A stretch of 45,644 nt of DNA from a virus, in IMG/VR virus record IMGVR_UViG_3300045988_113672. One strand, given 5' to 3'. How positions within the stretch are numbered: the stretch's first letter is position 1; every line of letters starts with the position of its first letter. The notes under the pieces are model-generated. The model did no database searches. It saw nothing but the letters and a program-made list of their open reading frames with translations, and had not been told where the DNA came from. Shown here piece after piece: positions 1-45,644 of this stretch. Made by a program: the position numbers and the translations under genes.

Positions 1-125
1 ACAGCGTCATAGTGAAAGCCTATGGCAGCGCCATGGTGGAAGCCTGGGAAAGCGCTACAGTGGTTTATCCCTATAAAAATAAGATCGTCTATCCCGCCGG
101 ATGGACGGCGGAAACGCACGATTAA
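1..125 (+). CDS. 3' end of the octapeptide-repeat protein gene (continuation of 45009..45644 across the circular junction)
   Basis: From nt 3 the frame reads SVIVKAYGSAMVEAWESATVVYPYKNKIVYPAGWTAETHD, with TAA at 123-125. Nt 1-32 are identical to 45613-45644. It is absent from the ORF track because it is open at the window edge. Confidence 0.7.
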   Translation, partial: SVIVKAYGSAMVEAWESATVVYPYKNKIVYPAGWTAETHD

Positions 126-157
126 AAATAATCACAGCCGGGAGAGACCGGCAGCAC

Positions 158-224
158 GGGACGGCTGAGTAGGGTGTGTGTTCAAGCGCTCACATTGTAG
201 GTGCAAATCCTGCCCGCCCCACCA
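158..224 (+). ncRNA. tRNA-like element (degenerate or pseudo-tRNA?)
   Basis: The 3' part looks like a T-arm (GTAGG/TGCAAAT/CCTGC), an acceptor strand CCGCCCC, then A and CCA. GGGACGG at 158-164 pairs with the acceptor strand with one mismatch. It is only 67 nt, I found no canonical D-arm or anticodon arm, and the T-loop has G at position 55. Confidence 0.25.
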
Positions 225-346
225 CCCGGCATGTTGGGTACTTGAATGCTGGGCAACTCCGCTATAAGCGGGTGCCGCATGGGGTTTTCACATCCCCCAT
301 GGGCGGCGGGCAGCGCTGGCCAGCGGCGTCAATGCCCGCCTAAAAT

Positions 347-422
347 GCCGGTGTAGTTCAATAGGCAGAACGGCGCACTTGTAACGCGCGCGTTGTCGGT
401 TCGATTCCGGCCCCCGGCTCCA
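347..422 (+). tRNA. tRNA-Thr (anticodon UGU), CCA encoded
   Basis: Hand-folded cloverleaf of 76 nt. Acceptor GCCGGTG/CCCCGGC has one mismatch. D-arm is GTTC-AATAGGCA-GAAC. Anticodon stem is GCGCA/CGCGC with loop CTTGTAA. Variable loop is GCGTT. T-arm is GTCGG-TTCGATT-CCGGC. Discriminator is T, followed by CCA. Confidence 0.85.
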
Positions 423-449
423 TCATTTTACGCGAAAGGATGATTTGCA

Positions 450-686
450 ATGACGTATCCCCCCATGACGCTGGACGAGCTGCGGGCATGGCCCAAGGCC
501 ACCGTATCCCCCACCCAGGCAAGCGGGCTGCTGAACTGCGACCCGTACAGCCTCAACGTTTCCGCCAAGGCTGGGCGGCTGGCCATCCGGCACATCTTTT
601 CTGGCCGCAACCTGCGCATCAGCAAGACGGACATGCTGGCCTTTTGCACCGGCAGCACGGAGGGAGCGTGGCGGGTATGCAAATGA
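450..686 (+). CDS. HTH DNA-binding protein (excisionase/MerR-like HTH type)
   Basis: ATG 450 follows GAAAGGA at 434-440. The stretch TVSPTQASGLLNCDPYSLNVSAKAGRL...GRNLRISKTDMLAF fits the small excisionase-family HTH pattern. Confidence 0.5.
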   Translation: MTYPPMTLDELRAWPKATVSPTQASGLLNCDPYSLNVSAKAGRLAIRHIFSGRNLRISKTDMLAFCTGSTEGAWRVCK

Positions 687-886
687 GCCAGGTGCCCTGC
701 AAGCGCGACTGCCCCAACCGGGCGATTGGCTGCCACGGCAGGTGCGAGGCTTACGGCAGCTTCCGGGCGGCGCAGGAAGAACGCTACCGCCAGAACGAGA
801 TCAACGCCAGCGCGAGCTATGTGTATGTTAACGTGCTGCAGGCCCAGCGCAAGAGGCTGACGGACAAAAAAAGCAAGGGCCGCTGA
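677..886 (+). CDS. small Cys-rich hypothetical protein
   Basis: This is the in-frame ATG inside track ORF 440..886, with GGAGGGA upstream. It carries a CKRDCPNRAIGCHGRCEAY cysteine/histidine cluster. Confidence 0.4.
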   Translation: MQMSQVPCKRDCPNRAIGCHGRCEAYGSFRAAQEERYRQNEINASASYVYVNVLQAQRKRLTDKKSKGR

Positions 887-929
887 CGGTTGCCCCCGCC
901 AACAGCCCCCATGAAAGGAAGATTTGCAA

Positions 930-1436
930 ATGCAGTATACCACAAAAAAGCCCGATGTGCAAGCCGTTAACGGCAAGGAAATGCGAGCGCTGGAATTCCT
1001 GGCGGCGTTTGACGTGCAGATGAAACTGGACGAAAAGGTGCTGGAGGAGAGGCTGCGCAGCATTCCCAACGGATGGCGGAACTTCCGGATGATTCGCACG
1101 CAGCACCATTTGCTCATGGACGCGCTGTACGACACCATGCCCGACACCAAGCGCTGGATGCTGTACCGGACGATCACCACCGGACAGCTCATCATGCGCC
1201 CCGTGCCCGCCAGCAAGGCGCACAGCGAGATGATCGTACAGGCCAGGGACGTACAGACGGTATGCGCCAAGGCCATTGACGCGGAATGCGCCATGTGCGT
1301 GAAAACGGGCGCGGAGATCAGGCACTGCAAGCTGCGCGAGGCCATGCAGCGGATGGCAACCCCCTATGAGATACCAAAGAGCGGCTGCGAGTATGCGCAC
1401 TACAGCCATACCTGGGAGGAGATGACGGACGATTGA
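930..1436 (+). CDS. hypothetical protein
   Basis: ATG 930 follows AAAGGAAG. The track start at 924 is a TTG. Codon usage is typical of the phage. Confidence 0.6.
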   Translation: MQYTTKKPDVQAVNGKEMRALEFLAAFDVQMKLDEKVLEERLRSIPNGWRNFRMIRTQHHLLMDALYDTMPDTKRWMLYRTITTGQLIMRPVPASKAHSEMIVQARDVQTVCAKAIDAECAMCVKTGAEIRHCKLREAMQRMATPYEIPKSGCEYAHYSHTWEEMTDD

Positions 1437-1720
1437 GCGAGCAACCGAAGCGCTGCTATTTCTGCGGCGCGGTGCTGGATGGCGGCCACACGCTGTTTTG
1501 CCCGGCGTGCTGGGAGCGCTACAGGCCGCTGGATAACCTGCCGCGCTGCCGCGTGTGCAGGCGCATCCTGATCGGCTTTGACGACGACATTTGCCCGCCC
1601 TGTAAAGCAAAGCAGGCCGAACTTGCAGAAATGCATGCAAAAACCGCAACTACACTTACGGAAAAGGAGGACAAGGCATGTACTGCGTGTACCGCATCAG
1701 CGGAGACAAAAAGCTGCTGA
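1433..1720 (+). CDS. zinc-ribbon hypothetical protein
   Basis: The TTG start overlaps the upstream TGA. Three CxxC pairs are present: CYFCG...CPAC...CRVC...CPPC. Confidence 0.5.
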   Translation: MSEQPKRCYFCGAVLDGGHTLFCPACWERYRPLDNLPRCRVCRRILIGFDDDICPPCKAKQAELAEMHAKTATTLTEKEDKACTACTASAETKSC

Positions 1721-1845
1721 TCGCCCGGACAAGAACCATGGAGCGCGCGGCGCTGCTGGCGCAGCGAGTGATGACAGCCCTGCGGCTGTGGCGCAATGAC
1801 ACGGACGGCGTGGTGATCGAAAGTGAGGATGCAGCCGATGACTGA
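1678..1845 (+). CDS. small hypothetical protein (55 aa, below the track cutoff)
   Basis: ATG 1678 is preceded by AAAAGGAGG. It reads MYCVYRISGDKKLLIARTRTMERAALLAQRVMTALRLWRNDTDGVVIESEDAADD and its stop overlaps the next start. Confidence 0.45.
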   Translation: MYCVYRISGDKKLLIARTRTMERAALLAQRVMTALRLWRNDTDGVVIESEDAADD

Positions 1846-2638
1846 GCAGGAATACAACAAAGCGCCCGGCATACGCAGATCGCTGCTGTGGGAGATCCGC
1901 AGGAGCCCGGCGCATCTGAAATGGCGCATGGAAAACCCGCCCGAGGCCACCCCGGCGCTGATATTCGGCCAGGCGCTGCATGCTGCCGTGCTGACCCCGG
2001 AGGACTACGGCAGGCAGTTTGCCGTGATGCCAGGCGCAGACCGGCGCACCAAGGCCGGGCGCGAGGCGTGGGAGGCTGCCGCCGCTGAGGCGCAGGGAAG
2101 GACGCAGATCGCCTTTGACTGGGCGGAGCAGATCGCGGGCATGGTGCAGGCGGTGCAGGGCAACCCGATGGCCGCAAGGCTGCTGGATGGCCCGCACGAA
2201 ACCAGCTACTTTTGGGCGGATACCCTGACGGGCGAAGCCTGCAAGTGCCGCACGGACGCGGAGACCGACATCGGCGATATGCACCTGATTGTGGACGTCA
2301 AGACCTGCCAGGACGCAAGCACGGACGCATTTATGCGGGACGCGCTGCACTATGGCTACGACGTGCAGGCGGCCATGTATACGGACGGGGTGCGGGCTGT
2401 GACGGACAGGGAATCCATGTTTGTGTTTATCGCCGTTGAAAAAAGCCCGCCATACGCCATCAACATTTTGCAGGCAGACCCCGGCTTTCTGGCCTACGGG
2501 CAGGACAGGTACCGCCACCTGCTGGGCGTTTACCACGATTGCAGGGTGCGCGACAGCTGGCCGGGCTATACAGGCCATGACAACGATATCAACGCGCTGG
2601 AGCTTCCGGCGTGGCTTAAAAAGGAGATAGAGGGATGA
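1838..2638 (+). CDS. RecE-like PD-(D/E)XK exonuclease
   Basis: The motifs D...IVDVKTC...YGYDVQAAMY match a PD-(D/E)XK core and sit directly upstream of recT. ATG 1838 follows GTGAGGA. Confidence 0.75.
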   Translation: MTEQEYNKAPGIRRSLLWEIRRSPAHLKWRMENPPEATPALIFGQALHAAVLTPEDYGRQFAVMPGADRRTKAGREAWEAAAAEAQGRTQIAFDWAEQIAGMVQAVQGNPMAARLLDGPHETSYFWADTLTGEACKCRTDAETDIGDMHLIVDVKTCQDASTDAFMRDALHYGYDVQAAMYTDGVRAVTDRESMFVFIAVEKSPPYAINILQADPGFLAYGQDRYRHLLGVYHDCRVRDSWPGYTGHDNDINALELPAWLKKEIEG

Positions 2639-3267
2639 GCGAGACAGCACTGACCCAGGCGATGGAGCAGCCGGCAGCCGTCGGCGTGAACGTCTGGACG
2701 GACAAGGAGCAGTTTAACCAGCTTCTGCGGGCGGCGGACATGCTGAGCAAGACCACCATGGTTCCGCAGAGTTATCAGGGCAAGCCGCAGGATTGCTTTC
2801 TGGCGCTGGAGATCGCCGGGCGCATGGGGCTTAGCCCGCTGGCCGTGATGCAGAACATGTACATGGTCAAGGGCAAGCCGTCCTGGGCGGGACAGGCGTG
2901 CATGATGCTGATCAGCAGCTGCGGCAAATTCCGCGATGTACGCCCCGTGTACACCGGCGCCAAGGGCAAGGACGATCGCGGCTGCTATATCCAGGCCGTG
3001 CGCATCAATGACGGCGAGGTTGTGCAGGGCACCGAGGTGACGCTCAGGATGGCCGCTGCCGAGGGCTGGACGAGCAATACCAAGTGGCGCAACATGCCCG
3101 AGCAGATGCTGGCCTACCGCGCCGCCAGCTTTTTTGCCCGCGTGCACTGCCCCGAGGCCCTGATGGGCGCGCAGACCGTGGAGGAGGTAGAGGACGTATC
3201 CAGCGCCAGGAGCACGGCGCAGCGAATCAAGGAGGCCATTAAGGCAGAAGGGACTGAGAAGAAATGA
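2635..3267 (+). CDS. recT: RecT-family single-strand annealing protein
   Basis: It contains ...PQDCFLALEIAGRMGLSPLAVMQNMYMVKGKPSWAG...WRNMPEQMLAYRAASFFAR, which are typical RecT blocks. The ATGA start overlaps the upstream stop. Confidence 0.85.
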   Translation: MSETALTQAMEQPAAVGVNVWTDKEQFNQLLRAADMLSKTTMVPQSYQGKPQDCFLALEIAGRMGLSPLAVMQNMYMVKGKPSWAGQACMMLISSCGKFRDVRPVYTGAKGKDDRGCYIQAVRINDGEVVQGTEVTLRMAAAEGWTSNTKWRNMPEQMLAYRAASFFARVHCPEALMGAQTVEEVEDVSSARSTAQRIKEAIKAEGTEKK

Positions 3268-3647
3268 TCAACAGCGTAGTGATTCAGGGGCGGCTTGCCC
3301 GCGACCCGGAGATCAAGACCACCCAGAGCGGCATTGCGGTTGCCAACTTTACCGTGTGCTGGTCGGACAAGTACAAGGAAACGGAAACCAAGCTGTTCCT
3401 GCCCTGCAAGGCGTGGCGCGGCACGGCGGAGTTTGTGGGCAAGTATTTCCATAAAGGGCAGGAGATCGCCGTTGACGGCCGCCTGATCGCCGAAGAATGG
3501 GAAAAGGACGGCGAAAAGAAGAGCCGCGTGGTGCTGGACGTGCGCAATGTGCATTTCTGCGGCAAGCGCGAGGACAGCCAGGGCGCTGCCGCGGAGCCTG
3601 CGGAGAGCCAGCCGGTGCAGGTGGAGGATGAAGGTCTCCCCTTCTAA
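3264..3647 (+). CDS. ssb: single-stranded DNA-binding protein
   Basis: The N-terminus is an OB-fold (MINSVVIQGRLARDPEIKTTQSGIAVANFTV). The acidic C-terminal tip is EDEGLPF. Confidence 0.9.
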   Translation: MINSVVIQGRLARDPEIKTTQSGIAVANFTVCWSDKYKETETKLFLPCKAWRGTAEFVGKYFHKGQEIAVDGRLIAEEWEKDGEKKSRVVLDVRNVHFCGKREDSQGAAAEPAESQPVQVEDEGLPF

Positions 3648-3678
3648 TCCTTAACCGAACAGAAAGAAGGTGAAGCCC

Positions 3679-4152
3679 ATGCTGCCGGGCACGACGATCA
3701 TCTACGACACCCGCGAGCACCCCAGCGCCATCGCCGGTACGCTGCGCACAATCGAGCGTGCAGGCATGATGACAACGCGCCGCAAGCTGGACGTTGGCGA
3801 CTGGATGCTGGACGGGCACCCCGAGACCGTGATCGATCGCAAGCGCAATCTCAACGAGCTGTGCACCAACCTGTGCAGCCCGGACAAGGGGCGGTTTTAC
3901 CGCGAGGTGCGTCGTGCCCATGCAGCGGGCATTCACCTGTTTATTCTGTGCGAGCACGGGGCCAAGATCACCTGCCTGGACGACGTAAAGGGATGGGTCA
4001 ATACGCGCGGAAAGGTGACGGGCAGGCAGCTCTATGACGCGATGCTGCGCTGCCATATGGCCTACGGGGTAGAGTTTCTGTTCTGTCCCAAATCCCGGAC
4101 AGGGCACAAGATCATGGAGATATTGGAGGATAACTGCCATGGACATCAATGA
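3679..4152 (+). CDS. ERCC4/Mus81-type nuclease (putative structure-specific endonuclease)
   Basis: IIYDTREH...KLDVGDWML...VIDRKRNLNELCTNL matches the ERCC4 GDx(n)ERK-type motif. ATG 3679 follows GAAGG; the track start is GTG 3670. Confidence 0.6.
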   Translation: MLPGTTIIYDTREHPSAIAGTLRTIERAGMMTTRRKLDVGDWMLDGHPETVIDRKRNLNELCTNLCSPDKGRFYREVRRAHAAGIHLFILCEHGAKITCLDDVKGWVNTRGKVTGRQLYDAMLRCHMAYGVEFLFCPKSRTGHKIMEILEDNCHGHQ

Positions 4153-4363
4153 GCGCAAGGCGCAGGTAAAGGCCATCTTCCGGGACGCCTACAACTGGTG
4201 GCTGGCCAACTGCAACCAGGACATGACGGAGCAGTTTTTTATCACCGCCGCCAGAGAGATGGTTAAATTGTCGGACGCGGGCGACCCGCTGAAGAACAGC
4301 CTCCTGCTGGCCGTATACGGCGAGTATGAGCGCATCGCCAGGGAGCAGCACCCCCATGATTGA
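4139..4363 (+). CDS. hypothetical protein
   Basis: ATG 4139 follows GGAGGA, and the gene is tightly packed with its neighbours. Confidence 0.55.
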   Translation: MDINERKAQVKAIFRDAYNWWLANCNQDMTEQFFITAAREMVKLSDAGDPLKNSLLLAVYGEYERIAREQHPHD

Positions 4364-4862
4364 CTACAGGCGCATCCGGGACGAGGTGCCCATGGCGCGG
4401 CTGTGCAGCCTGATCGGGATCCCCGTCCGGCACGGCTTTGCGGTGTGCCCGCTGCATCCCGACAGCAACGCCTCCATGCGCGTGTACCCGGGCGACAAGG
4501 GCTTTTACTGCTTCGGCTGCCATCAGGGCGGGGACGTGATCGACTTCCTGGCGCTGGTCACCAAGCAGAGCCGTTCGGACGCGGCGCGGCAGCTGGCGCA
4601 GACGTTTTGCGTGCCGGAGAGCAAGGCGGCAGCGAGCCGCAGGGAATCGATTTTAAGCAGGCAAAAGGCGCGCGAAAATCGCTTGCGCATGCGGGACATA
4701 GCAAATGCCTTGGCGGAGCTGTACCGCGCTCAGAACGCAAATATGAGCCGATACGCGCCATCCCTGCAAGACGCAGATAAACCATGGCCAGAGGCGTTTG
4801 AGATTGCGTGCAAGCTGCTGCCGGTGATCGACTGCGCGCTGACCATTGCGGACGAGAGGTGA
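4356..4862 (+). CDS. CHC2 zinc-finger protein (primase-type zinc finger; no Toprim seen)
   Basis: CPLHPDSNASMRVYPGDKGFYCFGCHQGGDVIDF is a classic zf-CHC2. ATG 4356 overlaps the upstream stop. Confidence 0.7.
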   Translation: MIDYRRIRDEVPMARLCSLIGIPVRHGFAVCPLHPDSNASMRVYPGDKGFYCFGCHQGGDVIDFLALVTKQSRSDAARQLAQTFCVPESKAAASRRESILSRQKARENRLRMRDIANALAELYRAQNANMSRYAPSLQDADKPWPEAFEIACKLLPVIDCALTIADER

Positions 4863-4869
4863 GAGAGAT

Positions 4870-7791
4870 TTGGACTTGAGCAAGCTGGGCACGCCGCAGG
4901 ACGTACCGCGGTTTCAGCGGGCGGACTTTGACGGCACAGCGCCCTACGACTACATATACAGATTCGCCGCCAACGCCTTCCAGATGATGCAGGTGTACAA
5001 CGTGGTGGCCGCGCAGGCAAAGGAATTAGGCGTAAAAAACTTTGCCAAGATGTTTGAATCCTATAAGCGCGTACAGCGCGGATCAGGCTACAACCTGGAC
5101 GTCGAGCAGGCGGCGACCAATTTCCCCGATCAGCCCATGGAGCTGCGCTGCGGGCGCTACACCTGCGACGCGGGCGGCGTAGCCTGCGAGGACAAGGGCG
5201 GCTATCACACGCTGGTGTGCAGCCATCCGCTGATGCCCGTTAAAAGGATGGAAAACATCGACACGGGCGAGCAGAAGGTGGAGATCGCGTTTTCGCGCGG
5301 CGGCGTGTGGCGCTACAACGTGGTGGACCGCACGGTGCTGTCCAGCGCCAACAAGATCGTAGACCTGAGCCGCTACGGCATGGATATTACCACCGAGAGC
5401 GCGCGGGATGTGGTCAAATACCTGGCTACGATCGACGCCCTTAATTACGACAAGATCGGCGAGGTGCGCTCCGTCGGCCGTCTGGGCTGGGTGGGGCACG
5501 AGCTGTTTTCCCCCTATGTGCCCGATCTGCGGTATGACGGCGATGCAGGCTATGCGGCGACGTACAAGGCGGTACACCCGCAGGGGACGCTTACGGGCTG
5601 GCTGGAGGCGGCGCGACATGGCCGCGAAAGCAGCGTGATCACCCGCGTGATGCTGGCCGCGGCGTTTGCAAGCGTGCTGGTGGAGCCGTGCGACGCGCTG
5701 CCCTTTGTGGTGCATGCGTGGGGAGGCACGGGAGCTGGAAAGGCGCAGCCGCTGGATACCCTGATCATTACCCCTGACGGCAGTAAACGAATGGGCGATA
5801 TGCGCGTTGGCGATCTGGTCATCGGCGGAGACGGAAAGCCGCACGCCGTGACAGGCGTATACCCGCAGGGTGTGAAGGATATCTTTGAGATTACCTTTGC
5901 GGACGGACGCAAGACGCGCTGCTGCAAAGAGCATTTGTGGAACGTAACGACCAGAACGCGCAGGAACTACGGTCGAGGATACAAGACCATGGAGCTGCAG
6001 GAAATGCTGACCAGAAAGCCCATCAAGACTGCAAAGGGCTATGAGTACCAGATTCCGCTTTGCAAGCCTGTCGAGTATTCTGACAGCGAAGCCCTGCCCA
6101 TTGACCCTTATCTGCTGGGCGCAATGATTGGCGACGGCTGCATGACCCTGAAGCAGAACAAGGCCAACTATTCGCGGAACCTGTATTTCAACAACTCGGA
6201 GGCTGATGTGATAGTCCGCGTATCTGCCAAACTGGAAAGACACGGCTCGAAGATGAAACGGAATCCGCATACAGCCAACCAGTTTATCCTTACAAACGCG
6301 AAATGGCTTAAGGACGCGATTGTAAATCTCGGGATGAATCAGAACAGCTACAACAAGTTTATTCCCGATATTTATATGAAAGCTGCTCCTGACGAACGCA
6401 GAATGCTTCTGTGCGGCCTGATCGATACGGACGGACACGTTGGAGAGAACGGTTCTGTGTCTTATTCTACATGCAGCGAACGCCTGGCTTACGATGTTCA
6501 GCGTCTTGCGTGGAGCCTTGGCTATAAGTCTACTGTTAGCATGTCGGTTCGCCGTGACAAGGATATGCCAGAATACACCGTTTGCATATCCGCCGATGAA
6601 GGCGTATTCCTATCCGAAAAGCATAGCTACAACAAGCTCCGCAGCGTCAATCGTAGGAATCGCGCTGAAGATAAAACAGCCATGTCTATCATCAGCGTAG
6701 AGCCATGCGGACAGGCAGAATGTCAGTGCATCATGGTTGATAGCGACGAGCACACCTATCTGTGCGACGATTTCATTGTGACGCACAACACCGTTGGCCT
6801 GATGCTGGCCGCTTCCGTGTGGGCTGACCCGACGGCGGGCGCGTATTACAGGACGTTTAACGCTACGGGCGTAGGCCAGGAGATGACGGCGGGATTCCTT
6901 AATTCGCTGCCGCTCTGCCTGGATGAATTACAGGTTATCAAGGACAAAAAGGACTTTGACCAGACCATCTACACCCTGTGCGAGGGCGTAGGCCGGTCAC
7001 GCGGCGCCAAGGCGGGCGGCCTGCAGCGCATGCAGACGTGGCGCAACGCCATCATCACCACGGGCGAGATGCCCATCACAAACGCGGACAGCGGCGGCGG
7101 CGCGGTGAATCGCGTGATCAACATGGACTGCCAGGATGAGAAGCTCTTTGCCGATCCGCGCTGGGCGGTATCCGTGATGCGCAGAAACTACGGCCACGCA
7201 GGACGGGCGTTTGTGGAGCACCTGACGGGCGGCGCGATGGACAGAGCGAAGGAGCTGCAAAAGGAGTACTACGCAAAGCTCACCGAGCAGGACAGCACCG
7301 AAAAGCAAGCCCTGAGCGCGTCCCTGCTATTGGCGGCGGATACCCTTGCGACGGAGCTGCTGTTTCAGGACGATCTGGCGCTGACGGTGGACGATCTGGC
7401 GCCCATGCTTGTCACCCGCGCGGAGGCCGACGTCAACGCCCGCTGCTACGAGTGGCTGACAGGCTTTATCGCGGTCAACAGCAACCGCTTTGACGAGAGC
7501 GCCGACAACAAGGGCGAGGTGTGGGGCAAGCTGGAAAACGACACGTGCTACTTTGTGGCAACCAAATTTGAACAGATCATGCGCGAGTACGGCTATTCCA
7601 GCAGCAGCTTCCTGAGCTGGTGCAGCCGCGTTGGCAAGATCAGGAGGCAGGACAACAAGCACTTTAAGAGCCTGCTGCGCATCCGCAAAACGCCGACCAG
7701 AGTGCTGCAGCTGCTGTTACCACCTGAGGGCTTTGTCGAGGTAGACGACGAGGACGAAATGCCATGGGAGCAAACAAAGGTAACGATGTAG
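4870..7791 (+). CDS. DUF927-like P-loop replicative helicase/NTPase, interrupted by an intein
   Basis: Walker A GGTGAGK|...|TVGL is split by the intein, and Walker B is LCLDELQ. The start is uncertain (TTG 4846, 4870 or 4876); 4870 has GAGGTGA upstream. Confidence 0.8.
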   Translation: MDLSKLGTPQDVPRFQRADFDGTAPYDYIYRFAANAFQMMQVYNVVAAQAKELGVKNFAKMFESYKRVQRGSGYNLDVEQAATNFPDQPMELRCGRYTCDAGGVACEDKGGYHTLVCSHPLMPVKRMENIDTGEQKVEIAFSRGGVWRYNVVDRTVLSSANKIVDLSRYGMDITTESARDVVKYLATIDALNYDKIGEVRSVGRLGWVGHELFSPYVPDLRYDGDAGYAATYKAVHPQGTLTGWLEAARHGRESSVITRVMLAAAFASVLVEPCDALPFVVHAWGGTGAGKAQPLDTLIITPDGSKRMGDMRVGDLVIGGDGKPHAVTGVYPQGVKDIFEITFADGRKTRCCKEHLWNVTTRTRRNYGRGYKTMELQEMLTRKPIKTAKGYEYQIPLCKPVEYSDSEALPIDPYLLGAMIGDGCMTLKQNKANYSRNLYFNNSEADVIVRVSAKLERHGSKMKRNPHTANQFILTNAKWLKDAIVNLGMNQNSYNKFIPDIYMKAAPDERRMLLCGLIDTDGHVGENGSVSYSTCSERLAYDVQRLAWSLGYKSTVSMSVRRDKDMPEYTVCISADEGVFLSEKHSYNKLRSVNRRNRAEDKTAMSIISVEPCGQAECQCIMVDSDEHTYLCDDFIVTHNTVGLMLAASVWADPTAGAYYRTFNATGVGQEMTAGFLNSLPLCLDELQVIKDKKDFDQTIYTLCEGVGRSRGAKAGGLQRMQTWRNAIITTGEMPITNADSGGGAVNRVINMDCQDEKLFADPRWAVSVMRRNYGHAGRAFVEHLTGGAMDRAKELQKEYYAKLTEQDSTEKQALSASLLLAADTLATELLFQDDLALTVDDLAPMLVTRAEADVNARCYEWLTGFIAVNSNRFDESADNKGEVWGKLENDTCYFVATKFEQIMREYGYSSSSFLSWCSRVGKIRRQDNKHFKSLLRIRKTPTRVLQLLLPPEGFVEVDDEDEMPWEQTKVTM
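5743..6789 (+). mobile_element. Intein (349 aa) with LAGLIDADG homing endonuclease, inserted in the Walker A P-loop
   Basis: The N-terminus is AQPLDTLIITPDG. Block B is CKEHLW. The LAGLIDADG motifs are LLGAMIGDGCM and LLCGLIDTDGHV. The C-terminus is CQCIMVDSDEHTYLCDDFIVTHN|T. Removing the element restores GTGAGKT. Confidence 0.85.
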
Positions 7792-7819
7792 CATGCAAGT
7801 TTCTCAAAATGGCAGAGCC

Positions 7820-8033
7820 GTAACCACTGTAACCACCGTAACCAATTCAAATCAAATATTATATTTTCTCGCTCTCTCTGTTTTTTGTCAAGAAGAAAAT
7901 GCGCCCTCGCGCACGGAAACAAAAATTTATGTCGTTACGGTCGTTACGGTCGTTACACGGGGAGAAAAAGCGAGGAATATCAACGGGTTTTGCCGCTACG
8001 ACATGTGGTTACGCAGTCGTTACAGGTGGTTAC
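7820..8033. repeat. Iteron array, putative phage replication origin
   Basis: GTAACC occurs three times at 9-bp period (7820-7843), followed by an AT-rich stretch (7844-7900). CGTTAC occurs three times at 9-bp period (7933-7956), then GGTTAC/CGTTAC/GGTTAC (8007-8033). The array lies directly after the helicase gene. Confidence 0.6.
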
Positions 8034-8058
8034 GCCCAAACAGGAAGGAAGATACGCA

Positions 8059-8454
8059 ATGAACGACTATCTGAGCGTCCGAGGAACGAGGGATTTTGCC
8101 CGCGTCAGCCCGGAGGAGTGTAGACAGTCCAGAATATCCAATAAAGGATATCACCAGCGGCCACGCGGGACAGCGTCGCAGATCGGCACGATGATCAGCC
8201 GGTATCTGTGCGACGGCCTGAAAAGCAGGTGCTGGGACTGCGAGTGCCTGGTGCAGTGCGAGTACGGCAAGCGGTACATGGCGCTGCTGCGCCAGCGGGA
8301 GGCGGACGCGGGACGGCCCTGGATGGGCTACAAGGCGGCCTTAAAGCCGGAGCTGGACGCGTACAGGATCAAGGTTGCGGAGTGGCACAGGCGGCAAGGC
8401 AACCAGAGCGCAAAAGGGAAACGGAGGAAGATGGATGCAGAAGATCACGGATAA
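8059..8454 (+). CDS. hypothetical Cys-rich protein
   Basis: ATG 8059 follows AGGAAGGAAG. The upstream part of track ORF 7885..8454 is just iteron DNA being translated. Confidence 0.6.
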   Translation: MNDYLSVRGTRDFARVSPEECRQSRISNKGYHQRPRGTASQIGTMISRYLCDGLKSRCWDCECLVQCEYGKRYMALLRQREADAGRPWMGYKAALKPELDAYRIKVAEWHRRQGNQSAKGKRRKMDAEDHG

Positions 8455-8626
8455 GTACGACACGGGCTGGATGGAGTGGAAGACGTGCACCTGGTATGGC
8501 AAACGGGTGGAGCGCCCGCGGTGCATCATCTGCGATGAGGCGATCCCGCGCAGGCAGATCCTGTGCCCGGCGTGCAAAAGGGACTGCAAAGAGGTCAAGG
8601 GACTGAATATGAGGATTAGAGAGTGA
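8435..8626 (+). CDS. small zinc-ribbon protein
   Basis: ATG 8435 follows ACGGAGGAAG. It contains CIICDEAIPRRQILCPAC. Confidence 0.5.
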   Translation: MQKITDKYDTGWMEWKTCTWYGKRVERPRCIICDEAIPRRQILCPACKRDCKEVKGLNMRIRE

Positions 8627-8630
8627 CAGC

Positions 8631-8997
8631 ATGACGATTAACGAGTATCAAAAGCTGGCGCAGCGGACGAGCCCGGACGATCATAACAAGCTGCTGAACG
8701 GCTGCATGGGTCTGGCCGGGGAATGCGGCGAGGTGTGCGACGTAATGAAAAAGGCGCTGTTCCAGGGGCACGCGCTGGACAGGGCACACATGATCGAGGA
8801 ATTGGGCGATTGCGCCTGGTATCTGGCTGAGGCCGCGTTCCGGGCTTGGCGTATCGCTGGAAGATATCCTGCTGCAAAACATCGCCAAACTAAAGCGGCG
8901 GTATCCGGCTGGCTTTGATCCGAAACGGAGCATGAACAGGGCGCAGATGGACGCTGGACAGGAGGATGACAGCCATGGCGAAAATACCGATGAATGA
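8631..8997 (+). pseudogene. MazG-like nucleoside triphosphate pyrophosphohydrolase, reading frame broken by an apparent 1-nt insertion near 8842-8844
   Basis: Frame A gives MTINEYQKLAQRT...GLAGECGEVCDVMKKALFQGHALD...ELGDCAWYLAEAAFR. The conserved C-terminus LGVSLEDILLQNIAKLKRRYPAGFDPKRSMNR continues in the +1 frame and ends at TGA 8995-8997. Confidence 0.75.
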
Positions 8998-9403
8998 CAG
9001 TTTTGCCCTTGACAAGTTTGATCCGTACAAGGACACCCTCGTTACCACTGTGCGCGGCACGGCGGAAGAAGTGCGAGAAGTGCTTGATAAACTTATGGGC
9101 GACGAAACGAATAAGATCGAACGCAATACGGTATCGCTGAGGCCGAAATGGATTAGCTCCAAAGATAGGATGCCTGAATATGGGCGGCTTGTGCTGGTGG
9201 TTTGCAAGGTCAGCTCGTCTGAGAATACATTTTTCGCGCAGGCAATTGGTTGCTGCCATGGCCCGAGATTAACCGATGACGCTGAGGGTTGCGATGAAGA
9301 CTGGACAGTGCGGGGAATTAATGTGCCTTGCAGACAGTTGCGAGTTACTCATTGGATGCCGCTTCCACCGTATCCAGAGCAGAAGGAGGACAACGATGAT
9401 TGA
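8975..9403 (+). CDS. DUF551-like protein
   Basis: WISSKDRMPE...VTHWMPLPPYP is the characteristic DUF551 signature. ATG 8975 is 9 nt after GGAGG. Confidence 0.6.
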   Translation: MAKIPMNDSFALDKFDPYKDTLVTTVRGTAEEVREVLDKLMGDETNKIERNTVSLRPKWISSKDRMPEYGRLVLVVCKVSSSENTFFAQAIGCCHGPRLTDDAEGCDEDWTVRGINVPCRQLRVTHWMPLPPYPEQKEDNDD

Positions 9404-9683
9404 GCCCAAAACCGTAAGCATGTGCGTATCCTCGGATTATTGCCGAGGGTGGAACGATGCGTTGAAGGCAGCGGAGGATGTCGTGCCGCATTGGATCAGG
9501 CTGAGCGAGCGGAGGCCGGCGGCGAACCAGATCGTCCTCCTGTGCGGCCACAAAATCTATAGCGACGCACAATTTGTGCTTATGCGGCAGGTTGATGGAT
9601 ACGGCATATTCGAGAACTCGACCGATGATATCTTTACCCACTGGATGCCGCTGCCCGATGCGCCGAAACAGGAAGGAGAGTAA
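9396..9683 (+). CDS. DUF551-like protein (paralogue)
   Basis: WIRLSERRP...FTHWMPLPDAP matches the same signature. ATG 9396 follows AAGGAGG and overlaps the upstream stop. Confidence 0.6.
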   Translation: MIEPKTVSMCVSSDYCRGWNDALKAAEDVVPHWIRLSERRPAANQIVLLCGHKIYSDAQFVLMRQVDGYGIFENSTDDIFTHWMPLPDAPKQEGE

Positions 9684-9685
9684 AC

Positions 9686-9928
9686 ATGGATGAATATCAT
9701 GTAGGCTGCGGTCTGGCTGGCATTTACGCCGGGACGCTGAACAAGCAGGGAACGGAATGGCTAAACAAATCAGAGGTAACGGAAGAAGCGCGGATGGCCG
9801 TTGCCCAGTATGAAAAGGAACGCATGGAAAGAAAAGGCTATAGGGGGGAAACTGTTAAGTGCACCTTCGAAAATGGAGTCGTCCTGACGATTGTATACTC
9901 GCTAGAAAGAACGGGGGACAACCAATGA
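9686..9928 (+). CDS. hypothetical protein
   Basis: ATG start, and the gene is packed between its neighbours. Confidence 0.55.
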   Translation: MDEYHVGCGLAGIYAGTLNKQGTEWLNKSEVTEEARMAVAQYEKERMERKGYRGETVKCTFENGVVLTIVYSLERTGDNQ

Positions 9929-10161
9929 ACGAAACCATTGCCCCGTGCCTTTGCGGCACACTCCCTGTCAAGCAAATGCGAAGCGTTATGCTCGGAAAAC
10001 TGGCTGACGGTGGTTATCCTGTTGTGCAAGGACGGTTTCGCTGCCCGAATTGCGGCCTTTCCCCAAGCTGGGGAATGAGCTATTCGGTTTTCGGCGGTCG
10101 CTGGGATGAGAACATCGCCGTCTGGAACAAATTCATTCAGAAGCAGGAGGCAAAACGATGA
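9925..10161 (+). CDS. Lar-like (restriction alleviation family) zinc-ribbon protein
   Basis: APCLCG...RCPNCG...IAVWNKF resembles the Lar-family layout. The ATGA start overlaps the upstream stop. Confidence 0.4.
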   Translation: MNETIAPCLCGTLPVKQMRSVMLGKLADGGYPVVQGRFRCPNCGLSPSWGMSYSVFGGRWDENIAVWNKFIQKQEAKR

Positions 10162-10241
10162 GTAATATTATCTGCCTGATTATCGGCTGCGTTGTTGGCC
10201 TGACGGTTGCCGCGCTTGTTGCGGCGGGGGAGGATCAATGA
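10158..10241 (+). CDS. 27-aa single-TM peptide (below the track cutoff)
   Basis: MSNIICLIIGCVVGLTVAALVAAGEDQ. It has ATGA overlaps at both ends, which suggests translational coupling. Confidence 0.4.
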   Translation: MSNIICLIIGCVVGLTVAALVAAGEDQ

Positions 10242-10960
10242 GAGTACTGATTGCGTGCGAGGAATCTCAGGAAGTCTGCAAGGCATTCCGCGCGCTGGGG
10301 CATGAGGCGTACAGCTGCGATATCCAGGAGCCATCCGGCGGGCATCCTGAGTGGCATATCCAGGGCGATGCGCTGAAGATTCTGTCGCCGGGTTGGCTGC
10401 CTGATCTGGCGCATGATGATCAGCGCTGGGGAATTGAGTTTTGCACGATGGATAAGGTGTACCACATCGTCGAACAGTGGGATCTGCTGGTAGCGCATCC
10501 GCCGTGTACTTATTTATCAAACGCTGGGGCGCGCTGGCTATACCCGCAAAAAGGCAAGATTGATCGCGAGCGATACGCAAAAGGATTACTTGCAAAACAG
10601 TTTTTCATGCGCTTTTATGATGCAGATTGTCCGCGAATTGCCGTGGAAAATCCCCTGCCCAGCCGCGTGTTTGGCCTTCCGCCCGCGTCGCAGTGGATAC
10701 AGCCATATCAGTATCAATACGATGATGATAGCAGGTGCTGCCATCCGTACACAAAACTAACGGGGTTGTGGCTTAAAGGCTTGCAGCCGCTTACACCAAC
10801 GTCTCCGGATGCTGTGCCGACAAGCCCGTATGTGCCTTCCGATACTGGCCGAAAAAGACAAGACAAATACGGAGCCGCCAAACGCGGAAACGATGCAAAA
10901 AACAGGGCAAAAACTTTTCCGGGAATTGCACGTGCAATGGCGGAACAGTGGGGAGGGTAA
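10238..10960 (+). CDS. C5-cytosine DNA methyltransferase-like protein
   Basis: A motif IV-like AHPPCTYLS and a motif VI-like AVENPL are present. I could not find an N-terminal FxGxG SAM motif (it begins MRVLIACEESQEV). Confidence 0.5.
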   Translation: MRVLIACEESQEVCKAFRALGHEAYSCDIQEPSGGHPEWHIQGDALKILSPGWLPDLAHDDQRWGIEFCTMDKVYHIVEQWDLLVAHPPCTYLSNAGARWLYPQKGKIDRERYAKGLLAKQFFMRFYDADCPRIAVENPLPSRVFGLPPASQWIQPYQYQYDDDSRCCHPYTKLTGLWLKGLQPLTPTSPDAVPTSPYVPSDTGRKRQDKYGAAKRGNDAKNRAKTFPGIARAMAEQWGG

Positions 10961-10966
10961 CGATGG

Positions 10967-11188
10967 ATGGATGCTGATGGGTACAGAGAGGCCAGGCGGA
11001 AATTTTTCGAGGATTTACGGGACAATCACGACAGATCGACCAAGTATTGGAGGCATTTTTGGCGTAAATCAAAGAGCGTGGAAGAAAAGCATGAATTTTA
11101 TGAACGCATGTGCGATTACAGAGAGGCAAGCCAGTACTGTGAGGATGCTATTAAGGCGCTGAAAATGATGGAGGAGGCGGAGGATTGA
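10967..11188 (+). CDS. hypothetical protein
   Basis: The ORF has an ATG start and a charged, helical-looking sequence. Confidence 0.5.
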   Translation: MDADGYREARRKFFEDLRDNHDRSTKYWRHFWRKSKSVEEKHEFYERMCDYREASQYCEDAIKALKMMEEAED

Positions 11189-11395
11189 ATGAAAGAGCAT
11201 GTTTTGTATGTGTGCGATTGCTGCGGGACGCAATACAGTCTCAAAACTTATGCACTGGCCTGCGAAAAGAACCATAAGGCGGCTGCATCTATCAAAAGCG
11301 CGCATTACCTCGGCAAGAAAATCGATAGCACGGGGTATCCGGACAAGATCACCGTTGTATTTGTCGATGGAAGCGAAAGACTGTATAAACGATAA
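11189..11395 (+). CDS. hypothetical protein
   Basis: The ATG follows GGAGGCGGAGGA, and the protein carries CDCCG...C. Confidence 0.5.
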   Translation: MKEHVLYVCDCCGTQYSLKTYALACEKNHKAAASIKSAHYLGKKIDSTGYPDKITVVFVDGSERLYKR

Positions 11396-11406
11396 GGAGG
11401 CTGAAC

Positions 11407-11874
11407 ATGACTGACAAGGTGCTGTGCCCGTACTGCGGGGCGGAGATGAAAAGTAGTGGGTGGGTCAGCCTAATCAACGGAAACTTGGCCTATACGGTTT
11501 GCTCCAACAATCGGTGCAAAAGCGCTGGCCCATATGTAAGGGGCTATGAGACAATGGCCGAAGCCCGCGCCGCCGCCCTTGCCGCCGCCCAGGAGCGATA
11601 CCTGCCTCCCAACAGGCCGCTGACGCTGGATGAGGTTAAGGCGCATTGCAACGGTAGAACGAGTGCAACGCCATTGTGGGTAGAGTTTGATGAGGGCATT
11701 AACAGATGGGTTCGGATTGCTCCTGAAAAGCCGGGATGCGAATTGGATTATGTCACTGTATTTGTCAGCATAATGTCATCGTTATATGGCAAGGAATGGC
11801 GTTGCTGGCTCCGCAAGCCCACGCAGGCGGAAATGGACGCGGCGGGATGGGGAGGAGATGCAACCGATGACTGA
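11407..11874 (+). CDS. protein with an N-terminal Lar-like zinc ribbon
   Basis: CPYCGAEM...VCSNNRCKSAGPY...AEARAAALAAA forms the ribbon region. The ATG follows AAGGAGG. Confidence 0.45.
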   Translation: MTDKVLCPYCGAEMKSSGWVSLINGNLAYTVCSNNRCKSAGPYVRGYETMAEARAAALAAAQERYLPPNRPLTLDEVKAHCNGRTSATPLWVEFDEGINRWVRIAPEKPGCELDYVTVFVSIMSSLYGKEWRCWLRKPTQAEMDAAGWGGDATDD

Positions 11875-12013
11875 TACACAGCTTATTATCCCCCTGATGG
11901 AGGACGCGCTGACCGTGGCCACGCTGCTGATCAAGGCGGGCTACAGGGTGCAGATGCGCAAAAGCAAGGAGGGTACCGCCAAATACATGTATGTGCTTGA
12001 GATTGCGAGGTGA
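11867..12013 (+). CDS. small hypothetical protein (48 aa)
   Basis: ATG 11867 is about 10 nt after GGAGGAG and overlaps the upstream stop. Confidence 0.4.
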   Translation: MTDTQLIIPLMEDALTVATLLIKAGYRVQMRKSKEGTAKYMYVLEIAR

Positions 12014-12017
12014 TCGG

Positions 12018-12530
12018 ATGGACGATAAGGCAACGGCGCGCGGGGCGCTGCAGGAGGACGCTGGAGCGGTTTTTGCGCCGGACAGGGCAACTGCACAGCC
12101 CAGGCAGGACAACCCCGCCAAGCGCTGTCTGCGCCGCTACATTGGCCTGCGCAAGTATCGGGACGCGCTGCGCGACGAGCTGCGGGAGCACTACAGCACG
12201 GCCACGGCCTGCACGGTGCGGCTTAAGCCCATCGCGGTATCTGGCGGCAAGGGCGCTTATGATCGCATGGCCGAGGATGTGTGCCAGATCGTGGATACCA
12301 AGGCCAGGCTCGAGCGGGCGATCTGCAGCCTGGATCAGCAGCTATCCGATATCCTGACGCTGCTGGACGGCCTGAGCGATCAGCGCTACAGGGACGTGCT
12401 GGCCTGCCGCTACATCCGCGGCATGACGTGGGAGCAGGTGGCGCGCGAGACAGGATACGAGATTGCGCAGATATACAGGCTGCACGGGCGGGCGCTGATC
12501 GAGGTCAACAGGGCGCTGGACAGCCGCTAA
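12018..12530 (+). CDS. sigma-70 region-4-like HTH regulator (candidate late-gene activator, RinA/ArpU-like role)
   Basis: The C-terminus YRDVLACRYIRGMTWEQVARETGYEIAQIYRLHGRALIEVNRAL looks like sigma region 4. It is the last plus-strand gene before the packaging module. Confidence 0.5.
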   Translation: MDDKATARGALQEDAGAVFAPDRATAQPRQDNPAKRCLRRYIGLRKYRDALRDELREHYSTATACTVRLKPIAVSGGKGAYDRMAEDVCQIVDTKARLERAICSLDQQLSDILTLLDGLSDQRYRDVLACRYIRGMTWEQVARETGYEIAQIYRLHGRALIEVNRALDSR

Positions 12531-12537
12531 ATAAATA

Positions 12538-12563
12538 AGCCTCCGGGATTTCCGGGGGCTTTT
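12538..12563. terminator. bidirectional intrinsic terminator
   Basis: A 9-bp stem AGCCTCCGG/CCGGGGGCT has loop GATTT, an A-run upstream and a T-run downstream. It sits between convergent genes. Confidence 0.7.
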
Positions 12564-12578
12564 GCTGTGCGGCCAGGA

Positions 12579-12779
12579 TTACCAGCAGGGGTTTGCCTTG
12601 CTCAGCTCCCACTCCTCGCCGTACTTGTCGGCGTGGGCCTGCTCATAGGCCGTAAAAAACTCCTGCTCGGTGCACGGCGCGATCTTGTCGTTGAGCTCCG
12701 CGCAGATGTCGTCATCCATCAGGGCGACGGCGGCGCTGTAATCGATCTCGGTGCCGTTGGCGTTGATAACCTTTGTCAT
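12579..12779 (-). CDS. small, strongly acidic hypothetical protein (66 aa)
   Basis: The RBS is AGGAGG on the minus strand. I counted about 15 D/E against 4 K and no R. Confidence 0.65.
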   Translation of the reverse strand: MTKVINANGTEIDYSAAVALMDDDICAELNDKIAPCTEQEFFTAYEQAHADKYGEEWELSKANPCW

Positions 12780-12906
12780 GTTTTTGTCCTCCTATGCAAA
12801 AGATGATAGTAAATGATAGTGTTACCTGTGCTATAATAGTAGTGTCAAGAGCTGCAAGGGACGCGATCCCCTGCGGCTTTTTGTTTGGAGGTGGTGCCCT
12901 TGTGGG

Positions 12907-13131
12907 TTACGGTATAAGCGCTTCAAGCGGCAATTCTAAGGCTTTCGCAAGGCGGCGCAGACGGTCGGCGGGGACGGGGCGGCTGCCTTGCTCCCATTGC
13001 TGAACCATTCTCTCTGCTGTCCGCCCTTCATACCCGCACATCTCGCCCAACTGGCGCTGTGTGTAGCCCAGGATGATACGGCGCGTCCTGATCAGCTCGC
13101 CAAAGCGGTTGGATGGTGTGTTGTCTGTCAT
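12907..13131 (-). CDS. XRE-family HTH transcriptional regulator
   Basis: FGELIRTRRIILGYTQRQLGEMCGYEGRTAERMVQQWEQG is a typical HTH_3 pattern. Confidence 0.8.
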   Translation of the reverse strand: MTDNTPSNRFGELIRTRRIILGYTQRQLGEMCGYEGRTAERMVQQWEQGSRPVPADRLRRLAKALELPLEALIP

Positions 13132-13181
13132 GCGTCCCCCTCTCTGTCGCCCTCGTAACCTCCGGGGCGGGATGTGATCGG

Positions 13182-13619
13182 TTAGGCGTACAGGATGCCG
13201 GGCGCGTGCTGCTTGGCATCGTACAGCGCCAGGATGGCTGCGTCGTCGTAGTTGGCCGTGATCTTCTGGATGTCGCTAAAGTTGCAGCGCTTAGCGTCGG
13301 GGCCTACGTCGATCCACTGCCCCAGGCCGTGAGACGTGGCCACCTGGCCGCCGTCCTTGTGATGCCACACGGAGAGATGCAGCGCGATGTGGTGCAGGCC
13401 ATTGGGCACGTTGATGGTCTGGCGATAGACCGTTGCCTTGCGCTCGTAGCTGTCCATCCAGGTGAGCGTGGCGGCCAACGTGGTGTTGTCGTCGATCTGG
13501 ATAGCCTTCACAGCCTGCTTCTGGCTCCACAGGAGATAATGCCGCACGTCGAGGCGGAAACCGTTGGACATCTTGGCATTGATGGCGTTGATCTGATCGC
13601 GGGTGATGGACTTAGGCAT
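13182..13619 (-). CDS. hypothetical protein (145 aa)
   Basis: The internal ATG (MPKSITRDQ...) is preceded by AGGAGG. The track ORF extends upstream to 13694. Confidence 0.6.
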   Translation of the reverse strand: MPKSITRDQINAINAKMSNGFRLDVRHYLLWSQKQAVKAIQIDDNTTLAATLTWMDSYERKATVYRQTINVPNGLHHIALHLSVWHHKDGGQVATSHGLGQWIDVGPDAKRCNFSDIQKITANYDDAAILALYDAKQHAPGILYA

Positions 13620-13793
13620 TTTTTCAATCCTCCTGGCCTTTGGCCGGTTTTTTGCTTGCCAGGCGGATTGCGCTATGCTATAATGTAGCTGCATCCTCTG
13701 GCTTTGGTGGTTTGGGGTGATGCGCTGCCGTCTGCGATCTGGTCCATCGTAGGCGGCTTTTTAATTGGGAGGTGGCAAGCCCTCCCGTGGTGG

Positions 13794-13922
13794 TTACTCT
13801 TCTTTGTTCAGGAGCTTTTCAAGCTTCTCGATAGCGTCGTTTTTGTCGGTGCTGCCTTTGATGATGTCGATTACAAGCGTAAGCAGTGCCTTAAACTGAT
13901 AATCTGTCATAATCTCCTGCAT
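13794..13922 (-). CDS. small hypothetical protein (42 aa, below the track cutoff)
   Basis: MQEIMTDYQFKALLTLVIDIIKGSTDKNDAIEKLEKLLNKEE, with AAAGGA upstream. It is the first gene of the minus-strand island. Confidence 0.4.
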   Translation of the reverse strand: MQEIMTDYQFKALLTLVIDIIKGSTDKNDAIEKLEKLLNKEE

Positions 13923-13998
13923 TTGCTATCCTTTCCGGCGCTTGCCCGCCTTGTTTTCCCTTCGGGGTTGTTCCCCTTGGGATGGCTCTATAGTAGCA

Positions 13999-14012
13999 CA
14001 ATCATTTGATTG
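13999..14012. promoter_or_regulatory. perfect palindrome CAATCAttTGATTG flanked by TCTATAG direct repeats (candidate operator)
   Basis: It lies directly upstream of the minus-strand island. The TCTATAG copies are at 13987-13993 and 14015-14021. Confidence 0.4.
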
Positions 14013-14600
14013 CGTCTATAGCGAATTTGGAATAGTGCCATATAATTTTTCATATGGCTGCACTCTCTGCGCCTTCCCTTCCTCTTAATCCATTATATAG
14101 ATATAATTCTTCTATTCCTTTATATCTTCCTATTAAAATGTAGTTTAATCCAAACGAATGGAAATATGTGTATTTGTGAGTCTCGTTTGTGTGAGGTGAT
14201 GTAATGCTCGCTGCTCTTGTGCGTGATCCCCTCCCGGGGTGGGCTGCGCTGGTTGTCGGCTGGCAGCAGATGCGGCAGCGAGGACGGCCAACAGGGCAAG
14301 GCGACGCGCTGACCGGGCAACGTGCGCCGCTGATGGTGGCGCTCTGATGGGCGCTGATCGGTGTATATGCATGCTGTATAGTGTATGATGATACATTGTA
14401 TACAGTATGGATATTCAATTGTTACATTCAGCTACCTTTAACGGATATAGATATAGTATAATCTAGCTGTTTGTATCCGTTATCGATAACTATTCGCAAA
14501 ACATCTCTTTCGCGAATAGTTTGAAAATGCAAAAACAAGGCTGGAGCAGCCGCCGCGCTGACCAGCTGCGCAGCGGAAAAAAGGCCGAGCGGCCCGAAGA

Positions 14601-14650
14601 CCCCACCCCTCCCCCTGGGGGTATAGGGGGGGATGCGATACCCGGGGGGG
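14601..14650. repeat. cluster of C- and G-homopolymer tracts
   Basis: The sequence is CCCCACCCCTCCCCCTGGGGGTATAGGGGGGGATGCGATACCCGGGGGGG, about 110 nt upstream of terS. Confidence 0.6.
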
Positions 14651-14705
14651 CCGAATCGGGTCCGGGACTCCGCCGCCGCGCCGCGACTAAACTAATACAT
14701 CTCCA

Positions 14706-14741
14706 CCCCGATACAGTAGCCATAGCGGGGTAATTTTTTTT
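14706..14741 (+). terminator. intrinsic terminator-like hairpin immediately upstream of the terS RBS
   Basis: The stem is CCCCG/CGGGG (14706-10 and 14726-30), followed by TAATTTTTTTT. The AAAGGAGG RBS follows at 14743. Confidence 0.5.
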
Positions 14742-14757
14742 GAAAGGAGGGTTCTGA

Positions 14758-15174
14758 ATGCGAGCGACAAGAACCGTTTCGAGCTATGGACTTACCCGGC
14801 AGGAAATGAAGATCTGCAAGTTGGCGTTTGAGGGAGTTCCCGACGGAGAAATTGCGGATGAAATCTTTGGCAAAAGCATGGACAGGAAGGAATCCCATAA
14901 CAAGCGCGAAAAAGTAAAACGGATACTACTCCGACCCCATGTTCAGGAAAAATTCAGAGAAATGATGCGGGAACAGGCGCTTCTTGATGTTGGTCATGGT
15001 CTGAAGAAGCTGCGCGAACAGACTGAGAATGAAAGTGGCTGGCTGGCGAACAAGGCAACGAACGATCTGCTGAACCGCATGTGGCCTATGGTCATGGGCG
15101 AGGAAGACAAGTCCGTTGTGGTTAAGATCGAGGGCATGCCTCAACTGGGCACTCCTGACCAGGAAGAAGAATAA
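14758..15174 (+). CDS. terS: terminase small subunit (putative)
   Basis: It sits directly upstream of terL and has an N-terminal HTH-like stretch LTRQEMKICKLAFEGVPDGEIADEI. Confidence 0.55.
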   Translation: MRATRTVSSYGLTRQEMKICKLAFEGVPDGEIADEIFGKSMDRKESHNKREKVKRILLRPHVQEKFREMMREQALLDVGHGLKKLREQTENESGWLANKATNDLLNRMWPMVMGEEDKSVVVKIEGMPQLGTPDQEEE

Positions 15175-15195
15175 CAGGTGTGGAGGGCTGCACTG

Positions 15196-16599
15196 ATGAT
15201 AGTGATCAGCTATAAGCCGACACCCAAGCAGGCGGCCTTCCATGCTACGTGTGCAAATGAGGTTCTATATGGCGGCGCGGCCGGCGGGGGCAAAACGAAG
15301 GCTTTAATCATGGATGCGCTGTTCAGGACGCTGAAATATCCGGGCACAACGGCGGTGGTGTTCAGACGGACGTTCGCTGAACTGGAGGATACCGATATCA
15401 AGGAGGCCATGTCCAGCTATCCTGAATCGATTGCCAAGTATAACGCTGGGCGGCATGAATTTAAGCTCGTCAACGGAAGCAAGATCCTGTTCAGGCATTG
15501 CGAGCACGAGGAGGACAGGTTCCGGTACAGCGGTATTGAGATCCAGTTCCTATACTTCGACGAATTGACCAGCTTTGAACAGACGATCTATGACTTCATA
15601 AAAACCCGCCTGCGCGCCAAGAAGTCCTTGGGCGTGGTGCCGATTGTCCGCTCTGCCAGCAACCCCGGCAACATCGGGCACGGCTGGGTGAAAAAGATGT
15701 TTGTGGACGCTGGGCCGTACATGAGCATACAGGAACAGCGGATTTACAGCGATGCGCTGCACAAGGAAAAGGTGATCCGCACGCAGTACATCCCGGCGCT
15801 GGCCACGGAGAACCCGTTTATCACGGAGGATTATATCTTCCAGCTTGAATCCAAGCCAAAGGCGCTGCGTGACGCGCTGCTCAACGGCGACTGGGACAGC
15901 TTCGAGGGGCAGGTATTCGTGGAGTTCCGCAACGACCCTGCGCACTACAAGGATCGGCTGTGGACGCACGTTATTGAACCCTTTGACATTCCACTGTGGT
16001 GGCCGAGGTTCTTTTCCTTCGACCATGGCTACAGCAAGCCGTTTTCCTGCCAGTGGTGGGCGGTTGATGATGTGGGCCGCGCCTACCTGTACAAGGAATG
16101 GTACGGATGCAGACCCAAGCAGGCGAACGTCGGCATTGAGCTGACCCCGCGCCAGATTGCGGAGGGCATTGTTCAGCGCGAACAGGAAGAAACGCAAAAC
16201 AACCTGCGCATTGAGCGGATATGCGATCCGGCGTGCTTTGACCGGAGCCGAGGCGACAGCGTGGCTGACCAGATGCGCCCCGGCGCATGGGGGCCTGGCG
16301 TGATCTTCCGTCCGGGCGACAATACGCGCCTGGCTGGCAAGATGCAGGTACATGAACGGATGCGGTTTGACAAGGACGGCAGGCCGATGATGTATGTATT
16401 TAGCACCTGCGCCGATTGGTTGAGAACAGTTCCGAATTTGCCATACAGTCAAACGAAAATGGAAGACGTGGATACCCGTGCTGAAGACCACGAATACGAC
16501 AGCATGCGGTATTTTTTTATGTCCAGACCGCTGGCTGCGACCAAGTGCAAGCCGCCTAAGCCCAAGACGTGGGATCCCTATAGGAGAGACGAAGAATGA
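15196..16599 (+). CDS. terL: terminase large subunit
   Basis: Walker A is YGGAAGGGKTKA and Walker B is FLYFDELT, followed by a C-terminal nuclease-type region. ATG 15196 follows GGAGGG. Confidence 0.9.
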   Translation: MIVISYKPTPKQAAFHATCANEVLYGGAAGGGKTKALIMDALFRTLKYPGTTAVVFRRTFAELEDTDIKEAMSSYPESIAKYNAGRHEFKLVNGSKILFRHCEHEEDRFRYSGIEIQFLYFDELTSFEQTIYDFIKTRLRAKKSLGVVPIVRSASNPGNIGHGWVKKMFVDAGPYMSIQEQRIYSDALHKEKVIRTQYIPALATENPFITEDYIFQLESKPKALRDALLNGDWDSFEGQVFVEFRNDPAHYKDRLWTHVIEPFDIPLWWPRFFSFDHGYSKPFSCQWWAVDDVGRAYLYKEWYGCRPKQANVGIELTPRQIAEGIVQREQEETQNNLRIERICDPACFDRSRGDSVADQMRPGAWGPGVIFRPGDNTRLAGKMQVHERMRFDKDGRPMMYVFSTCADWLRTVPNLPYSQTKMEDVDTRAEDHEYDSMRYFFMSRPLAATKCKPPKPKTWDPYRRDEE

Positions 16600-18422
16600 A
16601 AGAAAAACTGAGCGCGGCGGCCATTGGCCAGCAGCCGCTTGACGAAAAGGAACGGGCGCTCCTGACCGAGATATACAACCGGCTGGAAGTGTTTGAACAG
16701 GGCTGTCGGCCATACCATGAAGCCGCCCGCGAGGCGCGCGAAATCCTGCGCATGCGCGACCCCAGGCAGGATGACGGCGAGAATGCAGGGAAACCGACGC
16801 TTCAGCTGCAAACGCTCAAGAGCACGTTTAACAACGTCGTTGCTGAGCAGATGCAGAACATGCCGGAAGCCCGTATCCTGCCTGAAACGCCCGAGCAATC
16901 CAACATGGCCGAGGATTTGCAGGACGCTGTGCGGTTTATCGTCTACGATGTGAACAACTACGAAACCATACACCGCCGTATTGCAGAGGACATATACGGC
17001 CCTGGTACGGCTGTTATTCAGACGGTATGGGATCCATCCATGAACTATGGAAAGGGCGATATCGCCATTATACGCTGGCCGATTGAAGCCTTTCTGTGGG
17101 ACACCAAGGCCGAGTATTTGCAGGACAGCCGCGCGTGCATCAAGGTAAGCTGGCATCCGCTGAGCTGGTACGAGGCGCACTACCCGGACAAGGCTCCATA
17201 CGTCAACGCTGAGGACGGCCAGCACAACGAGGTGGGTATGCCCGAAAGCCAGAAGGATATGCTGGGCGAGGACGAAGGCCGGGCAATGCTGCTGGAATAC
17301 TGGTACAGGGAATACAACGCGAAATCCCACCGGTATACCATCAACGTGGCCTACTGTGCGGGCGGCGCGCTGCTGGAAAACCATAAGGATGTTTACTGGC
17401 ACGGCATGTATCCCTTTGACCTGGACGTGCACTCGACCGTCGAGGGCAGCATGGTCGGCGAGGGCATGGTGACGGAGCTTGCGCCCATGATGCGCTACAT
17501 CAACCGTTACGCCCGGTACATCGACACGAACCTGCGCATGTCCAGCAAGGGCCGTATCCTGACGCGGCGGGGAAGCGGTATTGACCGTGAAGCTCTGGCT
17601 GACTGGTCGAAGGATATGGTGGAAGGCGACAGCATTGAAAATGGCAGCGATTGGGCCTGGATGCAGCACGCGCCGTTGAACGGCATGATCGTTCAGCAGA
17701 TGCTCCAATATCAAAACGATATGAAGCAGGACAGCGGCGCGAACCAGTTTACCCGCGGCGAGACCATGAACGGCATCACCTCCGGCAAGGCCATTGCCTC
17801 CCTGCAGGCTGCCGGCGGCAAGATCACCTCCCTGCGCACGGCGACGCTGAATAACGGCTTCAGAGAGATGGTGAAGAAGATCATCTGGCTGATGTCCGAG
17901 TATTACGACGACGACCGCATGCTGCTGATTACGGGCCGTGACGGGCAGAGCCGACAGATCAACGTGCATAGCCTGTTTGGCCATCGCGGCAAGGGCGCGG
18001 TTGAGCCGCCTCCGTACATGGTGCAGATTGAGATCAACCAGAAGAACCCCGTGCGCATCGAGGCCATGAACGAGATGTACATGCAGGCGTACACCATGGC
18101 CGCGCAGGCGCAGCAGTTCTTCCCGCTATCGTCGCTGTTTGAAATGCTCAATATTGACGGCAAGGATCGGCTGCTGCCGGTTATCCGTCAGAACGAGCAG
18201 TGGCAGCAGCAGATGCAGCAGATGCAGCAGCAGAACGTGCAGATGCAGCAGGAAATCGAGAGCTTGCAGCAGGAGCGCGACGGCCTGCGCACGGCGACCA
18301 CGCAGATGAGCAATGCCCTGGCTGGCATGTCTGCCGGACAGCAAGGCGCAACGCCAGCCACGCCAGCCACGCCAGCTACGCCGTCTATCCCGGCAACACC
18401 CGCTGAGGTAGTGACAATTTAA
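16596..18422 (+). CDS. portal protein
   Basis: It is 608 aa and lies directly after terL with an ATGA overlap. The C-terminus is Q-rich with an ATPATPATPATP tail. Confidence 0.8.
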   Translation: MKEKLSAAAIGQQPLDEKERALLTEIYNRLEVFEQGCRPYHEAAREAREILRMRDPRQDDGENAGKPTLQLQTLKSTFNNVVAEQMQNMPEARILPETPEQSNMAEDLQDAVRFIVYDVNNYETIHRRIAEDIYGPGTAVIQTVWDPSMNYGKGDIAIIRWPIEAFLWDTKAEYLQDSRACIKVSWHPLSWYEAHYPDKAPYVNAEDGQHNEVGMPESQKDMLGEDEGRAMLLEYWYREYNAKSHRYTINVAYCAGGALLENHKDVYWHGMYPFDLDVHSTVEGSMVGEGMVTELAPMMRYINRYARYIDTNLRMSSKGRILTRRGSGIDREALADWSKDMVEGDSIENGSDWAWMQHAPLNGMIVQQMLQYQNDMKQDSGANQFTRGETMNGITSGKAIASLQAAGGKITSLRTATLNNGFREMVKKIIWLMSEYYDDDRMLLITGRDGQSRQINVHSLFGHRGKGAVEPPPYMVQIEINQKNPVRIEAMNEMYMQAYTMAAQAQQFFPLSSLFEMLNIDGKDRLLPVIRQNEQWQQQMQQMQQQNVQMQQEIESLQQERDGLRTATTQMSNALAGMSAGQQGATPATPATPATPSIPATPAEVVTI

Positions 18423-18431
18423 CAGCAGAAA

Positions 18432-18460
18432 GGCACGCCTTGGAAACGGGGCGTGTTTTT
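18432..18460 (+). terminator. intrinsic terminator-like hairpin after the portal gene
   Basis: CACGCC...GGCGTG followed by TTTTT. Confidence 0.5.
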
Positions 18461-18517
18461 CATAGATTCGCCAGTCCGCGTTTTCGCGGCTGAGCGCCCG
18501 AAAAGGAGACTTAATCC

Positions 18518-19270
18518 ATGGATGAAAACAAAGCGGTCGAAACGATGCTTGCGGCTGGCGTGCAGGACGACGCTGCACAGGCCGACGTAGGCGAACCCAT
18601 CTCCGAGCTTTTGAACGAGCAGCCCGCCGCTGAACAGCAGCAGCAGGAGGCCACGCCTCAGAAGGAACCGGGATGGATCAAGCAGCGCATTGGCAAGGCG
18701 GTTGAAAAGGCGGTGGCGGAGGCTGAAGCGCGCGTAACTGCGCAGTACGAAGCGATGCTGGCCCCCATCCGTGAAAGCGTGCTGGACAGACAGGCCGAGG
18801 ACCTGGTGAAGTCCGGCGAGTTTAAGAGCCTGGAGACTGCCAAGGAATATGTGCGCTTGAAGGGCGGCGTTGTGTCTGCGCCCGCCGCCGAGCCTGATCA
18901 GCAGAAGCACACCGTGCAGCAGCGTGATGAGCAGGGCAGATTTGTATCGAATAACGACGCCATGACGCATGCGCGCGCCGATCTGCTGGCGAAACAGGCG
19001 CAGAAGATCAAAGACCGGCGCGGCCTGGATGTGATGCAGGCAATCAACGCCGACGAAGACATGAAACACCGCGTGCTGAGCGGCGAGTGGGATTTTTACG
19101 ATGTGGCCGAGAGCATGGCCTCTCCGCAGCATAACGCCCCCGTGCCGGTACGCACCTCCAACGGCGGCACCAGCTCCAGCGCTGTATCGATCAGCGGCAT
19201 GACCGACGATCAATTCAGGCGCTTACAGGCCAATCTTGCCAACGGGAGGATTTACGACATGAGAAAGTGA
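18518..19270 (+). CDS. scaffolding protein (putative)
   Basis: It lies between portal and capsid. It is acidic, helical and coiled-coil-like, and no protease motifs are apparent. Confidence 0.55.
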   Translation: MDENKAVETMLAAGVQDDAAQADVGEPISELLNEQPAAEQQQQEATPQKEPGWIKQRIGKAVEKAVAEAEARVTAQYEAMLAPIRESVLDRQAEDLVKSGEFKSLETAKEYVRLKGGVVSAPAAEPDQQKHTVQQRDEQGRFVSNNDAMTHARADLLAKQAQKIKDRRGLDVMQAINADEDMKHRVLSGEWDFYDVAESMASPQHNAPVPVRTSNGGTSSSAVSISGMTDDQFRRLQANLANGRIYDMRK

Positions 19271-19281
19271 GGATCATTTGA

Positions 19282-20511
19282 ATGGCTGTTTTTGATAACC
19301 TGAATAAATCCTATTCCCCCGGCGTAGCGCCGTCCGTAGTTGAATACTATGAGCGCTCGCTGCTGGAAAACATGAAGCCCGAAATGGTGCACAACCGCGA
19401 CGCGCAGAGGCGCACGCTGCCTGAGCACAACGGCAAGACCGTGAAGTTCCGTCGCTTCACCCCCTTTGCGGCGATCACCGAGCCCCTGGCCGAGGGCGTA
19501 ACCCCCGCTGGCCAGACCCTGACTGAAACCGCCTTTACGGCGATGGTTAAGCCCTACGGCGGACACGTCGAGCTGACCGACGAAATCAACTTCTACTTGC
19601 TGGACAACATGCACCAGGAGACCGCCAAACTGCTGGGCGACCAGGCCGCGCTGTCTCTGGACACCATCAGCCGCAATGCGCTCAACGCCGGCATGAACGT
19701 ACAGTATGCCAACGGCAAGACTTCCCGCGGCGCGCTGTCTGCTACCGACAAGCTGACCTTTGCCGAGATCAAGACGGCTGTACGCAACCTGAAGCGCAAG
19801 AATGTCAAGCCCTTTGCTGACGGCTTCTATCATGCCATTGTGCATCCTGACGTTGTGCACGACCTGACCGCCGATACCATGTGGGTGGACGTTGCCAAGT
19901 ATCAGGACAAGGTAAAGACCGAGCGCTACGAGCTGGGCACCATCTACAAGGTGAAGTTTTTTGAATCCACCAACGCAATGGTGTTTAAGGCGCAGACCTA
20001 CATCTACGGTACCAAGGCGTCCCTGACCGCGACCGCGTTTGACGCTGCCACCAAGTGCATGACTGTATCCGATTCCATCAGCGAGGACGATGCGCGCGCC
20101 ATGACCGGCCTGCTGGTGAACGTGCAGATCACCAAGTCGAGCGTTGACAGCGTAACGCCCATGTGCATTGAGCGCGTGGACGCGACCAACAAGAAGGTTT
20201 ACTTCCGCTGGGTTCCCGCCAGCACGACCGACTGGACGACCGCCAACGCCCTGAAGGTTGTTCCCTACGGCGGAGGCGCCTCCGGTGCGGAGGTCTACTC
20301 CACCCTGATCTACGGCGAGAACGCCTTCGGCACCATCGAGCTGGGCGGCACTGGCCGGAACGTGCAGATCATCATCAACGCGCCCGGTTCCTCCGGCGCT
20401 CTGGATCCCCTGGCCCAGCGCGGCACCATCGCCTGGAAGGTCAAGGGCTTCTGCACGGTCATTCTTCAGGACGACTTCATCGTGCGTCTCGAATCCGGCG
20501 CGACGGCCTAA
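19282..20511 (+). CDS. major capsid protein (N4-gp56-like/HK97-fold family)
   Basis: GKTVKFRRFTPFAAITEPLAEGVTPAGQTL...YGGHVELTDEI...LGDQAALSLDTISRNAL resembles that family. Confidence 0.8.
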   Translation: MAVFDNLNKSYSPGVAPSVVEYYERSLLENMKPEMVHNRDAQRRTLPEHNGKTVKFRRFTPFAAITEPLAEGVTPAGQTLTETAFTAMVKPYGGHVELTDEINFYLLDNMHQETAKLLGDQAALSLDTISRNALNAGMNVQYANGKTSRGALSATDKLTFAEIKTAVRNLKRKNVKPFADGFYHAIVHPDVVHDLTADTMWVDVAKYQDKVKTERYELGTIYKVKFFESTNAMVFKAQTYIYGTKASLTATAFDAATKCMTVSDSISEDDARAMTGLLVNVQITKSSVDSVTPMCIERVDATNKKVYFRWVPASTTDWTTANALKVVPYGGGASGAEVYSTLIYGENAFGTIELGGTGRNVQIIINAPGSSGALDPLAQRGTIAWKVKGFCTVILQDDFIVRLESGATA

Positions 20512-20525
20512 CAACGGATGAAACA

Positions 20526-20562
20526 CGGAGGCAGGGCAGTCCTGCTTCCGCGTTTCTTTTTT
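20526..20562 (+). terminator. intrinsic terminator after the capsid gene
   Basis: A 10-bp stem CGGAGGCAGG/CCTGCTTCCG is followed by CGTTTCTTTTTT. Confidence 0.7.
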
Positions 20563-20579
20563 GGGAAGGAGATTTTATC

Positions 20580-20816
20580 ATGGCTAAGAAAGTTGACACA
20601 CTGACGGTTGAAACCCCTGTGCAGGAGACCGTGGCGAATGAACCCCGCGTGCGCGTATATCTGCCCCTGCTGGAAAGCGAGGGCGCGGGCGTGCATATTG
20701 ACCAGTACGAGCACGTGACGGTCAACGGTGAAACCACGCTGGTGCGCCGCGGCGAATATGTGGACGTGACGGTTCCTGTATTCATCCAGCTCAAAAACAA
20801 ATTCCCCCACCTGTAA
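20580..20816 (+). CDS. hypothetical head-associated protein
   Basis: Strong RBS GGAAGGAG; assignment rests on its position after the capsid gene. Confidence 0.45.
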   Translation: MAKKVDTLTVETPVQETVANEPRVRVYLPLLESEGAGVHIDQYEHVTVNGETTLVRRGEYVDVTVPVFIQLKNKFPHL

Positions 20817-20834
20817 TGCGAAGGAGGCGGCGGC

Positions 20835-21200
20835 ATGACGGTTGGTGAGATCAAAAACACGGTGATGTTCCAGACCAACAACGACAGCGACGATCTGGAA
20901 GATTTCTTGCCGTATCTGATGGACTATATCAATGACGGCTATGACCGTCTGGTATATGCCTACACGAAAAAGCACGCATCGCCCATGCTGCACGCCGACA
21001 CGGAAACGCCCGACCTGCCGGAGTGGGCGCATCCAGCGCTGGCTGACTGGGCGACGTGGCTTGTTTACAGGAACGGGAACCCGCAGAAGCAGCAGCGCGG
21101 ATACGCATTTAGAAGCTCCTTTGAGGAAATCCGCACGAAGCTTGTCGAAAACAGTGCGGATGGCTCCCGTGTAGAACACTTTATCAACCTGCCGAGGTGA
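20835..21200 (+). CDS. putative head-tail adaptor/head completion protein
   Basis: Based on position and size only. Confidence 0.3.
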   Translation: MTVGEIKNTVMFQTNNDSDDLEDFLPYLMDYINDGYDRLVYAYTKKHASPMLHADTETPDLPEWAHPALADWATWLVYRNGNPQKQQRGYAFRSSFEEIRTKLVENSADGSRVEHFINLPR

Positions 21201-21206
21201 TAGGAT

Positions 21207-22721
21207 ATGGCCAGCTATAACAGTATTGGAACGTACAGCGCCGTATCTGCCTATCCATCGTTTAAGGGCTTGATGCAATATGGGGACGGTATCAACACCG
21301 ACCCGCGCTATGCGGTTGACGCAGTAAACGTGGAGACGGTGGGCGGCGTTTTGCAGCCTGCCGCTGCCTGCGTTTTACTTGCGCCGAAGCTGGCACAGCC
21401 GATCAAGACGCTGGCGCGCCTGTACCGCAGATGGTACACGGGGACGGATAACCGGGAAGTGCTGGTTGCTGCGAGCGGCGGGAAGCTATATTACATGCTG
21501 CCCGGCGCATCGTCCTGGACGCAGCTTGCGTTTCCAACTGGCGTAACGGCCTATCAGAGCGATGTATGGAGCTGGGCAGCCTACGAGATCAACCCCGAGG
21601 GCAGCGAAGCCAGCGTGGACGTGCTGCTGCTGTCCAACGCCCTGGACGGCATGGTGATGGTGCGCGGCGACAACCTGACAGTGAGCGTGGTATCGACTCC
21701 TAAAAAGTTTGGCGTTATCGCACGATACGCAGAACGCATTTGGGGCGGCGCAATCACCGAAGACCCGGATATGCTGGTGTACTCAGCGCCATACGATCCT
21801 ACCGACTGGGCGGCGAACGTGGAAATTCCCGAGGACGGCGCGGGCGACATCAACCAGCCGAGCTGGGACGGAGACAGCTTCACGGCGCTGCACGCCTTTG
21901 GCAGTCAGCTGATCGCATTTAAGAAAACGCGCGTATGGCGCATCCTGGGCACTGACCCTGGCGAATACACCTTCAAGGAGCAGTACGGCGGCGGCGCTCC
22001 CTTTGCCGGAACAATCGCTGTGGATGTGGAACGCATCCTGATGCTTACGCGGCAGGGCGTGCAGGCATATGACGGCCTGGCTGTCAGCGCCTATCAGCAG
22101 GAGTATTGCAAGGCCATATGGGAGCGGATGAACGCCGACGCGCTGGACGGTGCAAGCGCCGTATTTTGGCGCGGCAAATATTACTGCGCAATCCCGATGG
22201 ACGGCAGCGAAATCAACAACGCGGTGATCATCTACAACACCCTGGATGGCACATGGCTGCTGCGAAACGACGTGGCCGTAGAGCGCTTTCTTGGCACGCA
22301 GGAGACGCTTTACTTTACCAGTGCAACAACGCCTGGCCGCATATGGGAATGGCGCGAAAACAGCTGGGAGACCGGCTGCACGGCGGTTGATGGAGCGCGG
22401 TGGGTAACGCCGTGGAACGACCTGGGATACAAGCAATCCAATAAGGGCGGCTTTGAAGTGTATCTGCTTTGCGAGGCGCAGGGCGCGCCGGTGCAGCTGC
22501 GCGTGACGGTGCAGACGGAGAAGAAGGCCAAGACCAAGGTGTACACGGTGCAGCCCCTCAGCGCGCAGGAGATGGCAAACGGCAAGGAATACAGGCAGAA
22601 GCGCATGCACTTTGGCGGCGCTGGGCGCAGGTTCCGGCTGCTGATTGAATCGGCCCCGGCCTCTCCCCCCTGGCGGCTGTCTGGCGGTATCACGGTTGTA
22701 TCCGAGCTTGACCCGGATTAA
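21207..22721 (+). CDS. putative tail structural protein (504 aa)
   Basis: Based on its position in the late operon. No family was recognised by eye. Confidence 0.35.
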   Translation: MASYNSIGTYSAVSAYPSFKGLMQYGDGINTDPRYAVDAVNVETVGGVLQPAAACVLLAPKLAQPIKTLARLYRRWYTGTDNREVLVAASGGKLYYMLPGASSWTQLAFPTGVTAYQSDVWSWAAYEINPEGSEASVDVLLLSNALDGMVMVRGDNLTVSVVSTPKKFGVIARYAERIWGGAITEDPDMLVYSAPYDPTDWAANVEIPEDGAGDINQPSWDGDSFTALHAFGSQLIAFKKTRVWRILGTDPGEYTFKEQYGGGAPFAGTIAVDVERILMLTRQGVQAYDGLAVSAYQQEYCKAIWERMNADALDGASAVFWRGKYYCAIPMDGSEINNAVIIYNTLDGTWLLRNDVAVERFLGTQETLYFTSATTPGRIWEWRENSWETGCTAVDGARWVTPWNDLGYKQSNKGGFEVYLLCEAQGAPVQLRVTVQTEKKAKTKVYTVQPLSAQEMANGKEYRQKRMHFGGAGRRFRLLIESAPASPPWRLSGGITVVSELDPD

Positions 22722-22730
22722 GGAGGGCGC

Positions 22731-23786
22731 ATGGCGACAAAATACACGACCATACAGCAGCATGAGCCGCTGCGTGTGCCCAGCGGATGGGGGCAGCAGG
22801 AGCGCGCTTTTATCGCGCAGCTGGAAGCGCTGTTTGACGATGTATACCGGCGCTTTAACCGCATCAGGATGCGCGACCTGTCCGAACCGCTGCAGAGCAC
22901 CATCCAGGAAAGCGCTGACGGCGTGACGGAAGTAAAGACTTCAATTGTCCAGACGAATGCGCAGATTGCATTGAAGCTGGACAAGACGTCGCCTTCTGTC
23001 GGCGTTAGCAACTCCGCCATTCTGATCAACACGGACGGTATCCACCTAAACTCCGAGGGCAGTATCGACGTGGACGGCGGCACGGTCAATATTAAGTCTG
23101 GTTCTTCCCTGACCATGCAGGCGGTGACGGACGAGGACGCTACGATTAACGGCGGCATGATCTGGCACGCCAAAAATCTGGTGGTTTCGACCTCCGCGCC
23201 GACCAACCCCAAGCCCGGGCTGCTCTGGATAAAGCCTATCGCTGCTTCCTCTTATGCGGTCGCTGCGCTGTCTGATGATGTTTCTCCGCAGGCAGCAACC
23301 GAGACTGTTTACTATAACGGCACCTGGACGGGCGAGGCGCTGAGCAGTTCCGCCTTTGCATCGCCGGTCAACATCCCCTGCTATGGCGTGGCACAGGGCG
23401 CGGCTCCGTCCGGCAGCTACAGTTGTCAGTATACCGTCAAGGTGTATTTCTGGAAGTCTGCCGCGATTCACAGTGCAAACGCGCACGTTTATCTTTCCAA
23501 CACCGCGGGCGGCATGGACGTGGATTGCGGTTCACAGACGTTCACAGCGTCCGGCTGGTTTGAAAAGACTGTCACAAGCAATGTTTGGCTGGGCAATGGC
23601 GGTACGATCTTTATTACAGTGGTCAAGGATGAAGCTGATTTTGCTGTTTACAAGAACAAGCCTTTCAGCGTGAATGCTGCATTGACCGGTTATACGGAAA
23701 GCGGCGGCGGAACTGACCCTGATCCCGACCCGCCAACGCCTGTGTCCGGCTTTGTGCCATGCGACGTTTACTATTACGCAGGCTAA
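22731..23786 (+). CDS. putative tail fibre/tail-associated structural protein
   Basis: Based on position, a helical N-terminus and a beta-rich, S/T/G-rich C-terminus. Confidence 0.4.
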   Translation: MATKYTTIQQHEPLRVPSGWGQQERAFIAQLEALFDDVYRRFNRIRMRDLSEPLQSTIQESADGVTEVKTSIVQTNAQIALKLDKTSPSVGVSNSAILINTDGIHLNSEGSIDVDGGTVNIKSGSSLTMQAVTDEDATINGGMIWHAKNLVVSTSAPTNPKPGLLWIKPIAASSYAVAALSDDVSPQAATETVYYNGTWTGEALSSSAFASPVNIPCYGVAQGAAPSGSYSCQYTVKVYFWKSAAIHSANAHVYLSNTAGGMDVDCGSQTFTASGWFEKTVTSNVWLGNGGTIFITVVKDEADFAVYKNKPFSVNAALTGYTESGGGTDPDPDPPTPVSGFVPCDVYYYAG

Positions 23787-23799
23787 GGAGTAATGCAAT

Positions 23800-25155
23800 A
23801 TGATTACGATCAACGCAAAATTTTCGCAGGAAATGCAATCTCTTGGCCTGATTGGTCGCGTGGGAGAGAACGCCAGCAGGCAGATTGTATTTGACTGCTC
23901 CGAGGTGCTGACCGAGTTTTCCGGCGCATCCATCCTGTGCGTGCTGCGGCGCTCCAAGGATGAGATGCCCTACACGGCGGATGTGACCATGAGCGGGACG
24001 AACGCGACACTGACGCTGGCGGACACCGACCTTGCGGTTGCAGGATACCTCAGTATTGAGCTGCGCGCAGTCAAAAATGGCGTGGTGTACAAATCGTCCG
24101 TGTTTACGGGCACGGTGGCGCTATCCCTGTATGGCGACGCTGACAAGCCCGGCGAGGTGGTACGCGATGTTTTGGACAGGGTAGATGCTGCGCTCAACGC
24201 GGCAGAAGCGACGAAAAATCAGCTTGAATTGGCATTGGGCGATGTGACTACCGCTGTCGGCAGCGCAAACACGGCGGCGAACAATGCGCAGACCGTGGCC
24301 GATACTGTACAGACGAAGCTGGATAACGGCGATTTTGTTGGCGCAACTGGCTCTGCTGGCCCAACCGGCGCGGACGGCGTGTCGCCTACGGTGGCTGTAA
24401 GTAAAACGGGCAAGGTTGCTACCGTAACCATCACGGACAAGGACGGCGAACATACTTTCACGGTCAATGATGGCGCTGACGGTTTGGGCAGCGGTGACAT
24501 GATGAAGGCCACCTACGATTCAAACGGAAGCGGCATTGTGGACAACGCTGAAAAGCTGGAAGGGCACGCCGCGTCCTACTTTGCGCAGGCCACACACTCC
24601 CACGCAATTGCGGACGTGAACGGGCTGCAGGAGGAGCTTAACGGCAAGGGCGCGGGCGACATGAAAAAGAGCGTATACGACGCGGACGGCGACGGCGTGG
24701 TGGACAACGCCCAAAAGCTGGACGGCAAGACGGCGGCTCAGTTTGCGGCGGCGCAGCACAGCCATGACATGAGCCAGGTGAGCGGCCTGAGCAGCGCGCT
24801 GACGGGAAAAGCAGATGCTGTGCACAGCCATGAAATTGCGGATGTAAACGGACTTCAAGCGAAGCTGGACACAATCCCTGCTGCTTATACCCTGCCCAAA
24901 GCCACACGCACGTCCCTTGGCGGCGTTAAGATCATCGGCGCGCTTGAAGTAGATTCAACCGGCCAAGTGTGGATTCGAACGACAAACGAGAGCGCCAAGC
25001 GCGTCGGCATTGCATCATTCACCAATTCTGATGGCACAGAATACCTTGGCATTTATTGCGGCGACGGGATTGAGATCGACAGCGACGGCAAGCTGAAAAA
25101 TGCCTACTCCATGACCTATTCCAACGGCACGCTTGCTATCACCGGCCCGTCGTAA
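23800..25155 (+). CDS. tail fibre protein
   Basis: It has a collagen-like GATGSAGPTGADG stretch. It also has tandem modules of the form D.DG.G.VDNA.KL.G......A.HSH.....GL, which are common in phage fibres. Confidence 0.7.
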   Translation: MITINAKFSQEMQSLGLIGRVGENASRQIVFDCSEVLTEFSGASILCVLRRSKDEMPYTADVTMSGTNATLTLADTDLAVAGYLSIELRAVKNGVVYKSSVFTGTVALSLYGDADKPGEVVRDVLDRVDAALNAAEATKNQLELALGDVTTAVGSANTAANNAQTVADTVQTKLDNGDFVGATGSAGPTGADGVSPTVAVSKTGKVATVTITDKDGEHTFTVNDGADGLGSGDMMKATYDSNGSGIVDNAEKLEGHAASYFAQATHSHAIADVNGLQEELNGKGAGDMKKSVYDADGDGVVDNAQKLDGKTAAQFAAAQHSHDMSQVSGLSSALTGKADAVHSHEIADVNGLQAKLDTIPAAYTLPKATRTSLGGVKIIGALEVDSTGQVWIRTTNESAKRVGIASFTNSDGTEYLGIYCGDGIEIDSDGKLKNAYSMTYSNGTLAITGPS

Positions 25156-25167
25156 GGAGGGGATTCC

Positions 25168-26010
25168 ATGGCTCTTACCTTCAACGGCAACGCTCCTTCC
25201 GCAGTCACTTACAACGGCCAAAACGTAAAGAAGATCACCTATAACGGCGTAGCTGTCTGGAACGCCATCTCCATTTCCGCGCCGAGCAACCTGCGGGTCA
25301 ACGGCAGCACCAGCAGCACCAGCTCCGCCTGTAAGCTGACCTGGACGGCGGCTACACTCAGCGGCGCTACGGGCACGATCACCTATTATATCTACAAAAA
25401 CGGCTCTCAGGTGGCCACAACCACCAGCACCAGCTATACCTTCTCGCAAAGCACGATCACAGGCTGGAGCGGCGCGTCCCTCAAGGTTCGCGCCTATAAC
25501 AGCAGCGCGGGGTACAGCGCGTATACCAGCGCCGTAACCTTTACCTATAGGGTTTCAAGCACCAGGGTGACGGTTGCGGCCAGCAAGTATGCTACGACGG
25601 ACAATTCATCCTTTGCAAACAGCGGCGGCACCAGCTGCATTGTGGGACGCTCCACGAAGGACAAGCCTGTCGGAACGGCGATGAAATTCAACGCTCCGAC
25701 AGGCGGCTGGTCCCAGTTTAGCAAGGCCGTTCTGCATGTGCAGAGGACAGGCGGCAGCGCTGGCGCGACGGTTCAGGTTGGTAAGCTGGATGTAGCATAT
25801 TCTACAACGCTGTACACGACGGAGTTCTATTACGGGAACTATGACACGTCAATTGGCTCGGCGAGTGCGTCCGCGGCGACAAGCTGGTTCTCGCTCGATA
25901 TTTCCTCGGCGCTACCGTCCGGCAGCGGAGAGCTGGGCATTACGCTCACCTCGACGAACGCCTATGCGGCTGTAGACGGCACGAACGCCTATATCCAACT
26001 GTCGGCATAA
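25168..26010 (+). CDS. FN3-like domain tail accessory/receptor-binding candidate
   Basis: APSNLRV...KLTWTAA...ITYYIYKNGSQVATTTSTSYTF is a fibronectin type III pattern. Confidence 0.5.
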   Translation: MALTFNGNAPSAVTYNGQNVKKITYNGVAVWNAISISAPSNLRVNGSTSSTSSACKLTWTAATLSGATGTITYYIYKNGSQVATTTSTSYTFSQSTITGWSGASLKVRAYNSSAGYSAYTSAVTFTYRVSSTRVTVAASKYATTDNSSFANSGGTSCIVGRSTKDKPVGTAMKFNAPTGGWSQFSKAVLHVQRTGGSAGATVQVGKLDVAYSTTLYTTEFYYGNYDTSIGSASASAATSWFSLDISSALPSGSGELGITLTSTNAYAAVDGTNAYIQLSA

Positions 26011-26022
26011 TTGAAAGGAAAA

Positions 26023-26904
26023 ATGATTGTGAACGAAAAAGCGTTAAAAATCATCGAGGCCGCCAAATCGCAGCTCGGCAATCCCTATGTATTCGGCATG
26101 TGGGGGCGGGAATGCACGCCCTCCGTGCGCCGCCGGTACGCGGGCTACAACCCCAGCCATAAAAGCGCGATCTACAAGGCGTGCCCCGTGCTGAGCGGCA
26201 AGCAGCCCAATTGCGACGGCTGCAAGTGGCAGGGCAAGCTGGCCTTTGACTGCCGGGGCTTTATCTATTGGTGCATCTTCCAGGGCTACGGCTTTAAGCT
26301 CAAGGGCGGCGGCTGCACCAGCCAGTGGGGCTACAAGGTCAACTGGGCGCAGCAGGGCGCGATCGGCGACATGCCCGACCTGGTGTGCTGCGTGTACCAG
26401 TATCGCGGCGGAAAATTCCAACACACCGGCATCCATATCGGCGGCGGCAAGGTGATCCACTGCTCCGCCGGCGTACAGTGGGGCGATACCAGTGATAAGG
26501 CGTGGACGCACTATGCTATCCCCGCTGGCTTGTACACGGCGGAGGAAATCGCGACGGCGGGCAAACCTGACACCAGTAAGCCAACGGAGAGCGTTGTATT
26601 TAATCTTCGCCGTGGAAGCCGTGGCAGCGATGTGACCAATCTCCAAACCGCCCTGAATGCCTTAGGATATGACTGCGGCACTGCTGATGGCATCTTCGGC
26701 GCTGCGACTGAAAAGGCCGTCCGCGCATTCCAGGCGGACAACGGCCTTGTGGTCGACGGCATCGCCGGTAAGGCCACGCAGGCGGCGCTGTACGCGGCTG
26801 AGGGCGTCCCGCGTGCTACCTATACCGTCACCCTGCGCAACGTGCCGCAAGCGGACGCAATCGCGCTTACGGCCAAGTACGCGGGCGAGATGCTCAAAGA
26901 GTGA
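26023..26904 (+). CDS. endolysin: NlpC/P60 peptidase plus peptidoglycan-binding domain
   Basis: DCRGFIYW supplies the catalytic Cys and HTGIHIGG the His. The C-terminal LQTALNALGYDCGTADGIFGAATEKAVRAFQADNGLVVDGIAGKAT is a PG_binding_1 pattern. Confidence 0.85.
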   Translation: MIVNEKALKIIEAAKSQLGNPYVFGMWGRECTPSVRRRYAGYNPSHKSAIYKACPVLSGKQPNCDGCKWQGKLAFDCRGFIYWCIFQGYGFKLKGGGCTSQWGYKVNWAQQGAIGDMPDLVCCVYQYRGGKFQHTGIHIGGGKVIHCSAGVQWGDTSDKAWTHYAIPAGLYTAEEIATAGKPDTSKPTESVVFNLRRGSRGSDVTNLQTALNALGYDCGTADGIFGAATEKAVRAFQADNGLVVDGIAGKATQAALYAAEGVPRATYTVTLRNVPQADAIALTAKYAGEMLKE

Positions 26905-26943
26905 TCTATCAGATCAAAATAAAATGAAAGGTACATAATCATT

Positions 26944-27177
26944 ATGACCGAAGCCATCATCGTAGCCCTGATTACCGGCGGCATCTCGCTGATCGGCACC
27001 CTCGCGTCCACCCGCAGCAGCGCCAAATCCACACAGGCGCTCGTGGACTACAAGCTCAAGGAGCTCAAGGAAAGCGTGGATAGGCACAACAGCATCATCG
27101 AGCGCACGTACAGGCTCGAGGGGAGAATGGAAAATTGCGAACACGATATCCGCGACATCAAGCAGCGGATCAATTAA
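26944..27177 (+). CDS. lysis-associated membrane protein (N-terminal TM plus coiled coil)
   Basis: It begins MTEAIIVALITGGISLIGTLA and continues with heptad-like sequence. It lies between the endolysin and the holin. Confidence 0.4.
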   Translation: MTEAIIVALITGGISLIGTLASTRSSAKSTQALVDYKLKELKESVDRHNSIIERTYRLEGRMENCEHDIRDIKQRIN

Positions 27178-27194
27178 GAAGGGAGCATTATATT

Positions 27195-27494
27195 ATGGAT
27201 ATTACTACGCTTGGCACCGTAACCGCCATCGTCGCCATCTGCTACCTGATCGGCCTGGCCGTTAAGGCCATCCCCAATATCAAGGATAACCTGATCCCCG
27301 TGATCGTCGGCCTGTGCGGCGGTGCGCTGGGCGTTGCCGGGCTGTACCTGATGCCCGAATTTCCCGCCGAGGACGTGATGAACGCCGTGGCCATCGGCAT
27401 TGTGTCGGGGCTTGCGTCCACCGGCGTGAACCAGGTATATAAGCAGATCGCAGTTAAGGGAAAAGAAGAAGAACCGCCCGAAGACCTGGGCTGA
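27195..27494 (+). CDS. holin
   Basis: It is 99 aa with about three hydrophobic segments and a charged C-terminus KGKEEEPPEDLG. ATG 27195 follows GGGAG. Confidence 0.6.
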   Translation: MDITTLGTVTAIVAICYLIGLAVKAIPNIKDNLIPVIVGLCGGALGVAGLYLMPEFPAEDVMNAVAIGIVSGLASTGVNQVYKQIAVKGKEEEPPEDLG

Positions 27495-27508
27495 AAGGGG
27501 GGATTGCC

Positions 27509-28492
27509 ATGGCTGGTACGATGAGCGCGGCTGATGCGCTGCAAAAGCTGCTTGAGCAGTACAACCAGACTTCCTCTTATGTGCCCAAGACCGCTGACCA
27601 GATCAGGCAGCAGGCGCAGGGCGAATATCAGAGCTACTACGACCAACTGAGGCTTGCCGCCCAGCAGGCGCAGGCGCGCAACGACCTTGCATTGCAGCAG
27701 CAGCGCGAGGGCTTGCAGCGGACGTATGACAAGCAGCGCGAGGCCAGCCAGAAGGAATACGAAAACGCCTATTCCAGGGCTGACCGGCAGCAGTTGTCAC
27801 GCGGCATGCAGCGCTCCAGCTACACGGCGCAGGTGCTGGCGAATCTCACCCAGGAGGGCGCGGAAGCGCAGCAGGAGCTGTGGGATGCGCAGGGCGCGGC
27901 TGAGGGGAACATCGACGCGCAGCGGACGCAGCTTGCGGCGCAGTTGGCTGACCAGCTATCGCAGTACAGCGCCAGCGAGGCGGCTGACGTGCTGGCGAGA
28001 ATCAAGGAGCTGGAGGACCAGGAGTATGACCGCGGCCGTGAAAACGACCAGTACAAGAATTCCCTGTCTGCGCAGATTTATCAGTTCCTCTATCAGGGCG
28101 AGCAGGATAAGATTGCTCAGGATCAGTGGCAGAAGGAATTTGACGAAAACGTGCGCCAGTGGAACGCGCAGTACGGCAGCAAGGGGTCTGGCGGCGGCGG
28201 CGGAAACAACTACAACACCAACAAGGATACCACCGGCAACGGCGGGAACCAGTACACCGATGATACCTTCCTGTCCGACATGAGCCAGGACAGGGCCATT
28301 ACTAAAACCTCTGCCGGTTTGCCTATGCCTGATCTTGGCCTCTTTCCTGACCAAATCAACAGCCTGGGCGGGATCAACAGCGTTAAAAGCAAGCTGAACG
28401 AAGCATTGAAGAACAAAAGAAAGAAGAAAACCAGCACCAACAACGGCGGCGGAGGCGGCGGTCGTTTCTCTCAGGCAATGGTAAGAGACTAA
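27509..28492 (+). CDS. Q-rich coiled-coil protein with G/N-rich tail (candidate internal virion protein)
   Basis: About 230 aa are Q/E/R-rich and heptad-like, followed by GSGGGGGNNYNTNKDTTGNGGNQ and NNGGGGGG. It lies immediately upstream of the giant gene. Confidence 0.5.
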   Translation: MAGTMSAADALQKLLEQYNQTSSYVPKTADQIRQQAQGEYQSYYDQLRLAAQQAQARNDLALQQQREGLQRTYDKQREASQKEYENAYSRADRQQLSRGMQRSSYTAQVLANLTQEGAEAQQELWDAQGAAEGNIDAQRTQLAAQLADQLSQYSASEAADVLARIKELEDQEYDRGRENDQYKNSLSAQIYQFLYQGEQDKIAQDQWQKEFDENVRQWNAQYGSKGSGGGGGNNYNTNKDTTGNGGNQYTDDTFLSDMSQDRAITKTSAGLPMPDLGLFPDQINSLGGINSVKSKLNEALKNKRKKKTSTNNGGGGGGRFSQAMVRD

Positions 28493-28509
28493 GCAATCGG
28501 AGGTAGGCA

Positions 28510-31500
28510 ATGAGCCAGCTATCTAAGGCTTACGAGAAAAACAAGAAGGTTCAGCAAAGCATTGCAAGCAATCTGCAAGAGGATGAACCCAAGAAGCAGC
28601 TGACTACCGTCTCGATGACGAGCAGCAAGCAGCAGCTCAAGCAGGTATTGCAGGAGCAGAAGCAAAAGGAGAAGAATCCTGTTCAGCGCAAGAACACGAA
28701 AATTGGCGCTTCGCAGTCTCCAAAATTTGTGCGCACTGCCTTCATCAGTCCGGTGCAGCCTATTGTCCGCACGCAGCCGTCCTCGAACCTGCAGCGGCTT
28801 TTGGCGAAGGTTGAGACGGATAACAGTTGGTATTCCGGCAGCACGCCCACCAGAAGCGAGGCGGCGGCGCGTATCTACACGATATCGCAGACTGACCCGG
28901 CGCGGGCAAGGAAGCTGAACCAGGCTTTTTCTCAGCTGCAGCGTGATCCTTCCAGCCAGTTCTACAATCCATACGGTTCTGCCACCAACAAGGCCATCCA
29001 GGAGCTTGCAAACCTTGGCGTGGATATGAGCGGCGGCATTACGGAGGACTGGCTGGCGAAAAATAGCTGGCTCAAAGCCTACTATCGCACCAGCGGCAAC
29101 AGCGGCACTCCCCTTGCGCCCACCAAGAACAGCACTGCCGAGCAGAACGCGGCGTACTACTACTATCAGATTCTCAAGGCGCAGGATACGACCAATCAGG
29201 CAGAAGCCGAGTGGAAGGCCCTGCAGGAGGAGATCGGCTACTGGGCGAACCGCAAGGACCGCAATTACAGCGACGATCAGATCATCAGCAGGATTGACTG
29301 GTCTAAGTACAAGACGCTGGCCAGGATGGACGACGGCGCGGCAAGCGGCGTGCCCCTGACGCTGAACAGCTCCATCGGCTACAGCCAGGACGCGCTGAAG
29401 GGCGTGATCTGGGCGGCGCGCAACGGCAGCACCGGCAACCCGCTGGCTGACAGCGCGAAGGCCGTTTTGGGCGCGGGCAAGACCTGGCAGGAGGACAAGA
29501 AGATCAGCGCGAAGCTCGATCCCAGCAGCAAGGCGTACAGCCCGTACTCCGTGGGCAGCACGCTGGACGATGCGGCGCTGTACTTTGGCGTGGATTCCTT
29601 CAGCAAGGACTGGCTTGAAAACAACCGTAACATTCTGGCCGGCAACGACGCAACGGCCAAGAAAATGTATCAGACGGTGTACAATGCGGAGCAGACCACG
29701 CTGAAGGCCGAGCAGGAGCTGGACGAGCTGCACGCCAGCATTGACCGCTATCTTGAATCGACCACTGACCCGGATCAGATTCTGCGGATGATTGACGGCG
29801 AGTACAAGACGCTGGACAGCCTGGACGAGAGCATGCGAGAGGGCAAGCTGATAGGCACGACCCGCGCGATCGACTACCGCAAGCAGGATATCGAGGCCGA
29901 GGTACGCCGTCGCTGTCTGGCCAAGAATACGCAGATCAACGGCGCGGACTATGTGGGCGCTGTGTGGAAGCTGCTGGGCCTGCCGGAGGTAAAAACCGAG
30001 GCCATTTCGGCTGTGGGCGCTTCCCGCGATAACGCGATCAACGCTGGCGGCGCGACCATTGCGGACGCTGGCACGGACGAGGAAAAGACCGTATTTAAGA
30101 CTGCGTACAGCAGCGATTTTGACACCTATCTGACGCAGATCAAGGGCGCGATGGATAGCGGCGTATCCGACCCGCAGGGCGGCTATGACTACACGCTCAA
30201 GCGCGCTGACCAGTATGCGGCCGAAAACTACATGGACGCGATGGACACCGTTTTGACCTACGAGGAAGCCCAGCAGGCCAAGGATGAAGCCATCAGGAAG
30301 CTGAACGACCTGGGCGTTGTCTACGATGAAGACGGCAACATCGACATGAGCAACCGCAAGGGCAGCCTGATTGTGCCGGGCGCTGATACGGCGATGGCTG
30401 CTGCCGGCATGAGCGATGCGCCAAGAAAGCTGCGCAAGACCAGCGATGATACGGCTGATGAGATCGACATGCTGCGCAAGGAGATTGCCAGCGGTTATGG
30501 CAAGGACGAGAAGGGAAAGCGCGTAAAGCTGACGGATGAGGAAATCGAACTAAAGCATTCTCAGCTGCAAGCGCTGCTTCATCCCGAAGCCATCACTGCG
30601 ACGCAGAAGGAGATCAACCAGCTGCTGGCCGTGGTGGACGAAAGCACCGAGACCATGGAGCGCACACAGAAGTCCTATGATAAAGCCAATATCACGCTGA
30701 AGAACATCACCGAGGGCTATTCGGTTGCCGACCGGATGCAGGCGCTGACCGGCGTGAAGGCCGGCGACAGCGATTCCACCCTGGCGCAGATGACTTATCT
30801 GTTCAGCATTGCGCGCAACTATGAGCCGACCGAATATCGATCTGCCAACCTGTATGCGCTGGCCATGGACGGGCAGGGCGCGACCTACGAGGAAACGGCG
30901 GCGGCTGCCAGGCAGGGCATGGCGGAGAACAAGCAGATGATCGAGCAGATCAATTTTGCACTGGGCGAGCTGGAAAGCAAGGGCGCGCATCTGCCGGATG
31001 ACAAGATGGAAAACGTCAAGCGTTATGTCGCTGCGCTTGAGCGCGACGTGCAGGACGCTGAATATTTTCTTTTGCGGGAGAACGACGATTACTACCAGGA
31101 GTCGCAGGACGTAAGCAACGAGATTTTTGCGGCCTGGCAGGATTATAACGAGCTGAACCCGCTGGGCATGCTGAACCCATTTGCCGACCGGAAGGGCTAT
31201 ACGGCGCTGGATAACGTGGTGGCAATCCGGCTTGAACAGCTGCAAATGGAGGAAGCCAGCAAAACCATTGGGCGGAACCTGAAATCTGACAAGGTGATCA
31301 TGTCCACTGGCAACCCGGCGAAGGACGGTTATTACACAGAGGATATTAACCAGCTCAGCAAAAACGAGTGCATGACCTACCTGTACATTCGCGGCAAGGA
31401 GGGCGTGGACGCTGCGCAGGAATACTACGACCATTTGACCAACGCGGAGTACGGCGTAATCAACATGCGCCGCAATCTGGACTGGACGGCGAAGGCGCAG

Positions 31501-34500
31501 GAATTTGCGGATCAGAACGCTGTGACCGGCGCGCTTGCTTCCGCGCTGACCGTCATTGCTTCCCCTCTTACTGTGGGCGGCATGGTGGAATCGATCAAGG
31601 CTGATGTGCTGGGGCAGGAGCTTAACCCCTACGCGCGCGGCTTTGTGTACGGCAACATGAGCGGCACGGCGCGTGCGACGGTCAAGGAGAATATCTCCGA
31701 ATCTGTCGGCGGTGGCGCCGGCGGATGGCTGCTGGGTGCGCTGTATGACGCTTTGATGAGCTACGGCGATTCGATGGTGAGCAGCTACTTCATGGGCGGC
31801 CTGGGTTCTGCTGCCGGTTCCGGCGCTGGCAAGCTGCTGGCAAAGACAGGGCTGACCGAAAATTATGTCAATCTCGCGTCCAATGTGGTATCTTCCTTTG
31901 TGACGGCTTCCGGCCAGGGCATGCAGGCGGTTGGCAACGCCATGATGGACGCAAAGCTGCGTGGCGCGACCCCCGACGAAGCGCGCGTACTTGGCCTTGT
32001 TACCTTCCTGGCTGAGACCGCGACGGAAGCGATCGAGGTTGAGACCATCGATTCTGCCATTCACGGCGGCGCTGAACGGGAATTCAAAGACACGTTCAAG
32101 AAGCTGCTGTTCAACATGTTCAACGAGGGCGCGGGCGAGGGCGTATCCGAATTGGTGGAGGGCATGGCCGACAAGGTTGTGATGGATTACAAGTCCAACT
32201 GGGCTGAATCCGTACAGCGCTATATTGACGAGGGCATGACCAAGAAGCAGGCCGAAGACGCAGCCTGGAAGGAGATCCTGTGGAACGCTGCGGAAGCGGC
32301 GGCTGTTGGCGGAATCTCTGGCGGCCTTGGCACCGGCCTGGGCTATGTACAGGGCCGTATCTTTGGCGATGGCAGCCAGACGCAGGACGCTGTGCAGCCA
32401 ACTGCCGAGACCGTGCAGCAGACGCAGCAGACCGCGCAGGAAACCGTCCAGCAGACCGCACAAGAGCAGACCCAGCAGGAAGCCCCGACGATTGCGCAGG
32501 AGACGCAGAACGCCGATGTGGAGAATGCTGCGCCTGAGACCGCAGAAGCCGCCCAAACGCCAAATACAAAGGAAGAAACGCAGCCCTTTGACACGGGCGA
32601 ACGGCTGACGCAGTATGAGGTAAATGAAAAGACCGTGCGGCAGGTGACGGCGCTGACTGCATCCCTGGAGGCGGACGAGGCCAGCCAGACGGCGACCATC
32701 GGCGCGGCGCTGTTGGGAGATAACGCGACCCCGCAGGAAACGGCCTTTGCCTCCGCGGCGGCGCAGCACATGACCGACACCCTGGGCAGCGACGCGGCTG
32801 TGCGGTTTACCCGCGACGTGCTGCTGCTGGACAGCGACACCAACGGCGTGCGCGCGGCGCTGACTGTTGCGGCGCTGAACAAGGGCGGGAACGCCAGCCA
32901 GGTTGCGCAGCGTATGGCGCAGGAGGGCGTAACGGCTGAGGGCATTCAGGAGCTCAAGGCGGCGGCTGACCTCGATGTGCAGGACGCGAACGTGACCGCG
33001 CAGATGCAGCAGACCGTGCAGGAGAACCAGGTGGCATTGCGCACGGCGCAGCTGATTGGCGACGGCGCGCTGAAAGCCGTACAGCCCTACGAGACGGCGG
33101 TTGCCCAGGCGAAAAGCGTATTGCGCCAGGCTCAGGGCGAATTGCGCAGGCAGGTAAAGCGCCGGGAAGGGCTTGGGCAGAATCTCCTATCTTTACAGGA
33201 ACAGATCAACAGCGGCACGGCGACCCCGCAGCTGCTTGATACCTTTAGATCGACCGTCAAGGACATTGAAGGCCAGATCAAGGTTGTAAACGAGTACACC
33301 CAGCGCGTGGCCAACGCCGAGCAGTCGCTGCACGACGCGCAGAACCAACTGGACACTGTACGCGACGATACGCTGCGGCAGGTACGCCAGCAGGCGCAGC
33401 AGGACGTGGCCGACATGCAGGCGCAGCAGCTTGCGGAGCAGGAGGCGGCGAAGGCTGAACAGGCGCAGCAGGCCGAAGCACAGGAAAAGACCGGCTATCA
33501 GAAGAAGCAGTTTATCCCCTATGATGGCCCTGTCCCGCAGACCGTTGACAATGTGCAGCAGGAAACCGTCGCGATTGACGATGCAAGCTATGCGCAGGTG
33601 CAGCAGATTGTGGAGGATGCGCAGGCGGATTCTGAAACGAAATCTGGCGTGCGCAGCCTGGTCAAGAGTGCGTTGCGCGCTGTGTTTGGAAGCCGATTCG
33701 ATCAAACGCAGGTAACAGTAGACAACGTGCAGTTTGACGGCCAGCCGTATACCGTGACGCTGTTCAAGAATCTGATCAACAAGGTAGTTTCCGACCCGAA
33801 CATGACAACGGAAAAGCTATCGGTGCTAAGCAACATAGAACAGGTCCTCAAGAACGCAATATATGAAACAAGCTCCGATGTTGACAGGAGTCGGCAAAGC
33901 AAGGAACGTGTTGTAAGGTACGATTACCTGTCCTCGCGCACAAAAATAAACGGCCAGGATTACAATGCAATCCTTACCGTTGAAGCGTATGACTATCAGA
34001 ACAAGATGAAAACCTATCGTCTTGAAAACATAGAAATGACGCCTGTCGATTTCCCGTCCGCCACCGGTTACGCACCGGCGCTCGCAGAAACCGACCAGAA
34101 CCAGGTACAGTATCGGTTACGTACCGACCCTCCGGATTCCGTGGCGTCTTCTAATAGTATATTAGCATCCGATGCCGAAAATGTCAATACTGAAAATATT
34201 TCTAATTTGGAATCGCTGAACGATGCGAATGTGCAGGCTTCCTACGGCGTTCCCGGCGTAACGAGCACTGGCAAGAGCGGAACGACCGGCGCAGTTGTTA
34301 GCCCCATCGTGACCGCGCAGAATCTTGCCAAGTCGCTCGGCGTAGGCATGACGCTTGGCACGCGCAAGATGGATACCGGCAGCACGAAGATACCCAAGGC
34401 GGTGCGTGGATATTACGAGCAGAACGCAAAGTATATCGCTGTGCGCTCCAACGAGGCGAGCAGCTATGCGGTAACGATGCACGAAGCCGGGCACGCCATT

Positions 34501-37500
34501 GCAGATAAGATTGGGCTGACCGGCACGCAGGAAATGGTGGATCGGCTGAACCCTGTATTCGCAAAGAATTATAATGCGCAGCAGCTTCCCGGTGAAGCCT
34601 TTGCGGAGTTTGTCAGTTTGTACATGCGTGATAGTCGTATGGCAGAAGAATTTGCAGGCAGCGACTTTATGCGTACGTTTGAATCTGCACTGCGCCGCGC
34701 AGACATTGACAAGGCCGTGCATCAGGCGCGCGACCAGATTCAGACATATGCCGCTGCCTCCACGCTGGACAGAGCCAAGGCCGGCATTATCGATCAGGCC
34801 GATGCGCAGCGCAAGGACAGCATGGCTGAAAAACTTCGCGACTTTGTGACGAACGTTGCCGACTGGACGCGCCCGCTTGAAGACGTGGACAAGGCTTTTG
34901 CGGCCAGCAACGATGGCCAATACGGAAACGTGAGGCAGACTGCCAAGAAGCGCAACTTCGCTGACAGAATCGTTGAAAGCCTGTTCACCAACGCCATGAC
35001 CAACGCTGACCATACGATTATTGGCGAGAGCTTCAGTGCGGCCTTTGAAGGCATTGATGGCAAAAATGCAGATGACTTTATTACCTATGGCCTGCTTAAA
35101 CACTCCCTGAGCAGAGATGTGCAGGGAAAGCAGGTGTTTGCCAATGACCTGACGCACGATCAGCGCGTTGAAGCTGTTCGGCAGATTGAAGAAGCCAGCC
35201 CGCAGTATAAGGAAGCCTTAGATAAGTTTGAAAAAACCTGGCATCAGTTTATGCAGGCTTGGATGGTGGATACAGGTTATCTATCTCAGGAAGCATTTGA
35301 CCGCATGAACGAGATGTATCCCTACTGGTTGCCAACCGTCCGTGCGCGCGAAGGAAAGGTGCGCGGCGGCGGTAGGCGCGGCACGTTTACAATCCACCAG
35401 GCTACCGGCAGTGATCTGCAAATTATCAACCCCATTGACACGATTGCCAACTATGTAACCCGCATCGTGGACATGAATCTGCGGAACAACGTGGCGATTG
35501 CCTTTGACGAGGCATACCAGACCAGCAATGGCATGGGCATTTGGGCGCGTGAGATTACGCAGGATATGCGCAGAACGGCAGTTAACACCGAGGACGTGCA
35601 GCAGCGCGTGAACGACATTCTGTCTGAAGCTGACATAGACACAGACGTGATCGGCAATGTGCTTGAAGCCATCGGCCAAGAAGCGGTTAGCTGGCAGGGG
35701 ACAAACACCAGCACCGAAGGAGATACCCTGTGCGTGGTACGCCGTGATGGCACGAATGCCTATTACCAGTTTGACGCGGACGGGCGGGCGATCTATGAGG
35801 CCCTGACTGGCAACGGCAAGGCGGTTCATTCCGAGACCCGACGCGCCCTGAAAGCATTCTCGAACGTCACGTCCTTTGTCAGTAGAATGGCGACGACATA
35901 TGCTCCGACCTTTGCCATGACCAACCCCATCAAGGACTTGCAAAGCAGTATTTATCACGGCTCCTGGGCCAGCAACTATTTGACCGGCATTGTGAAATGG
36001 TTTGTGTCAGCCTACGAAGTAACCACGAATAGCCAAGGCGTGCAGGAGTACAAAGCGCAGGGCGGCGGCGGATGGAATCAGATTCAGACGGGCTTCCGCA
36101 AGGGCGCAGACGAATACCGCGGGAAGCTGTTTGAAGGTTACTGGAAGCGTGATGCAAAGAGCATTGCAAAGCACATCGGAGAGACGGCGCTTGACGTGGT
36201 GACGCTGGACAGGCTGAATGATATCATTGAAACCGCATCGCGTTACGCCGAATACCGTTTTGGCAAGCATGATCTGAGCACGCCGGAAGGACGCGCGGAA
36301 GCGTTCCAGGCGGCGCAGGATGTTACCACCGACTTTGCGAATGGCGGCAAGGGCGCAGGCGTTCTGATTGCACGCAGCATTATGCCGTTCCTCAACCCCA
36401 ATATTCAGGGCACTTATCGTGCGAGCCTTGAACTGAGCGGGCGCGAGCGCGGACGGCTTGGAGCCAGAATGACCAAGCGCATCGTAAACACGATGTTCCT
36501 TTCTGCCCTTGCATCTGTTATAAGAGCGCGTTTTGGCAGCGACGAAGATAAGGATTTGTACGGTCGAATTTCTGACGGCGTGAAGACTTCCAACCTTATT
36601 ATTCCCAACGTCTTCAATCGTGACAGCGACAGGCGCTTTGTCCGTATCCCTATTTCGCAGGACCCCTTGGATCAGGCGCTATATACGCTCACCACGTCCG
36701 CCATTGACGCTTACAACGGAGATGATGACTTCATCACGGAGCTGCTGGCCGGGGCAAGTCAGATCGTTAGCAACGTAACGCTGGGCGCGTCCGATCTCCT
36801 ATCCGAAGGCAGCCTGCCTGAACGCCTGAACGGCTTTATGCAGGGCACTATCTTTGGGCCTGCATGGGGCCTGATTACCAACCAGACCTACTACGGCGGC
36901 AAGATCGTGGGCGATTATCTGGACGAGCTTAGTCCTGTATCGCAGTACGACGAGACCACCAACGATATGTTCATCTGGCTGGGTGCGCGCCTGGGCGTAT
37001 CGCCGAAGCGGCTGGAATACCTGTACGATCAGTATACTGGCTACGCTGGGCAACTGCTGATGGCTGTTACTGACGGAGATAACGCGCTCAAGACAACGGT
37101 AAATACATTCCATAAACGCCTTACGATTGATCCGGCGTATACGAACGACATTTCCAGCGCGTATTCGGACAACAAGGCGTTTATCAGTCAGCTGCAAAAG
37201 ACGATTTCGAAAACCGGCACTGACGGCAAAATGCTGCGTAGCGGCCTGACCGAGGATGAACGTTCGCAGGCATACGAGGAAATCAAGGCCATGAACAAGA
37301 AGGGCGGTCTGCTGAAGGATACCAACGATCAGATTTCTGAGCTATGGAACGAGATTCACGCTGTGCAGGACGACGAAACAAAGACCGAAGCTGAACGGAG
37401 AACGCTGATCCTTCAGTATCGAGATCAGATCACCGATTTGCAGTTGAGTTTCAACGAACAGTTTGGACAGTTCCAGGCAAAGTACGTAACCGGTGAAAAC

Positions 37501-37893
37501 CCGTTGACGAAGATGCTGCTTGACCCGCAGAGCGTGAGCGCCTATACCGCGTATGATAAGCTGGATGATACGTTCAAGTCCGATGAGGATAAGGCGTACA
37601 TGCAGCTTGCGCGTGCGGCGTGGGAGAAGACCAAGAACGCAAGCGCGCTGCCGCATCCGAACAGCGATTTTAGCGTCAACGAAACGACCTATGAAATCGG
37701 CGATGACGACTGGCAGGCATACACGGCGGAATACAAGCTGGCCTACTCCGACTACCTGCTCAAGAACTCCGCAAAGTGGACCATCCTGTCGGACAGCGAA
37801 CAGGTTGAATTGCTGAAAGAAGCCCACAAAAAGGGGCATGAAGCAGCGAAGAAGTGGTACATGGCCAAGTACGGAATAAAGGAGAAGCGATAA
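28510..37893 (+). CDS. giant 3127-aa polyvalent-type protein with an HExxH zincin motif and a Gly-rich hydrophobic core
   Basis: It is a single uninterrupted ORF. HEAGH lies at aa 1991-1995 (nt 34480-34494) with a downstream GEAFAEF. A Gly-zipper/TM-like region lies at about nt 31500-32350, and a Q/T-rich linker at about 32380-32580. Confidence 0.85.
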   Translation: MSQLSKAYEKNKKVQQSIASNLQEDEPKKQLTTVSMTSSKQQLKQVLQEQKQKEKNPVQRKNTKIGASQSPKFVRTAFISPVQPIVRTQPSSNLQRLLAKVETDNSWYSGSTPTRSEAAARIYTISQTDPARARKLNQAFSQLQRDPSSQFYNPYGSATNKAIQELANLGVDMSGGITEDWLAKNSWLKAYYRTSGNSGTPLAPTKNSTAEQNAAYYYYQILKAQDTTNQAEAEWKALQEEIGYWANRKDRNYSDDQIISRIDWSKYKTLARMDDGAASGVPLTLNSSIGYSQDALKGVIWAARNGSTGNPLADSAKAVLGAGKTWQEDKKISAKLDPSSKAYSPYSVGSTLDDAALYFGVDSFSKDWLENNRNILAGNDATAKKMYQTVYNAEQTTLKAEQELDELHASIDRYLESTTDPDQILRMIDGEYKTLDSLDESMREGKLIGTTRAIDYRKQDIEAEVRRRCLAKNTQINGADYVGAVWKLLGLPEVKTEAISAVGASRDNAINAGGATIADAGTDEEKTVFKTAYSSDFDTYLTQIKGAMDSGVSDPQGGYDYTLKRADQYAAENYMDAMDTVLTYEEAQQAKDEAIRKLNDLGVVYDEDGNIDMSNRKGSLIVPGADTAMAAAGMSDAPRKLRKTSDDTADEIDMLRKEIASGYGKDEKGKRVKLTDEEIELKHSQLQALLHPEAITATQKEINQLLAVVDESTETMERTQKSYDKANITLKNITEGYSVADRMQALTGVKAGDSDSTLAQMTYLFSIARNYEPTEYRSANLYALAMDGQGATYEETAAAARQGMAENKQMIEQINFALGELESKGAHLPDDKMENVKRYVAALERDVQDAEYFLLRENDDYYQESQDVSNEIFAAWQDYNELNPLGMLNPFADRKGYTALDNVVAIRLEQLQMEEASKTIGRNLKSDKVIMSTGNPAKDGYYTEDINQLSKNECMTYLYIRGKEGVDAAQEYYDHLTNAEYGVINMRRNLDWTAKAQEFADQNAVTGALASALTVIASPLTVGGMVESIKADVLGQELNPYARGFVYGNMSGTARATVKENISESVGGGAGGWLLGALYDALMSYGDSMVSSYFMGGLGSAAGSGAGKLLAKTGLTENYVNLASNVVSSFVTASGQGMQAVGNAMMDAKLRGATPDEARVLGLVTFLAETATEAIEVETIDSAIHGGAEREFKDTFKKLLFNMFNEGAGEGVSELVEGMADKVVMDYKSNWAESVQRYIDEGMTKKQAEDAAWKEILWNAAEAAAVGGISGGLGTGLGYVQGRIFGDGSQTQDAVQPTAETVQQTQQTAQETVQQTAQEQTQQEAPTIAQETQNADVENAAPETAEAAQTPNTKEETQPFDTGERLTQYEVNEKTVRQVTALTASLEADEASQTATIGAALLGDNATPQETAFASAAAQHMTDTLGSDAAVRFTRDVLLLDSDTNGVRAALTVAALNKGGNASQVAQRMAQEGVTAEGIQELKAAADLDVQDANVTAQMQQTVQENQVALRTAQLIGDGALKAVQPYETAVAQAKSVLRQAQGELRRQVKRREGLGQNLLSLQEQINSGTATPQLLDTFRSTVKDIEGQIKVVNEYTQRVANAEQSLHDAQNQLDTVRDDTLRQVRQQAQQDVADMQAQQLAEQEAAKAEQAQQAEAQEKTGYQKKQFIPYDGPVPQTVDNVQQETVAIDDASYAQVQQIVEDAQADSETKSGVRSLVKSALRAVFGSRFDQTQVTVDNVQFDGQPYTVTLFKNLINKVVSDPNMTTEKLSVLSNIEQVLKNAIYETSSDVDRSRQSKERVVRYDYLSSRTKINGQDYNAILTVEAYDYQNKMKTYRLENIEMTPVDFPSATGYAPALAETDQNQVQYRLRTDPPDSVASSNSILASDAENVNTENISNLESLNDANVQASYGVPGVTSTGKSGTTGAVVSPIVTAQNLAKSLGVGMTLGTRKMDTGSTKIPKAVRGYYEQNAKYIAVRSNEASSYAVTMHEAGHAIADKIGLTGTQEMVDRLNPVFAKNYNAQQLPGEAFAEFVSLYMRDSRMAEEFAGSDFMRTFESALRRADIDKAVHQARDQIQTYAAASTLDRAKAGIIDQADAQRKDSMAEKLRDFVTNVADWTRPLEDVDKAFAASNDGQYGNVRQTAKKRNFADRIVESLFTNAMTNADHTIIGESFSAAFEGIDGKNADDFITYGLLKHSLSRDVQGKQVFANDLTHDQRVEAVRQIEEASPQYKEALDKFEKTWHQFMQAWMVDTGYLSQEAFDRMNEMYPYWLPTVRAREGKVRGGGRRGTFTIHQATGSDLQIINPIDTIANYVTRIVDMNLRNNVAIAFDEAYQTSNGMGIWAREITQDMRRTAVNTEDVQQRVNDILSEADIDTDVIGNVLEAIGQEAVSWQGTNTSTEGDTLCVVRRDGTNAYYQFDADGRAIYEALTGNGKAVHSETRRALKAFSNVTSFVSRMATTYAPTFAMTNPIKDLQSSIYHGSWASNYLTGIVKWFVSAYEVTTNSQGVQEYKAQGGGGWNQIQTGFRKGADEYRGKLFEGYWKRDAKSIAKHIGETALDVVTLDRLNDIIETASRYAEYRFGKHDLSTPEGRAEAFQAAQDVTTDFANGGKGAGVLIARSIMPFLNPNIQGTYRASLELSGRERGRLGARMTKRIVNTMFLSALASVIRARFGSDEDKDLYGRISDGVKTSNLIIPNVFNRDSDRRFVRIPISQDPLDQALYTLTTSAIDAYNGDDDFITELLAGASQIVSNVTLGASDLLSEGSLPERLNGFMQGTIFGPAWGLITNQTYYGGKIVGDYLDELSPVSQYDETTNDMFIWLGARLGVSPKRLEYLYDQYTGYAGQLLMAVTDGDNALKTTVNTFHKRLTIDPAYTNDISSAYSDNKAFISQLQKTISKTGTDGKMLRSGLTEDERSQAYEEIKAMNKKGGLLKDTNDQISELWNEIHAVQDDETKTEAERRTLILQYRDQITDLQLSFNEQFGQFQAKYVTGENPLTKMLLDPQSVSAYTAYDKLDDTFKSDEDKAYMQLARAAWEKTKNASALPHPNSDFSVNETTYEIGDDDWQAYTAEYKLAYSDYLLKNSAKWTILSDSEQVELLKEAHKKGHEAAKKWYMAKYGIKEKR

Positions 37894-37895
37894 CC

Positions 37896-38090
37896 ATGCG
37901 TTTTGACCGCATCCATCAATCCAGCATCGACGCGGCCGAGGCAGCCTACGGGCTGACTGACGACGAGCGCGAGGTGCTGTCCCTGTCCAGGCGCGGGAAA
38001 TCTGTTGTCGCCATCGGCATGGAGCTGGGCATGAGCACCCGAACCGTCAGCCGCCGCAGAGCGGACATCAAGCGCAAGATCAACATCTGA
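37896..38090 (+). CDS. small LuxR/sigma-r4-type HTH protein
   Basis: LTDDEREVLSLSRRGKSVVAIGMELGMSTRTVSRRRADIKRKI. ATG 37896 follows AAGGAG, 2 nt after the giant gene's stop. Confidence 0.65.
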   Translation: MRFDRIHQSSIDAAEAAYGLTDDEREVLSLSRRGKSVVAIGMELGMSTRTVSRRRADIKRKINI

Positions 38091-38094
38091 CACG

Positions 38095-38121
38095 GCCCCC
38101 GCAAGGGGGCTTTTTATTTTT
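38095..38121 (+). terminator. intrinsic terminator
   Basis: GCCCCC-GCAA-GGGGGC followed by TTTTTATTTTT. Confidence 0.85.
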
Positions 38122-38133
38122 GTAAAAAATGTG

Positions 38134-38162
38134 TTGACAATATCCCAAATCGATGCTATTAT
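38134..38162 (+). promoter_or_regulatory. near-consensus sigma-70-type promoter
   Basis: TTGACA (38134-39), a 17-nt spacer, then TATTAT (38157-62). Confidence 0.7.
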
Positions 38163-38313
38163 AACAGCGTCGGGAGACAATCCCGATGTCAGGAGAGCAA
38201 TCCCCTGCTGAATTGAAACAGTGTTAGTATCAAGATGATGAACTTTTGAAAAAAAGTATCGGAATCGGAAAATAGTCCTGCAGCAATGCGGGGCTGTTTT
38301 TTTATTGCCCAAA

Positions 38314-38341
38314 TGGCGCGAAACTGGCGCGAATGTGGCGC
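38314..38341 (+). repeat. three direct TGGCGC(GAA) repeats at 11-bp period
   Basis: The sequence is aaaTGGCGCGAAacTGGCGCGAAtgTGGCGCttt, in the leader of the 38411 gene. Confidence 0.7.
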
Positions 38342-38410
38342 TTTTACCTCCGTGTTTTGTGCGACAATCAGCACACCGGGAACCCCGGAATAACACAAGG
38401 GAGGATTATC

Positions 38411-38986
38411 ATGGACGTTGAATACACTCGCAGAGGCCAAGGCAATCTGAATACTGTGCTTGGCGCAATCGGAACGGCTGGCGCTGTTGGCATTCTGAAC
38501 GGCGGACTGGGCGGCTTGTTTGGCGGCGCGCGCAATGTGAACGTCAACGGCGAATGCAGCGAAAATCACCTGGTTGATCGCTATGAAGCTTCTCAGCAGG
38601 CAAAAATCGCCCAGCTTGAGACCGAAATTAAGCTGCGCGACAGCACCATCTATACCGATCAGAAGAGCCTTGCGCTGTACCAGTACATTGACGGGCAGAT
38701 CAAGGAGATTCGCAGCGAACTGTCCGATCAGCGCGTACACAACCAGCGCACTGAGGATAGCTTTGTCCTGGCGCGTCAGGATCTGGCTACCGTTAAGGCC
38801 GAGCTGGACGGCAAGATCAAGATGGAAGCCGAAAAGCGCTGCTGCGGCGATAACTCCATCGTGACCTATGCAAACGCCACCTTCTACCCCAAGCAGGTTG
38901 CTGACGTGACCGTAGGCACTGCCACAACCGCGCAGAGCACCTACAATCCGCTGCCCAAGTGCGGCGATTGCTGTGGCAACAACTGA
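38411..38986 (+). CDS. hypothetical protein: Gly-zipper N-terminus, coiled coil, Cys-rich C-terminus
   Basis: ATG 38411 follows AAGGGAGG. It contains LGAIGTAGAVGILNGGLGGLFGG, then a coiled coil, and ends ...CGDCCGNN. Confidence 0.7.
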   Translation: MDVEYTRRGQGNLNTVLGAIGTAGAVGILNGGLGGLFGGARNVNVNGECSENHLVDRYEASQQAKIAQLETEIKLRDSTIYTDQKSLALYQYIDGQIKEIRSELSDQRVHNQRTEDSFVLARQDLATVKAELDGKIKMEAEKRCCGDNSIVTYANATFYPKQVADVTVGTATTAQSTYNPLPKCGDCCGNN

Positions 38987-39047
38987 CAAAAGCGGGGGGG
39001 CTGGCGCTGACCGGCTCTTCCCGTTTTTCTGATTGGAGGATTACGTA

Positions 39048-39395
39048 ATGGTTAGTATTGAGACCATAGAGCGAGGCCTTGCGCAGTATATCGACGCTGA
39101 ATTGCTGCCTAAATTGCCGCAGGACGGCCTTAAGGGCTTTGGCGTGCGGTCGATGGCTACGGCTATTGTAATGCGCGGGGGACGGCTCCTGAGCGCCTAC
39201 GCGACCTGGAAGCCTGCGCAGATCATGGGCGCTATTACGCCTGACGGCGCAGTTGATATAGATTTTTTGCGCGATGTTTTCAAGGGCGGCATCCAGCAGG
39301 GCGGCCAGAAAATTGATTTGCCGCTTGGCGTGTCGCTGAGAATTACGCCTGAGGATGTAGATCACATATACAGCTACATCATGCAGGCGCAGTAA
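39048..39395 (+). CDS. hypothetical protein (115 aa)
   Basis: ATG 39048 follows GGAGGA. Confidence 0.6.
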   Translation: MVSIETIERGLAQYIDAELLPKLPQDGLKGFGVRSMATAIVMRGGRLLSAYATWKPAQIMGAITPDGAVDIDFLRDVFKGGIQQGGQKIDLPLGVSLRITPEDVDHIYSYIMQAQ

Positions 39396-39405
39396 GGAGG
39401 AAATC

Positions 39406-39714
39406 ATGAAAGAACTGAAAGAAGTCATCCGCGACATCGGGGAAATCCTGGACAGCGCGGAGATGTACGCCAAGGAAGCCGTCAAGCACAAGACGCAGTA
39501 TCCTTCCCTGGCAGGCGTCTATTGCCGCATCGCGCAGGACGATCTGTCTCACGTCGATATGCTGCATAAGCAGGCCGTTGAGATGATTGGTGAACAGAAG
39601 CGCTCCGGTGCGACCGTCCCCGAATCCATGCAGGCTGTGTGGGATTTTGAGCACGAGCGCCAGATCGAGGACGTGGCGGACGTGAAGCGGCTGATCGATA
39701 TGTACAAGGAGTGA
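39406..39714 (+). CDS. hypothetical helical protein (102 aa)
   Basis: The ATG follows AAGGAGG. The sequence looks all-helical and has H/E/D pairs. Confidence 0.6.
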   Translation: MKELKEVIRDIGEILDSAEMYAKEAVKHKTQYPSLAGVYCRIAQDDLSHVDMLHKQAVEMIGEQKRSGATVPESMQAVWDFEHERQIEDVADVKRLIDMYKE

Positions 39715-39717
39715 CAA

Positions 39718-39764
39718 TTAGTCATAGCGTTAGTCATAGAAATTAGTCATAGCGTTAGTCATAG
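39718..39764 (+). repeat. four direct TTAGTCATAG repeats (candidate integrase arm-type sites, P arm)
   Basis: Copies lie at 39718, 39730, 39743 and 39755. Confidence 0.65.
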
Positions 39765-39791
39765 CAGAACTTAATGAAACCCAAGCATAAG

Positions 39792-39828
39792 AAAAACCCC
39801 CGATTTCGTACTGAAATGGGGGCTTTTT
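39792..39828. terminator. bidirectional intrinsic terminator
   Basis: AAAAA-CCCCCgATTTC-gtact-GAAATGGGGG-cTTTTT. Confidence 0.8.
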
Positions 39829-39837
39829 CGGACATTT

Positions 39838-39887
39838 TGGTCGAGGTGACAGGATTTGAACCTGCGACCTTTTGGTCCCGAACCAAG
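39838..39887 (-). other. attP core: 3' 50 nt (positions 27-76) of a tRNA-Pro(CGG) gene
   Basis: The reverse complement is CTTGG-TTCGGGA-CCAAA-AGGTC-GCAGG-TTCAAAT-CCTGT-CACCTCG-A-CCA. No D-arm or 5' acceptor strand lies upstream. G72/A73 are typical of bacterial tRNA-Pro. Confidence 0.8.
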
Positions 39888-39924
39888 TCAAACATGTTGA
39901 TATTGCTAATATTTTTAACAATGA

Positions 39925-39945
39925 TTAGTCATAGATTAGTCATAA
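39925..39945 (+). repeat. two further TTAGTCATA(G/A) repeats (P' arm)
   Basis: Copies lie at 39925 and 39936, in the same orientation as the four on the other side of the core. Confidence 0.6.
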
Positions 39946-39966
39946 TGTTTTTCGGGCGGTTTGGTA

Positions 39967-41088
39967 TTATATCAGGTCTGTGATGGCGCGAAGAGATTGA
40001 ACGTCCTCGCTCTGATAGTATTTTGTCATGGATGCGTCGGCGTGGCCCATCAGGGCGGCCTTGTCCGTGTCGCTGCCGGGGACGGCCTTGAGCAGGTTGG
40101 CGAAAGTATGTCGGCAGGAATAGGGCGTTCTGTCGGCGATACCCAGCTTTTCCATGGCAGGGACAAAGCAGAACTTGCGAAAGTATTCTTCGGTCATCCG
40201 TGTGCCGTCAGCGCGTGGGAACAGGTATTGACTGCTGTCCGAAAGGCGATCCTGCATGATCTGCGCCAGCTTTGGCGACAACGTGATCGTGCGGTCTGTG
40301 CCTGCCTTGGTTTTGCCGCCGCCGATCAGGGTATTCGACTCTGGATTGTACGCGGCCTTTTTTAAGTTGAACATCTCTGTAGGCCTAAAGCCTGTGTAGC
40401 ACATAAAGTAGATATAATCCGCATAGAGCACCGTTCCGACGGCGCTTTTTATTTTGTCCAATTCGGCCAGCGTAAACGCCGGGCGCGTGCCCTTCTTTTC
40501 CTTGCCCGTGTGCAGGTGGGCGGAATACACCTTGTCGATGATGTCATTGTCGTAGGCATATTTGCTGAGCAGGCCGGCGATTGTTCGCATGTCCTCTTTT
40601 GTCGATTTTCCGCGCGGGCAGTTGTCTATGCACTGCTGCCAGTCCTCTGTTTTGATATCCCTAAATTGTACAAAATGCAAAGCCTCGAAATGCTTAAAGG
40701 CGCACTTATAGCAGGACAGGGTTTGCTTGCCGATTCGTCCCTCATAGGTGGGCAGCCATTTGTCGTACAGGCCGATCAGCGTAATGGCGCTCTGGTTGGC
40801 GCGCTGCCCCTTGAGCGTGCTGCAATAGGCAAGTGCTTCCGTCTTGGTCTTAAAGCCGCCCTTTGTGCGGTATTTCCTGCGCTGGACGCCGTCCTTGCCG
40901 ACGTACACGCCAAGCGTTACCTGCGCTGTCCAGGTCCTGCCGTTCTTAAATGCCGTCCCGGTGCCATTGCCGCGCGTCTTCACGCCCTTTGGCTTTACCT
41001 CCTGTCGCATCCCGCACCAGGGGCAGAACGGCGCGCCGTCCGGGATTGCGCCCTTGCACTTTTTGCATTCCATGGCGTTTTTCTCCAT
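39967..41088 (-). CDS. int: tyrosine integrase with an N-terminal zinc ribbon
   Basis: CKKCKGAIPDGAPFCPWCG forms the zinc ribbon. The C-terminal catalytic signatures are ...YSCRHTFANLL...LMGHADASMTKYYQ. Confidence 0.9.
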   Translation of the reverse strand: MEKNAMECKKCKGAIPDGAPFCPWCGMRQEVKPKGVKTRGNGTGTAFKNGRTWTAQVTLGVYVGKDGVQRRKYRTKGGFKTKTEALAYCSTLKGQRANQSAITLIGLYDKWLPTYEGRIGKQTLSCYKCAFKHFEALHFVQFRDIKTEDWQQCIDNCPRGKSTKEDMRTIAGLLSKYAYDNDIIDKVYSAHLHTGKEKKGTRPAFTLAELDKIKSAVGTVLYADYIYFMCYTGFRPTEMFNLKKAAYNPESNTLIGGGKTKAGTDRTITLSPKLAQIMQDRLSDSSQYLFPRADGTRMTEEYFRKFCFVPAMEKLGIADRTPYSCRHTFANLLKAVPGSDTDKAALMGHADASMTKYYQSEDVQSLRAITDLI

Positions 41089-41184
41089 TTTTATCGCATC
41101 ATATGTGATTTGCGCGACAGCTTTTTTATCAGATGTGACGGATTATCCATACATGGATAGGCGAATTAACCCGCCTTCTCGACG

Positions 41185-41685
41185 TCAGCCTGTAACGCGG
41201 TAAATAAAGCCGTAGTTGGGGTCGAGCAGATCGAACATCAGCAGCAGGCCGAAGATAAAGGACATGATGATAATTGCAACGATCATCACGCTGATCTTGT
41301 GCCGCAGCTTTTTAATCGTGCCTTCCAGCGCTTCTATTCTGTCCTGATCGTCCCCGTGTGATTTTTCCTTTTCATCTTTTAAATACTGCACGCTATGCCT
41401 TAAGTTGGCTATCAGGTCGCTGGTGTGCTGCTGCGGCGTGTAATCGTGTATCACGGTTGGCTCGTGCCGGATGCCCGCCAGCTCGTCCAGGGAGCCGTCG
41501 GCAGATCGCACCAGGGCGGCCACGGTCTGGAACTGCGGCGCGGTCTGTCCGTCCAGGATGCGCGTGATCGTCTGCCCGCTTACGCCGGATACGGCTTCCC
41601 ATTGCTTGATTGTCCAATTTTTGCTGCTGCGCAAGCCAGCCAGATAGCCAGCAATGTCCATGCGATTGTCGGTTGTCTCATCCAT
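41185..41685 (-). CDS. membrane-anchored HTH protein
   Basis: The internal ATG (MDETTDNRMD...) follows GGTGAGGGA. The HTH is WTIKQWEAVSGVSGQTITRIL, followed by a coiled coil and the C-terminal TM VMIVAIIIMSFIFGLLLMF. Confidence 0.65.
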   Translation of the reverse strand: MDETTDNRMDIAGYLAGLRSSKNWTIKQWEAVSGVSGQTITRILDGQTAPQFQTVAALVRSADGSLDELAGIRHEPTVIHDYTPQQHTSDLIANLRHSVQYLKDEKEKSHGDDQDRIEALEGTIKKLRHKISVMIVAIIIMSFIFGLLLMFDLLDPNYGFIYRVTG

Positions 41686-41827
41686 GATGCTGATTCCCTC
41701 ACCTGTGATGTATTTTGTCCCATGGCTGATAGCGCTAAGGCCCGTATCTGATAAAAAGATGATCTTGCAAATCATGCATGCTTGCGTATGGTGTAGGTAG
41801 CGAGTAAAACAAAAGGAGGCTTACACC

Positions 41828-41941
41828 ATGCCAAGGAGAAACTATCCGCCCAGGAGCCGAAAGCGCAAGACCACATTTGATCTGCCTCCGCAGGTAATCG
41901 ACCAGATTATCATGCGCAGGGACGAAGAACGTATACATTAG
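41828..41941 (+). CDS. 37-aa basic peptide (below the track cutoff), possibly RHH-like
   Basis: AAAAGGAGG lies 8 nt upstream of the ATG. It reads MPRRNYPPRSRKRKTTFDLPPQVIDQIIMRRDEERIH. Confidence 0.4.
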   Translation: MPRRNYPPRSRKRKTTFDLPPQVIDQIIMRRDEERIH

Positions 41942-42037
41942 TATATGACAATACGCGCTGGAGTATGACAAAAAGTGGGGAGAATTTTCACGATTCTGTG
42001 CGGTTTATCCCCATCCAGCACCAGTTTGTCCAATCGC

Positions 42038-42067
42038 TTGACAAGTGAGAACGGATGTTCGTATAAT
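42038..42067 (+). promoter_or_regulatory. near-consensus sigma-70-type promoter pointing antisense into the 42086..42808 gene
   Basis: TTGACA (42038-43), an 18-nt spacer, then TATAAT (42062-67). Confidence 0.5.
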
Positions 42068-42085
42068 GGTAGTGTGATCGGCAGG

Positions 42086-42808
42086 TCACTTTTTCCGGAT
42101 GAAAATCTTCTTGAACAGCCAAACAATTGCCCATAATACGCCATACACCGCAAAGATCGAAACGCAAAGCAGGGTAATAAGGAGATTGTTGCTTATTTCA
42201 TCGCCAAAGATTCTTCCTACGAAGCCAAGCACCTTGGAAAAGGCAGTCTTGATCTTGTGCCAGAGAGAAGGTTTCCCGAACGAAAAAGAATCAATTACTT
42301 CCGCAACGGCCTTATCCGAGACGACATACGGATAGAGCAAAATGGTTGTATTCCCCTGCACAGTATGATACAACTCAGCGTTTATTCCATCTGACGTGTA
42401 TGAGATTTTACTCCACTTGGCGGAACCAGCATCGTAAACTTCAATTGACTGTAACGCCGAGACGTCACCGCTCTTTTCAAGGAAAGCACGTGTTTTCTCT
42501 ATTATCTGATCGTTTTTCAGGTTTGTGAAGGAAAACTCTTCGTATGCCTTGCCCGATCCTGCGCGGACAAGAATCGAAAGCATCGAATGGCTTGCGATAA
42601 CGCCAACAGCACCAGCCTCTTCCAACTGCGACTTCAGTCCGTCAACATAATCATCCGCATCTTCCGTTGCAACCCACTCCATCCCATCAGGAACGGAAAA
42701 GCTAACGCCGTATTTATCCAGTGTGACAGACTGACCGGCAAACGCGGTGGAACACAGCAGCAGAAACACCGCCGCCAGGCAGACAGCGCGAACGATGTAC
42801 TTTTTCAC
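42086..42808 (-). CDS. exported protein with signal peptide and C-terminal TM anchor (lysogeny-side accessory gene)
   Basis: MKKYIVRAVCLAAVFLLLCSTAFAG is the signal peptide, and the C-terminal TM is LLITLLCVSIFAVYGVLWAIVWLF. GC is visibly lower than in the rest of the phage. Confidence 0.75.
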   Translation of the reverse strand: MKKYIVRAVCLAAVFLLLCSTAFAGQSVTLDKYGVSFSVPDGMEWVATEDADDYVDGLKSQLEEAGAVGVIASHSMLSILVRAGSGKAYEEFSFTNLKNDQIIEKTRAFLEKSGDVSALQSIEVYDAGSAKWSKISYTSDGINAELYHTVQGNTTILLYPYVVSDKAVAEVIDSFSFGKPSLWHKIKTAFSKVLGFVGRIFGDEISNNLLITLLCVSIFAVYGVLWAIVWLFKKIFIRKK

Positions 42809-42886
42809 AACGACCCCTCCGTATTGTAGATTGACAATATTGTATCACATTTTACCAGATAATAAAACGGAAGGAGCAATACCAAA

Positions 42887-43021
42887 ATGGACAAATCCAA
42901 GACAGAATACAGAACAGGAATGATGCGCGAGCTAAACGATATACTCAGTGCACTGGGTGACGGAATGCTGGAAAAGGTTCTCGCATACGCGCGGATTGCA
43001 TACGAAAATGAGGAGCGGTAA
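42887..43021 (+). CDS. 44-aa hypothetical protein (below the track cutoff)
   Basis: GGAAGGAG lies upstream. It reads MDKSKTEYRTGMMRELNDILSALGDGMLEKVLAYARIAYENEER and is followed by the hairpin AGCGG/CCGCT plus a T-run. Confidence 0.4.
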   Translation: MDKSKTEYRTGMMRELNDILSALGDGMLEKVLAYARIAYENEER

Positions 43022-43032
43022 CAAGCCGCTTC

Positions 43033-43389
43033 TTATTTTTTACCTTTTATATATTCGCAGAAGTCGAAGAAAAGCTTCCAATACTCGTCGGGCATTCCAG
43101 CCAGCATGCGGAAGATTTCTTTTTTTTGTTCGTCCGCGCCAAGCATAATACGGTTGATCTCTGCATCGCGGTCAAACGGGCTGTCCATCTCTCCGTTGCC
43201 AGTCAGCAGCCACGATCTATTTACACCGAAGCAGGAGCAGATCAGTGAAATGGTTTGATCAGATGGATTGTTCTGACCGTTTTCAAGTTTTGTAACTGCA
43301 GAAATGCTGATGTGGATTTTGTCTCCGAACTTTGTTTTGTTGAGTCCACGTCTTTCTCTGATAGTTTTAATGCGTTCGCCAATAGTCAC
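43033..43389 (-). CDS. CI-like XRE-family repressor
   Basis: The GTG start is 6 nt after GGAGGTG. The HTH is IGERIKTIRERRGLNKTKFGDKIHISISAVTKLENGQNNP. It is divergent from the early plus-strand genes. Confidence 0.75.
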   Translation of the reverse strand: MTIGERIKTIRERRGLNKTKFGDKIHISISAVTKLENGQNNPSDQTISLICSCFGVNRSWLLTGNGEMDSPFDRDAEINRIMLGADEQKKEIFRMLAGMPDEYWKLFFDFCEYIKGKK

Positions 43390-43456
43390 GATTAACACCT
43401 CCACGTATATAATAGCCCAGCATCTAAACTTAGTCAAGTTTTTTATCAGAAAAGTA

Positions 43457-43485
43457 TTGACAAACTAAATTAAGTATAGTATCAT
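43457..43485 (+). promoter_or_regulatory. early rightward promoter (PR-like)
   Basis: TTGACA (43457-62), a 17-nt spacer, then TATCAT (43480-85). TAGTCAAG boxes at 43429 and 43493 flank it. Confidence 0.6.
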
Positions 43486-43537
43486 ACTGAACGTAGTCAA
43501 GAACGGAACCGAACCTAATGAAATTGGAGGCAGGAAA

Positions 43538-43699
43538 ATGAAAAAGAAACAAGTTTCCGCCGAGAAGCTTGAAGAAAAGAAAGCCGCGTTTGAAAAGGCG
43601 ATGGAAAATATGACGCCTGATCAAACGCTGCTTGTAAAAACCTTTATGGCAGGAGTAGAAGCTGCTTCGCGCATGGTCGATCACAAGAAGGAGGGGTAA
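43538..43699 (+). CDS. 53-aa first early protein (below the track cutoff; in the Cro position)
   Basis: GGAGG lies upstream. It reads MKKKQVSAEKLEEKKAAFEKAMENMTPDQTLLVKTFMAGVEAASRMVDHKKEG. Confidence 0.5.
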   Translation: MKKKQVSAEKLEEKKAAFEKAMENMTPDQTLLVKTFMAGVEAASRMVDHKKEG

Positions 43700-43701
43700 G
43701 G

Positions 43702-43884
43702 ATGAATGATTACAGGCGCTATTGGGACTTGGACGACGAGTACGTCAGGAAGACGTTTGCGCTGCTGGAAGAGGACATGAAGGCGTACAGGGAGACCGAG
43801 TACACGGACGAAGAGCAGAAGCGAAACGATCTTCGGGACATCGTGGAGATCATGCACAGCCTGTACAGGTTTGCGGGCGGTTAA
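43702..43884 (+). CDS. hypothetical protein
   Basis: The ATG follows AAGGAGGGG. Confidence 0.55.
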   Translation: MNDYRRYWDLDDEYVRKTFALLEEDMKAYRETEYTDEEQKRNDLRDIVEIMHSLYRFAGG

Positions 43885-43907
43885 GAATTGGGGCGGGCGC
43901 TGCGTGG

Positions 43908-44108
43908 TTATTTGTTGATTGCTTCGGTGGTGTCTGTGTTTACCGCCAGCTTGGTTTTCACACTATGCAGCTGCTTCGCAATCAGGGGAATGGCGCAGCC
44001 AGCAAATACATTGTTGTTCTTTATCGGAAGAATGAAAAATGCGCAATCTTCGCGCTTGCAGGGCGTGAAGCTGCACAACGGACAGCCTTTGGATTTGACT
44101 TCTGACAT
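43908..44108 (-). CDS. 66-aa Cys-containing hypothetical protein
   Basis: The internal ATG (MSEVKSKGCPLCSFTPCKREDCAFF...) follows GAAAGGAG. The remainder of track ORF 43908..44540 looks non-coding. Confidence 0.5.
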   Translation of the reverse strand: MSEVKSKGCPLCSFTPCKREDCAFFILPIKNNNVFAGCAIPLIAKQLHSVKTKLAVNTDTTEAINK

Positions 44109-44213
44109 GGGCTCCTTTCCGCGCCCGCCCCAGACCATTCTACAGCAGGAAGACGGGAAGAGCAATAGATGAGAAAAGGGCGGAGAAGCCCGACGGCAAG
44201 AAGGGGGCCTAAC

Positions 44214-44402
44214 ATGAAAGCAATCATCATCGCGCTGGCGATACTGGCTGGCGGATCTTACGCAAACACCTGCATCATGATCAACATGGCGCGCGAAGAA
44301 AACGCCACACGCTACTGCACGCTGGCGCAGGCCTTTAACACGATCACGTTTTTGCTGCTGTGCGCGGCGGTGGTTATCCTTCGATATACGCAAGGACAGT
44401 GA
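44214..44402 (+). CDS. 62-aa two-TM membrane protein
   Basis: ATG 44214 follows AAGGGGG. It contains MKAIIIALAILAGGS...ITFLLLCAAVVIL. Confidence 0.5.
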   Translation: MKAIIIALAILAGGSYANTCIMINMAREENATRYCTLAQAFNTITFLLLCAAVVILRYTQGQ

Positions 44403-44658
44403 CCACAAGCGTAGCGGCTGCAATGGCGATGGTGATAGCGGATACAATCCAGAACCGAGCGGTTTCACGCTTGCGCTGGATGGCCTGCCGCTTTTCATCC
44501 TCCGCATGCTGAATTGCTTGCTGCTGCTTATAATCGGCAAGCTCAGCGCGGGCTTGCTTCACCTGGTTGCTGATGGCAGACAGGTTTTCCGCAGAAGAAC
44601 CGGTATTGCGAGCGGTTTTCTCCTGCTGATCAGCGAGCATGGAGCCGAAATCGTACAT
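44374..44658 (-). CDS. 94-aa coiled-coil protein with a C-terminal TM
   Basis: The internal ATG (MYDFGSMLADQQEK...) follows GAAAGGGG. The TM is FWIVSAITIAIAAATLVVTVLAYI. Confidence 0.5.
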   Translation of the reverse strand: MYDFGSMLADQQEKTARNTGSSAENLSAISNQVKQARAELADYKQQQAIQHAEDEKRQAIQRKRETARFWIVSAITIAIAAATLVVTVLAYIEG

Positions 44659-44718
44659 ACAAAACACCCCTTTCCCGGCCATTATAGCACGCCGGGCAGG
44701 GATAGAAAAGAGGATCAC

Positions 44719-44856
44719 ATGAACGAGGACGCTTACTACGACCGCCTGCTGCGGGAGTATGACCGGGATGTGTGGGCTGACCTGGAGCGCGAGACCGAGG
44801 AGCGGCTGGCCGCCGGGGATATCGCCTATGACCGATGGAGGGACGACGGATGCTGA
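44719..44856 (+). CDS. 45-aa acidic hypothetical protein
   Basis: The ATG follows AAAGAGGA. It reads MNEDAYYDRLLREYDRDVWADLERETEERLAAGDIAYDRWRDDGC. Confidence 0.4.
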   Translation: MNEDAYYDRLLREYDRDVWADLERETEERLAAGDIAYDRWRDDGC

Positions 44857-44984
44857 TCGTAATCATCATCGCGGCCATTGCCTTAACGGCGCTTACCGCC
44901 TCGCTTGCCGGCGGCGCTGGAAGCTGCACCGACCATTACAGCGCGTACTACCGCAGCATGGCGCGGCTGACGGATAAAAAGTGA
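44850..44984 (+). CDS. 44-aa single-TM peptide (below the track cutoff)
   Basis: The ATG overlaps the upstream stop. It reads MLIVIIIAAIALTALTASLAGGAGSCTDHYSAYYRSMARLTDKK. Confidence 0.35.
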   Translation: MLIVIIIAAIALTALTASLAGGAGSCTDHYSAYYRSMARLTDKK

Positions 44985-45008
44985 TCAAAAACAAGGAGGG
45001 AAATAACA

Positions 45009-45644
45009 ATGTGCCAACTCAAATCCTGCCTGGTGCTCAAGGATCGCGTGTACTGCCCGGACTACGACAGCCACCAGGACATGCTGGACAAGCTGGGTAT
45101 CAAGGACGACTACCTGGGCGCCAGCAAAACCTTTGTGCGGGTGGAGCTTACGCCGCCGGACGGCATGAGATCGCTGATGGAGCCGCTGGACAGGTGGACG
45201 CTCAAGGTGGATCAGGATGTAACGCCCGAGTGGTGGGATGCGGAGGCCGACCGGCAGCGCGTGGAGGAAGCTGTTGAGGCATGGCGCAGGGAGCACGTTT
45301 TTTCGGAGGGCGAACACAGTATCAGCGCCGGAATTGTCTATGCTTTGAGCAGCGTTAAGGTGTATGCCTGCGGAAGCGCCACGGTGAAAGCCTATGGCAG
45401 CGCTAAGGTGACAGCCTACAACCGTGCCACGGTGGAAGCCTACGAACACGCCACGGTGACAGCCAACGGCAGCGCCAGGGTGACAGCCAGGAACAGCGTC
45501 ATAGTGAAAGCCTATGGCAGCGCCATGGTGGAAGCCTGGGAAAGCGCCACGGTGGAAGCCTACGAACACGCCACGGTGACAGCCAACGACAGCGCCAGGG
45601 TGACAGCCAGGAACAGCGTCATAGTGAAAGCCTATGGCAGCGCC
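45009..45644 (+). CDS. octapeptide-repeat (beta-solenoid-like) protein, open at the window end and finishing at nt 125
   Basis: ATG 45009 follows AAGGAGGGAAATAAC. The N-terminal domain is MCQLKSCLVLKDRVYCPDYDSHQDMLDKLGIKDDY...FVRVELTPPDG. At least 13 8-residue repeats follow. The track lists only out-of-frame ORFs here. Confidence 0.75.
   Translation, partial: MCQLKSCLVLKDRVYCPDYDSHQDMLDKLGIKDDYLGASKTFVRVELTPPDGMRSLMEPLDRWTLKVDQDVTPEWWDAEADRQRVEEAVEAWRREHVFSEGEHSISAGIVYALSSVKVYACGSATVKAYGSAKVTAYNRATVEAYEHATVTANGSARVTARNSVIVKAYGSAMVEAWESATVEAYEHATVTANDSARVTARNSVIVKAYGSA
45429..45644 (+). repeat. tandem 120-bp repeat (40 aa, five octapeptides)
   Basis: 45429-45524 and 45549-45644 differ at one base. 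A further partial copy is at nt 1-55. Confidence 0.9.

Follow-up and report, generated by a model that had tools for sequence, protein, structure and literature searches.

The window, by which we mean the whole 45,644-nt stretch of viral DNA analyzed here (IMG/VR record IMGVR_UViG_3300045988_113672), holds a gene set that looks complete for a phage, with recombination genes, primase, helicase, terminase, portal and capsid. The helicase gene lies on the plus strand at 4846..7791 and encodes a precursor of 981 amino acids as given in the list of open reading frames (ORFs). Pfam detected DUF927 (PF06048) in two separate stretches of this ORF (3e-29, 103 bits versus a cut-off of 22.6) as well as the Cch C-terminal HTH, HTH_56 (PF18662; 3e-14, 53.4 bits versus a cut-off of 26.2), so that both the ATPase core and the C-terminal domain required of this protein family are present. 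As the NCBIfam Cch1 equivalog scored far under its cut-off (44 versus 700), we call the helicase Cch-type at the family level only; its orthologues in Clostridia phages carry the labels helicase or MCM-like DNA helicase. The start codon is uncertain. The mechanically defined ORF begins at TTG 4846, and a second TTG, at 4870, is located downstream of both the stop codon of the preceding gene and a Shine-Dalgarno-like stretch (GAGAGGTGAGAGAG); from this arrangement TTG 4870 may be the true start, and the choice does not affect the findings described below. Because Megablast of positions 1-25000 against deposited phages gave no match, and the exact sequence of the host protein is absent from a collection of 15 billion proteins, we infer from protein relatives only that the source is a Clostridia/Eubacteriales phage.

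A preliminary description, made from the letters of the sequence, had proposed that a 349-residue element splits the Walker A motif of this helicase. Translation of 5743..6789 on the plus strand gave exactly 349 amino acids (AQPLDTLIITPDG...DDFIVTHN), flanked by HAWGGTGAGK and TVGLMLAAS, within the single unbroken ORF 4846-7791. The N-extein (4846..5742, plus strand, GC3 0.80) thus ends partway through Walker A, and the C-extein (6790..7791, plus strand, through the stop codon, GC3 0.81) begins at the Walker A Thr (TVGLMLAASVWADP...). Removing the insert restores GTGAGKTVGLM, a canonical Walker A motif, and gives a predicted product of 632 amino acids. We aligned the precursor with three intein-free orthologues, from Anaerostipes phage AC844P2, Roseburia phage Jekyll and R. 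gnavus phage phiRg507T2_3. Where these read WG(G/E)TE(A/G)GK-(T/S)V(A/S)LM(L/V)A(A/T)SVWANP, the helicase in the window reads WGGTGAGK-[349 aa]-TVGLMLAASVWADP. Since the orthologues are seamless there, the insert exactly separates the Lys of Walker A from its Thr; the insertion point and the restoration of the P-loop upon excision, both foreseen in the preliminary description, were thereby fixed at the K/T junction. Other boundaries, including those of a class 1 intein, were considered and rejected: no Cys, Ser or Thr at the N-terminal junction or close to it would regenerate GxxxxGK[ST]. When the six frames of the window were searched by phmmer with the intein as query, the only match was the intein itself. 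An antisense ORF of 451 amino acids (5083-6438) overlaps the intein region, and we take it to be a mechanical by-product of high GC.

Pfam, NCBIfam and PDB matches of the insert were to Hint, LAGLIDADG and intein-containing proteins, and, judged from these matches, its similarity to intein sequences is far beyond chance. Against the PDB, phmmer recovered the gp41-1 intein (E 1.5e-11), in an alignment that pairs gp41-1 Cys1 with Ala1 of the insert, and the class 3 DnaB1 inteins (6e-7 to 6e-6). The comparison with hidden Markov models suggested earlier gave a divided answer: the LAGLIDADG models scored above their cut-offs, but the Pfam Hint models remained below theirs (Hom_end_hint, 21.9 versus 32.1; Hint_2, 16.5 versus 28.4), for which reason our Hint assignment rests on the PDB sequence matches, the structure model and the alignments. 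The AlphaFold2 model of the insert (pLDDT 92.2, pTM 0.91) confidently predicts a Hint splicing domain together with a LAGLIDADG endonuclease. With this model as query, Foldseek returned the TliVMA, PI-SceI and PI-PfuI inteins as top matches (E 1e-19 to 1e-12), and its probability was 1.00 against 16 intein or homing endonuclease structures and likewise against mini-inteins; the Hint part also matched the class 3 DnaB1 inteins. The best whole-molecule fold matches were of the PI-SceI/VMA type (PDB 1VDE, 1EF0, 7QSU), with TM 0.63-0.75 and, for PI-SceI and TliVMA, E 1e-19. These share with the insert the two-domain layout and the endonuclease motifs with their block D Lys and two acidic residues, but are class 1 inteins with Cys1 and Cys+1 in a eukaryotic or archaeal V-ATPase, at only about 17-19% identity.

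All splicing blocks were located in the insert by alignment with the gp41-1, MsmDnaB1, Bethlehem and Catera inteins (all coordinates on the plus strand). Block A (AQPLDTLIITPDG, 5743..5781), which aligns with gp41-1 C1-L-D-L-K-T... and with MsmDnaB1, opens with a non-nucleophilic residue, Ala1 (GCG, 5743-5745). Block B (GRKTRCCKEHLWNV, 5905..5946) has His64 at B:10 (5932-5934) and Trp66 at B:12 (5938-5940), both in the motif CKEHLW, as well as Cys60-Cys61 at B:6 and B:7. In block F (ECQCIMVDSDEHTYLC, 6718..6765), the motif CQCIMV holds Cys327 at F:2 and Cys329 at F:4 (6727-6729), the second of the two being the predicted branch-point nucleophile. Block G with the first C-extein residue (DFIVTHN/T, 6769..6792) comprises Thr347 (G:5), His348 (G:6), Asn349 (G:7) and a nucleophilic Thr+1 (6790-6792), VTHN being residues 346-349.

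The preliminary description had read this element as a class 3 intein with a LAGLIDADG endonuclease, on the grounds of an initial Ala, a Trp two residues after the block B His, a Cys in block F and a Thr before the terminal His-Asn, and every sequence-level test that we ran supported it. In the alignment, His64, Trp66, Cys329, Thr347, Asn349 and Thr+1 share columns with His65, Trp67, Cys320, Thr339, Asn341 and Thr+1 of the Bethlehem intein, whose residue numbers we checked against its sequence, and block G of the insert lies on Bethlehem T339-H340-N341/T. Trp67, Cys320 and Thr339 are the B:12, F:4 and G:5 residues mutated by Tori et al. 2010 (PMC2807308), so that the W, C and T of the insert all fall at the defining positions and none outside them. 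The Cys329 column further holds the cysteines of Catera gp206 (VRCITV) and MsmDnaB1 (VRCVEV) and the engineered Cys of gp41-1_WCT, and Catera gp206 shows the same class 3 columns as the insert. The sequence features by which class 3 has been defined (PMC2807308, PMC5050341, PMC3196547), namely a first residue other than Cys, Ser or Thr, Trp B:12, Cys F:4, Thr G:5 and Thr+1, are thus all found here. Moreover, tblastn detected full-length similarity to the validated class 3 members from Bethlehem (4e-24) and Catera (3e-25). Tori and Perler are said to have described the class 3 inteins, in 2011, as a monophyletic clade.

The homing endonuclease domain, which interrupts the Hint splicing domain, occupies about residues 110-300 (6070..6642, plus strand) and is recognized by the Pfam models LAGLIDADG_3 (49.9 bits, cut-off 22.5) and Hom_end (28.1 bits, above its cut-off). 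Both LAGLIDADG motifs pointed out earlier were found: LLGAMIGDGCM (6112-6144, residues 124-134) with D131, and LLCGLIDTDGHV (6406-6441, residues 222-233), which contains LLCGLIDTDG, with D230. Between them, block D (NKFIPDIY, 6352-6375) supplies K205, and these motifs align with KNIPSF...LAGLIDSDGYV of PI-SceI. Hence the two motifs, acidic residues and block D Lys of a PI-SceI-type endonuclease are all retained.

To judge the conservation of these residues, we used 95 aligned sequences, i.e., the query and 94 database copies. His B:10, Cys F:4 and the T-H-N triplet are invariant (95/95 each), and Trp B:12 is present in 89. The first residue is Ala in 85 sequences, Glu in seven, Gly in two and Ser in one, and thus is other than Cys, Ser or Thr in 94 of 95; at the +1 position, the 94 database copies have Thr (84) or Ser (10). 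The endonuclease residues are somewhat less constant (D131, 76/95; K205 and D230, 86/95 each). A word-indexed search matched the intein to 124 database proteins at E<=1e-5, and an exhaustive search to 14,011 cluster representatives at E<=1e-10. Inteins of the pattern AQPLD...QCI...THN/T occur at K/T junctions of PhoH, AAA_24, DnaB, RecA, SNF2, terminase, DnaX and ABC proteins. The earlier remark that class 3 inteins are comparatively rare therefore holds for curated lists, which in 2010 included 37 WCT inteins, but not for metagenomes: as this subfamily is abundant across unrelated metagenomic ATPases, class 3 inteins are not rare in phage sequence space. Within this family, which is very large and well described, the insert is nothing out of the ordinary.

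Consistent with a mobile element, the base composition of the insert is foreign to the helicase gene (GC 0.516 over the whole insert; GC3 0.625 versus 0.80 and 0.81 in the exteins), and an allele from an Eubacteriales metagenome-assembled genome (MAG) has the same dip in GC3 (0.31 in the intein versus 0.51-0.52). Between helicase alleles, the inteins are 56-62% identical while the exteins are 27-55% identical, the gap being widest in one allele with 57% versus 27-28%. The distribution of the insert among helicases is sporadic: at least eight alleles from metagenomes or MAGs have it, and eleven records of the phage collection, three of which we checked by alignment, match the helicase only as two pieces without the insert. 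This pattern lends indirect support to homing into intein-free alleles.

Among characterized inteins, the class 3 prototype, the Bethlehem 'DnaB' intein (MP-Be DnaB; now within the terminase large subunit gp10; PMC2807308), resembles the insert in combining a Hint domain with a LAGLIDADG endonuclease (341 versus 349 amino acids), in being phage-borne in an ATPase, and in its non-nucleophilic first residue, the tblastn match extending over the whole length. However, the two are only about 27% identical, the Bethlehem intein begins with Pro1 rather than Ala1, its host protein is a different one, in which it is inserted at Gln-1 and not at the Walker A K/T junction, and it lacks the extra cysteines found here at B:6, B:7 and F:2. 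The M. smegmatis and M. chimaera DnaB1 inteins (PDB 6BS8, 6RIX, 6RIY) share the class 3 signature, with W, C and T aligned, and the P-loop of a replicative helicase as insertion site, and they match the Hint part in both sequence and fold; unlike the insert, they are mini-inteins of 139-146 amino acids, devoid of the endonuclease after its loss, in DnaB genes of bacterial chromosomes. Among solved structures, the Hint N-lobe is closest in sequence to gp41-1 (PDB 6QAZ; E 1e-9 to 1.5e-11, 32-34% identity by Foldseek), from a cyanophage-like DnaB-type helicase, which has in common with the insert the block B sequence ...EHL(F/W) and the terminal THN, but is a naturally split class 1 intein (Cys1, Asp F:4, Phe B:12) without an endonuclease; its engineered WCT version is 6RIZ. 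Finally, the intein in the helicase of Eggerthella phage LE2-3 belongs to the same 'AQPLD...ECQCI...THN/T' subfamily (40% identity). Full-length identity to the insert is 31-40% for subfamily members in unrelated hosts and 52-62% for those in DUF927 helicases; both groups have the same signature and a K/T (or R/T) junction, and most members are unannotated or labelled only 'homing endonuclease' or 'HNH endonuclease'.

Taking these results together, we consider it very likely that the insert represents a class 3 intein of full length, equipped with a LAGLIDADG endonuclease, in the Walker A motif of the replicative DUF927/Cch-type helicase from a Clostridia phage or prophage of the temperate type. 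Judged from its homologues, i.e., the Bethlehem, Catera gp206, Dra Snf2 and Msm/Mch DnaB1 inteins, its splicing would proceed as follows. With a split P-loop, the precursor would be unable to bind ATP productively. After folding, Cys329 would attack the peptide bond between Lys(-1) and Ala1, which His64, with Trp66 packed against it, would activate, to form a branched intermediate with a thioester at block F. The N-extein would then move onto the Thr+1 hydroxyl to yield the usual branch at block G, His348-assisted cyclization of Asn349 would release the intein, and an O-to-N acyl shift would leave GTGAGK-TVGLM and an intact helicase, with the predicted mature junction ...GAGK-TVGLMLAASVWADPTAGAYYR. 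Once released, the intein or the endonuclease domain within it could cut the P-loop-coding DNA of intein-free alleles and so spread by homing.

The same residues might be read otherwise. That the element has decayed into a pseudo-intein or a cleavage-only form, the helicase being dead in a defective prophage or helped by another replicon, has to be weighed since the triplet alone is insufficient proof of activity: gp41-1 with grafted W, C and T and the C1A substitution hardly spliced at all and was for the most part cleaved at its C-terminal junction (PMC7664689). The natural class 3-like intein Arth_1007 likewise is an inactive pseudogene that persists in a prophage remnant, a dead copy could linger in a defective prophage for a time, and the lack of an exact copy of this protein among the 15 billion searched would also fit such a reading. 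However, Arth_1007 lacks both Cys F:4 and His B:10, which the insert retains along with W66, T347, H348, N349 and T+1. The ORF is intact through 981 codons, the catalytic residues do not vary among five diverged helicase alleles and are conserved in the wider family, both exteins are well conserved relative to the intein-free orthologues, and the window holds the complete-looking phage gene set described above; we therefore regard decay as improbable.

Highly improbable, in our view, is class 2 (KlbA-like) splicing, in which Thr+1 would attack the N-terminal amide directly and Cys329 would be only structural or regulatory. Ala1 is also a hallmark of the KlbA class 2 inteins, and a splicing mechanism is not directly readable from sequence, but known class 2 members are confined to KlbA and lack the WCT triplet, whereas the host here is a helicase, the triplet is complete, and the F:4 Cys is conserved without exception in the aligned family and homologous to Cys320, an absolute requirement in the Bethlehem prototype (PMC2807308). 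The suggestion of an accessory domain native to this helicase lineage, e.g., a domesticated Hint/LAGLIDADG DNA-binding module kept in the mature helicase, could draw on the presence of the insert at the same position in several related helicase alleles. It would, however, leave the essential GxxxxGK[ST] motif split, and it is at odds with the seamless orthologues, the foreign composition of the insert and the nearly identical modules at the K/T junctions of unrelated ATPases; as the strictly conserved terminal HN/T and nucleophile make sense only for splicing, we assign this reading a next to negligible probability.

For a class 3 intein of this kind, the occurrence in a P-loop is a well-known pattern among those of phage origin (Tori 2010; Kelley 2016). 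Since none of the papers searched names inteins together with DUF927, DUF927/Cch-type helicases appear to be a previously unreported intein host. In annotation, the gene should be described as one 981-residue helicase precursor with an intein and a 632-residue mature product, rather than as a gene that has been disrupted or fused. Protein engineers may also take an interest in full-length class 3 inteins that have THN and Thr+1 and are apparently active (PMC12245125).

The cysteines near Cys329, i.e., Cys60-Cys61 and Cys327, have no counterparts in the biochemically studied class 3 inteins. Position B:7, which normally contacts the N-terminal scissile bond, is occupied by Cys rather than Thr, Ser or Asn, as it is in 58 of the 95 aligned sequences. 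In the Bethlehem prototype, this position is reported to be non-essential (PMC2807308). DnaB1 class 3 inteins have been shown to be under redox and zinc control (PMC6195587, PMC7360933), including a Cys48-Cys118 toggle in M. smegmatis DnaBi1 (PMC6195587), and by analogy the extra cysteines might form a built-in redox or zinc switch, an idea that we regard as doubtful. Were it true, Cys329 would be caught in a disulfide or a metal site, and helicase maturation and phage replication would hinge on the reducing state of the anaerobic gut host. The combination of cysteines at 60, 61, 327 and 329 occurs in 35 of the 95 aligned sequences, and the alleles in DUF927 helicases additionally contain Cys341.

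The helicase precursor is encoded by a single uninterrupted reading frame of 981 codons (window 4846-7791, + strand), the translation of which contains a 349-residue insert at codons 300-648 (5743-6789, + strand). The insert reads AQPLDTLIITPDG...CKEHLW...LLGAMIGDGCM...LLCGLIDTDGHV...ECQCIMVD...DDFIVTHN and is bordered by ...HAWGGTGAGK and TVGLMLAAS; all strings quoted in the preliminary description, which had proposed a class 3 intein splitting the Walker A motif, were recovered in their places in this translation. Three phage orthologues (from Anaerostipes phage AC844P2; Roseburia phage Jekyll, annotated as 'MCM-like DNA helicase'; and R. gnavus phage phiRg507T2_3, gp42, annotated as 'helicase') lack the insert and are uninterrupted across the site, WG(G/E)TE(A/G)GK-(T/S)V(A/S)LM(L/V)A(A/T)SVWANP. 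Once the 349-residue insert is excised, the protein reads WGGTGAGKTVGLMLAASVWADP, a canonical Walker A motif, and the P-loop coding DNA fused without the intein reads ...GGAGCTGGAAAG↓ACCGTTGGCCTG... (↓, junction). Both the insertion point and the regeneration of the P-loop, as originally proposed, are thus borne out by orthologues that are seamless at K↓T and by the excised product. An insertion between the invariant Lys and the Thr occupies the position termed 'classic' for P-loop inteins (Kelley et al. 2016, PMC5050341).

Class 3 inteins are defined by a position A:1 without a nucleophile combined with Trp at B:12, Cys at F:4 and Thr at G:5 (the WCT triplet), and they are followed as a rule by Thr or Ser at +1 (Tori et al. 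2010, PMC2807308; PMC5050341; PMC3196547). The insert of mycobacteriophage Bethlehem, the biochemically characterised prototype, was taken from its genome (341 aa; Gln-1, Pro1, His65, Trp67, Cys320, Thr339, Asn341, Thr+1), and its residue numbers agree with those published, in which Trp67 is B:12 and Cys320 is F:4 (PMC2807308). When the window insert was aligned jointly with Bethlehem, the Catera gp206 intein, for which splicing has been reported (PMC3196547), and the helicase intein of an Eggerthella phage, no variation was seen in the columns for His, Trp, Cys-Ile, Thr-His-Asn and Thr+1, in which the window insert has H64, W66, C329-I330, T347-H348-N349 and T+1 (numbered from Ala1). The W, C and T noted previously therefore occupy the same columns as Bethlehem Trp67, Cys320 and Thr339, that is, B:12, F:4 and G:5, and HMMER alignments place them opposite the W, C and T of 6BS8 and of the engineered gp41-1_WCT (6RIZ). 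The block F cysteine, earlier located within CQCIMV, is indeed present at F:4 and can be specified as the second Cys of that string, Cys329 (6727-6729); Ala as the first residue was likewise confirmed by translation. Because the signature columns coincide with those of validated inteins and position 1 is Ala, the insert has, at the level of sequence, every feature that defines the class. The initial observation is confirmed and the class 3 reading is supported, and we infer that the element splices.

Going by the pathway of homologous class 3 inteins (PMC3196547), Cys329 would attack the Lys(-1)-Ala1 bond to form a block F thioester branch, the N-extein would be transferred to Thr+1, cyclisation of Asn349 would release the intein, and an acyl shift would leave the P-loop restored. 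Since an intein at this site divides Walker A, the unspliced helicase should be inactive; a similar argument has been made for inteins located in the P-loops of DnaB and RadA. Splicing requires the WCT triplet, but the triplet does not guarantee it, because gp41-1_WCT, which carries an engineered triplet, shows almost no splicing (PMC7664689). A class 3-like intein that is inactive, Arth_1007, has neither Cys F:4 nor His B:10 (PMC3196547), whereas the window intein keeps both. In contrast to the biochemically studied class 3 inteins, the subfamily of the window intein has extra cysteines adjoining the active site, at B:6 and B:7 (C60, C61) and F:2 (C327), with C341 in the helicase alleles; the redox toggle of M. 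smegmatis DnaBi1 (PMC6195587) is a precedent that makes a redox or zinc switch conceivable, if improbable.

The closest solved relative of the N-terminal lobe by sequence is gp41-1 (E 1.5e-11 and 1e-9), and the lobe also matches DnaB1 mini-inteins of class 3 from M. smegmatis (6BS8) and M. chimaera (6RIX, 6RIY). Pfam Hint models scored below threshold against the insert, and the Hint assignment was made without relying on them. The middle of the insert matches LAGLIDADG_3 and Hom_end, both over the Pfam cut-offs, as well as PI-SceI. A structure predicted from a 73-sequence alignment (mean pLDDT 92.2, pTM 0.91) has endonuclease-bearing inteins as its best PDB matches (TliVMA, 1.4e-19; PI-SceI, TM 0.70-0.75; PhoVMA; PI-PfuI), and the Hint part taken by itself matches gp41-1, MchDnaB1 and the M. 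smegmatis class 3 DnaB intein. The insert retains the LAGLIDADG acidic residues D131 and D230 together with the block D lysine K205; these align to PI-SceI KNIPSF...LAGLIDSDG and are conserved in 76, 86 and 86, respectively, of 95 aligned sequences (the window insert and 94 complete database copies).

None of the same 95 sequences departs from His B:10, Cys F:4 or Thr-His-Asn, and 89 have Trp B:12. At position 1, 85 carry Ala and just one carries Ser; the 94 database copies have Thr (84) or Ser (10) at +1. These copies come from a word-indexed search with the insert, which returned 124 proteins at E<=1e-5. The hosts are diverse P-loop NTPases (PhoH, AAA_24, DnaB, RecA, SNF2, AAA, DnaX, ABC, terminase, DUF927), nearly all interrupted at GK↓T or GK↓S, and PhoH has another recurrent site at GR↓T. 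At E<=1e-3 an exhaustive search gave 20,275 cluster representatives, a total that takes in other endonuclease-bearing inteins too, and at E<=1e-30 it gave 4,865; the top 149 proteins hold 194 full-length copies, of which 183 end in THN and 117 start with Ala. The description of class 3 inteins as comparatively rare holds for the short curated lists (37 WCT inteins in 2010; PMC2807308), but given these search counts and the many host families, elements of this kind are common among phage and metagenome sequences.

Several further observations were made among these relatives. PhoH-like ATPases carry this same class 3 intein subfamily at a second site outside Walker A, ...AY(L/M)RGR↓AQPL...THN↓TF... 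(database proteins P0009, P0011, P0012, P0040, P0056, P0139, P0143 and others). Many metagenomic proteins contain two to five inteins of this subfamily per polypeptide (e.g., P0131, P0132, P0258), and at least one has tandem back-to-back copies (P0142: ...IVTHN↓CTTEDT...). Annotation in public records is inconsistent: many records of Bixzunavirus (Catera-like) mycobacteriophages (phage-collection matches H57-H65) label the region of the gp206-type class 3 intein 'HNH endonuclease', although the domain is LAGLIDADG-type, while the host of the Bethlehem 'DnaB' intein is currently annotated as terminase large subunit.

Judged by its residues, the element is a class 3, P-loop, phage-borne, LAGLIDADG-containing intein of a kind already known, and an intein in a phage helicase P-loop will not surprise specialists; our literature search found no published mention of one in the DUF927/Cch-type helicase family. 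The finding helps in annotating the gene correctly and offers a reasonable candidate for intein engineering.

The insert has a GC content of 51.6% and a GC3 of 62.5%, compared with a GC3 of 80-81% in both exteins, and the dip recurs in a Eubacteriales MAG allele (L008; 31% versus 51-52%). Compared with four further helicase alleles that carry the intein, the window allele is 56-62% identical in the intein and 27-55% in the exteins; for the allele L009 the values are 57% and 27-28%. Intein-free and intein-bearing alleles occur side by side in related phages. Together, the GC3 dip, the identity gap and the mixed alleles form the pattern that homing produces, and endonuclease activity is predicted.

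In the helicase ORF, Pfam detects DUF927 (103 bits), broken by the insert into two stretches, and HTH_56 (Cch C-terminal; 53 bits). A primase zinc-finger protein gene (4326-4862) lies upstream, and because further genes encode exonuclease VIII, RecT, MazG, terminase large subunit, portal and major head protein, we consider the window a tailed-phage or prophage genome. Megablast of window 1-25000 found no close DNA relative among deposited phages; helicase relatives occur in phages of Anaerostipes, Roseburia and Ruminococcus gnavus and in Eubacteriales/Clostridia MAGs. The helicase ORF lacks an ATG start, and its mechanical start, TTG 4846, lies within the last codons of the primase gene, which stops at 4860-4862; TTG 4870 or TTG 4876, 3' of a Shine-Dalgarno-like GAGAGGTGAGAGAG stretch, is more plausible. 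An antisense ORF of 451 aa (5083-6438, - strand), covering part of the N-extein and half of the intein, is probably a high-GC by-product.

Directly 3' of the helicase gene lies an AT-richer intergenic region (7793-8060, GC about 45-49%). It contains three tandem 9-bp units GTAACCAC(T/C) (7820-7846), then an AT-rich spacer and three tandem GTCGTTACG units (7931-7957) inverted relative to the first set (23-nt arms, 87% complementary), and GTGGTTACGC occurs twice more at 8005-8035. All four window matches to the pattern GTAACNNNNGTAAC fall within this region (0.03 expected). These repeats are a candidate iteron or operator array, possibly a replication origin adjoining the primase/helicase module. 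In the tail-gene region, 3' of head and tail-like genes, a single ORF of 3127 aa (28510-37893, + strand) is unusually large for a phage of ~45 kb.

Follow-up and report, generated by a model that had tools for sequence, protein, structure and literature searches.

We describe a giant gene near the end of the late operon of an uncultured phage and propose that its product, a single polypeptide of 3127 residues, is probably a phage-type polyvalent scaffold with an exchangeable effector that is encapsidated and ejected together with the DNA. Profile searches support its assignment to the phage-type polyvalent proteins. This class is already known, and the protein is notable mainly for the cartridge-like swapping of an internal slot and of a C-terminal block between near-identical phages. 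Judged by its genes, the phage is temperate and podovirus-like; its hosts are uncultured Clostridia of the gut, a name obtained via a flanking gene of a related prophage.

The giant gene and the late operon

The window, i.e. the whole stretch of 45,644 nt that was analysed, has overlapping ends and corresponds to a circular genome of about 45.5 kb. The giant ORF (9384 nt, about 20.6% of the circle; Table 1) starts with ATG, is preceded 7 nt upstream by the ribosome-binding site GGAGG, and encodes a protein with a predicted mass of about 345 kDa, which bears out an earlier note that had described a single 9.4-kb ORF filling about 20% of the genome. The gene is real, intact and under purifying selection throughout. 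The same note had considered that several genes might have been joined by sequencing errors, and apart from the unusual length of the ORF nothing favours a fusion through faulty assembly or sequencing: ENA and Logan assemblies that were made independently from different samples contain intact homologues of 3112-3134 aa (84-96% identity), the dN/dS ratio against the relative L024 is 0.15 overall and uniformly low along the ORF (<0.3 in every 250-codon block), and thousands of family proteins of 2100-4800 aa have the same end-to-end architecture. The chance of such an artefact thus appears negligible. About 2800 of the 3127 residues form a conserved scaffold under purifying selection, and about 85% of the protein, comprising aa 1-1650 of the N scaffold and the greater part of the C block, is covered by no Pfam or LPD model. 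No family was recovered for the whole protein in PHROGs or NCBIfam and nothing significant by sequence search against the PDB, and at the nucleotide level the late region matched none of the GenBank phages.

Among the phage genes, we recognized those for terminase, portal, capsid, an SU10-type adaptor (SU10_adaptor, 28.7 bits against a cut-off of 27) and a tail fibre; family searches of the late genes detected no tape measure, sheath or tube families. From its genes alone, the phage would therefore be short-tailed and devoid of a tape measure. The giant gene is the second-to-last gene of the late virion and lysis operon and adjoins the structural genes, although it is not placed with the head genes: the genes for capsid, adaptor, tail fibre and lysis all precede it. 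No promoter-like site or terminator separates it from the late genes, the gaps being 15-17 nt, and the first strong terminator after the late genes stands directly 3' of the small GerE gene, ahead of the promoter of the next unit. We rejected the giant protein as a tape measure protein on account of its position after the lysis genes, the lack of any match to tape measure families and the lack of tail tube and chaperone genes.

The neighbours of the giant gene, a Q-rich protein upstream and a LuxR-type HTH gene beginning 2 nt past its stop codon, had both been noticed earlier and are now identified by Pfam as DUF7934 and GerE. The DUF7934 gene directly precedes the giant gene in all close and distant relatives examined, and in two of them (L025 and L026) its product is fused to an N-terminal PG_binding_1 domain. 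The GerE gene is kept in most relatives and absent from the same two. The DUF7934-giant pair closes the late genes even in relatives that are just 37-56% identical, and in lytic podophages of Vibrio and Bacillus a homologous giant gene closes the virion module.

Table 1. Features of the giant gene and its surroundings (positions counted in the window)
Feature	Position (nt)	Strand	Remarks
Endolysin gene	26011-26904		precedes holin and DUF7934-giant pair
Holin gene	27135-27494		precedes DUF7934-giant pair
DUF7934 protein gene	27509..28492	+	327 aa, Q-rich, helical; Pfam DUF7934 E 5.8e-13
Giant polyvalent protein gene	28510..37893	+	3127 aa plus stop, single ORF
N-terminal all-alpha domain (aa ~100-480)	28807..29949	+	conserved; covered by no Pfam model
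Gly/Ala/Ser-rich, partly hydrophobic block (aa ~950-1300)	31357..32409	+	holds Gly-zipper motifs
Q/T/E low-complexity linker (aa 1286-1370)	32365..32619	+	hydrophobic-poor stretch
Helical Q/A/E-rich segment (aa ~1375-1655)	32632..33474	+	conserved; ends in left recombination junction
Swappable effector slot (aa ~1634-1907)	33408..34230	+	LPD3 cassette here; limits are DNA breakpoints
Pfam LPD3 (aa 1734-1830)	33709-33999	+	E 5.5e-9, 36.7 bits (cut-off 27)
C block (aa 1908-3127, ~1220 aa)	34231..37890	+	conserved; zincin and ~1000-aa mostly alpha-helical region including LPD38
Zincin-like metallopeptidase domain (aa ~1925-2100)	34282..34809	+	HEAGH and GEAFAEF
Pfam LPD38 (aa 2682-2856)	36553..37077	+	E 8.9e-20, 72 bits (cut-off 27)
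GerE/LuxR-type HTH gene	37896..38090	+	64 aa; Pfam GerE E 2.3e-8; last gene of late transcription unit
Intrinsic terminator	38094..38111	+	closes late operon; GGCCCCCGCAAGGGGGC then TTTTTATTTTT
Near-consensus promoter	38134-38162		after terminator; opens next unit
Integrase gene	39967-41088	-	

Modular organization of the giant protein

By sequence comparison, the giant protein consists of three recombining modules, namely an N scaffold, a swappable slot and a C block, which all differ in GC content (0.511 in the slot versus 0.595 in the N scaffold). The N scaffold (aa 1 to ~1633) comprises the all-alpha domain, the Gly-rich block and a helical linker region, and its parts recur to different extents among 171 more distant family members: the all-alpha domain in up to 109, the Gly/Ala/Ser-rich block in about 70 and the Q/A/E-rich helical segment in about 60. 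The AlphaFold model of the all-alpha domain is of high confidence (pLDDT >90 over aa ~115-475), and Foldseek found no analogue for it in the PDB (best E 1.3, noise). No relatives of the N scaffold appeared in a first scan of the genome collection, nor any relative of the N-terminal 1700 aa by tblastn against the phage collection, and the profile of the N-terminal domain did not match the giant proteins of phi24B, Vibrio FGH or Bacillus Pascal.

The Gly-rich block had been singled out in the earlier note as a Gly-zipper/hydrophobic region that could insert in membranes. Its Gly-zipper motifs are indeed found where they were reported: GGGAGGWLLGALY at aa 1067-1079 (nt 31708-31746), GGLGSAAGSGAG at aa 1096-1107 and AVGGISGGLGTGLGY at aa 1265-1279 (nt 32302-32346). 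Its hydrophobicity needs qualifying: only one 19-residue window (aa 1008-1026, Kyte-Doolittle 1.69) reaches that of a classical transmembrane helix and the remainder is rich in Gly, Ala and Ser rather than strongly hydrophobic. Membrane insertion by this block is at most weakly suggested. The Q/T/E low-complexity linker that follows was correctly recognized (Q, E and T make up 51% of residues 1301-1400), and a second hydrophobic-poor linker spans aa 1626-1668.

The slot lies between two DNA breakpoints. Compared with the relatives L022 and L003, DNA homology stops at 33407 and resumes at 34231, and the contents of the slot differ between phages whose backbones are 92-98% identical. The small module of about 120 aa placed tentatively at nt ~33700-34050, as nuclease-like or LPD, proved to be LPD3, with a score above the curated cut-off. 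Among 99 close relatives, the slot holds a 338-aa module of unknown type in 42 cases, LPD3 in 35, a RelA/SpoT-like module in eight and ddrB-ParB in seven, and is empty in five. In Pfam searches, sister alleles carry ddrB-ParB, MuF_C/PBECR3, Zeta toxin, ART-PolyVal or a RelA/SpoT-like module at this same place, and more distant relatives a Zeta-toxin kinase, ART or MuF_C/PBECR nuclease modules. The 338-aa cassette, the commonest alternative, matched nothing in Pfam or in PDB sequences, and a likeness to GNATs found no support. In 12 of the longest distant members, Pfam recognized only LPD38, Zeta toxin and AAA_33; most inserted modules across the family lack Pfam models.

The C block is exchanged as well. 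Sister alleles of about 2800 aa have it replaced wholesale, with breakpoints at 34234 and 37879 in a near-identical phage. The two C blocks are unrelated to each other and combine with the main states of the slot, which number five. The alternative C block measures about 890 aa, contains no HExxH and has no relatives in the phage database; the idea that it is a divergent LPD38 block was discarded (hhalign probability 1.8%). Its absence from these alleles speaks against a strict need for the zincin-LPD38 block, unless the replacement is a functional analogue.

The zincin and the C-terminal block

The zincin motif HEAGH...GEAFAEF proposed in the earlier note is borne out as an invariant HExxH...E site. 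HEAGH (nt 34480-34494) is the sole HExxH of the giant protein and is followed by GEAFAEF at nt 34591-34611. Across 25 sequences of 30-67% identity the only invariant columns are H1991, E1992, H1995 and E2029, each of which is conserved in about 94-97% of 147-151 aligned homologues. The Pfam MPTase-PolyVal model, named for checking in the earlier note, has no match in the giant protein, and only one of 25 homologues reaches E 0.051. The HExxH helix motif and, further on, the third-ligand motif E-x-x-A-E typical of M34-type gluzincins are both conserved. Four of these 25 homologues match Pfam ATLF weakly (best E 2.5e-4, all below the cut-off). In the PDB, the best match of the zincin profile is a weak one, to the Pro-Pro endopeptidase 6fpc_A (E 0.0036), in an alignment that runs through HExxH and E-x-F-A-E and covers the active-site helices only; the model of the whole block is of low confidence just upstream of the HExxH helix, where the beta-sheet of a zincin would lie. 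The nearest solved relative of the zincin may thus be a Pro-Pro endopeptidase of the lethal-factor type (M34), and polyvalent MPTases have likewise been linked to lethal factor (Iyer et al., 2017; PMC5512222). Pro-Pro motifs were uninformative as marks of zincin cleavage sites: the giant protein has one (aa 1874-1875, in the linker from slot to C block), compared with 1.8 expected by chance.

The conserved-looking C-terminal sequence of about 900 aa turned out to belong to a widespread C-terminal block. The C block matches 3243 protein clusters (50% identity) at E <= 1e-3, and 500 at E <= 1e-30, in giants of 2100-4800 aa in which it is nearly always C-terminal, its end lying at most 30 residues from the C-terminus in 112 of 122 full-length representatives. 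LPD38 was present in all 12 long distant members scanned. The C-block profile matches the giant proteins of phi24B (E 1.5e-44), Vibrio FGH (E 9.7e-67) and Bacillus Pascal (gp19, E 5.6e-43), and the fold of the block matches C-terminal pieces of phage LPD38 proteins, including that of PTXU04 (Foldseek E 1.3e-23). The PDB yielded nothing significant by profile search and noise by Foldseek (best E 1.2). As neither scaffold domain has an analogue among solved structures, their folds give no indication of a biochemical function.

Comparison with known giant phage proteins

The reading as a polyvalent protein, advanced in the earlier note, was upheld by the profile search: both LPD3 and LPD38 score above their Pfam curated cut-offs, and the protein combines several unrelated domains (LPD3, the zincin, LPD38 and at least two conserved unannotated domains). 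[quoted passage not shown] Like the members of this class, the giant protein is one very long polypeptide that unites LPD domains with a zincin and adjoins virion genes, and its alleles carry ddrB-ParB, ART, Zeta, MuF_C/PBECR and RelA/SpoT-type modules. It differs from them in the large share of its length that lies outside any model, in lacking a match to MPTase-PolyVal and, in this allele, in lacking a MuF head-morphogenesis domain.

A homologue of the C block is found in gp47 of the Stx podophage phi24B (locus tag vb_24B_48, 2807-2811 aa). The C-terminal ~890 aa of gp47, including LPD38, are homologous to the C block, and its gene likewise comes last in the block of virion genes, close to the end of the prophage. 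The host of phi24B is Gram-negative, however, and the N-terminal two thirds of gp47 consist of LPD5, LPD1 and a MuF-C peptidase, with no detectable homologue of our N-terminal domain; the zincin part of the C-block profile (positions 1-176) is unmatched. This protein of 2811 aa was detected in purified virions, and its authors proposed that it is an encapsidated ejection protein whose peptidase would degrade peptidoglycan (10.64898/2026.04.10.717836). PTXU04_00025 of Escherichia phage PTXU04 is the only relative with a loss-of-function phenotype: CRISPRi-ART showed that efficient infection depends critically on it (10.1101/2023.09.18.558157). The structure predicted for its C-terminal part agrees with the C-block model (TM 0.50/0.54), although the protein is shorter (2198 aa, with LPD38 as sole annotation), belongs to a lytic coliphage and is too dissimilar in sequence for tblastn at E 1e-5.

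The DarB-like giants of Burkholderia and Ralstonia podophages, Bcep22 gp75 and JC1 gp69, also adjoin lysis genes, occupy about 22% of the genome and have the same order of LPD3 and LPD38. Bcep22 gp75 is reportedly associated with the virion. In its homologue JC1 gp69, LPD38 follows LPD3 after about 1000 aa (PMC9144972), and Ralstonia and Burkholderia phages were among the tblastn matches of our protein. Unlike the present protein, these giants carry a lytic transglycosylase, a DNA methylase and an SNF2-type helicase; no methylase or helicase family was detected here with the whole protein (E <= 1) or its segments (E <= 10), and we therefore rejected a DarB-like antirestriction protein.

A last parallel is offered by the vRNAP gp50 of N4 (Schitoviridae), a giant ejected beads-on-a-string protein with the same C-terminal layout, in which an HExxH zincin of about 250 aa precedes a mostly helical domain of about 1100 aa that has no known structural homologue (PMC13434306). 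The giant protein has, in contrast, no match to any polymerase family. Profiles of the C block, the zincin and the N domain found no match in gp50 (for the C block, hmmsearch was not significant and the hhalign probability was 0.2%), and the N4 structure is absent from the results of the C-block fold search. Homology with the C-terminal domain of the N4 vRNAP was thus not detectable by hmmsearch or hhalign, and the parallel is one of architecture.

Proposed function and alternatives

The earlier note had also suggested an ejection or channel protein of a tape-measure-less virion. Its first part is, by inference, the best-supported mechanism: no tape measure was found, and the C block is homologous to the virion-detected gp47. 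Its second part is speculative, because only one segment is hydrophobic enough for a transmembrane helix. The argument for packaging is drawn entirely from the homology of the C block. The reality of the gene and the selection on it, its domains, the invariant zincin site, the sharp junctions of the recombining modules, the late-operon context and the homology of the C block to proteins found in virions or needed for infection are shown, whereas the packaging and ejection of the protein, its cleavage, a role at the membrane or as a conduit and an action of the cargo against defences are inferred. On our proposal, the giant protein would be made late in infection and most likely enclosed in the capsid, to leave it through the short tail together with the DNA or slightly before it. 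Its C block, probably with the adjacent DUF7934 protein, would provide the core function, getting the protein into the capsid and through the envelope of the Gram-positive host. The zincin would cleave the polyprotein itself or else a target in the envelope or the host, and the cargo of the slot would be directed at the defences or the physiology of the host within minutes of the start of infection.

The ejected protein could instead be nothing but accessory cargo for anti-defence or host takeover, packaged and injected like DarB of P1 or Alt of T4, with no part in DNA delivery and dispensable on permissive hosts. Polyvalent proteins have been interpreted in this way (Iyer et al.; PMC5512222), the cassettes found in the slot resemble effectors (ddrB-ParB, RelA/SpoT-like, Zeta toxin, ART-PolyVal), they turn over quickly between near-identical phages, as an arms race predicts, and even the whole block of zincin and LPD38 can be replaced. 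We nevertheless judge cargo alone to be unlikely, given the extent of the scaffold under purifying selection, the retention of the gene in the same place by every relative and the importance of the PTXU04 relative for infection. Moreover, no other obvious set of ejection proteins was recognized in the genome, save a weak phrog_511 match on a 504-aa protein. A main action at the cell wall during entry or lysis, in which the zincin would hydrolyse peptidoglycan or surface proteins in concert with the DUF7934 protein, is very improbable. Pro-Pro endopeptidases, which include the nearest solved relative of the zincin, cleave Gram-positive surface proteins, the giant gene follows those for endolysin and holin, and the PG_binding_1 domain of the DUF7934 partner in two distant relatives and the role suggested for the phi24B peptidase (10.64898/2026.04.10.717836) point in the same direction. 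The zincin, however, makes up only about 175 of the 3127 residues, its similarity to the endopeptidase is confined to the active-site helices, and searches of the giant protein itself revealed neither a lysozyme domain nor one that binds cell walls; such an activity would in any case be compatible with the ejection model, not exclusive of it.

A toxin, superinfection-exclusion or defence protein expressed in the lysogen (a moron), which the earlier note had kept as an option, is disfavoured to the point of being hardly credible. It would suit the location of the gene towards the integrase end of the prophage and the toxin-type domains (Zeta, ART, RelA/SpoT-like) of some alleles. The transcriptional layout argues against it, as the ORF has its own ribosome-binding site without any promoter-like site before it, the terminator is placed only past the GerE gene and the unit that follows has a strong promoter of its own. 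Lytic podophages without lysogeny genes carry homologues in their virion module, the phi24B homologue is a virion protein, and neither a signal peptide nor an immunity gene was identified.

Our preferred reading, an ejected scaffold with exchangeable effector, can be extended to a bolder one, possible but doubtful in our opinion, in which the giant protein and its DUF7934 partner constitute the whole ejection apparatus of a podophage infecting Gram-positive hosts, a natural delivery chassis with a standardized bay. The fixed N scaffold and the fixed C block (zincin and LPD38, or the alternative) would then bring about capsid entry and envelope crossing, and the bay between conserved low-complexity linkers would let co-circulating gut phages swap effector cartridges by homologous recombination. 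The C block would be a widespread ejection machine, perhaps anciently related to the C-terminal domain of the N4 vRNAP.

Significance

Giant polyvalent proteins are common in phages and almost none has been studied. The gut phages described here amount to a natural experiment, in which backbones are near-identical and the differences are confined to the middle cartridge or the C block of a 345-kDa protein, so that what is conserved in it can be distinguished from what is exchangeable. Having no solved structure, the N-terminal all-alpha domain and the LPD38-containing block of about 1000 aa, which defines more than 3000 protein clusters, are candidates for structural work. Should the protein prove to be packaged and ejected, its architecture would suggest how chosen proteins might be loaded into phage particles for delivery into gut Clostridia. 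Our results do not overturn current views; they add an uncultured group of hosts to the range of a class already described, and document the modularity of this class at the level of populations.

The giant gene and its genomic context

The giant ORF occupies ~20.6% of a genome of ~45.5 kb and proved to be the single plus-strand ORF described in an earlier note on this DNA; all the motifs listed there were located where that note had placed them. The note had also considered that several genes might have been joined by sequencing errors. Intact proteins of 3112–3134 aa with 84–96% identity are present in independent assemblies, and the dN/dS ratio against one intact homologue is 0.15 overall, with no 250-codon block reaching 0.3, which together rule out a fusion artefact and indicate a gene under selection. 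The genome was assembled as a circle, since the ends of the window overlap (1–63 against 45493–45555, 97% match). This repetition also indicates that the circle was cut inside a repeat gene: an array of 24-nt tandem repeats (~12 units or more), whose number may be unreliable, encodes 8-residue repeats S-A-[T/K/R]-V-[T/E/K]-A-[Y/W/N/R]-x within an ORF crossing the window ends. The genome also has a tRNA gene (Table).

The late transcription unit ends with the giant ORF followed by the GerE gene, and no tape measure, sheath or tube genes were found among its late genes. One close relative is a prophage within a 252-kb bacterial contig, a flank gene of which is 99–100% identical to genes in genome bins of uncultured gut Clostridia. 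The phage is thus temperate and podovirus-like, and its hosts are uncultured gut Clostridia.

Features of the phage genome
Feature	Position	Remarks
tRNA-Tyr	347–422	anticodon GTA
Primase/helicase	4846–7791	981 aa; phrog_8841, E 3e-137
Large terminase	15178–16599	late gene
Portal	16596–18422	late gene
Major head protein	19282–20511	late gene
SU10-type adaptor	20835–21200	28.7 bits against a cut-off of 27
504-aa protein	21207–22721	weak 'internal virion protein' match
Tail-fibre protein with PTR repeats	23800–25155	late gene
NlpC/P60 + PG_binding_1 endolysin	26011–26904	late gene
Holin	27135–27494	late gene
DUF7934 protein	27509–28492	adjoins the giant ORF on its upstream side
Giant ORF (+)	28510–37893	3127 aa; ATG start, GGAGG site 7 nt upstream
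GerE/LuxR HTH	37896–38090	64 aa; downstream of the giant ORF
Terminator	38094–38111	first convincing one; closes the late unit
Sigma-70-type promoter	38134–38162	near-consensus, 11/12 matches, extended-10 TG; after the late-operon terminator
Small genes	38333–38986, 39033–39395, 39406–39714	no family match
Integrase	39967–41088 (minus strand)	
24-nt repeat array	45325–45644 and 1–~150	

Several regions differ between related phages. The primase/helicase is the main recognisable replication gene, and the distant relative L025 carries in its place a family A DNA polymerase and a D5_N-type primase. The tail fibre and its neighbours (24344–26946) are mosaic, with identity falling to 79–84% or lost between phages otherwise 92–98% identical, and relatives carry collagen-like or CBM_5_12 modules instead. 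In L025 (5663–7196), a reverse transcriptase gene (RVT_1) adjoins a Phage_tail_APC gene just upstream of the endolysin, probably as part of a diversity-generating retroelement that acts on a tail protein. The small genes downstream of the promoter separate the late operon from the integrase and make up a candidate moron unit expressed during lysogeny; the 38.1–39.4 kb stretch is not kept in otherwise close relatives.

Domains of the giant protein

The N scaffold (aa 1 to ~1633) includes a region confidently modelled as all-alpha (aa 85–600; pLDDT >90 for aa ~115–475) for which no solved structural analogue was found. The Gly-rich block (aa ~950–1300), which may have a role at membranes, holds one window only (aa 1008–1026) hydrophobic enough for a membrane helix, and is followed by the Q/T/E linker (aa 1286–1370). 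The compact module that the note had tentatively taken for a small nuclease-like or LPD module is Pfam LPD3 (aa 1734–1830, E 5.5e-9), located in the slot (aa ~1634–1907). The C block (aa 1908–3127) contains the zincin motif and LPD38 (aa 2682–2856, E 8.9e-20); both LPD matches lie above the curated cut-offs.

The sole HExxH of the protein is HEAGH (nt 34480–34494). Its residues H1991, E1992 and H1995, together with E2029, are the only invariant ones in 25 homologues of 30–67% identity, and each is conserved in ~94–97% of the 147–151 homologues aligned there. The Pfam MPTase-PolyVal model does not match the protein, and ATLF is touched by four of the 25 zincin homologues, all under the cut-off. 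The top solved relative of the zincin profile is a lethal-factor-type Pro-Pro endopeptidase (6fpc_A, E 0.0036), and this weak match spans both HExxH and E-x-F-A-E; polyvalent MPTases have been tied to lethal factor by Iyer et al. (PMC5512222). The C-block model is mostly helical (mean pLDDT 69), and structure and profile searches of the PDB returned no analogue for it. In BFVD, many LPD38 proteins of phages match it with their C-terminal fragments, giving 57 hits at E ≤ 1e-3 (best E 1.4e-27).

The pairing of the giant gene with the DUF7934 gene is retained in relatives just 37–56% identical. In the distant relatives L025 (8652–9989) and L026 (8626–9981), the DUF7934 protein is longer (445–451 aa) and carries an N-terminal PG_binding_1 domain, which suggests that this partner acts at the cell wall.

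Exchange of the slot and of the C block

An exhaustive search with aa 1930–3127 recovered, at E ≤ 1e-3, 3243 clusters (50% identity), of which 500 reach E ≤ 1e-30. In 112 of 122 full-length representatives (2103–4768 aa), no more than 30 residues separate the end of the C block from the C-terminus. Among 171 family members, the N-terminal domain (aa 100–480) is common to up to 109, the Gly-rich block to ~70, the helical segment aa 1375–1655 to ~60, and aa 1700–1900 to almost none. This last interval, the slot, shows five main states in 99 close relatives: a 338-aa module with no Pfam match (42), LPD3 as in the window (35), a RelA/SpoT-like domain just under the cut-off (8; E 1.6e-5), ddrB-ParB (7; E 2.6e-36), and an empty slot (5). 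More distant relatives carry MuF_C/PBECR3, LPD3 with a Zeta toxin, or ART-PolyVal with a Zeta toxin.

The C block likewise exists as several alleles, namely the window type, a 57%-identical type, and an unrelated ~890-aa block found in ~2800-aa proteins. The breakpoints in the DNA are sharp: homology to slot variants is lost at 33407 and returns at 34231, homology to the alternative-C variant is lost at 34234 and returns at 37879, and the flanks are 92–98% identical. The left slot junction falls within a Q/A/E low-complexity linker, and GC content is 0.595 in the N scaffold, 0.511 in the slot and 0.543 in the C block. In sister phages with P0061-type alleles (L023 15734–18415), the unrelated block replaces the entire zincin and LPD38 block; it has Gly-rich hydrophobic segments, lacks an HExxH, and has neither a Pfam match nor a GenBank phage relative.

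Relationship to known phage proteins and proposed role

The C block of the giant protein has homologues that occur in virions or are needed for infection. A profile of this block aligns with the C-terminal ~890 aa of the giants of phage phi24B (gp47, E 1.5e-44), Vibrio phage FGH (E 9.7e-67) and Bacillus phage Pascal (gp19, E 5.6e-43). The homologous gene ends the virion module in FGH and Pascal; in phi24B it is last in the virion block, at the end of the record. The phi24B gp47 was detected in purified virions, is not visible in the reconstruction, and was proposed by the authors to be an encapsidated ejection protein (10.64898/2026.04.10.717836). PTXU04_00025, an LPD38-only giant matching the C-block model by fold, is critical for efficient infection (10.1101/2023.09.18.558157). 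JC1 gp69 and Bcep22 gp75 similarly have LPD3 followed ~1000 aa later by LPD38, but they add DarB-type methylase and helicase modules (PMC9144972). Pfam searches of the whole protein and of its segments found no such modules here, and a DarB-like identity was therefore rejected. The C-terminal domain of the N4 vRNAP shares with the C block a layout of zincin plus large helical domain (PMC13434306), with no detectable sequence similarity; an N4-type vRNAP identity was also rejected. The protein belongs to the phage-type polyvalent proteins of Iyer et al. 2017 (PMC5512222) and, more narrowly, to the LPD38-block giants of podophages.

These observations support the polyvalent-type interpretation of the earlier note, and we consider it likely that the giant protein is a packaged and ejected polyvalent scaffold. 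It would be a late product that is stored in the head and expelled via the short tail. Its conserved frame, possibly aided by the DUF7934 protein, would serve to get it into the capsid and through the envelope; the zincin may process the polyprotein or cleave a host or envelope target, and the slot cargo would act early inside the cell. The main difficulty for this model is the existence of sister alleles devoid of the zincin and LPD38 block, which implies that the block replacing it is functionally analogous or that the core function resides in the N scaffold. The novelty of the protein is modest. It lies in the host group, in an N scaffold that is lineage-specific and contains an unrecognised domain, in the conserved DUF7934 partner, in clear cartridge exchange at the population level, and in the extent of the conserved unit around LPD38, which spans ~1000–1200 aa and is obligately C-terminal.

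What the first reader, a model, noticed from the sequence alone, without database searches (positions are those of the whole stretch)
38411..39714. Autonomous three-gene cassette of unknown function between the late operon and attP
Three co-oriented genes (191, 115 and 102 aa) sit in the classic prophage accessory or defence hotspot next to the attachment site. They are insulated by terminators on both sides (38095-38121 and 39792-39828). They have their own sigma-70-type promoter, which implies expression in the lysogen.
- Gene 1 combines a Gly-zipper membrane-like N-terminus (LGAIGTAGAVGILNGGLGGLFGG), a coiled coil of about 100 aa, and a Cys-rich end (EKRCCGDN...PKCGDCCGNN).
- Gene 2 has no recognisable motif.
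- Gene 3 looks like a four-helix bundle with paired acidic and His residues.

I recognise none of the three as a known defence, toxin or structural family. Together they are a candidate superinfection-exclusion, abortive-infection or lysogenic-conversion system.
Basis: inference. Interest (0 to 1): 0.7.

Follow-up and report, generated by a model that had tools for sequence, protein, structure and literature searches.

The report
Widespread unknown three-gene gut-phage cassette
The three genes are real and form one copy of a very common, mix-and-match accessory cassette carried next to the integration site by temperate phages of dominant gut Clostridia; its parts can now be described, but its job (most likely an envelope-level phage-exclusion or lysis-control role) is still untested.

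Summary
Three co-oriented genes, g1 38411-38986, g2 39048-39395 and g3 39406-39714, lie between two intrinsic terminators. A near-consensus sigma-70 promoter sits upstream. The cassette is the last coding unit before attP (a tRNA-Pro 3' fragment with arm repeats) and the integrase of a ~45-kb temperate phage of gut Oscillospirales.

It is not a one-off:
- g1 relatives form 747 clusters at 50% identity.
- g2 follows g1 in about 95-99% of about 230 loci.
- The third slot holds either g3 or the unrelated DUF7841.

New findings:
- g3 is a half ferritin/rubrerythrin-like domain.
- g2 has a fold seen only in uncharacterised phage proteins.
- g1 is a glycine-zipper anchor plus a ~100-residue helix plus a Cys-rich tail, with two alternative C-terminal classes.
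- A GC-rich hairpin follows g1 in 95% of loci, which suggests g1 is made in excess.
- A near-isogenic phage has swapped g1+g2 as a block but kept g3 and the promoter.

There is no match to known defence, holin, spanin or toxin families. Function is inferred only. I favour an envelope-acting exclusion module (about 0.35). Rivals are lysis control, other lysogenic conversion, bacteriocin and virion fibre. An intervening terminator-like hairpin weakens the claim of lysogen expression.

The parts
38094..38121 (+). Intrinsic terminator that closes the upstream unit (polyvalent protein plus GerE-like gene)
   Evidence: Seven-pair stem with 6 GC pairs, then TTTTATTTTT.
38134..38162 (+). Sigma-70-type promoter, TTGACA-17-TATTAT with TG extension
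   Evidence: Matches 11/12. It is conserved at 92% in the near-isogenic phage L165 even though g1 and g2 differ there.
38168..38410 (+). Structured 5' leader. It contains a terminator-like hairpin at 38269-38300 followed by U7 (to 38304).
   Evidence: MFE -88.9 kcal/mol, z -4.8. Hairpin dG -18.6. No Rfam family matches. Conserved only in near-identical phages.
38411..38986 (+). g1: 191-aa class I protein. It has an N-terminal glycine-zipper hydrophobic segment (~14-39), a Gly/Asn/Cys linker, a ~100-residue helix (57-157) and a Cys-rich C-terminal tail (143-191).
   Evidence: Translation. AF2 gives one long helix at pLDDT 72-94 with the ends at low confidence. Heptad periodicity. Hydropathy of the N-terminal segment 1.43. 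2537 relatives in 90% clusters and 747 in 50% clusters. No Pfam, PHROG, PADLOC, NCBIfam or PDB match.
38994..39028 (+). GC-rich hairpin plus U5 between g1 and g2 (attenuator or 3'-end stabiliser)
   Evidence: An equivalent hairpin is present in about 95% of 60 related loci, mean z -3.9. Five of 6 consensus pairs show compensatory changes.
39048..39395 (+). g2: 115-aa soluble alpha+beta protein, the invariable partner gene of g1
   Evidence: AF2 pLDDT 77.7, pTM 0.67. No PDB fold match (best E 0.6). BFVD matches only uncharacterised gut-phage proteins. No Pfam hit in 61 members. Follows g1 in 73/78, 79/80 and 73/74 loci.
39406..39714 (+). g3: 102-aa half ferritin/rubrerythrin-like helical protein. 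It keeps E19 and D46-x-x-H49.
   Evidence: Family profile against PDB: sulerythrin 5.7e-6, bacterioferritin 2.3e-5, rubrerythrin 4e-5. Pfam Rubrerythrin hits 15/46 members and Ferritin hits 7/46. Weak NCBIfam hits to PA2169 four-helix bundle and MbfA.
39791..39834 (+). Intrinsic terminator that closes the cassette
   Evidence: Hairpin dG -18.6, z -3.2, followed by CUUUUU.
39716..39765 (.). Arm-type direct repeats (TTAGTCATAG x4). A second set lies at 39924-39949 on the other side of the core.
39837..39888 (-). tRNA-Pro 3' fragment, the attP core
   Evidence: 87-90% matches to tRNA-Pro genes. No complete tRNA is found here.
39967..41088 (-). Tyrosine integrase, convergent with the cassette
   Evidence: Pfam Phage_integrase 7.8e-15 and Arm-DNA-bind_4.

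Best explanation
What it is (well supported). This is one copy of a widespread, modular accessory operon. It occupies the last slot before attP in temperate phages of gut Oscillospirales and Christensenellales.

The architecture is:
- a regulatory gap, often with a terminator;
- g1;
- a conserved GC hairpin;
- g2;
- a third gene, either half-ferritin g3 or DUF7841;
- a terminator.

How it most likely works (inferred).
- g1 is made in excess over g2 and g3 because of the hairpin.
- g1 anchors in the cytoplasmic membrane through its uncharged glycine-zipper helix.
- It oligomerises through the ~100-residue helix.
- It displays a small Cys-rich head that is stabilised by metal or disulfides. The head comes in two exchangeable classes.
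- g2 and the third protein are soluble and cytoplasmic, and they co-evolve as a pair. They probably assist or regulate g1. The ferritin-like g3 is a possible metal or redox sensing element.

My preferred function is an envelope-level phage-exclusion module, by superinfection exclusion or a gated membrane effector. It would be expressed from the prophage and probably also late in infection. The function is a guess from anatomy, position and polymorphism, not a demonstrated activity.
For: Module reality.
- g1 is followed by g2 in 73/78 genome loci, 79/80 IMG/VR class I loci and 73/74 class II loci with room.
- The third gene is the g3 family in 53/73 genome loci and DUF7841 in 17/73.
- Divergences of g1, g2 and g3 are correlated, r 0.53-0.60.

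Position.
- The next gene downstream is a tyrosine integrase in 24 loci, a serine recombinase in 9, and host genes in others.
- Upstream neighbours are endolysins, holins, small sigma-r4/GerE proteins or opposite-strand genes.
- In this window the cassette stays with attP, 10 kb from the phage's own holin and endolysin.

Transcriptional autonomy.
- The window has terminator, promoter and terminator.
- The gap upstream of g1 is at least 100 nt in 52/64 loci, and the upstream gene is on the opposite strand in 12/64.
- Terminator-like hairpins lie within 300 nt upstream in 29/64 loci, against 25/198 control windows.

g1 in excess. A hairpin follows g1 in about 95% of loci.

Membrane anchor.
- The N-terminal segment is an uncharged stretch of about 27 residues with GxxxGxxxGxxxG.
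- Its mean maximum hydropathy across 209 relatives is 1.45, and 91% reach 1.2 or more.
- g2 and g3 have no hydrophobic segment.

Mobility and polymorphism, as expected of a conflict or specificity gene.
- The same cassette occurs in podo-like, Gp58/BppU sipho-like and other backbones.
- Near-isogenic phage L165 keeps the flanks at 91-96% identity but has no DNA similarity across g1+g2, and carries a class II g1.
- Classes I and II are about equally common, 424 against 351 IMG/VR contigs.
Against: - There is no functional or expression data of any kind.
- No PADLOC hit.
- g1 is unusually conserved for an arms-race gene: median pairwise identity is 54%, against 27% for g2 and 20% for g3.
- The hydrophobic segment is only borderline for a transmembrane helix; 29% of relatives reach 1.6.
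- Topology is unresolved. The K/R bias suggests N-in/C-out. But about 6.7 conserved Cys per protein lie after the anchor, and Firmicutes generally avoid Cys in exported proteins (my own knowledge). g2 and g3 lack signal peptides.
- A terminator-like hairpin lies between the promoter and g1.
- A consensus promoter is not family-wide. The best score is 10 or more in 12% of loci against 6% of controls.
- A g1 homologue without detectable g2 or g3 sits in virulent Bacteroides phages DAC16-23, so g1 also serves a lytic cycle.
- Known Gram-positive superinfection-exclusion genes sit in the lysogeny module, not at this end (my own knowledge).
Confidence: 0.35

Rival explanations
1. Lysis-control module. 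g1 would be a large-ectodomain, holin-like or holin-modulating membrane protein, comparable in layout to T4 holin T. g2 and the third protein would be cytoplasmic regulators or antiholins that set lysis timing.
For: - In many phages the cassette lies directly after endolysin and holin genes: Amidase_2 x11, GH25, NlpC/P60, ELLD, and holin_4_1, holin_6_1 and r1t holins (example L004).
- g1 has a single N-terminal hydrophobic helix with a glycine zipper, as in pore-forming helices.
- g1 is expressed in excess over its partners.
- A g1 homologue occurs in virulent Bacteroides phages.
- In 55% of loci no terminator was found upstream, so late read-through is possible.
Against: - This phage already has a Pfam holin (Phage_holin_5_2, 2.5e-24) next to its endolysin-like gene. 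The cassette is 10 kb away behind a terminator.
- In the whole polyvalent-protein phage group the cassette follows attP, not the lysis genes.
- No holin family matches g1.
- In Firmicutes phages, adjacency to lysis genes is the default for anything at the genome end (my own knowledge).
Confidence: 0.2
2. Lysogenic-conversion module unrelated to phage defence. It would change host physiology, for example metal, redox or oxygen tolerance or envelope properties, through a ferritin-like protein and a Cys-rich membrane protein.
For: - The position and transcription-unit layout are moron-like.
- g3 belongs to the rubrerythrin/ferritin superfamily. In anaerobes this superfamily is linked to peroxide and iron handling (my own knowledge).
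- g1 has conserved Cys clusters.
- Prevalence is very high in strict gut anaerobes.
Against: - Many g3 family members have lost the His/Glu ligands.
- g3 is replaced by the unrelated DUF7841 in a quarter to half of loci: 17/73 genome loci, 42/80 IMG/VR class I loci and 36/80 class II loci. A specific metal chemistry is therefore not essential.
- g3 is only half a di-iron site.
- A g1 homologue in virulent phages argues for a phage-centred role.
Confidence: 0.2
3. Bacteriocin, polymorphic toxin or RiPP-like weapon. g1 would be an abundantly made precursor or toxin with a conserved N-terminal part and an exchangeable C-terminal warhead. The downstream genes would give immunity or maturation.
For: - A hairpin sits right after the first gene, as after bacteriocin and lantibiotic structural genes (the comparison is my own knowledge).
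- The N-terminal half is conserved and the C-terminal classes are alternative.
- The tail is rich in Cys, Thr and Ser.
- g1+g2 is replaced as a block between near-isogenic phages.
Against: - g2 clades barely track g1 class (0.60 against a null of 0.49). They track the third-gene type instead (0.79 against 0.35). This is the opposite of cognate toxin-immunity coupling.
- There is no leader or export motif, and no modification enzyme or transporter in or next to the cassette.
- The C-terminal parts are small and highly conserved within each class.
Confidence: 0.08
4. Virion accessory fibre. g1 would be a coiled-coil fibre or whisker with an exchangeable tip, g2 its assembly chaperone, and the pair would be expressed late.
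For: - The layout is a coiled-coil stalk plus a small polymorphic C-terminal tip, with high expression, a small downstream gene, and a position at the end of the late region. This resembles lambda stf-tfa before attP (the comparison is my own knowledge).
Against: - The same conserved N-terminal half occurs on unrelated podo-, sipho- and other backbones. It is therefore unlikely to dock on a particular virion.
- A hydrophobic glycine-zipper N-terminus is odd for a fibre.
- Terminators and a promoter separate the cassette from the structural genes.
- g2 does not co-vary with the g1 tip class.
- No structural PHROG matches.
Confidence: 0.07

Closest known systems
Morons and lysogenic-conversion cassettes at the lysis-attP junction of temperate phages (for example the S. 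aureus immune-evasion cluster, S. pyogenes toxin/paratox loci, lambda lom/bor)
   Same: - It is an independent-looking transcription unit (terminator, promoter, genes, terminator).
- It sits at the genome end next to attP.
- It is shared by otherwise unrelated phages and exchanged between near-identical ones.
   Different: - The gene families are new.
- The cassette is far more conserved and prevalent than typical morons: hundreds of phage lineages with a fixed gene order and an internal attenuator.
- Expression from the prophage is unproven.
Membrane superinfection-exclusion proteins (Lactococcus Sie2009, HK97 gp15, T4 Imm/Sp)
   Same: g1 is a small protein with one N-terminal membrane segment and a ~150-residue remainder. 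It is phage-encoded and present in both temperate and virulent phages.
   Different: - There is no sequence or profile similarity.
- It sits at the attP-distal end of the prophage, not in the lysogeny module.
- It always comes with two soluble partner genes.
- It is much more conserved.
T4 holin T with antiholins RI and RIII
   Same: There are three small genes. One is a ~200-aa bitopic protein with a single N-terminal TMD and a Cys-containing large domain. The other two are ~100-aa partners. The cassette is often adjacent to lysis genes.
   Different: - There is no homology.
- The g1 body is a long helix, not a globular domain.
- g2 and g3 lack signal or SAR segments.
- The phage has a separate canonical holin.
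i-spanin (lambda Rz type)
   Same: The layout is an N-terminal anchor, a coiled coil and conserved Cys.
   Different: - The hosts are monoderm Clostridia.
- No embedded or overlapping lipoprotein ORF was found in 0/68 g1 genes, including the Bacteroides phage copy.
Ferritin-like superfamily: rubrerythrin/sulerythrin, bacterioferritin, 'half-ferritin' encapsulated ferritins
   Same: The g3 family profile matches the helix pair that carries E...ExxH. Window g3 keeps E19 and D46xxH49.
   Different: - It has only one helix pair plus a third helix (102 aa).
- The ligands are lost in many members.
- It is below Pfam thresholds for the window protein itself.
- It has no rubredoxin domain and no encapsulin context.
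Pfam DUF7841 (PF25223)
   Same: It occupies the same third slot of the cassette in a quarter to half of loci (17/73 genome loci; 42/80 IMG/VR class I loci; 36/80 class II loci). The example L024 protein scores 2.1e-26 against the Pfam model.
   Different: It is unrelated in sequence to g3 (hhalign E 0.34). It is not present in this window. Its function is unknown, with no PDB relative.

Membership tests
Moron (autonomous accessory transcription unit in a prophage) | Own promoter upstream of the genes | tested here: inconclusive
   In the window the promoter matches 11/12 plus TG, but it is followed by a terminator-like hairpin before g1. Across 65 loci the enrichment is only weak: a best score of 10 or more in 12% against 6% of controls. 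Twelve of 64 loci have opposite-strand genes upstream, so those must have their own promoter.
Moron (autonomous accessory transcription unit in a prophage) | Own terminator, and insulation from the late operon | tested here: met
   Terminators lie at 38094-38121 and 39791-39834. Upstream terminator-like hairpins occur in 29/64 loci against 25/198 control windows.
Moron (autonomous accessory transcription unit in a prophage) | Present in unrelated phages and exchanged or variable between close relatives | tested here: met
   The cassette occurs on different virion backbones. Near-isogenic L165 has a block replacement of g1+g2. Phages with related integrases (L166, L167) carry a different cassette in the same slot.
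Moron (autonomous accessory transcription unit in a prophage) | Expressed from the repressed prophage | not testable with these tools
   This needs transcriptomics of a lysogen.
Known anti-phage defence systems (PADLOC-DB v2) | Profile match of any component | tested here: not met
   g1, g2 and g3 give no family at E up to 1.
Holins | Match to a holin family; at least one clear TMD; adjacency to the endolysin | tested here: not met
   No Pfam or PHROG holin hit. The TMD is borderline. In this window the endolysin-like gene and a true holin are 10 kb upstream. Adjacency is met in many other loci.
Two-component spanin | Outer-membrane lipoprotein partner (embedded, overlapping or adjacent) and a diderm host | tested here: not met
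   Zero of 68 g1 genes carry an out-of-frame lipobox ORF. The hosts are Clostridia MAGs.
Ferritin-like superfamily (for g3) | Helix pair with the Glu ... Glu/Asp-x-x-His ligand motif, detectable by profile | tested here: met
   Profile A8 against PDB: sulerythrin 5.7e-6, bacterioferritin 2.3e-5, rubrerythrin 4e-5. Pfam Rubrerythrin hits 15/46 members, best 5.3e-8. The window protein keeps E19 and D46xxH49.
Ferritin-like superfamily (for g3) | Complete four-helix bundle with a full di-metal site in one chain | tested here: not met
   g3 is 102 aa with a single helix pair plus one helix. The profile aligns to each half of sulerythrin separately. A dimer would be needed, which is an inference.
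Ferritin-like superfamily (for g3) | Metal binding or ferroxidase/peroxidase activity | not testable with these tools
   The ligands are lost in many family members.
Toxin-immunity / polymorphic toxin pair | The immunity gene co-varies with the toxin's variable C-terminal domain | tested here: not met
   The nearest g2 neighbour shares the g1 class in 0.60 of cases against a null of 0.49 (maximum null 0.65). It shares the third-gene type in 0.79 of cases against 0.35.
RiPP / lanthipeptide cluster | Modification enzyme or transporter genes next to the precursor | tested here: not met
   None is found among the neighbours. g2 and g3 are about 100-aa proteins without enzyme family hits.

The most novel reading that the evidence does not exclude
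The cassette is a previously unrecognised and highly prevalent phage-encoded conflict system of gut Clostridia. A membrane-embedded coiled-coil protein made in excess carries an exchangeable Cys-rich head (classes I and II). It excludes or aborts competing phages. A co-evolving cytoplasmic pair (g2 with a half-ferritin, or g2' with DUF7841) gates or senses. Relatives of the effector are reused by virulent Bacteroides phages.
Probability: 0.25. Interest if true: 0.8.

Novelty: new variant of a known kind. Interest (0 to 1): 0.6.

Why it matters
Oscillospirales and Christensenellales are among the most abundant and least tractable human gut bacteria. Almost nothing is known about what their prophages do for them.

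A single cassette recurs in hundreds of phage lineages. It has a fixed gene order, a conserved internal attenuator and combinatorial allele swapping. It is therefore under strong selection and probably shapes phage-phage or phage-host interactions in the gut.

The analysis turns 'three hypothetical proteins' into specific, testable parts:
- a membrane-anchored polymorphic coiled-coil protein;
- a new small fold;
- a half-ferritin or DUF7841 partner.

It also identifies natural near-isogenic phage pairs that differ only in g1+g2, which are ideal for experiments. Finally, it defines at least two protein families (g1, g2) that no curated library covers.

Tried and rejected
No match or no useful result:
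- Pfam, PHROG, PADLOC and NCBIfam scans of g1, g2 and g3 gave nothing, except weak ferritin-like hints for g3.
- PDB profile searches found nothing for g1, g2 or DUF7841.
- Foldseek of the g1 model against BFVD found nothing. The model is low-confidence and consists of one long helix.
- Foldseek of g2 against PDB found no fold match.
- Rfam scans of the leader found nothing.
- Literature searches for DUF7841, glycine-zipper prophage proteins, Oscillospiraceae morons and ferritin-like defence genes found nothing relevant.
- A g1 search in PLSDB plasmids found no match.

Hypotheses tested and rejected:
- Spanin: rejected, because there is no lipobox ORF and the hosts are monoderm.
- The two genes after the g1 homologue in Bacteroides phage DAC23 as remote g2/g3 homologues: not supported by hhalign.
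- g3 and DUF7841 as homologues: rejected.
- The 630-aa 'fusion' P0212 as a link between g1 and polyvalent proteins: no similarity to the window's giant protein. It may be a deletion or an assembly artefact, although g2- and g3-sized genes follow it.
- A strong consensus promoter as a family-wide feature: not found.
- g2 as a cognate partner of the g1 C-terminal class: not supported.
- Remote homology between g1 and the Gly-rich/TM/Cys-rich proteins that head the cassettes of L166 and L167: not significant.

Attempts that failed for technical reasons:
- Searching for cassette-less relatives through the polyvalent protein's C-terminus failed, because those C-termini are mosaic.
- My first length-greedy gene caller was unreliable in this GC-rich DNA. 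I replaced it with a codon-usage caller.
Full report
**1. The observation**

The three ORFs are as described:
- g1, 38411-38986, 191 aa;
- g2, 39048-39395, 115 aa;
- g3, 39406-39714, 102 aa.

All three are on the + strand and each follows a GGAGG-type ribosome-binding site. A codon-usage model trained on long ORFs selects them over the long antisense ORFs typical of this 56.6% GC DNA.

The cassette has the same GC content as the rest of the phage, 0.55-0.56.

The transcription signals are:
- an intrinsic terminator at 38094-38121;
- a near-consensus promoter at 38134-38162, TTGACA-17-TATTAT with an extended-10 TG;
- a good terminator at 39791-39834.

Directly downstream come:
- TTAGTCATAG arm-type repeats;
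- a tRNA-Pro 3' fragment, with no full tRNA there;
- a convergent tyrosine integrase with an arm-binding domain.

Near-identical 44,150-bp contigs were assembled in several permutations from Hadza gut metagenomes. This shows a circular temperate phage genome, so the site is attP.

The phage has the following other genes:
- terminase, portal and major head genes;
- an endolysin-like gene at 26011-26904;
- a Pfam holin at 27135-27494;
- a 3127-aa polyvalent protein with LPD3 and LPD38 domains. This class is described in PMC5512222.
- a 64-aa GerE/sigma-r4 protein just before the cassette.

**2.

First, the promoter is 248 nt from g1. The leader is strongly structured (z -4.8). It contains a 32-nt hairpin followed by U7 at 38269-38304. 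The promoter may therefore drive a short RNA or an attenuated leader rather than simple constitutive expression.

Second, a GC-rich hairpin plus U5 lies between g1 and g2.

**3. The cassette is a conserved, widespread module**

Size of the g1 family:
- 2537 relatives among 90%-identity clusters, mostly ~190 aa on 20-50 kb contigs;
- 747 clusters at 50% identity.

The word-indexed search found few g2 and g3 relatives (6 and 33). That result was a sensitivity artefact.

Seventy-one loci from species-representative genomes carry g1. Nearly all are Clostridia MAGs: Oscillospiraceae, Acutalibacteraceae, Christensenellaceae, Gemmiger, Dysosmobacter and Faecousia.

In those loci, HMMs find g2 immediately after g1 in 73/78.

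The third gene falls into two unrelated families:
- the g3 family in 53/73 loci;
- a 150-190-aa family in 17/73 loci, which is Pfam DUF7841.

An independent set from IMG/VR reproduces this. There are 424 viral contigs with class I g1. In the best 80, g2 follows g1 in 79. The third gene is DUF7841 in 42 and g3 in 23.

The same trio sits on an unrelated siphovirus-like backbone (Gp58, DUF859, BppU, Amidase_2-SLH endolysin).

Among 44 loci, median pairwise identity is 54% for g1, 27% for g2 and 20% for g3. The divergences are correlated. The genes therefore travel together but evolve at very different rates.

**4. Context**

Downstream neighbours are tyrosine integrases (24 loci) or serine recombinases (9 loci). 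In other loci they are host genes such as FeoB, YibE/F and lipoate ligase, as expected at the far end of an integrated prophage.

Upstream neighbours are endolysins and holins, small sigma-r4/GerE proteins, or genes on the opposite strand.

Signs of transcriptional separation from the upstream genes:
- The gap before g1 is at least 100 nt in 52/64 loci.
- Twelve of 64 loci have divergent upstream genes.
- Terminator-like hairpins lie within 300 nt upstream in 29/64 loci, against 25/198 control windows.

A consensus sigma-70 promoter is only weakly enriched.

The cassette therefore behaves as a moron-type unit at the attP-proximal hotspot. Its promoter is not uniform across the family.

**5. 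The parts**

g1:
- An uncharged hydrophobic stretch of about 27 residues carries a perfect GxxxGxxxGxxxG zipper. Its hydropathy is borderline for a transmembrane helix.
- A variable Gly/Asn/Cys linker follows.
- AF2 predicts one long helix, residues 57-157, at pLDDT 72-94. It shows heptad periodicity.
- The tail is almost invariant: RRCCGDN..NATFYPK..VADVT.GT.TTAQ..YNP.P.CG.CC.
- Nothing in Pfam, PHROGs, PADLOC, NCBIfam, PDB or BFVD resembles it.

g2:
- It is soluble. AF2 gives an alpha+beta fold at pLDDT 77.7.
- It has no PDB counterpart.
- In BFVD it matches only uncharacterised gut-phage proteins, including two from crAss-like phages at lower scores.
- None of 61 members hits Pfam.

g3:
- Its family profile matches sulerythrin, bacterioferritin and rubrerythrin at E around 1e-5.
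- Fifteen of 46 members hit Pfam Rubrerythrin.
- The match covers a single helix pair with Glu ... Asp/Glu-x-x-His. This makes g3 a half-ferritin that would need to dimerise to form a metal site (inference).
- Many relatives have lost the ligands.

**6. A conserved attenuator**

In about 95% of 60 loci, the ~50-nt g1-g2 spacer folds into a GC-rich hairpin directly after the g1 stop codon (mean z -3.9).
- The stem sequences differ between lineages.
- Compensatory changes occur at 5 of 6 consensus pairs.
- Some hairpins are followed by a U-run and others are not.

The simplest reading is partial termination or 3'-end stabilisation, which would make g1 far more abundant than g2 and g3 (inference).

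**7. Modularity and allele swapping**

A near-isogenic phage, L165, compares to the window as follows:

| Window region | Content | Identity to L165 |
|---|---|---|
| 36002-38115 | polyvalent protein, GerE gene, terminator | 93% |
| 38100-38219 | promoter and leader start | 92% |
| 38372-39389 | g1+g2 | no DNA similarity |
| 39390-39712 | g3 | 96% |
| 39713-40922 | attP and integrase body | no DNA similarity |
| 40923-41500 | integrase 5' (N-terminal) end and adjacent lysogeny-side DNA | 91% |

The g1 of L165 is a 162-aa class II protein. It shares the N-terminal half with class I but ends in ...VCPEPM.RYNSWTAP plus a Thr-rich tail.

Class II is about as common as class I: 351 IMG/VR contigs. 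It also carries g2 followed by g3 or DUF7841.

The g1 class and the third-gene type combine freely.

g2 clades follow the third-gene type (0.79 against a null of 0.35). They hardly follow the g1 class (0.60 against 0.49).

The cassette is therefore built from two modules:
- g1, class I or class II;
- g2 with g3, or g2' with DUF7841.

Phages with related integrases, L166 and L167, carry a different cassette in the same slot. It is headed by a Gly-rich, clearly transmembrane, Cys-rich coiled-coil protein. This protein has no significant similarity to g1.

A g1 homologue with features of both tails occurs in virulent Bacteroides phages DAC16-23. No g2 or g3 is detectable there.

**8. Mechanism**

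What is shown:
- the gene order;
- the linkage between the genes;
- the position of the cassette;
- the transcription signals;
- the fold class of each protein;
- the polymorphism.

What is inferred: g1 is an abundant, membrane-anchored, oligomeric stalk with a small exchangeable Cys-rich head, and g2 with the third protein forms a cytoplasmic accessory pair.

I favour an envelope-level exclusion function (about 0.35) for these reasons:
- The slot is a moron hotspot.
- The unit is insulated from the late genes.
- It moves between unrelated phages.
- It is swapped between near-identical phages.
- Its head is dimorphic.
- Exclusion genes are also used by virulent phages (my own knowledge).

Points against this reading:
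- There is no expression or phenotype data.
- g1 is unusually conserved.
- The TM score is borderline.
- Topology is unresolved: many Cys lie after the anchor, and the partner proteins are cytoplasmic.
- A terminator-like hairpin lies in the leader.

Rivals:
- Lysis control (0.2). The cassette is adjacent to holins and endolysins in many phages and g1 has a glycine-zipper helix. But this phage has its own holin 10 kb away.
- Defence-unrelated conversion, such as redox or metal handling (0.2).
- Bacteriocin or toxin-immunity (0.08). This is weakened.
- Virion fibre plus chaperone (0.07). This is weakened by the backbone-independent N-terminus.
- Spanin, rejected.

**9. Novelty and verdict**

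The kind of element, an attP-proximal accessory cassette, is known. The g1 and g2 families, the half-ferritin/DUF7841 alternation, the conserved attenuator and the combinatorial allele structure are not described in any library or paper I could search.

I rate it a new variant of a known kind, with interest 0.6. It is a solid and prevalent target with natural isogenic variants for experiments, but it has no demonstrated function.

Noticed in passing
window 38134-38305: A near-consensus promoter is followed about 135 nt later by a strong hairpin plus U7. This could be a separate small RNA or an attenuator upstream of g1. The leader folds with z -4.8. A possible 12-codon ORF (ATG at 38186) with a GGGAGA site is present. 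No Rfam family matches.
   Followed up: partly
window 38994-39028 and the g1-g2 spacers of about 60 loci: A conserved GC-rich hairpin lies directly after the g1 stop codon in about 95% of loci, with lineage-specific stems. It is likely an intra-operon attenuator.
   Followed up: yes
L165 6841-7690, compared with window 38372-39389: A near-isogenic phage (91-96% identity in the flanks) has replaced g1+g2 with a class II g1 and a different g2. It has separately replaced attP and the integrase body. Its g3 and promoter are unchanged.
   Followed up: yes
L166 5310-7296 (-) and L167 5334-7438 (-): Phages with 57-70% identical integrases carry another cassette in the same attP-proximal slot. It is headed by a 238-284-aa Gly-rich, clearly transmembrane, Cys-rich coiled-coil protein that ends in NPYCC.../CGCYGC. 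In L167 it ends with a DUF7841 protein. It is analogous in architecture to g1, but hhalign does not find it homologous.
   Followed up: partly
window 28510-37893: A 3127-aa polyvalent protein has LPD3 and LPD38 domains and an HEAGH zincin motif at residue 1991 (34480-34494). In related phages the C-termini of these giants are completely mosaic.
   Followed up: partly
window 37896-38090: A 64-aa GerE/LuxR-type (sigma-70 region 4-like) protein is encoded 2 nt after the giant ORF. Similar small sigma-r4/GerE genes precede the cassette in several other phages.
   Followed up: no
window 39716-39765 and 39924-39949: TTAGTCATAG direct repeats lie on both sides of the tRNA-Pro core. They are probably integrase arm-binding sites.
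   Followed up: partly
window 45375-45644, continuing at 1-32: A 24-nt (also 120-nt) tandem repeat encodes an octapeptide repeat (xAxVxAxx, for example SATVKAYG). It runs off the window end, and the first 32 nt of the window repeat the last 32. This is consistent with a circular contig cut inside this array.
   Followed up: partly
window 347-422: A complete tRNA-Tyr (GTA) gene is carried by the phage.
   Followed up: no
L079/L081 (Bacteroides phage DAC23, record positions 74394-88617): The g1 homologue of this virulent 179-kb phage lies just after a tRNA cluster. It is 1.1 kb upstream of 1114-aa and 2699-aa ORFs, an echo of the neighbourhood of g1 and a giant protein in the window. All of these genes are annotated as hypothetical.
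   Followed up: partly
L082 6001-7893 (protein P0212): A 630-aa protein fuses an unrelated 525-aa N-terminal part to the C-terminal half of g1. It is followed by 113-aa and 96-aa genes and was seen on two contigs. It may be a real fusion, a deletion or an assembly artefact.
   Followed up: partly
Loci (for example L014, L022, L032, L042, L050): A few g1-bearing 40-47-kb contigs are binned into Odoribacter, Akkermansia, Alistipes, Bacteroidaceae or Gastranaerophilales MAGs. These are probably phage contigs mis-binned by coverage rather than true hosts.
   Followed up: no
MAG JAZKZG01 (L015, L051, L060) and MAG CAKUDE01 (L019, L026): Single MAGs carry two or three separate copies of the cassette on different contigs, which indicates polylysogeny with cassette-bearing phages.
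   Followed up: no
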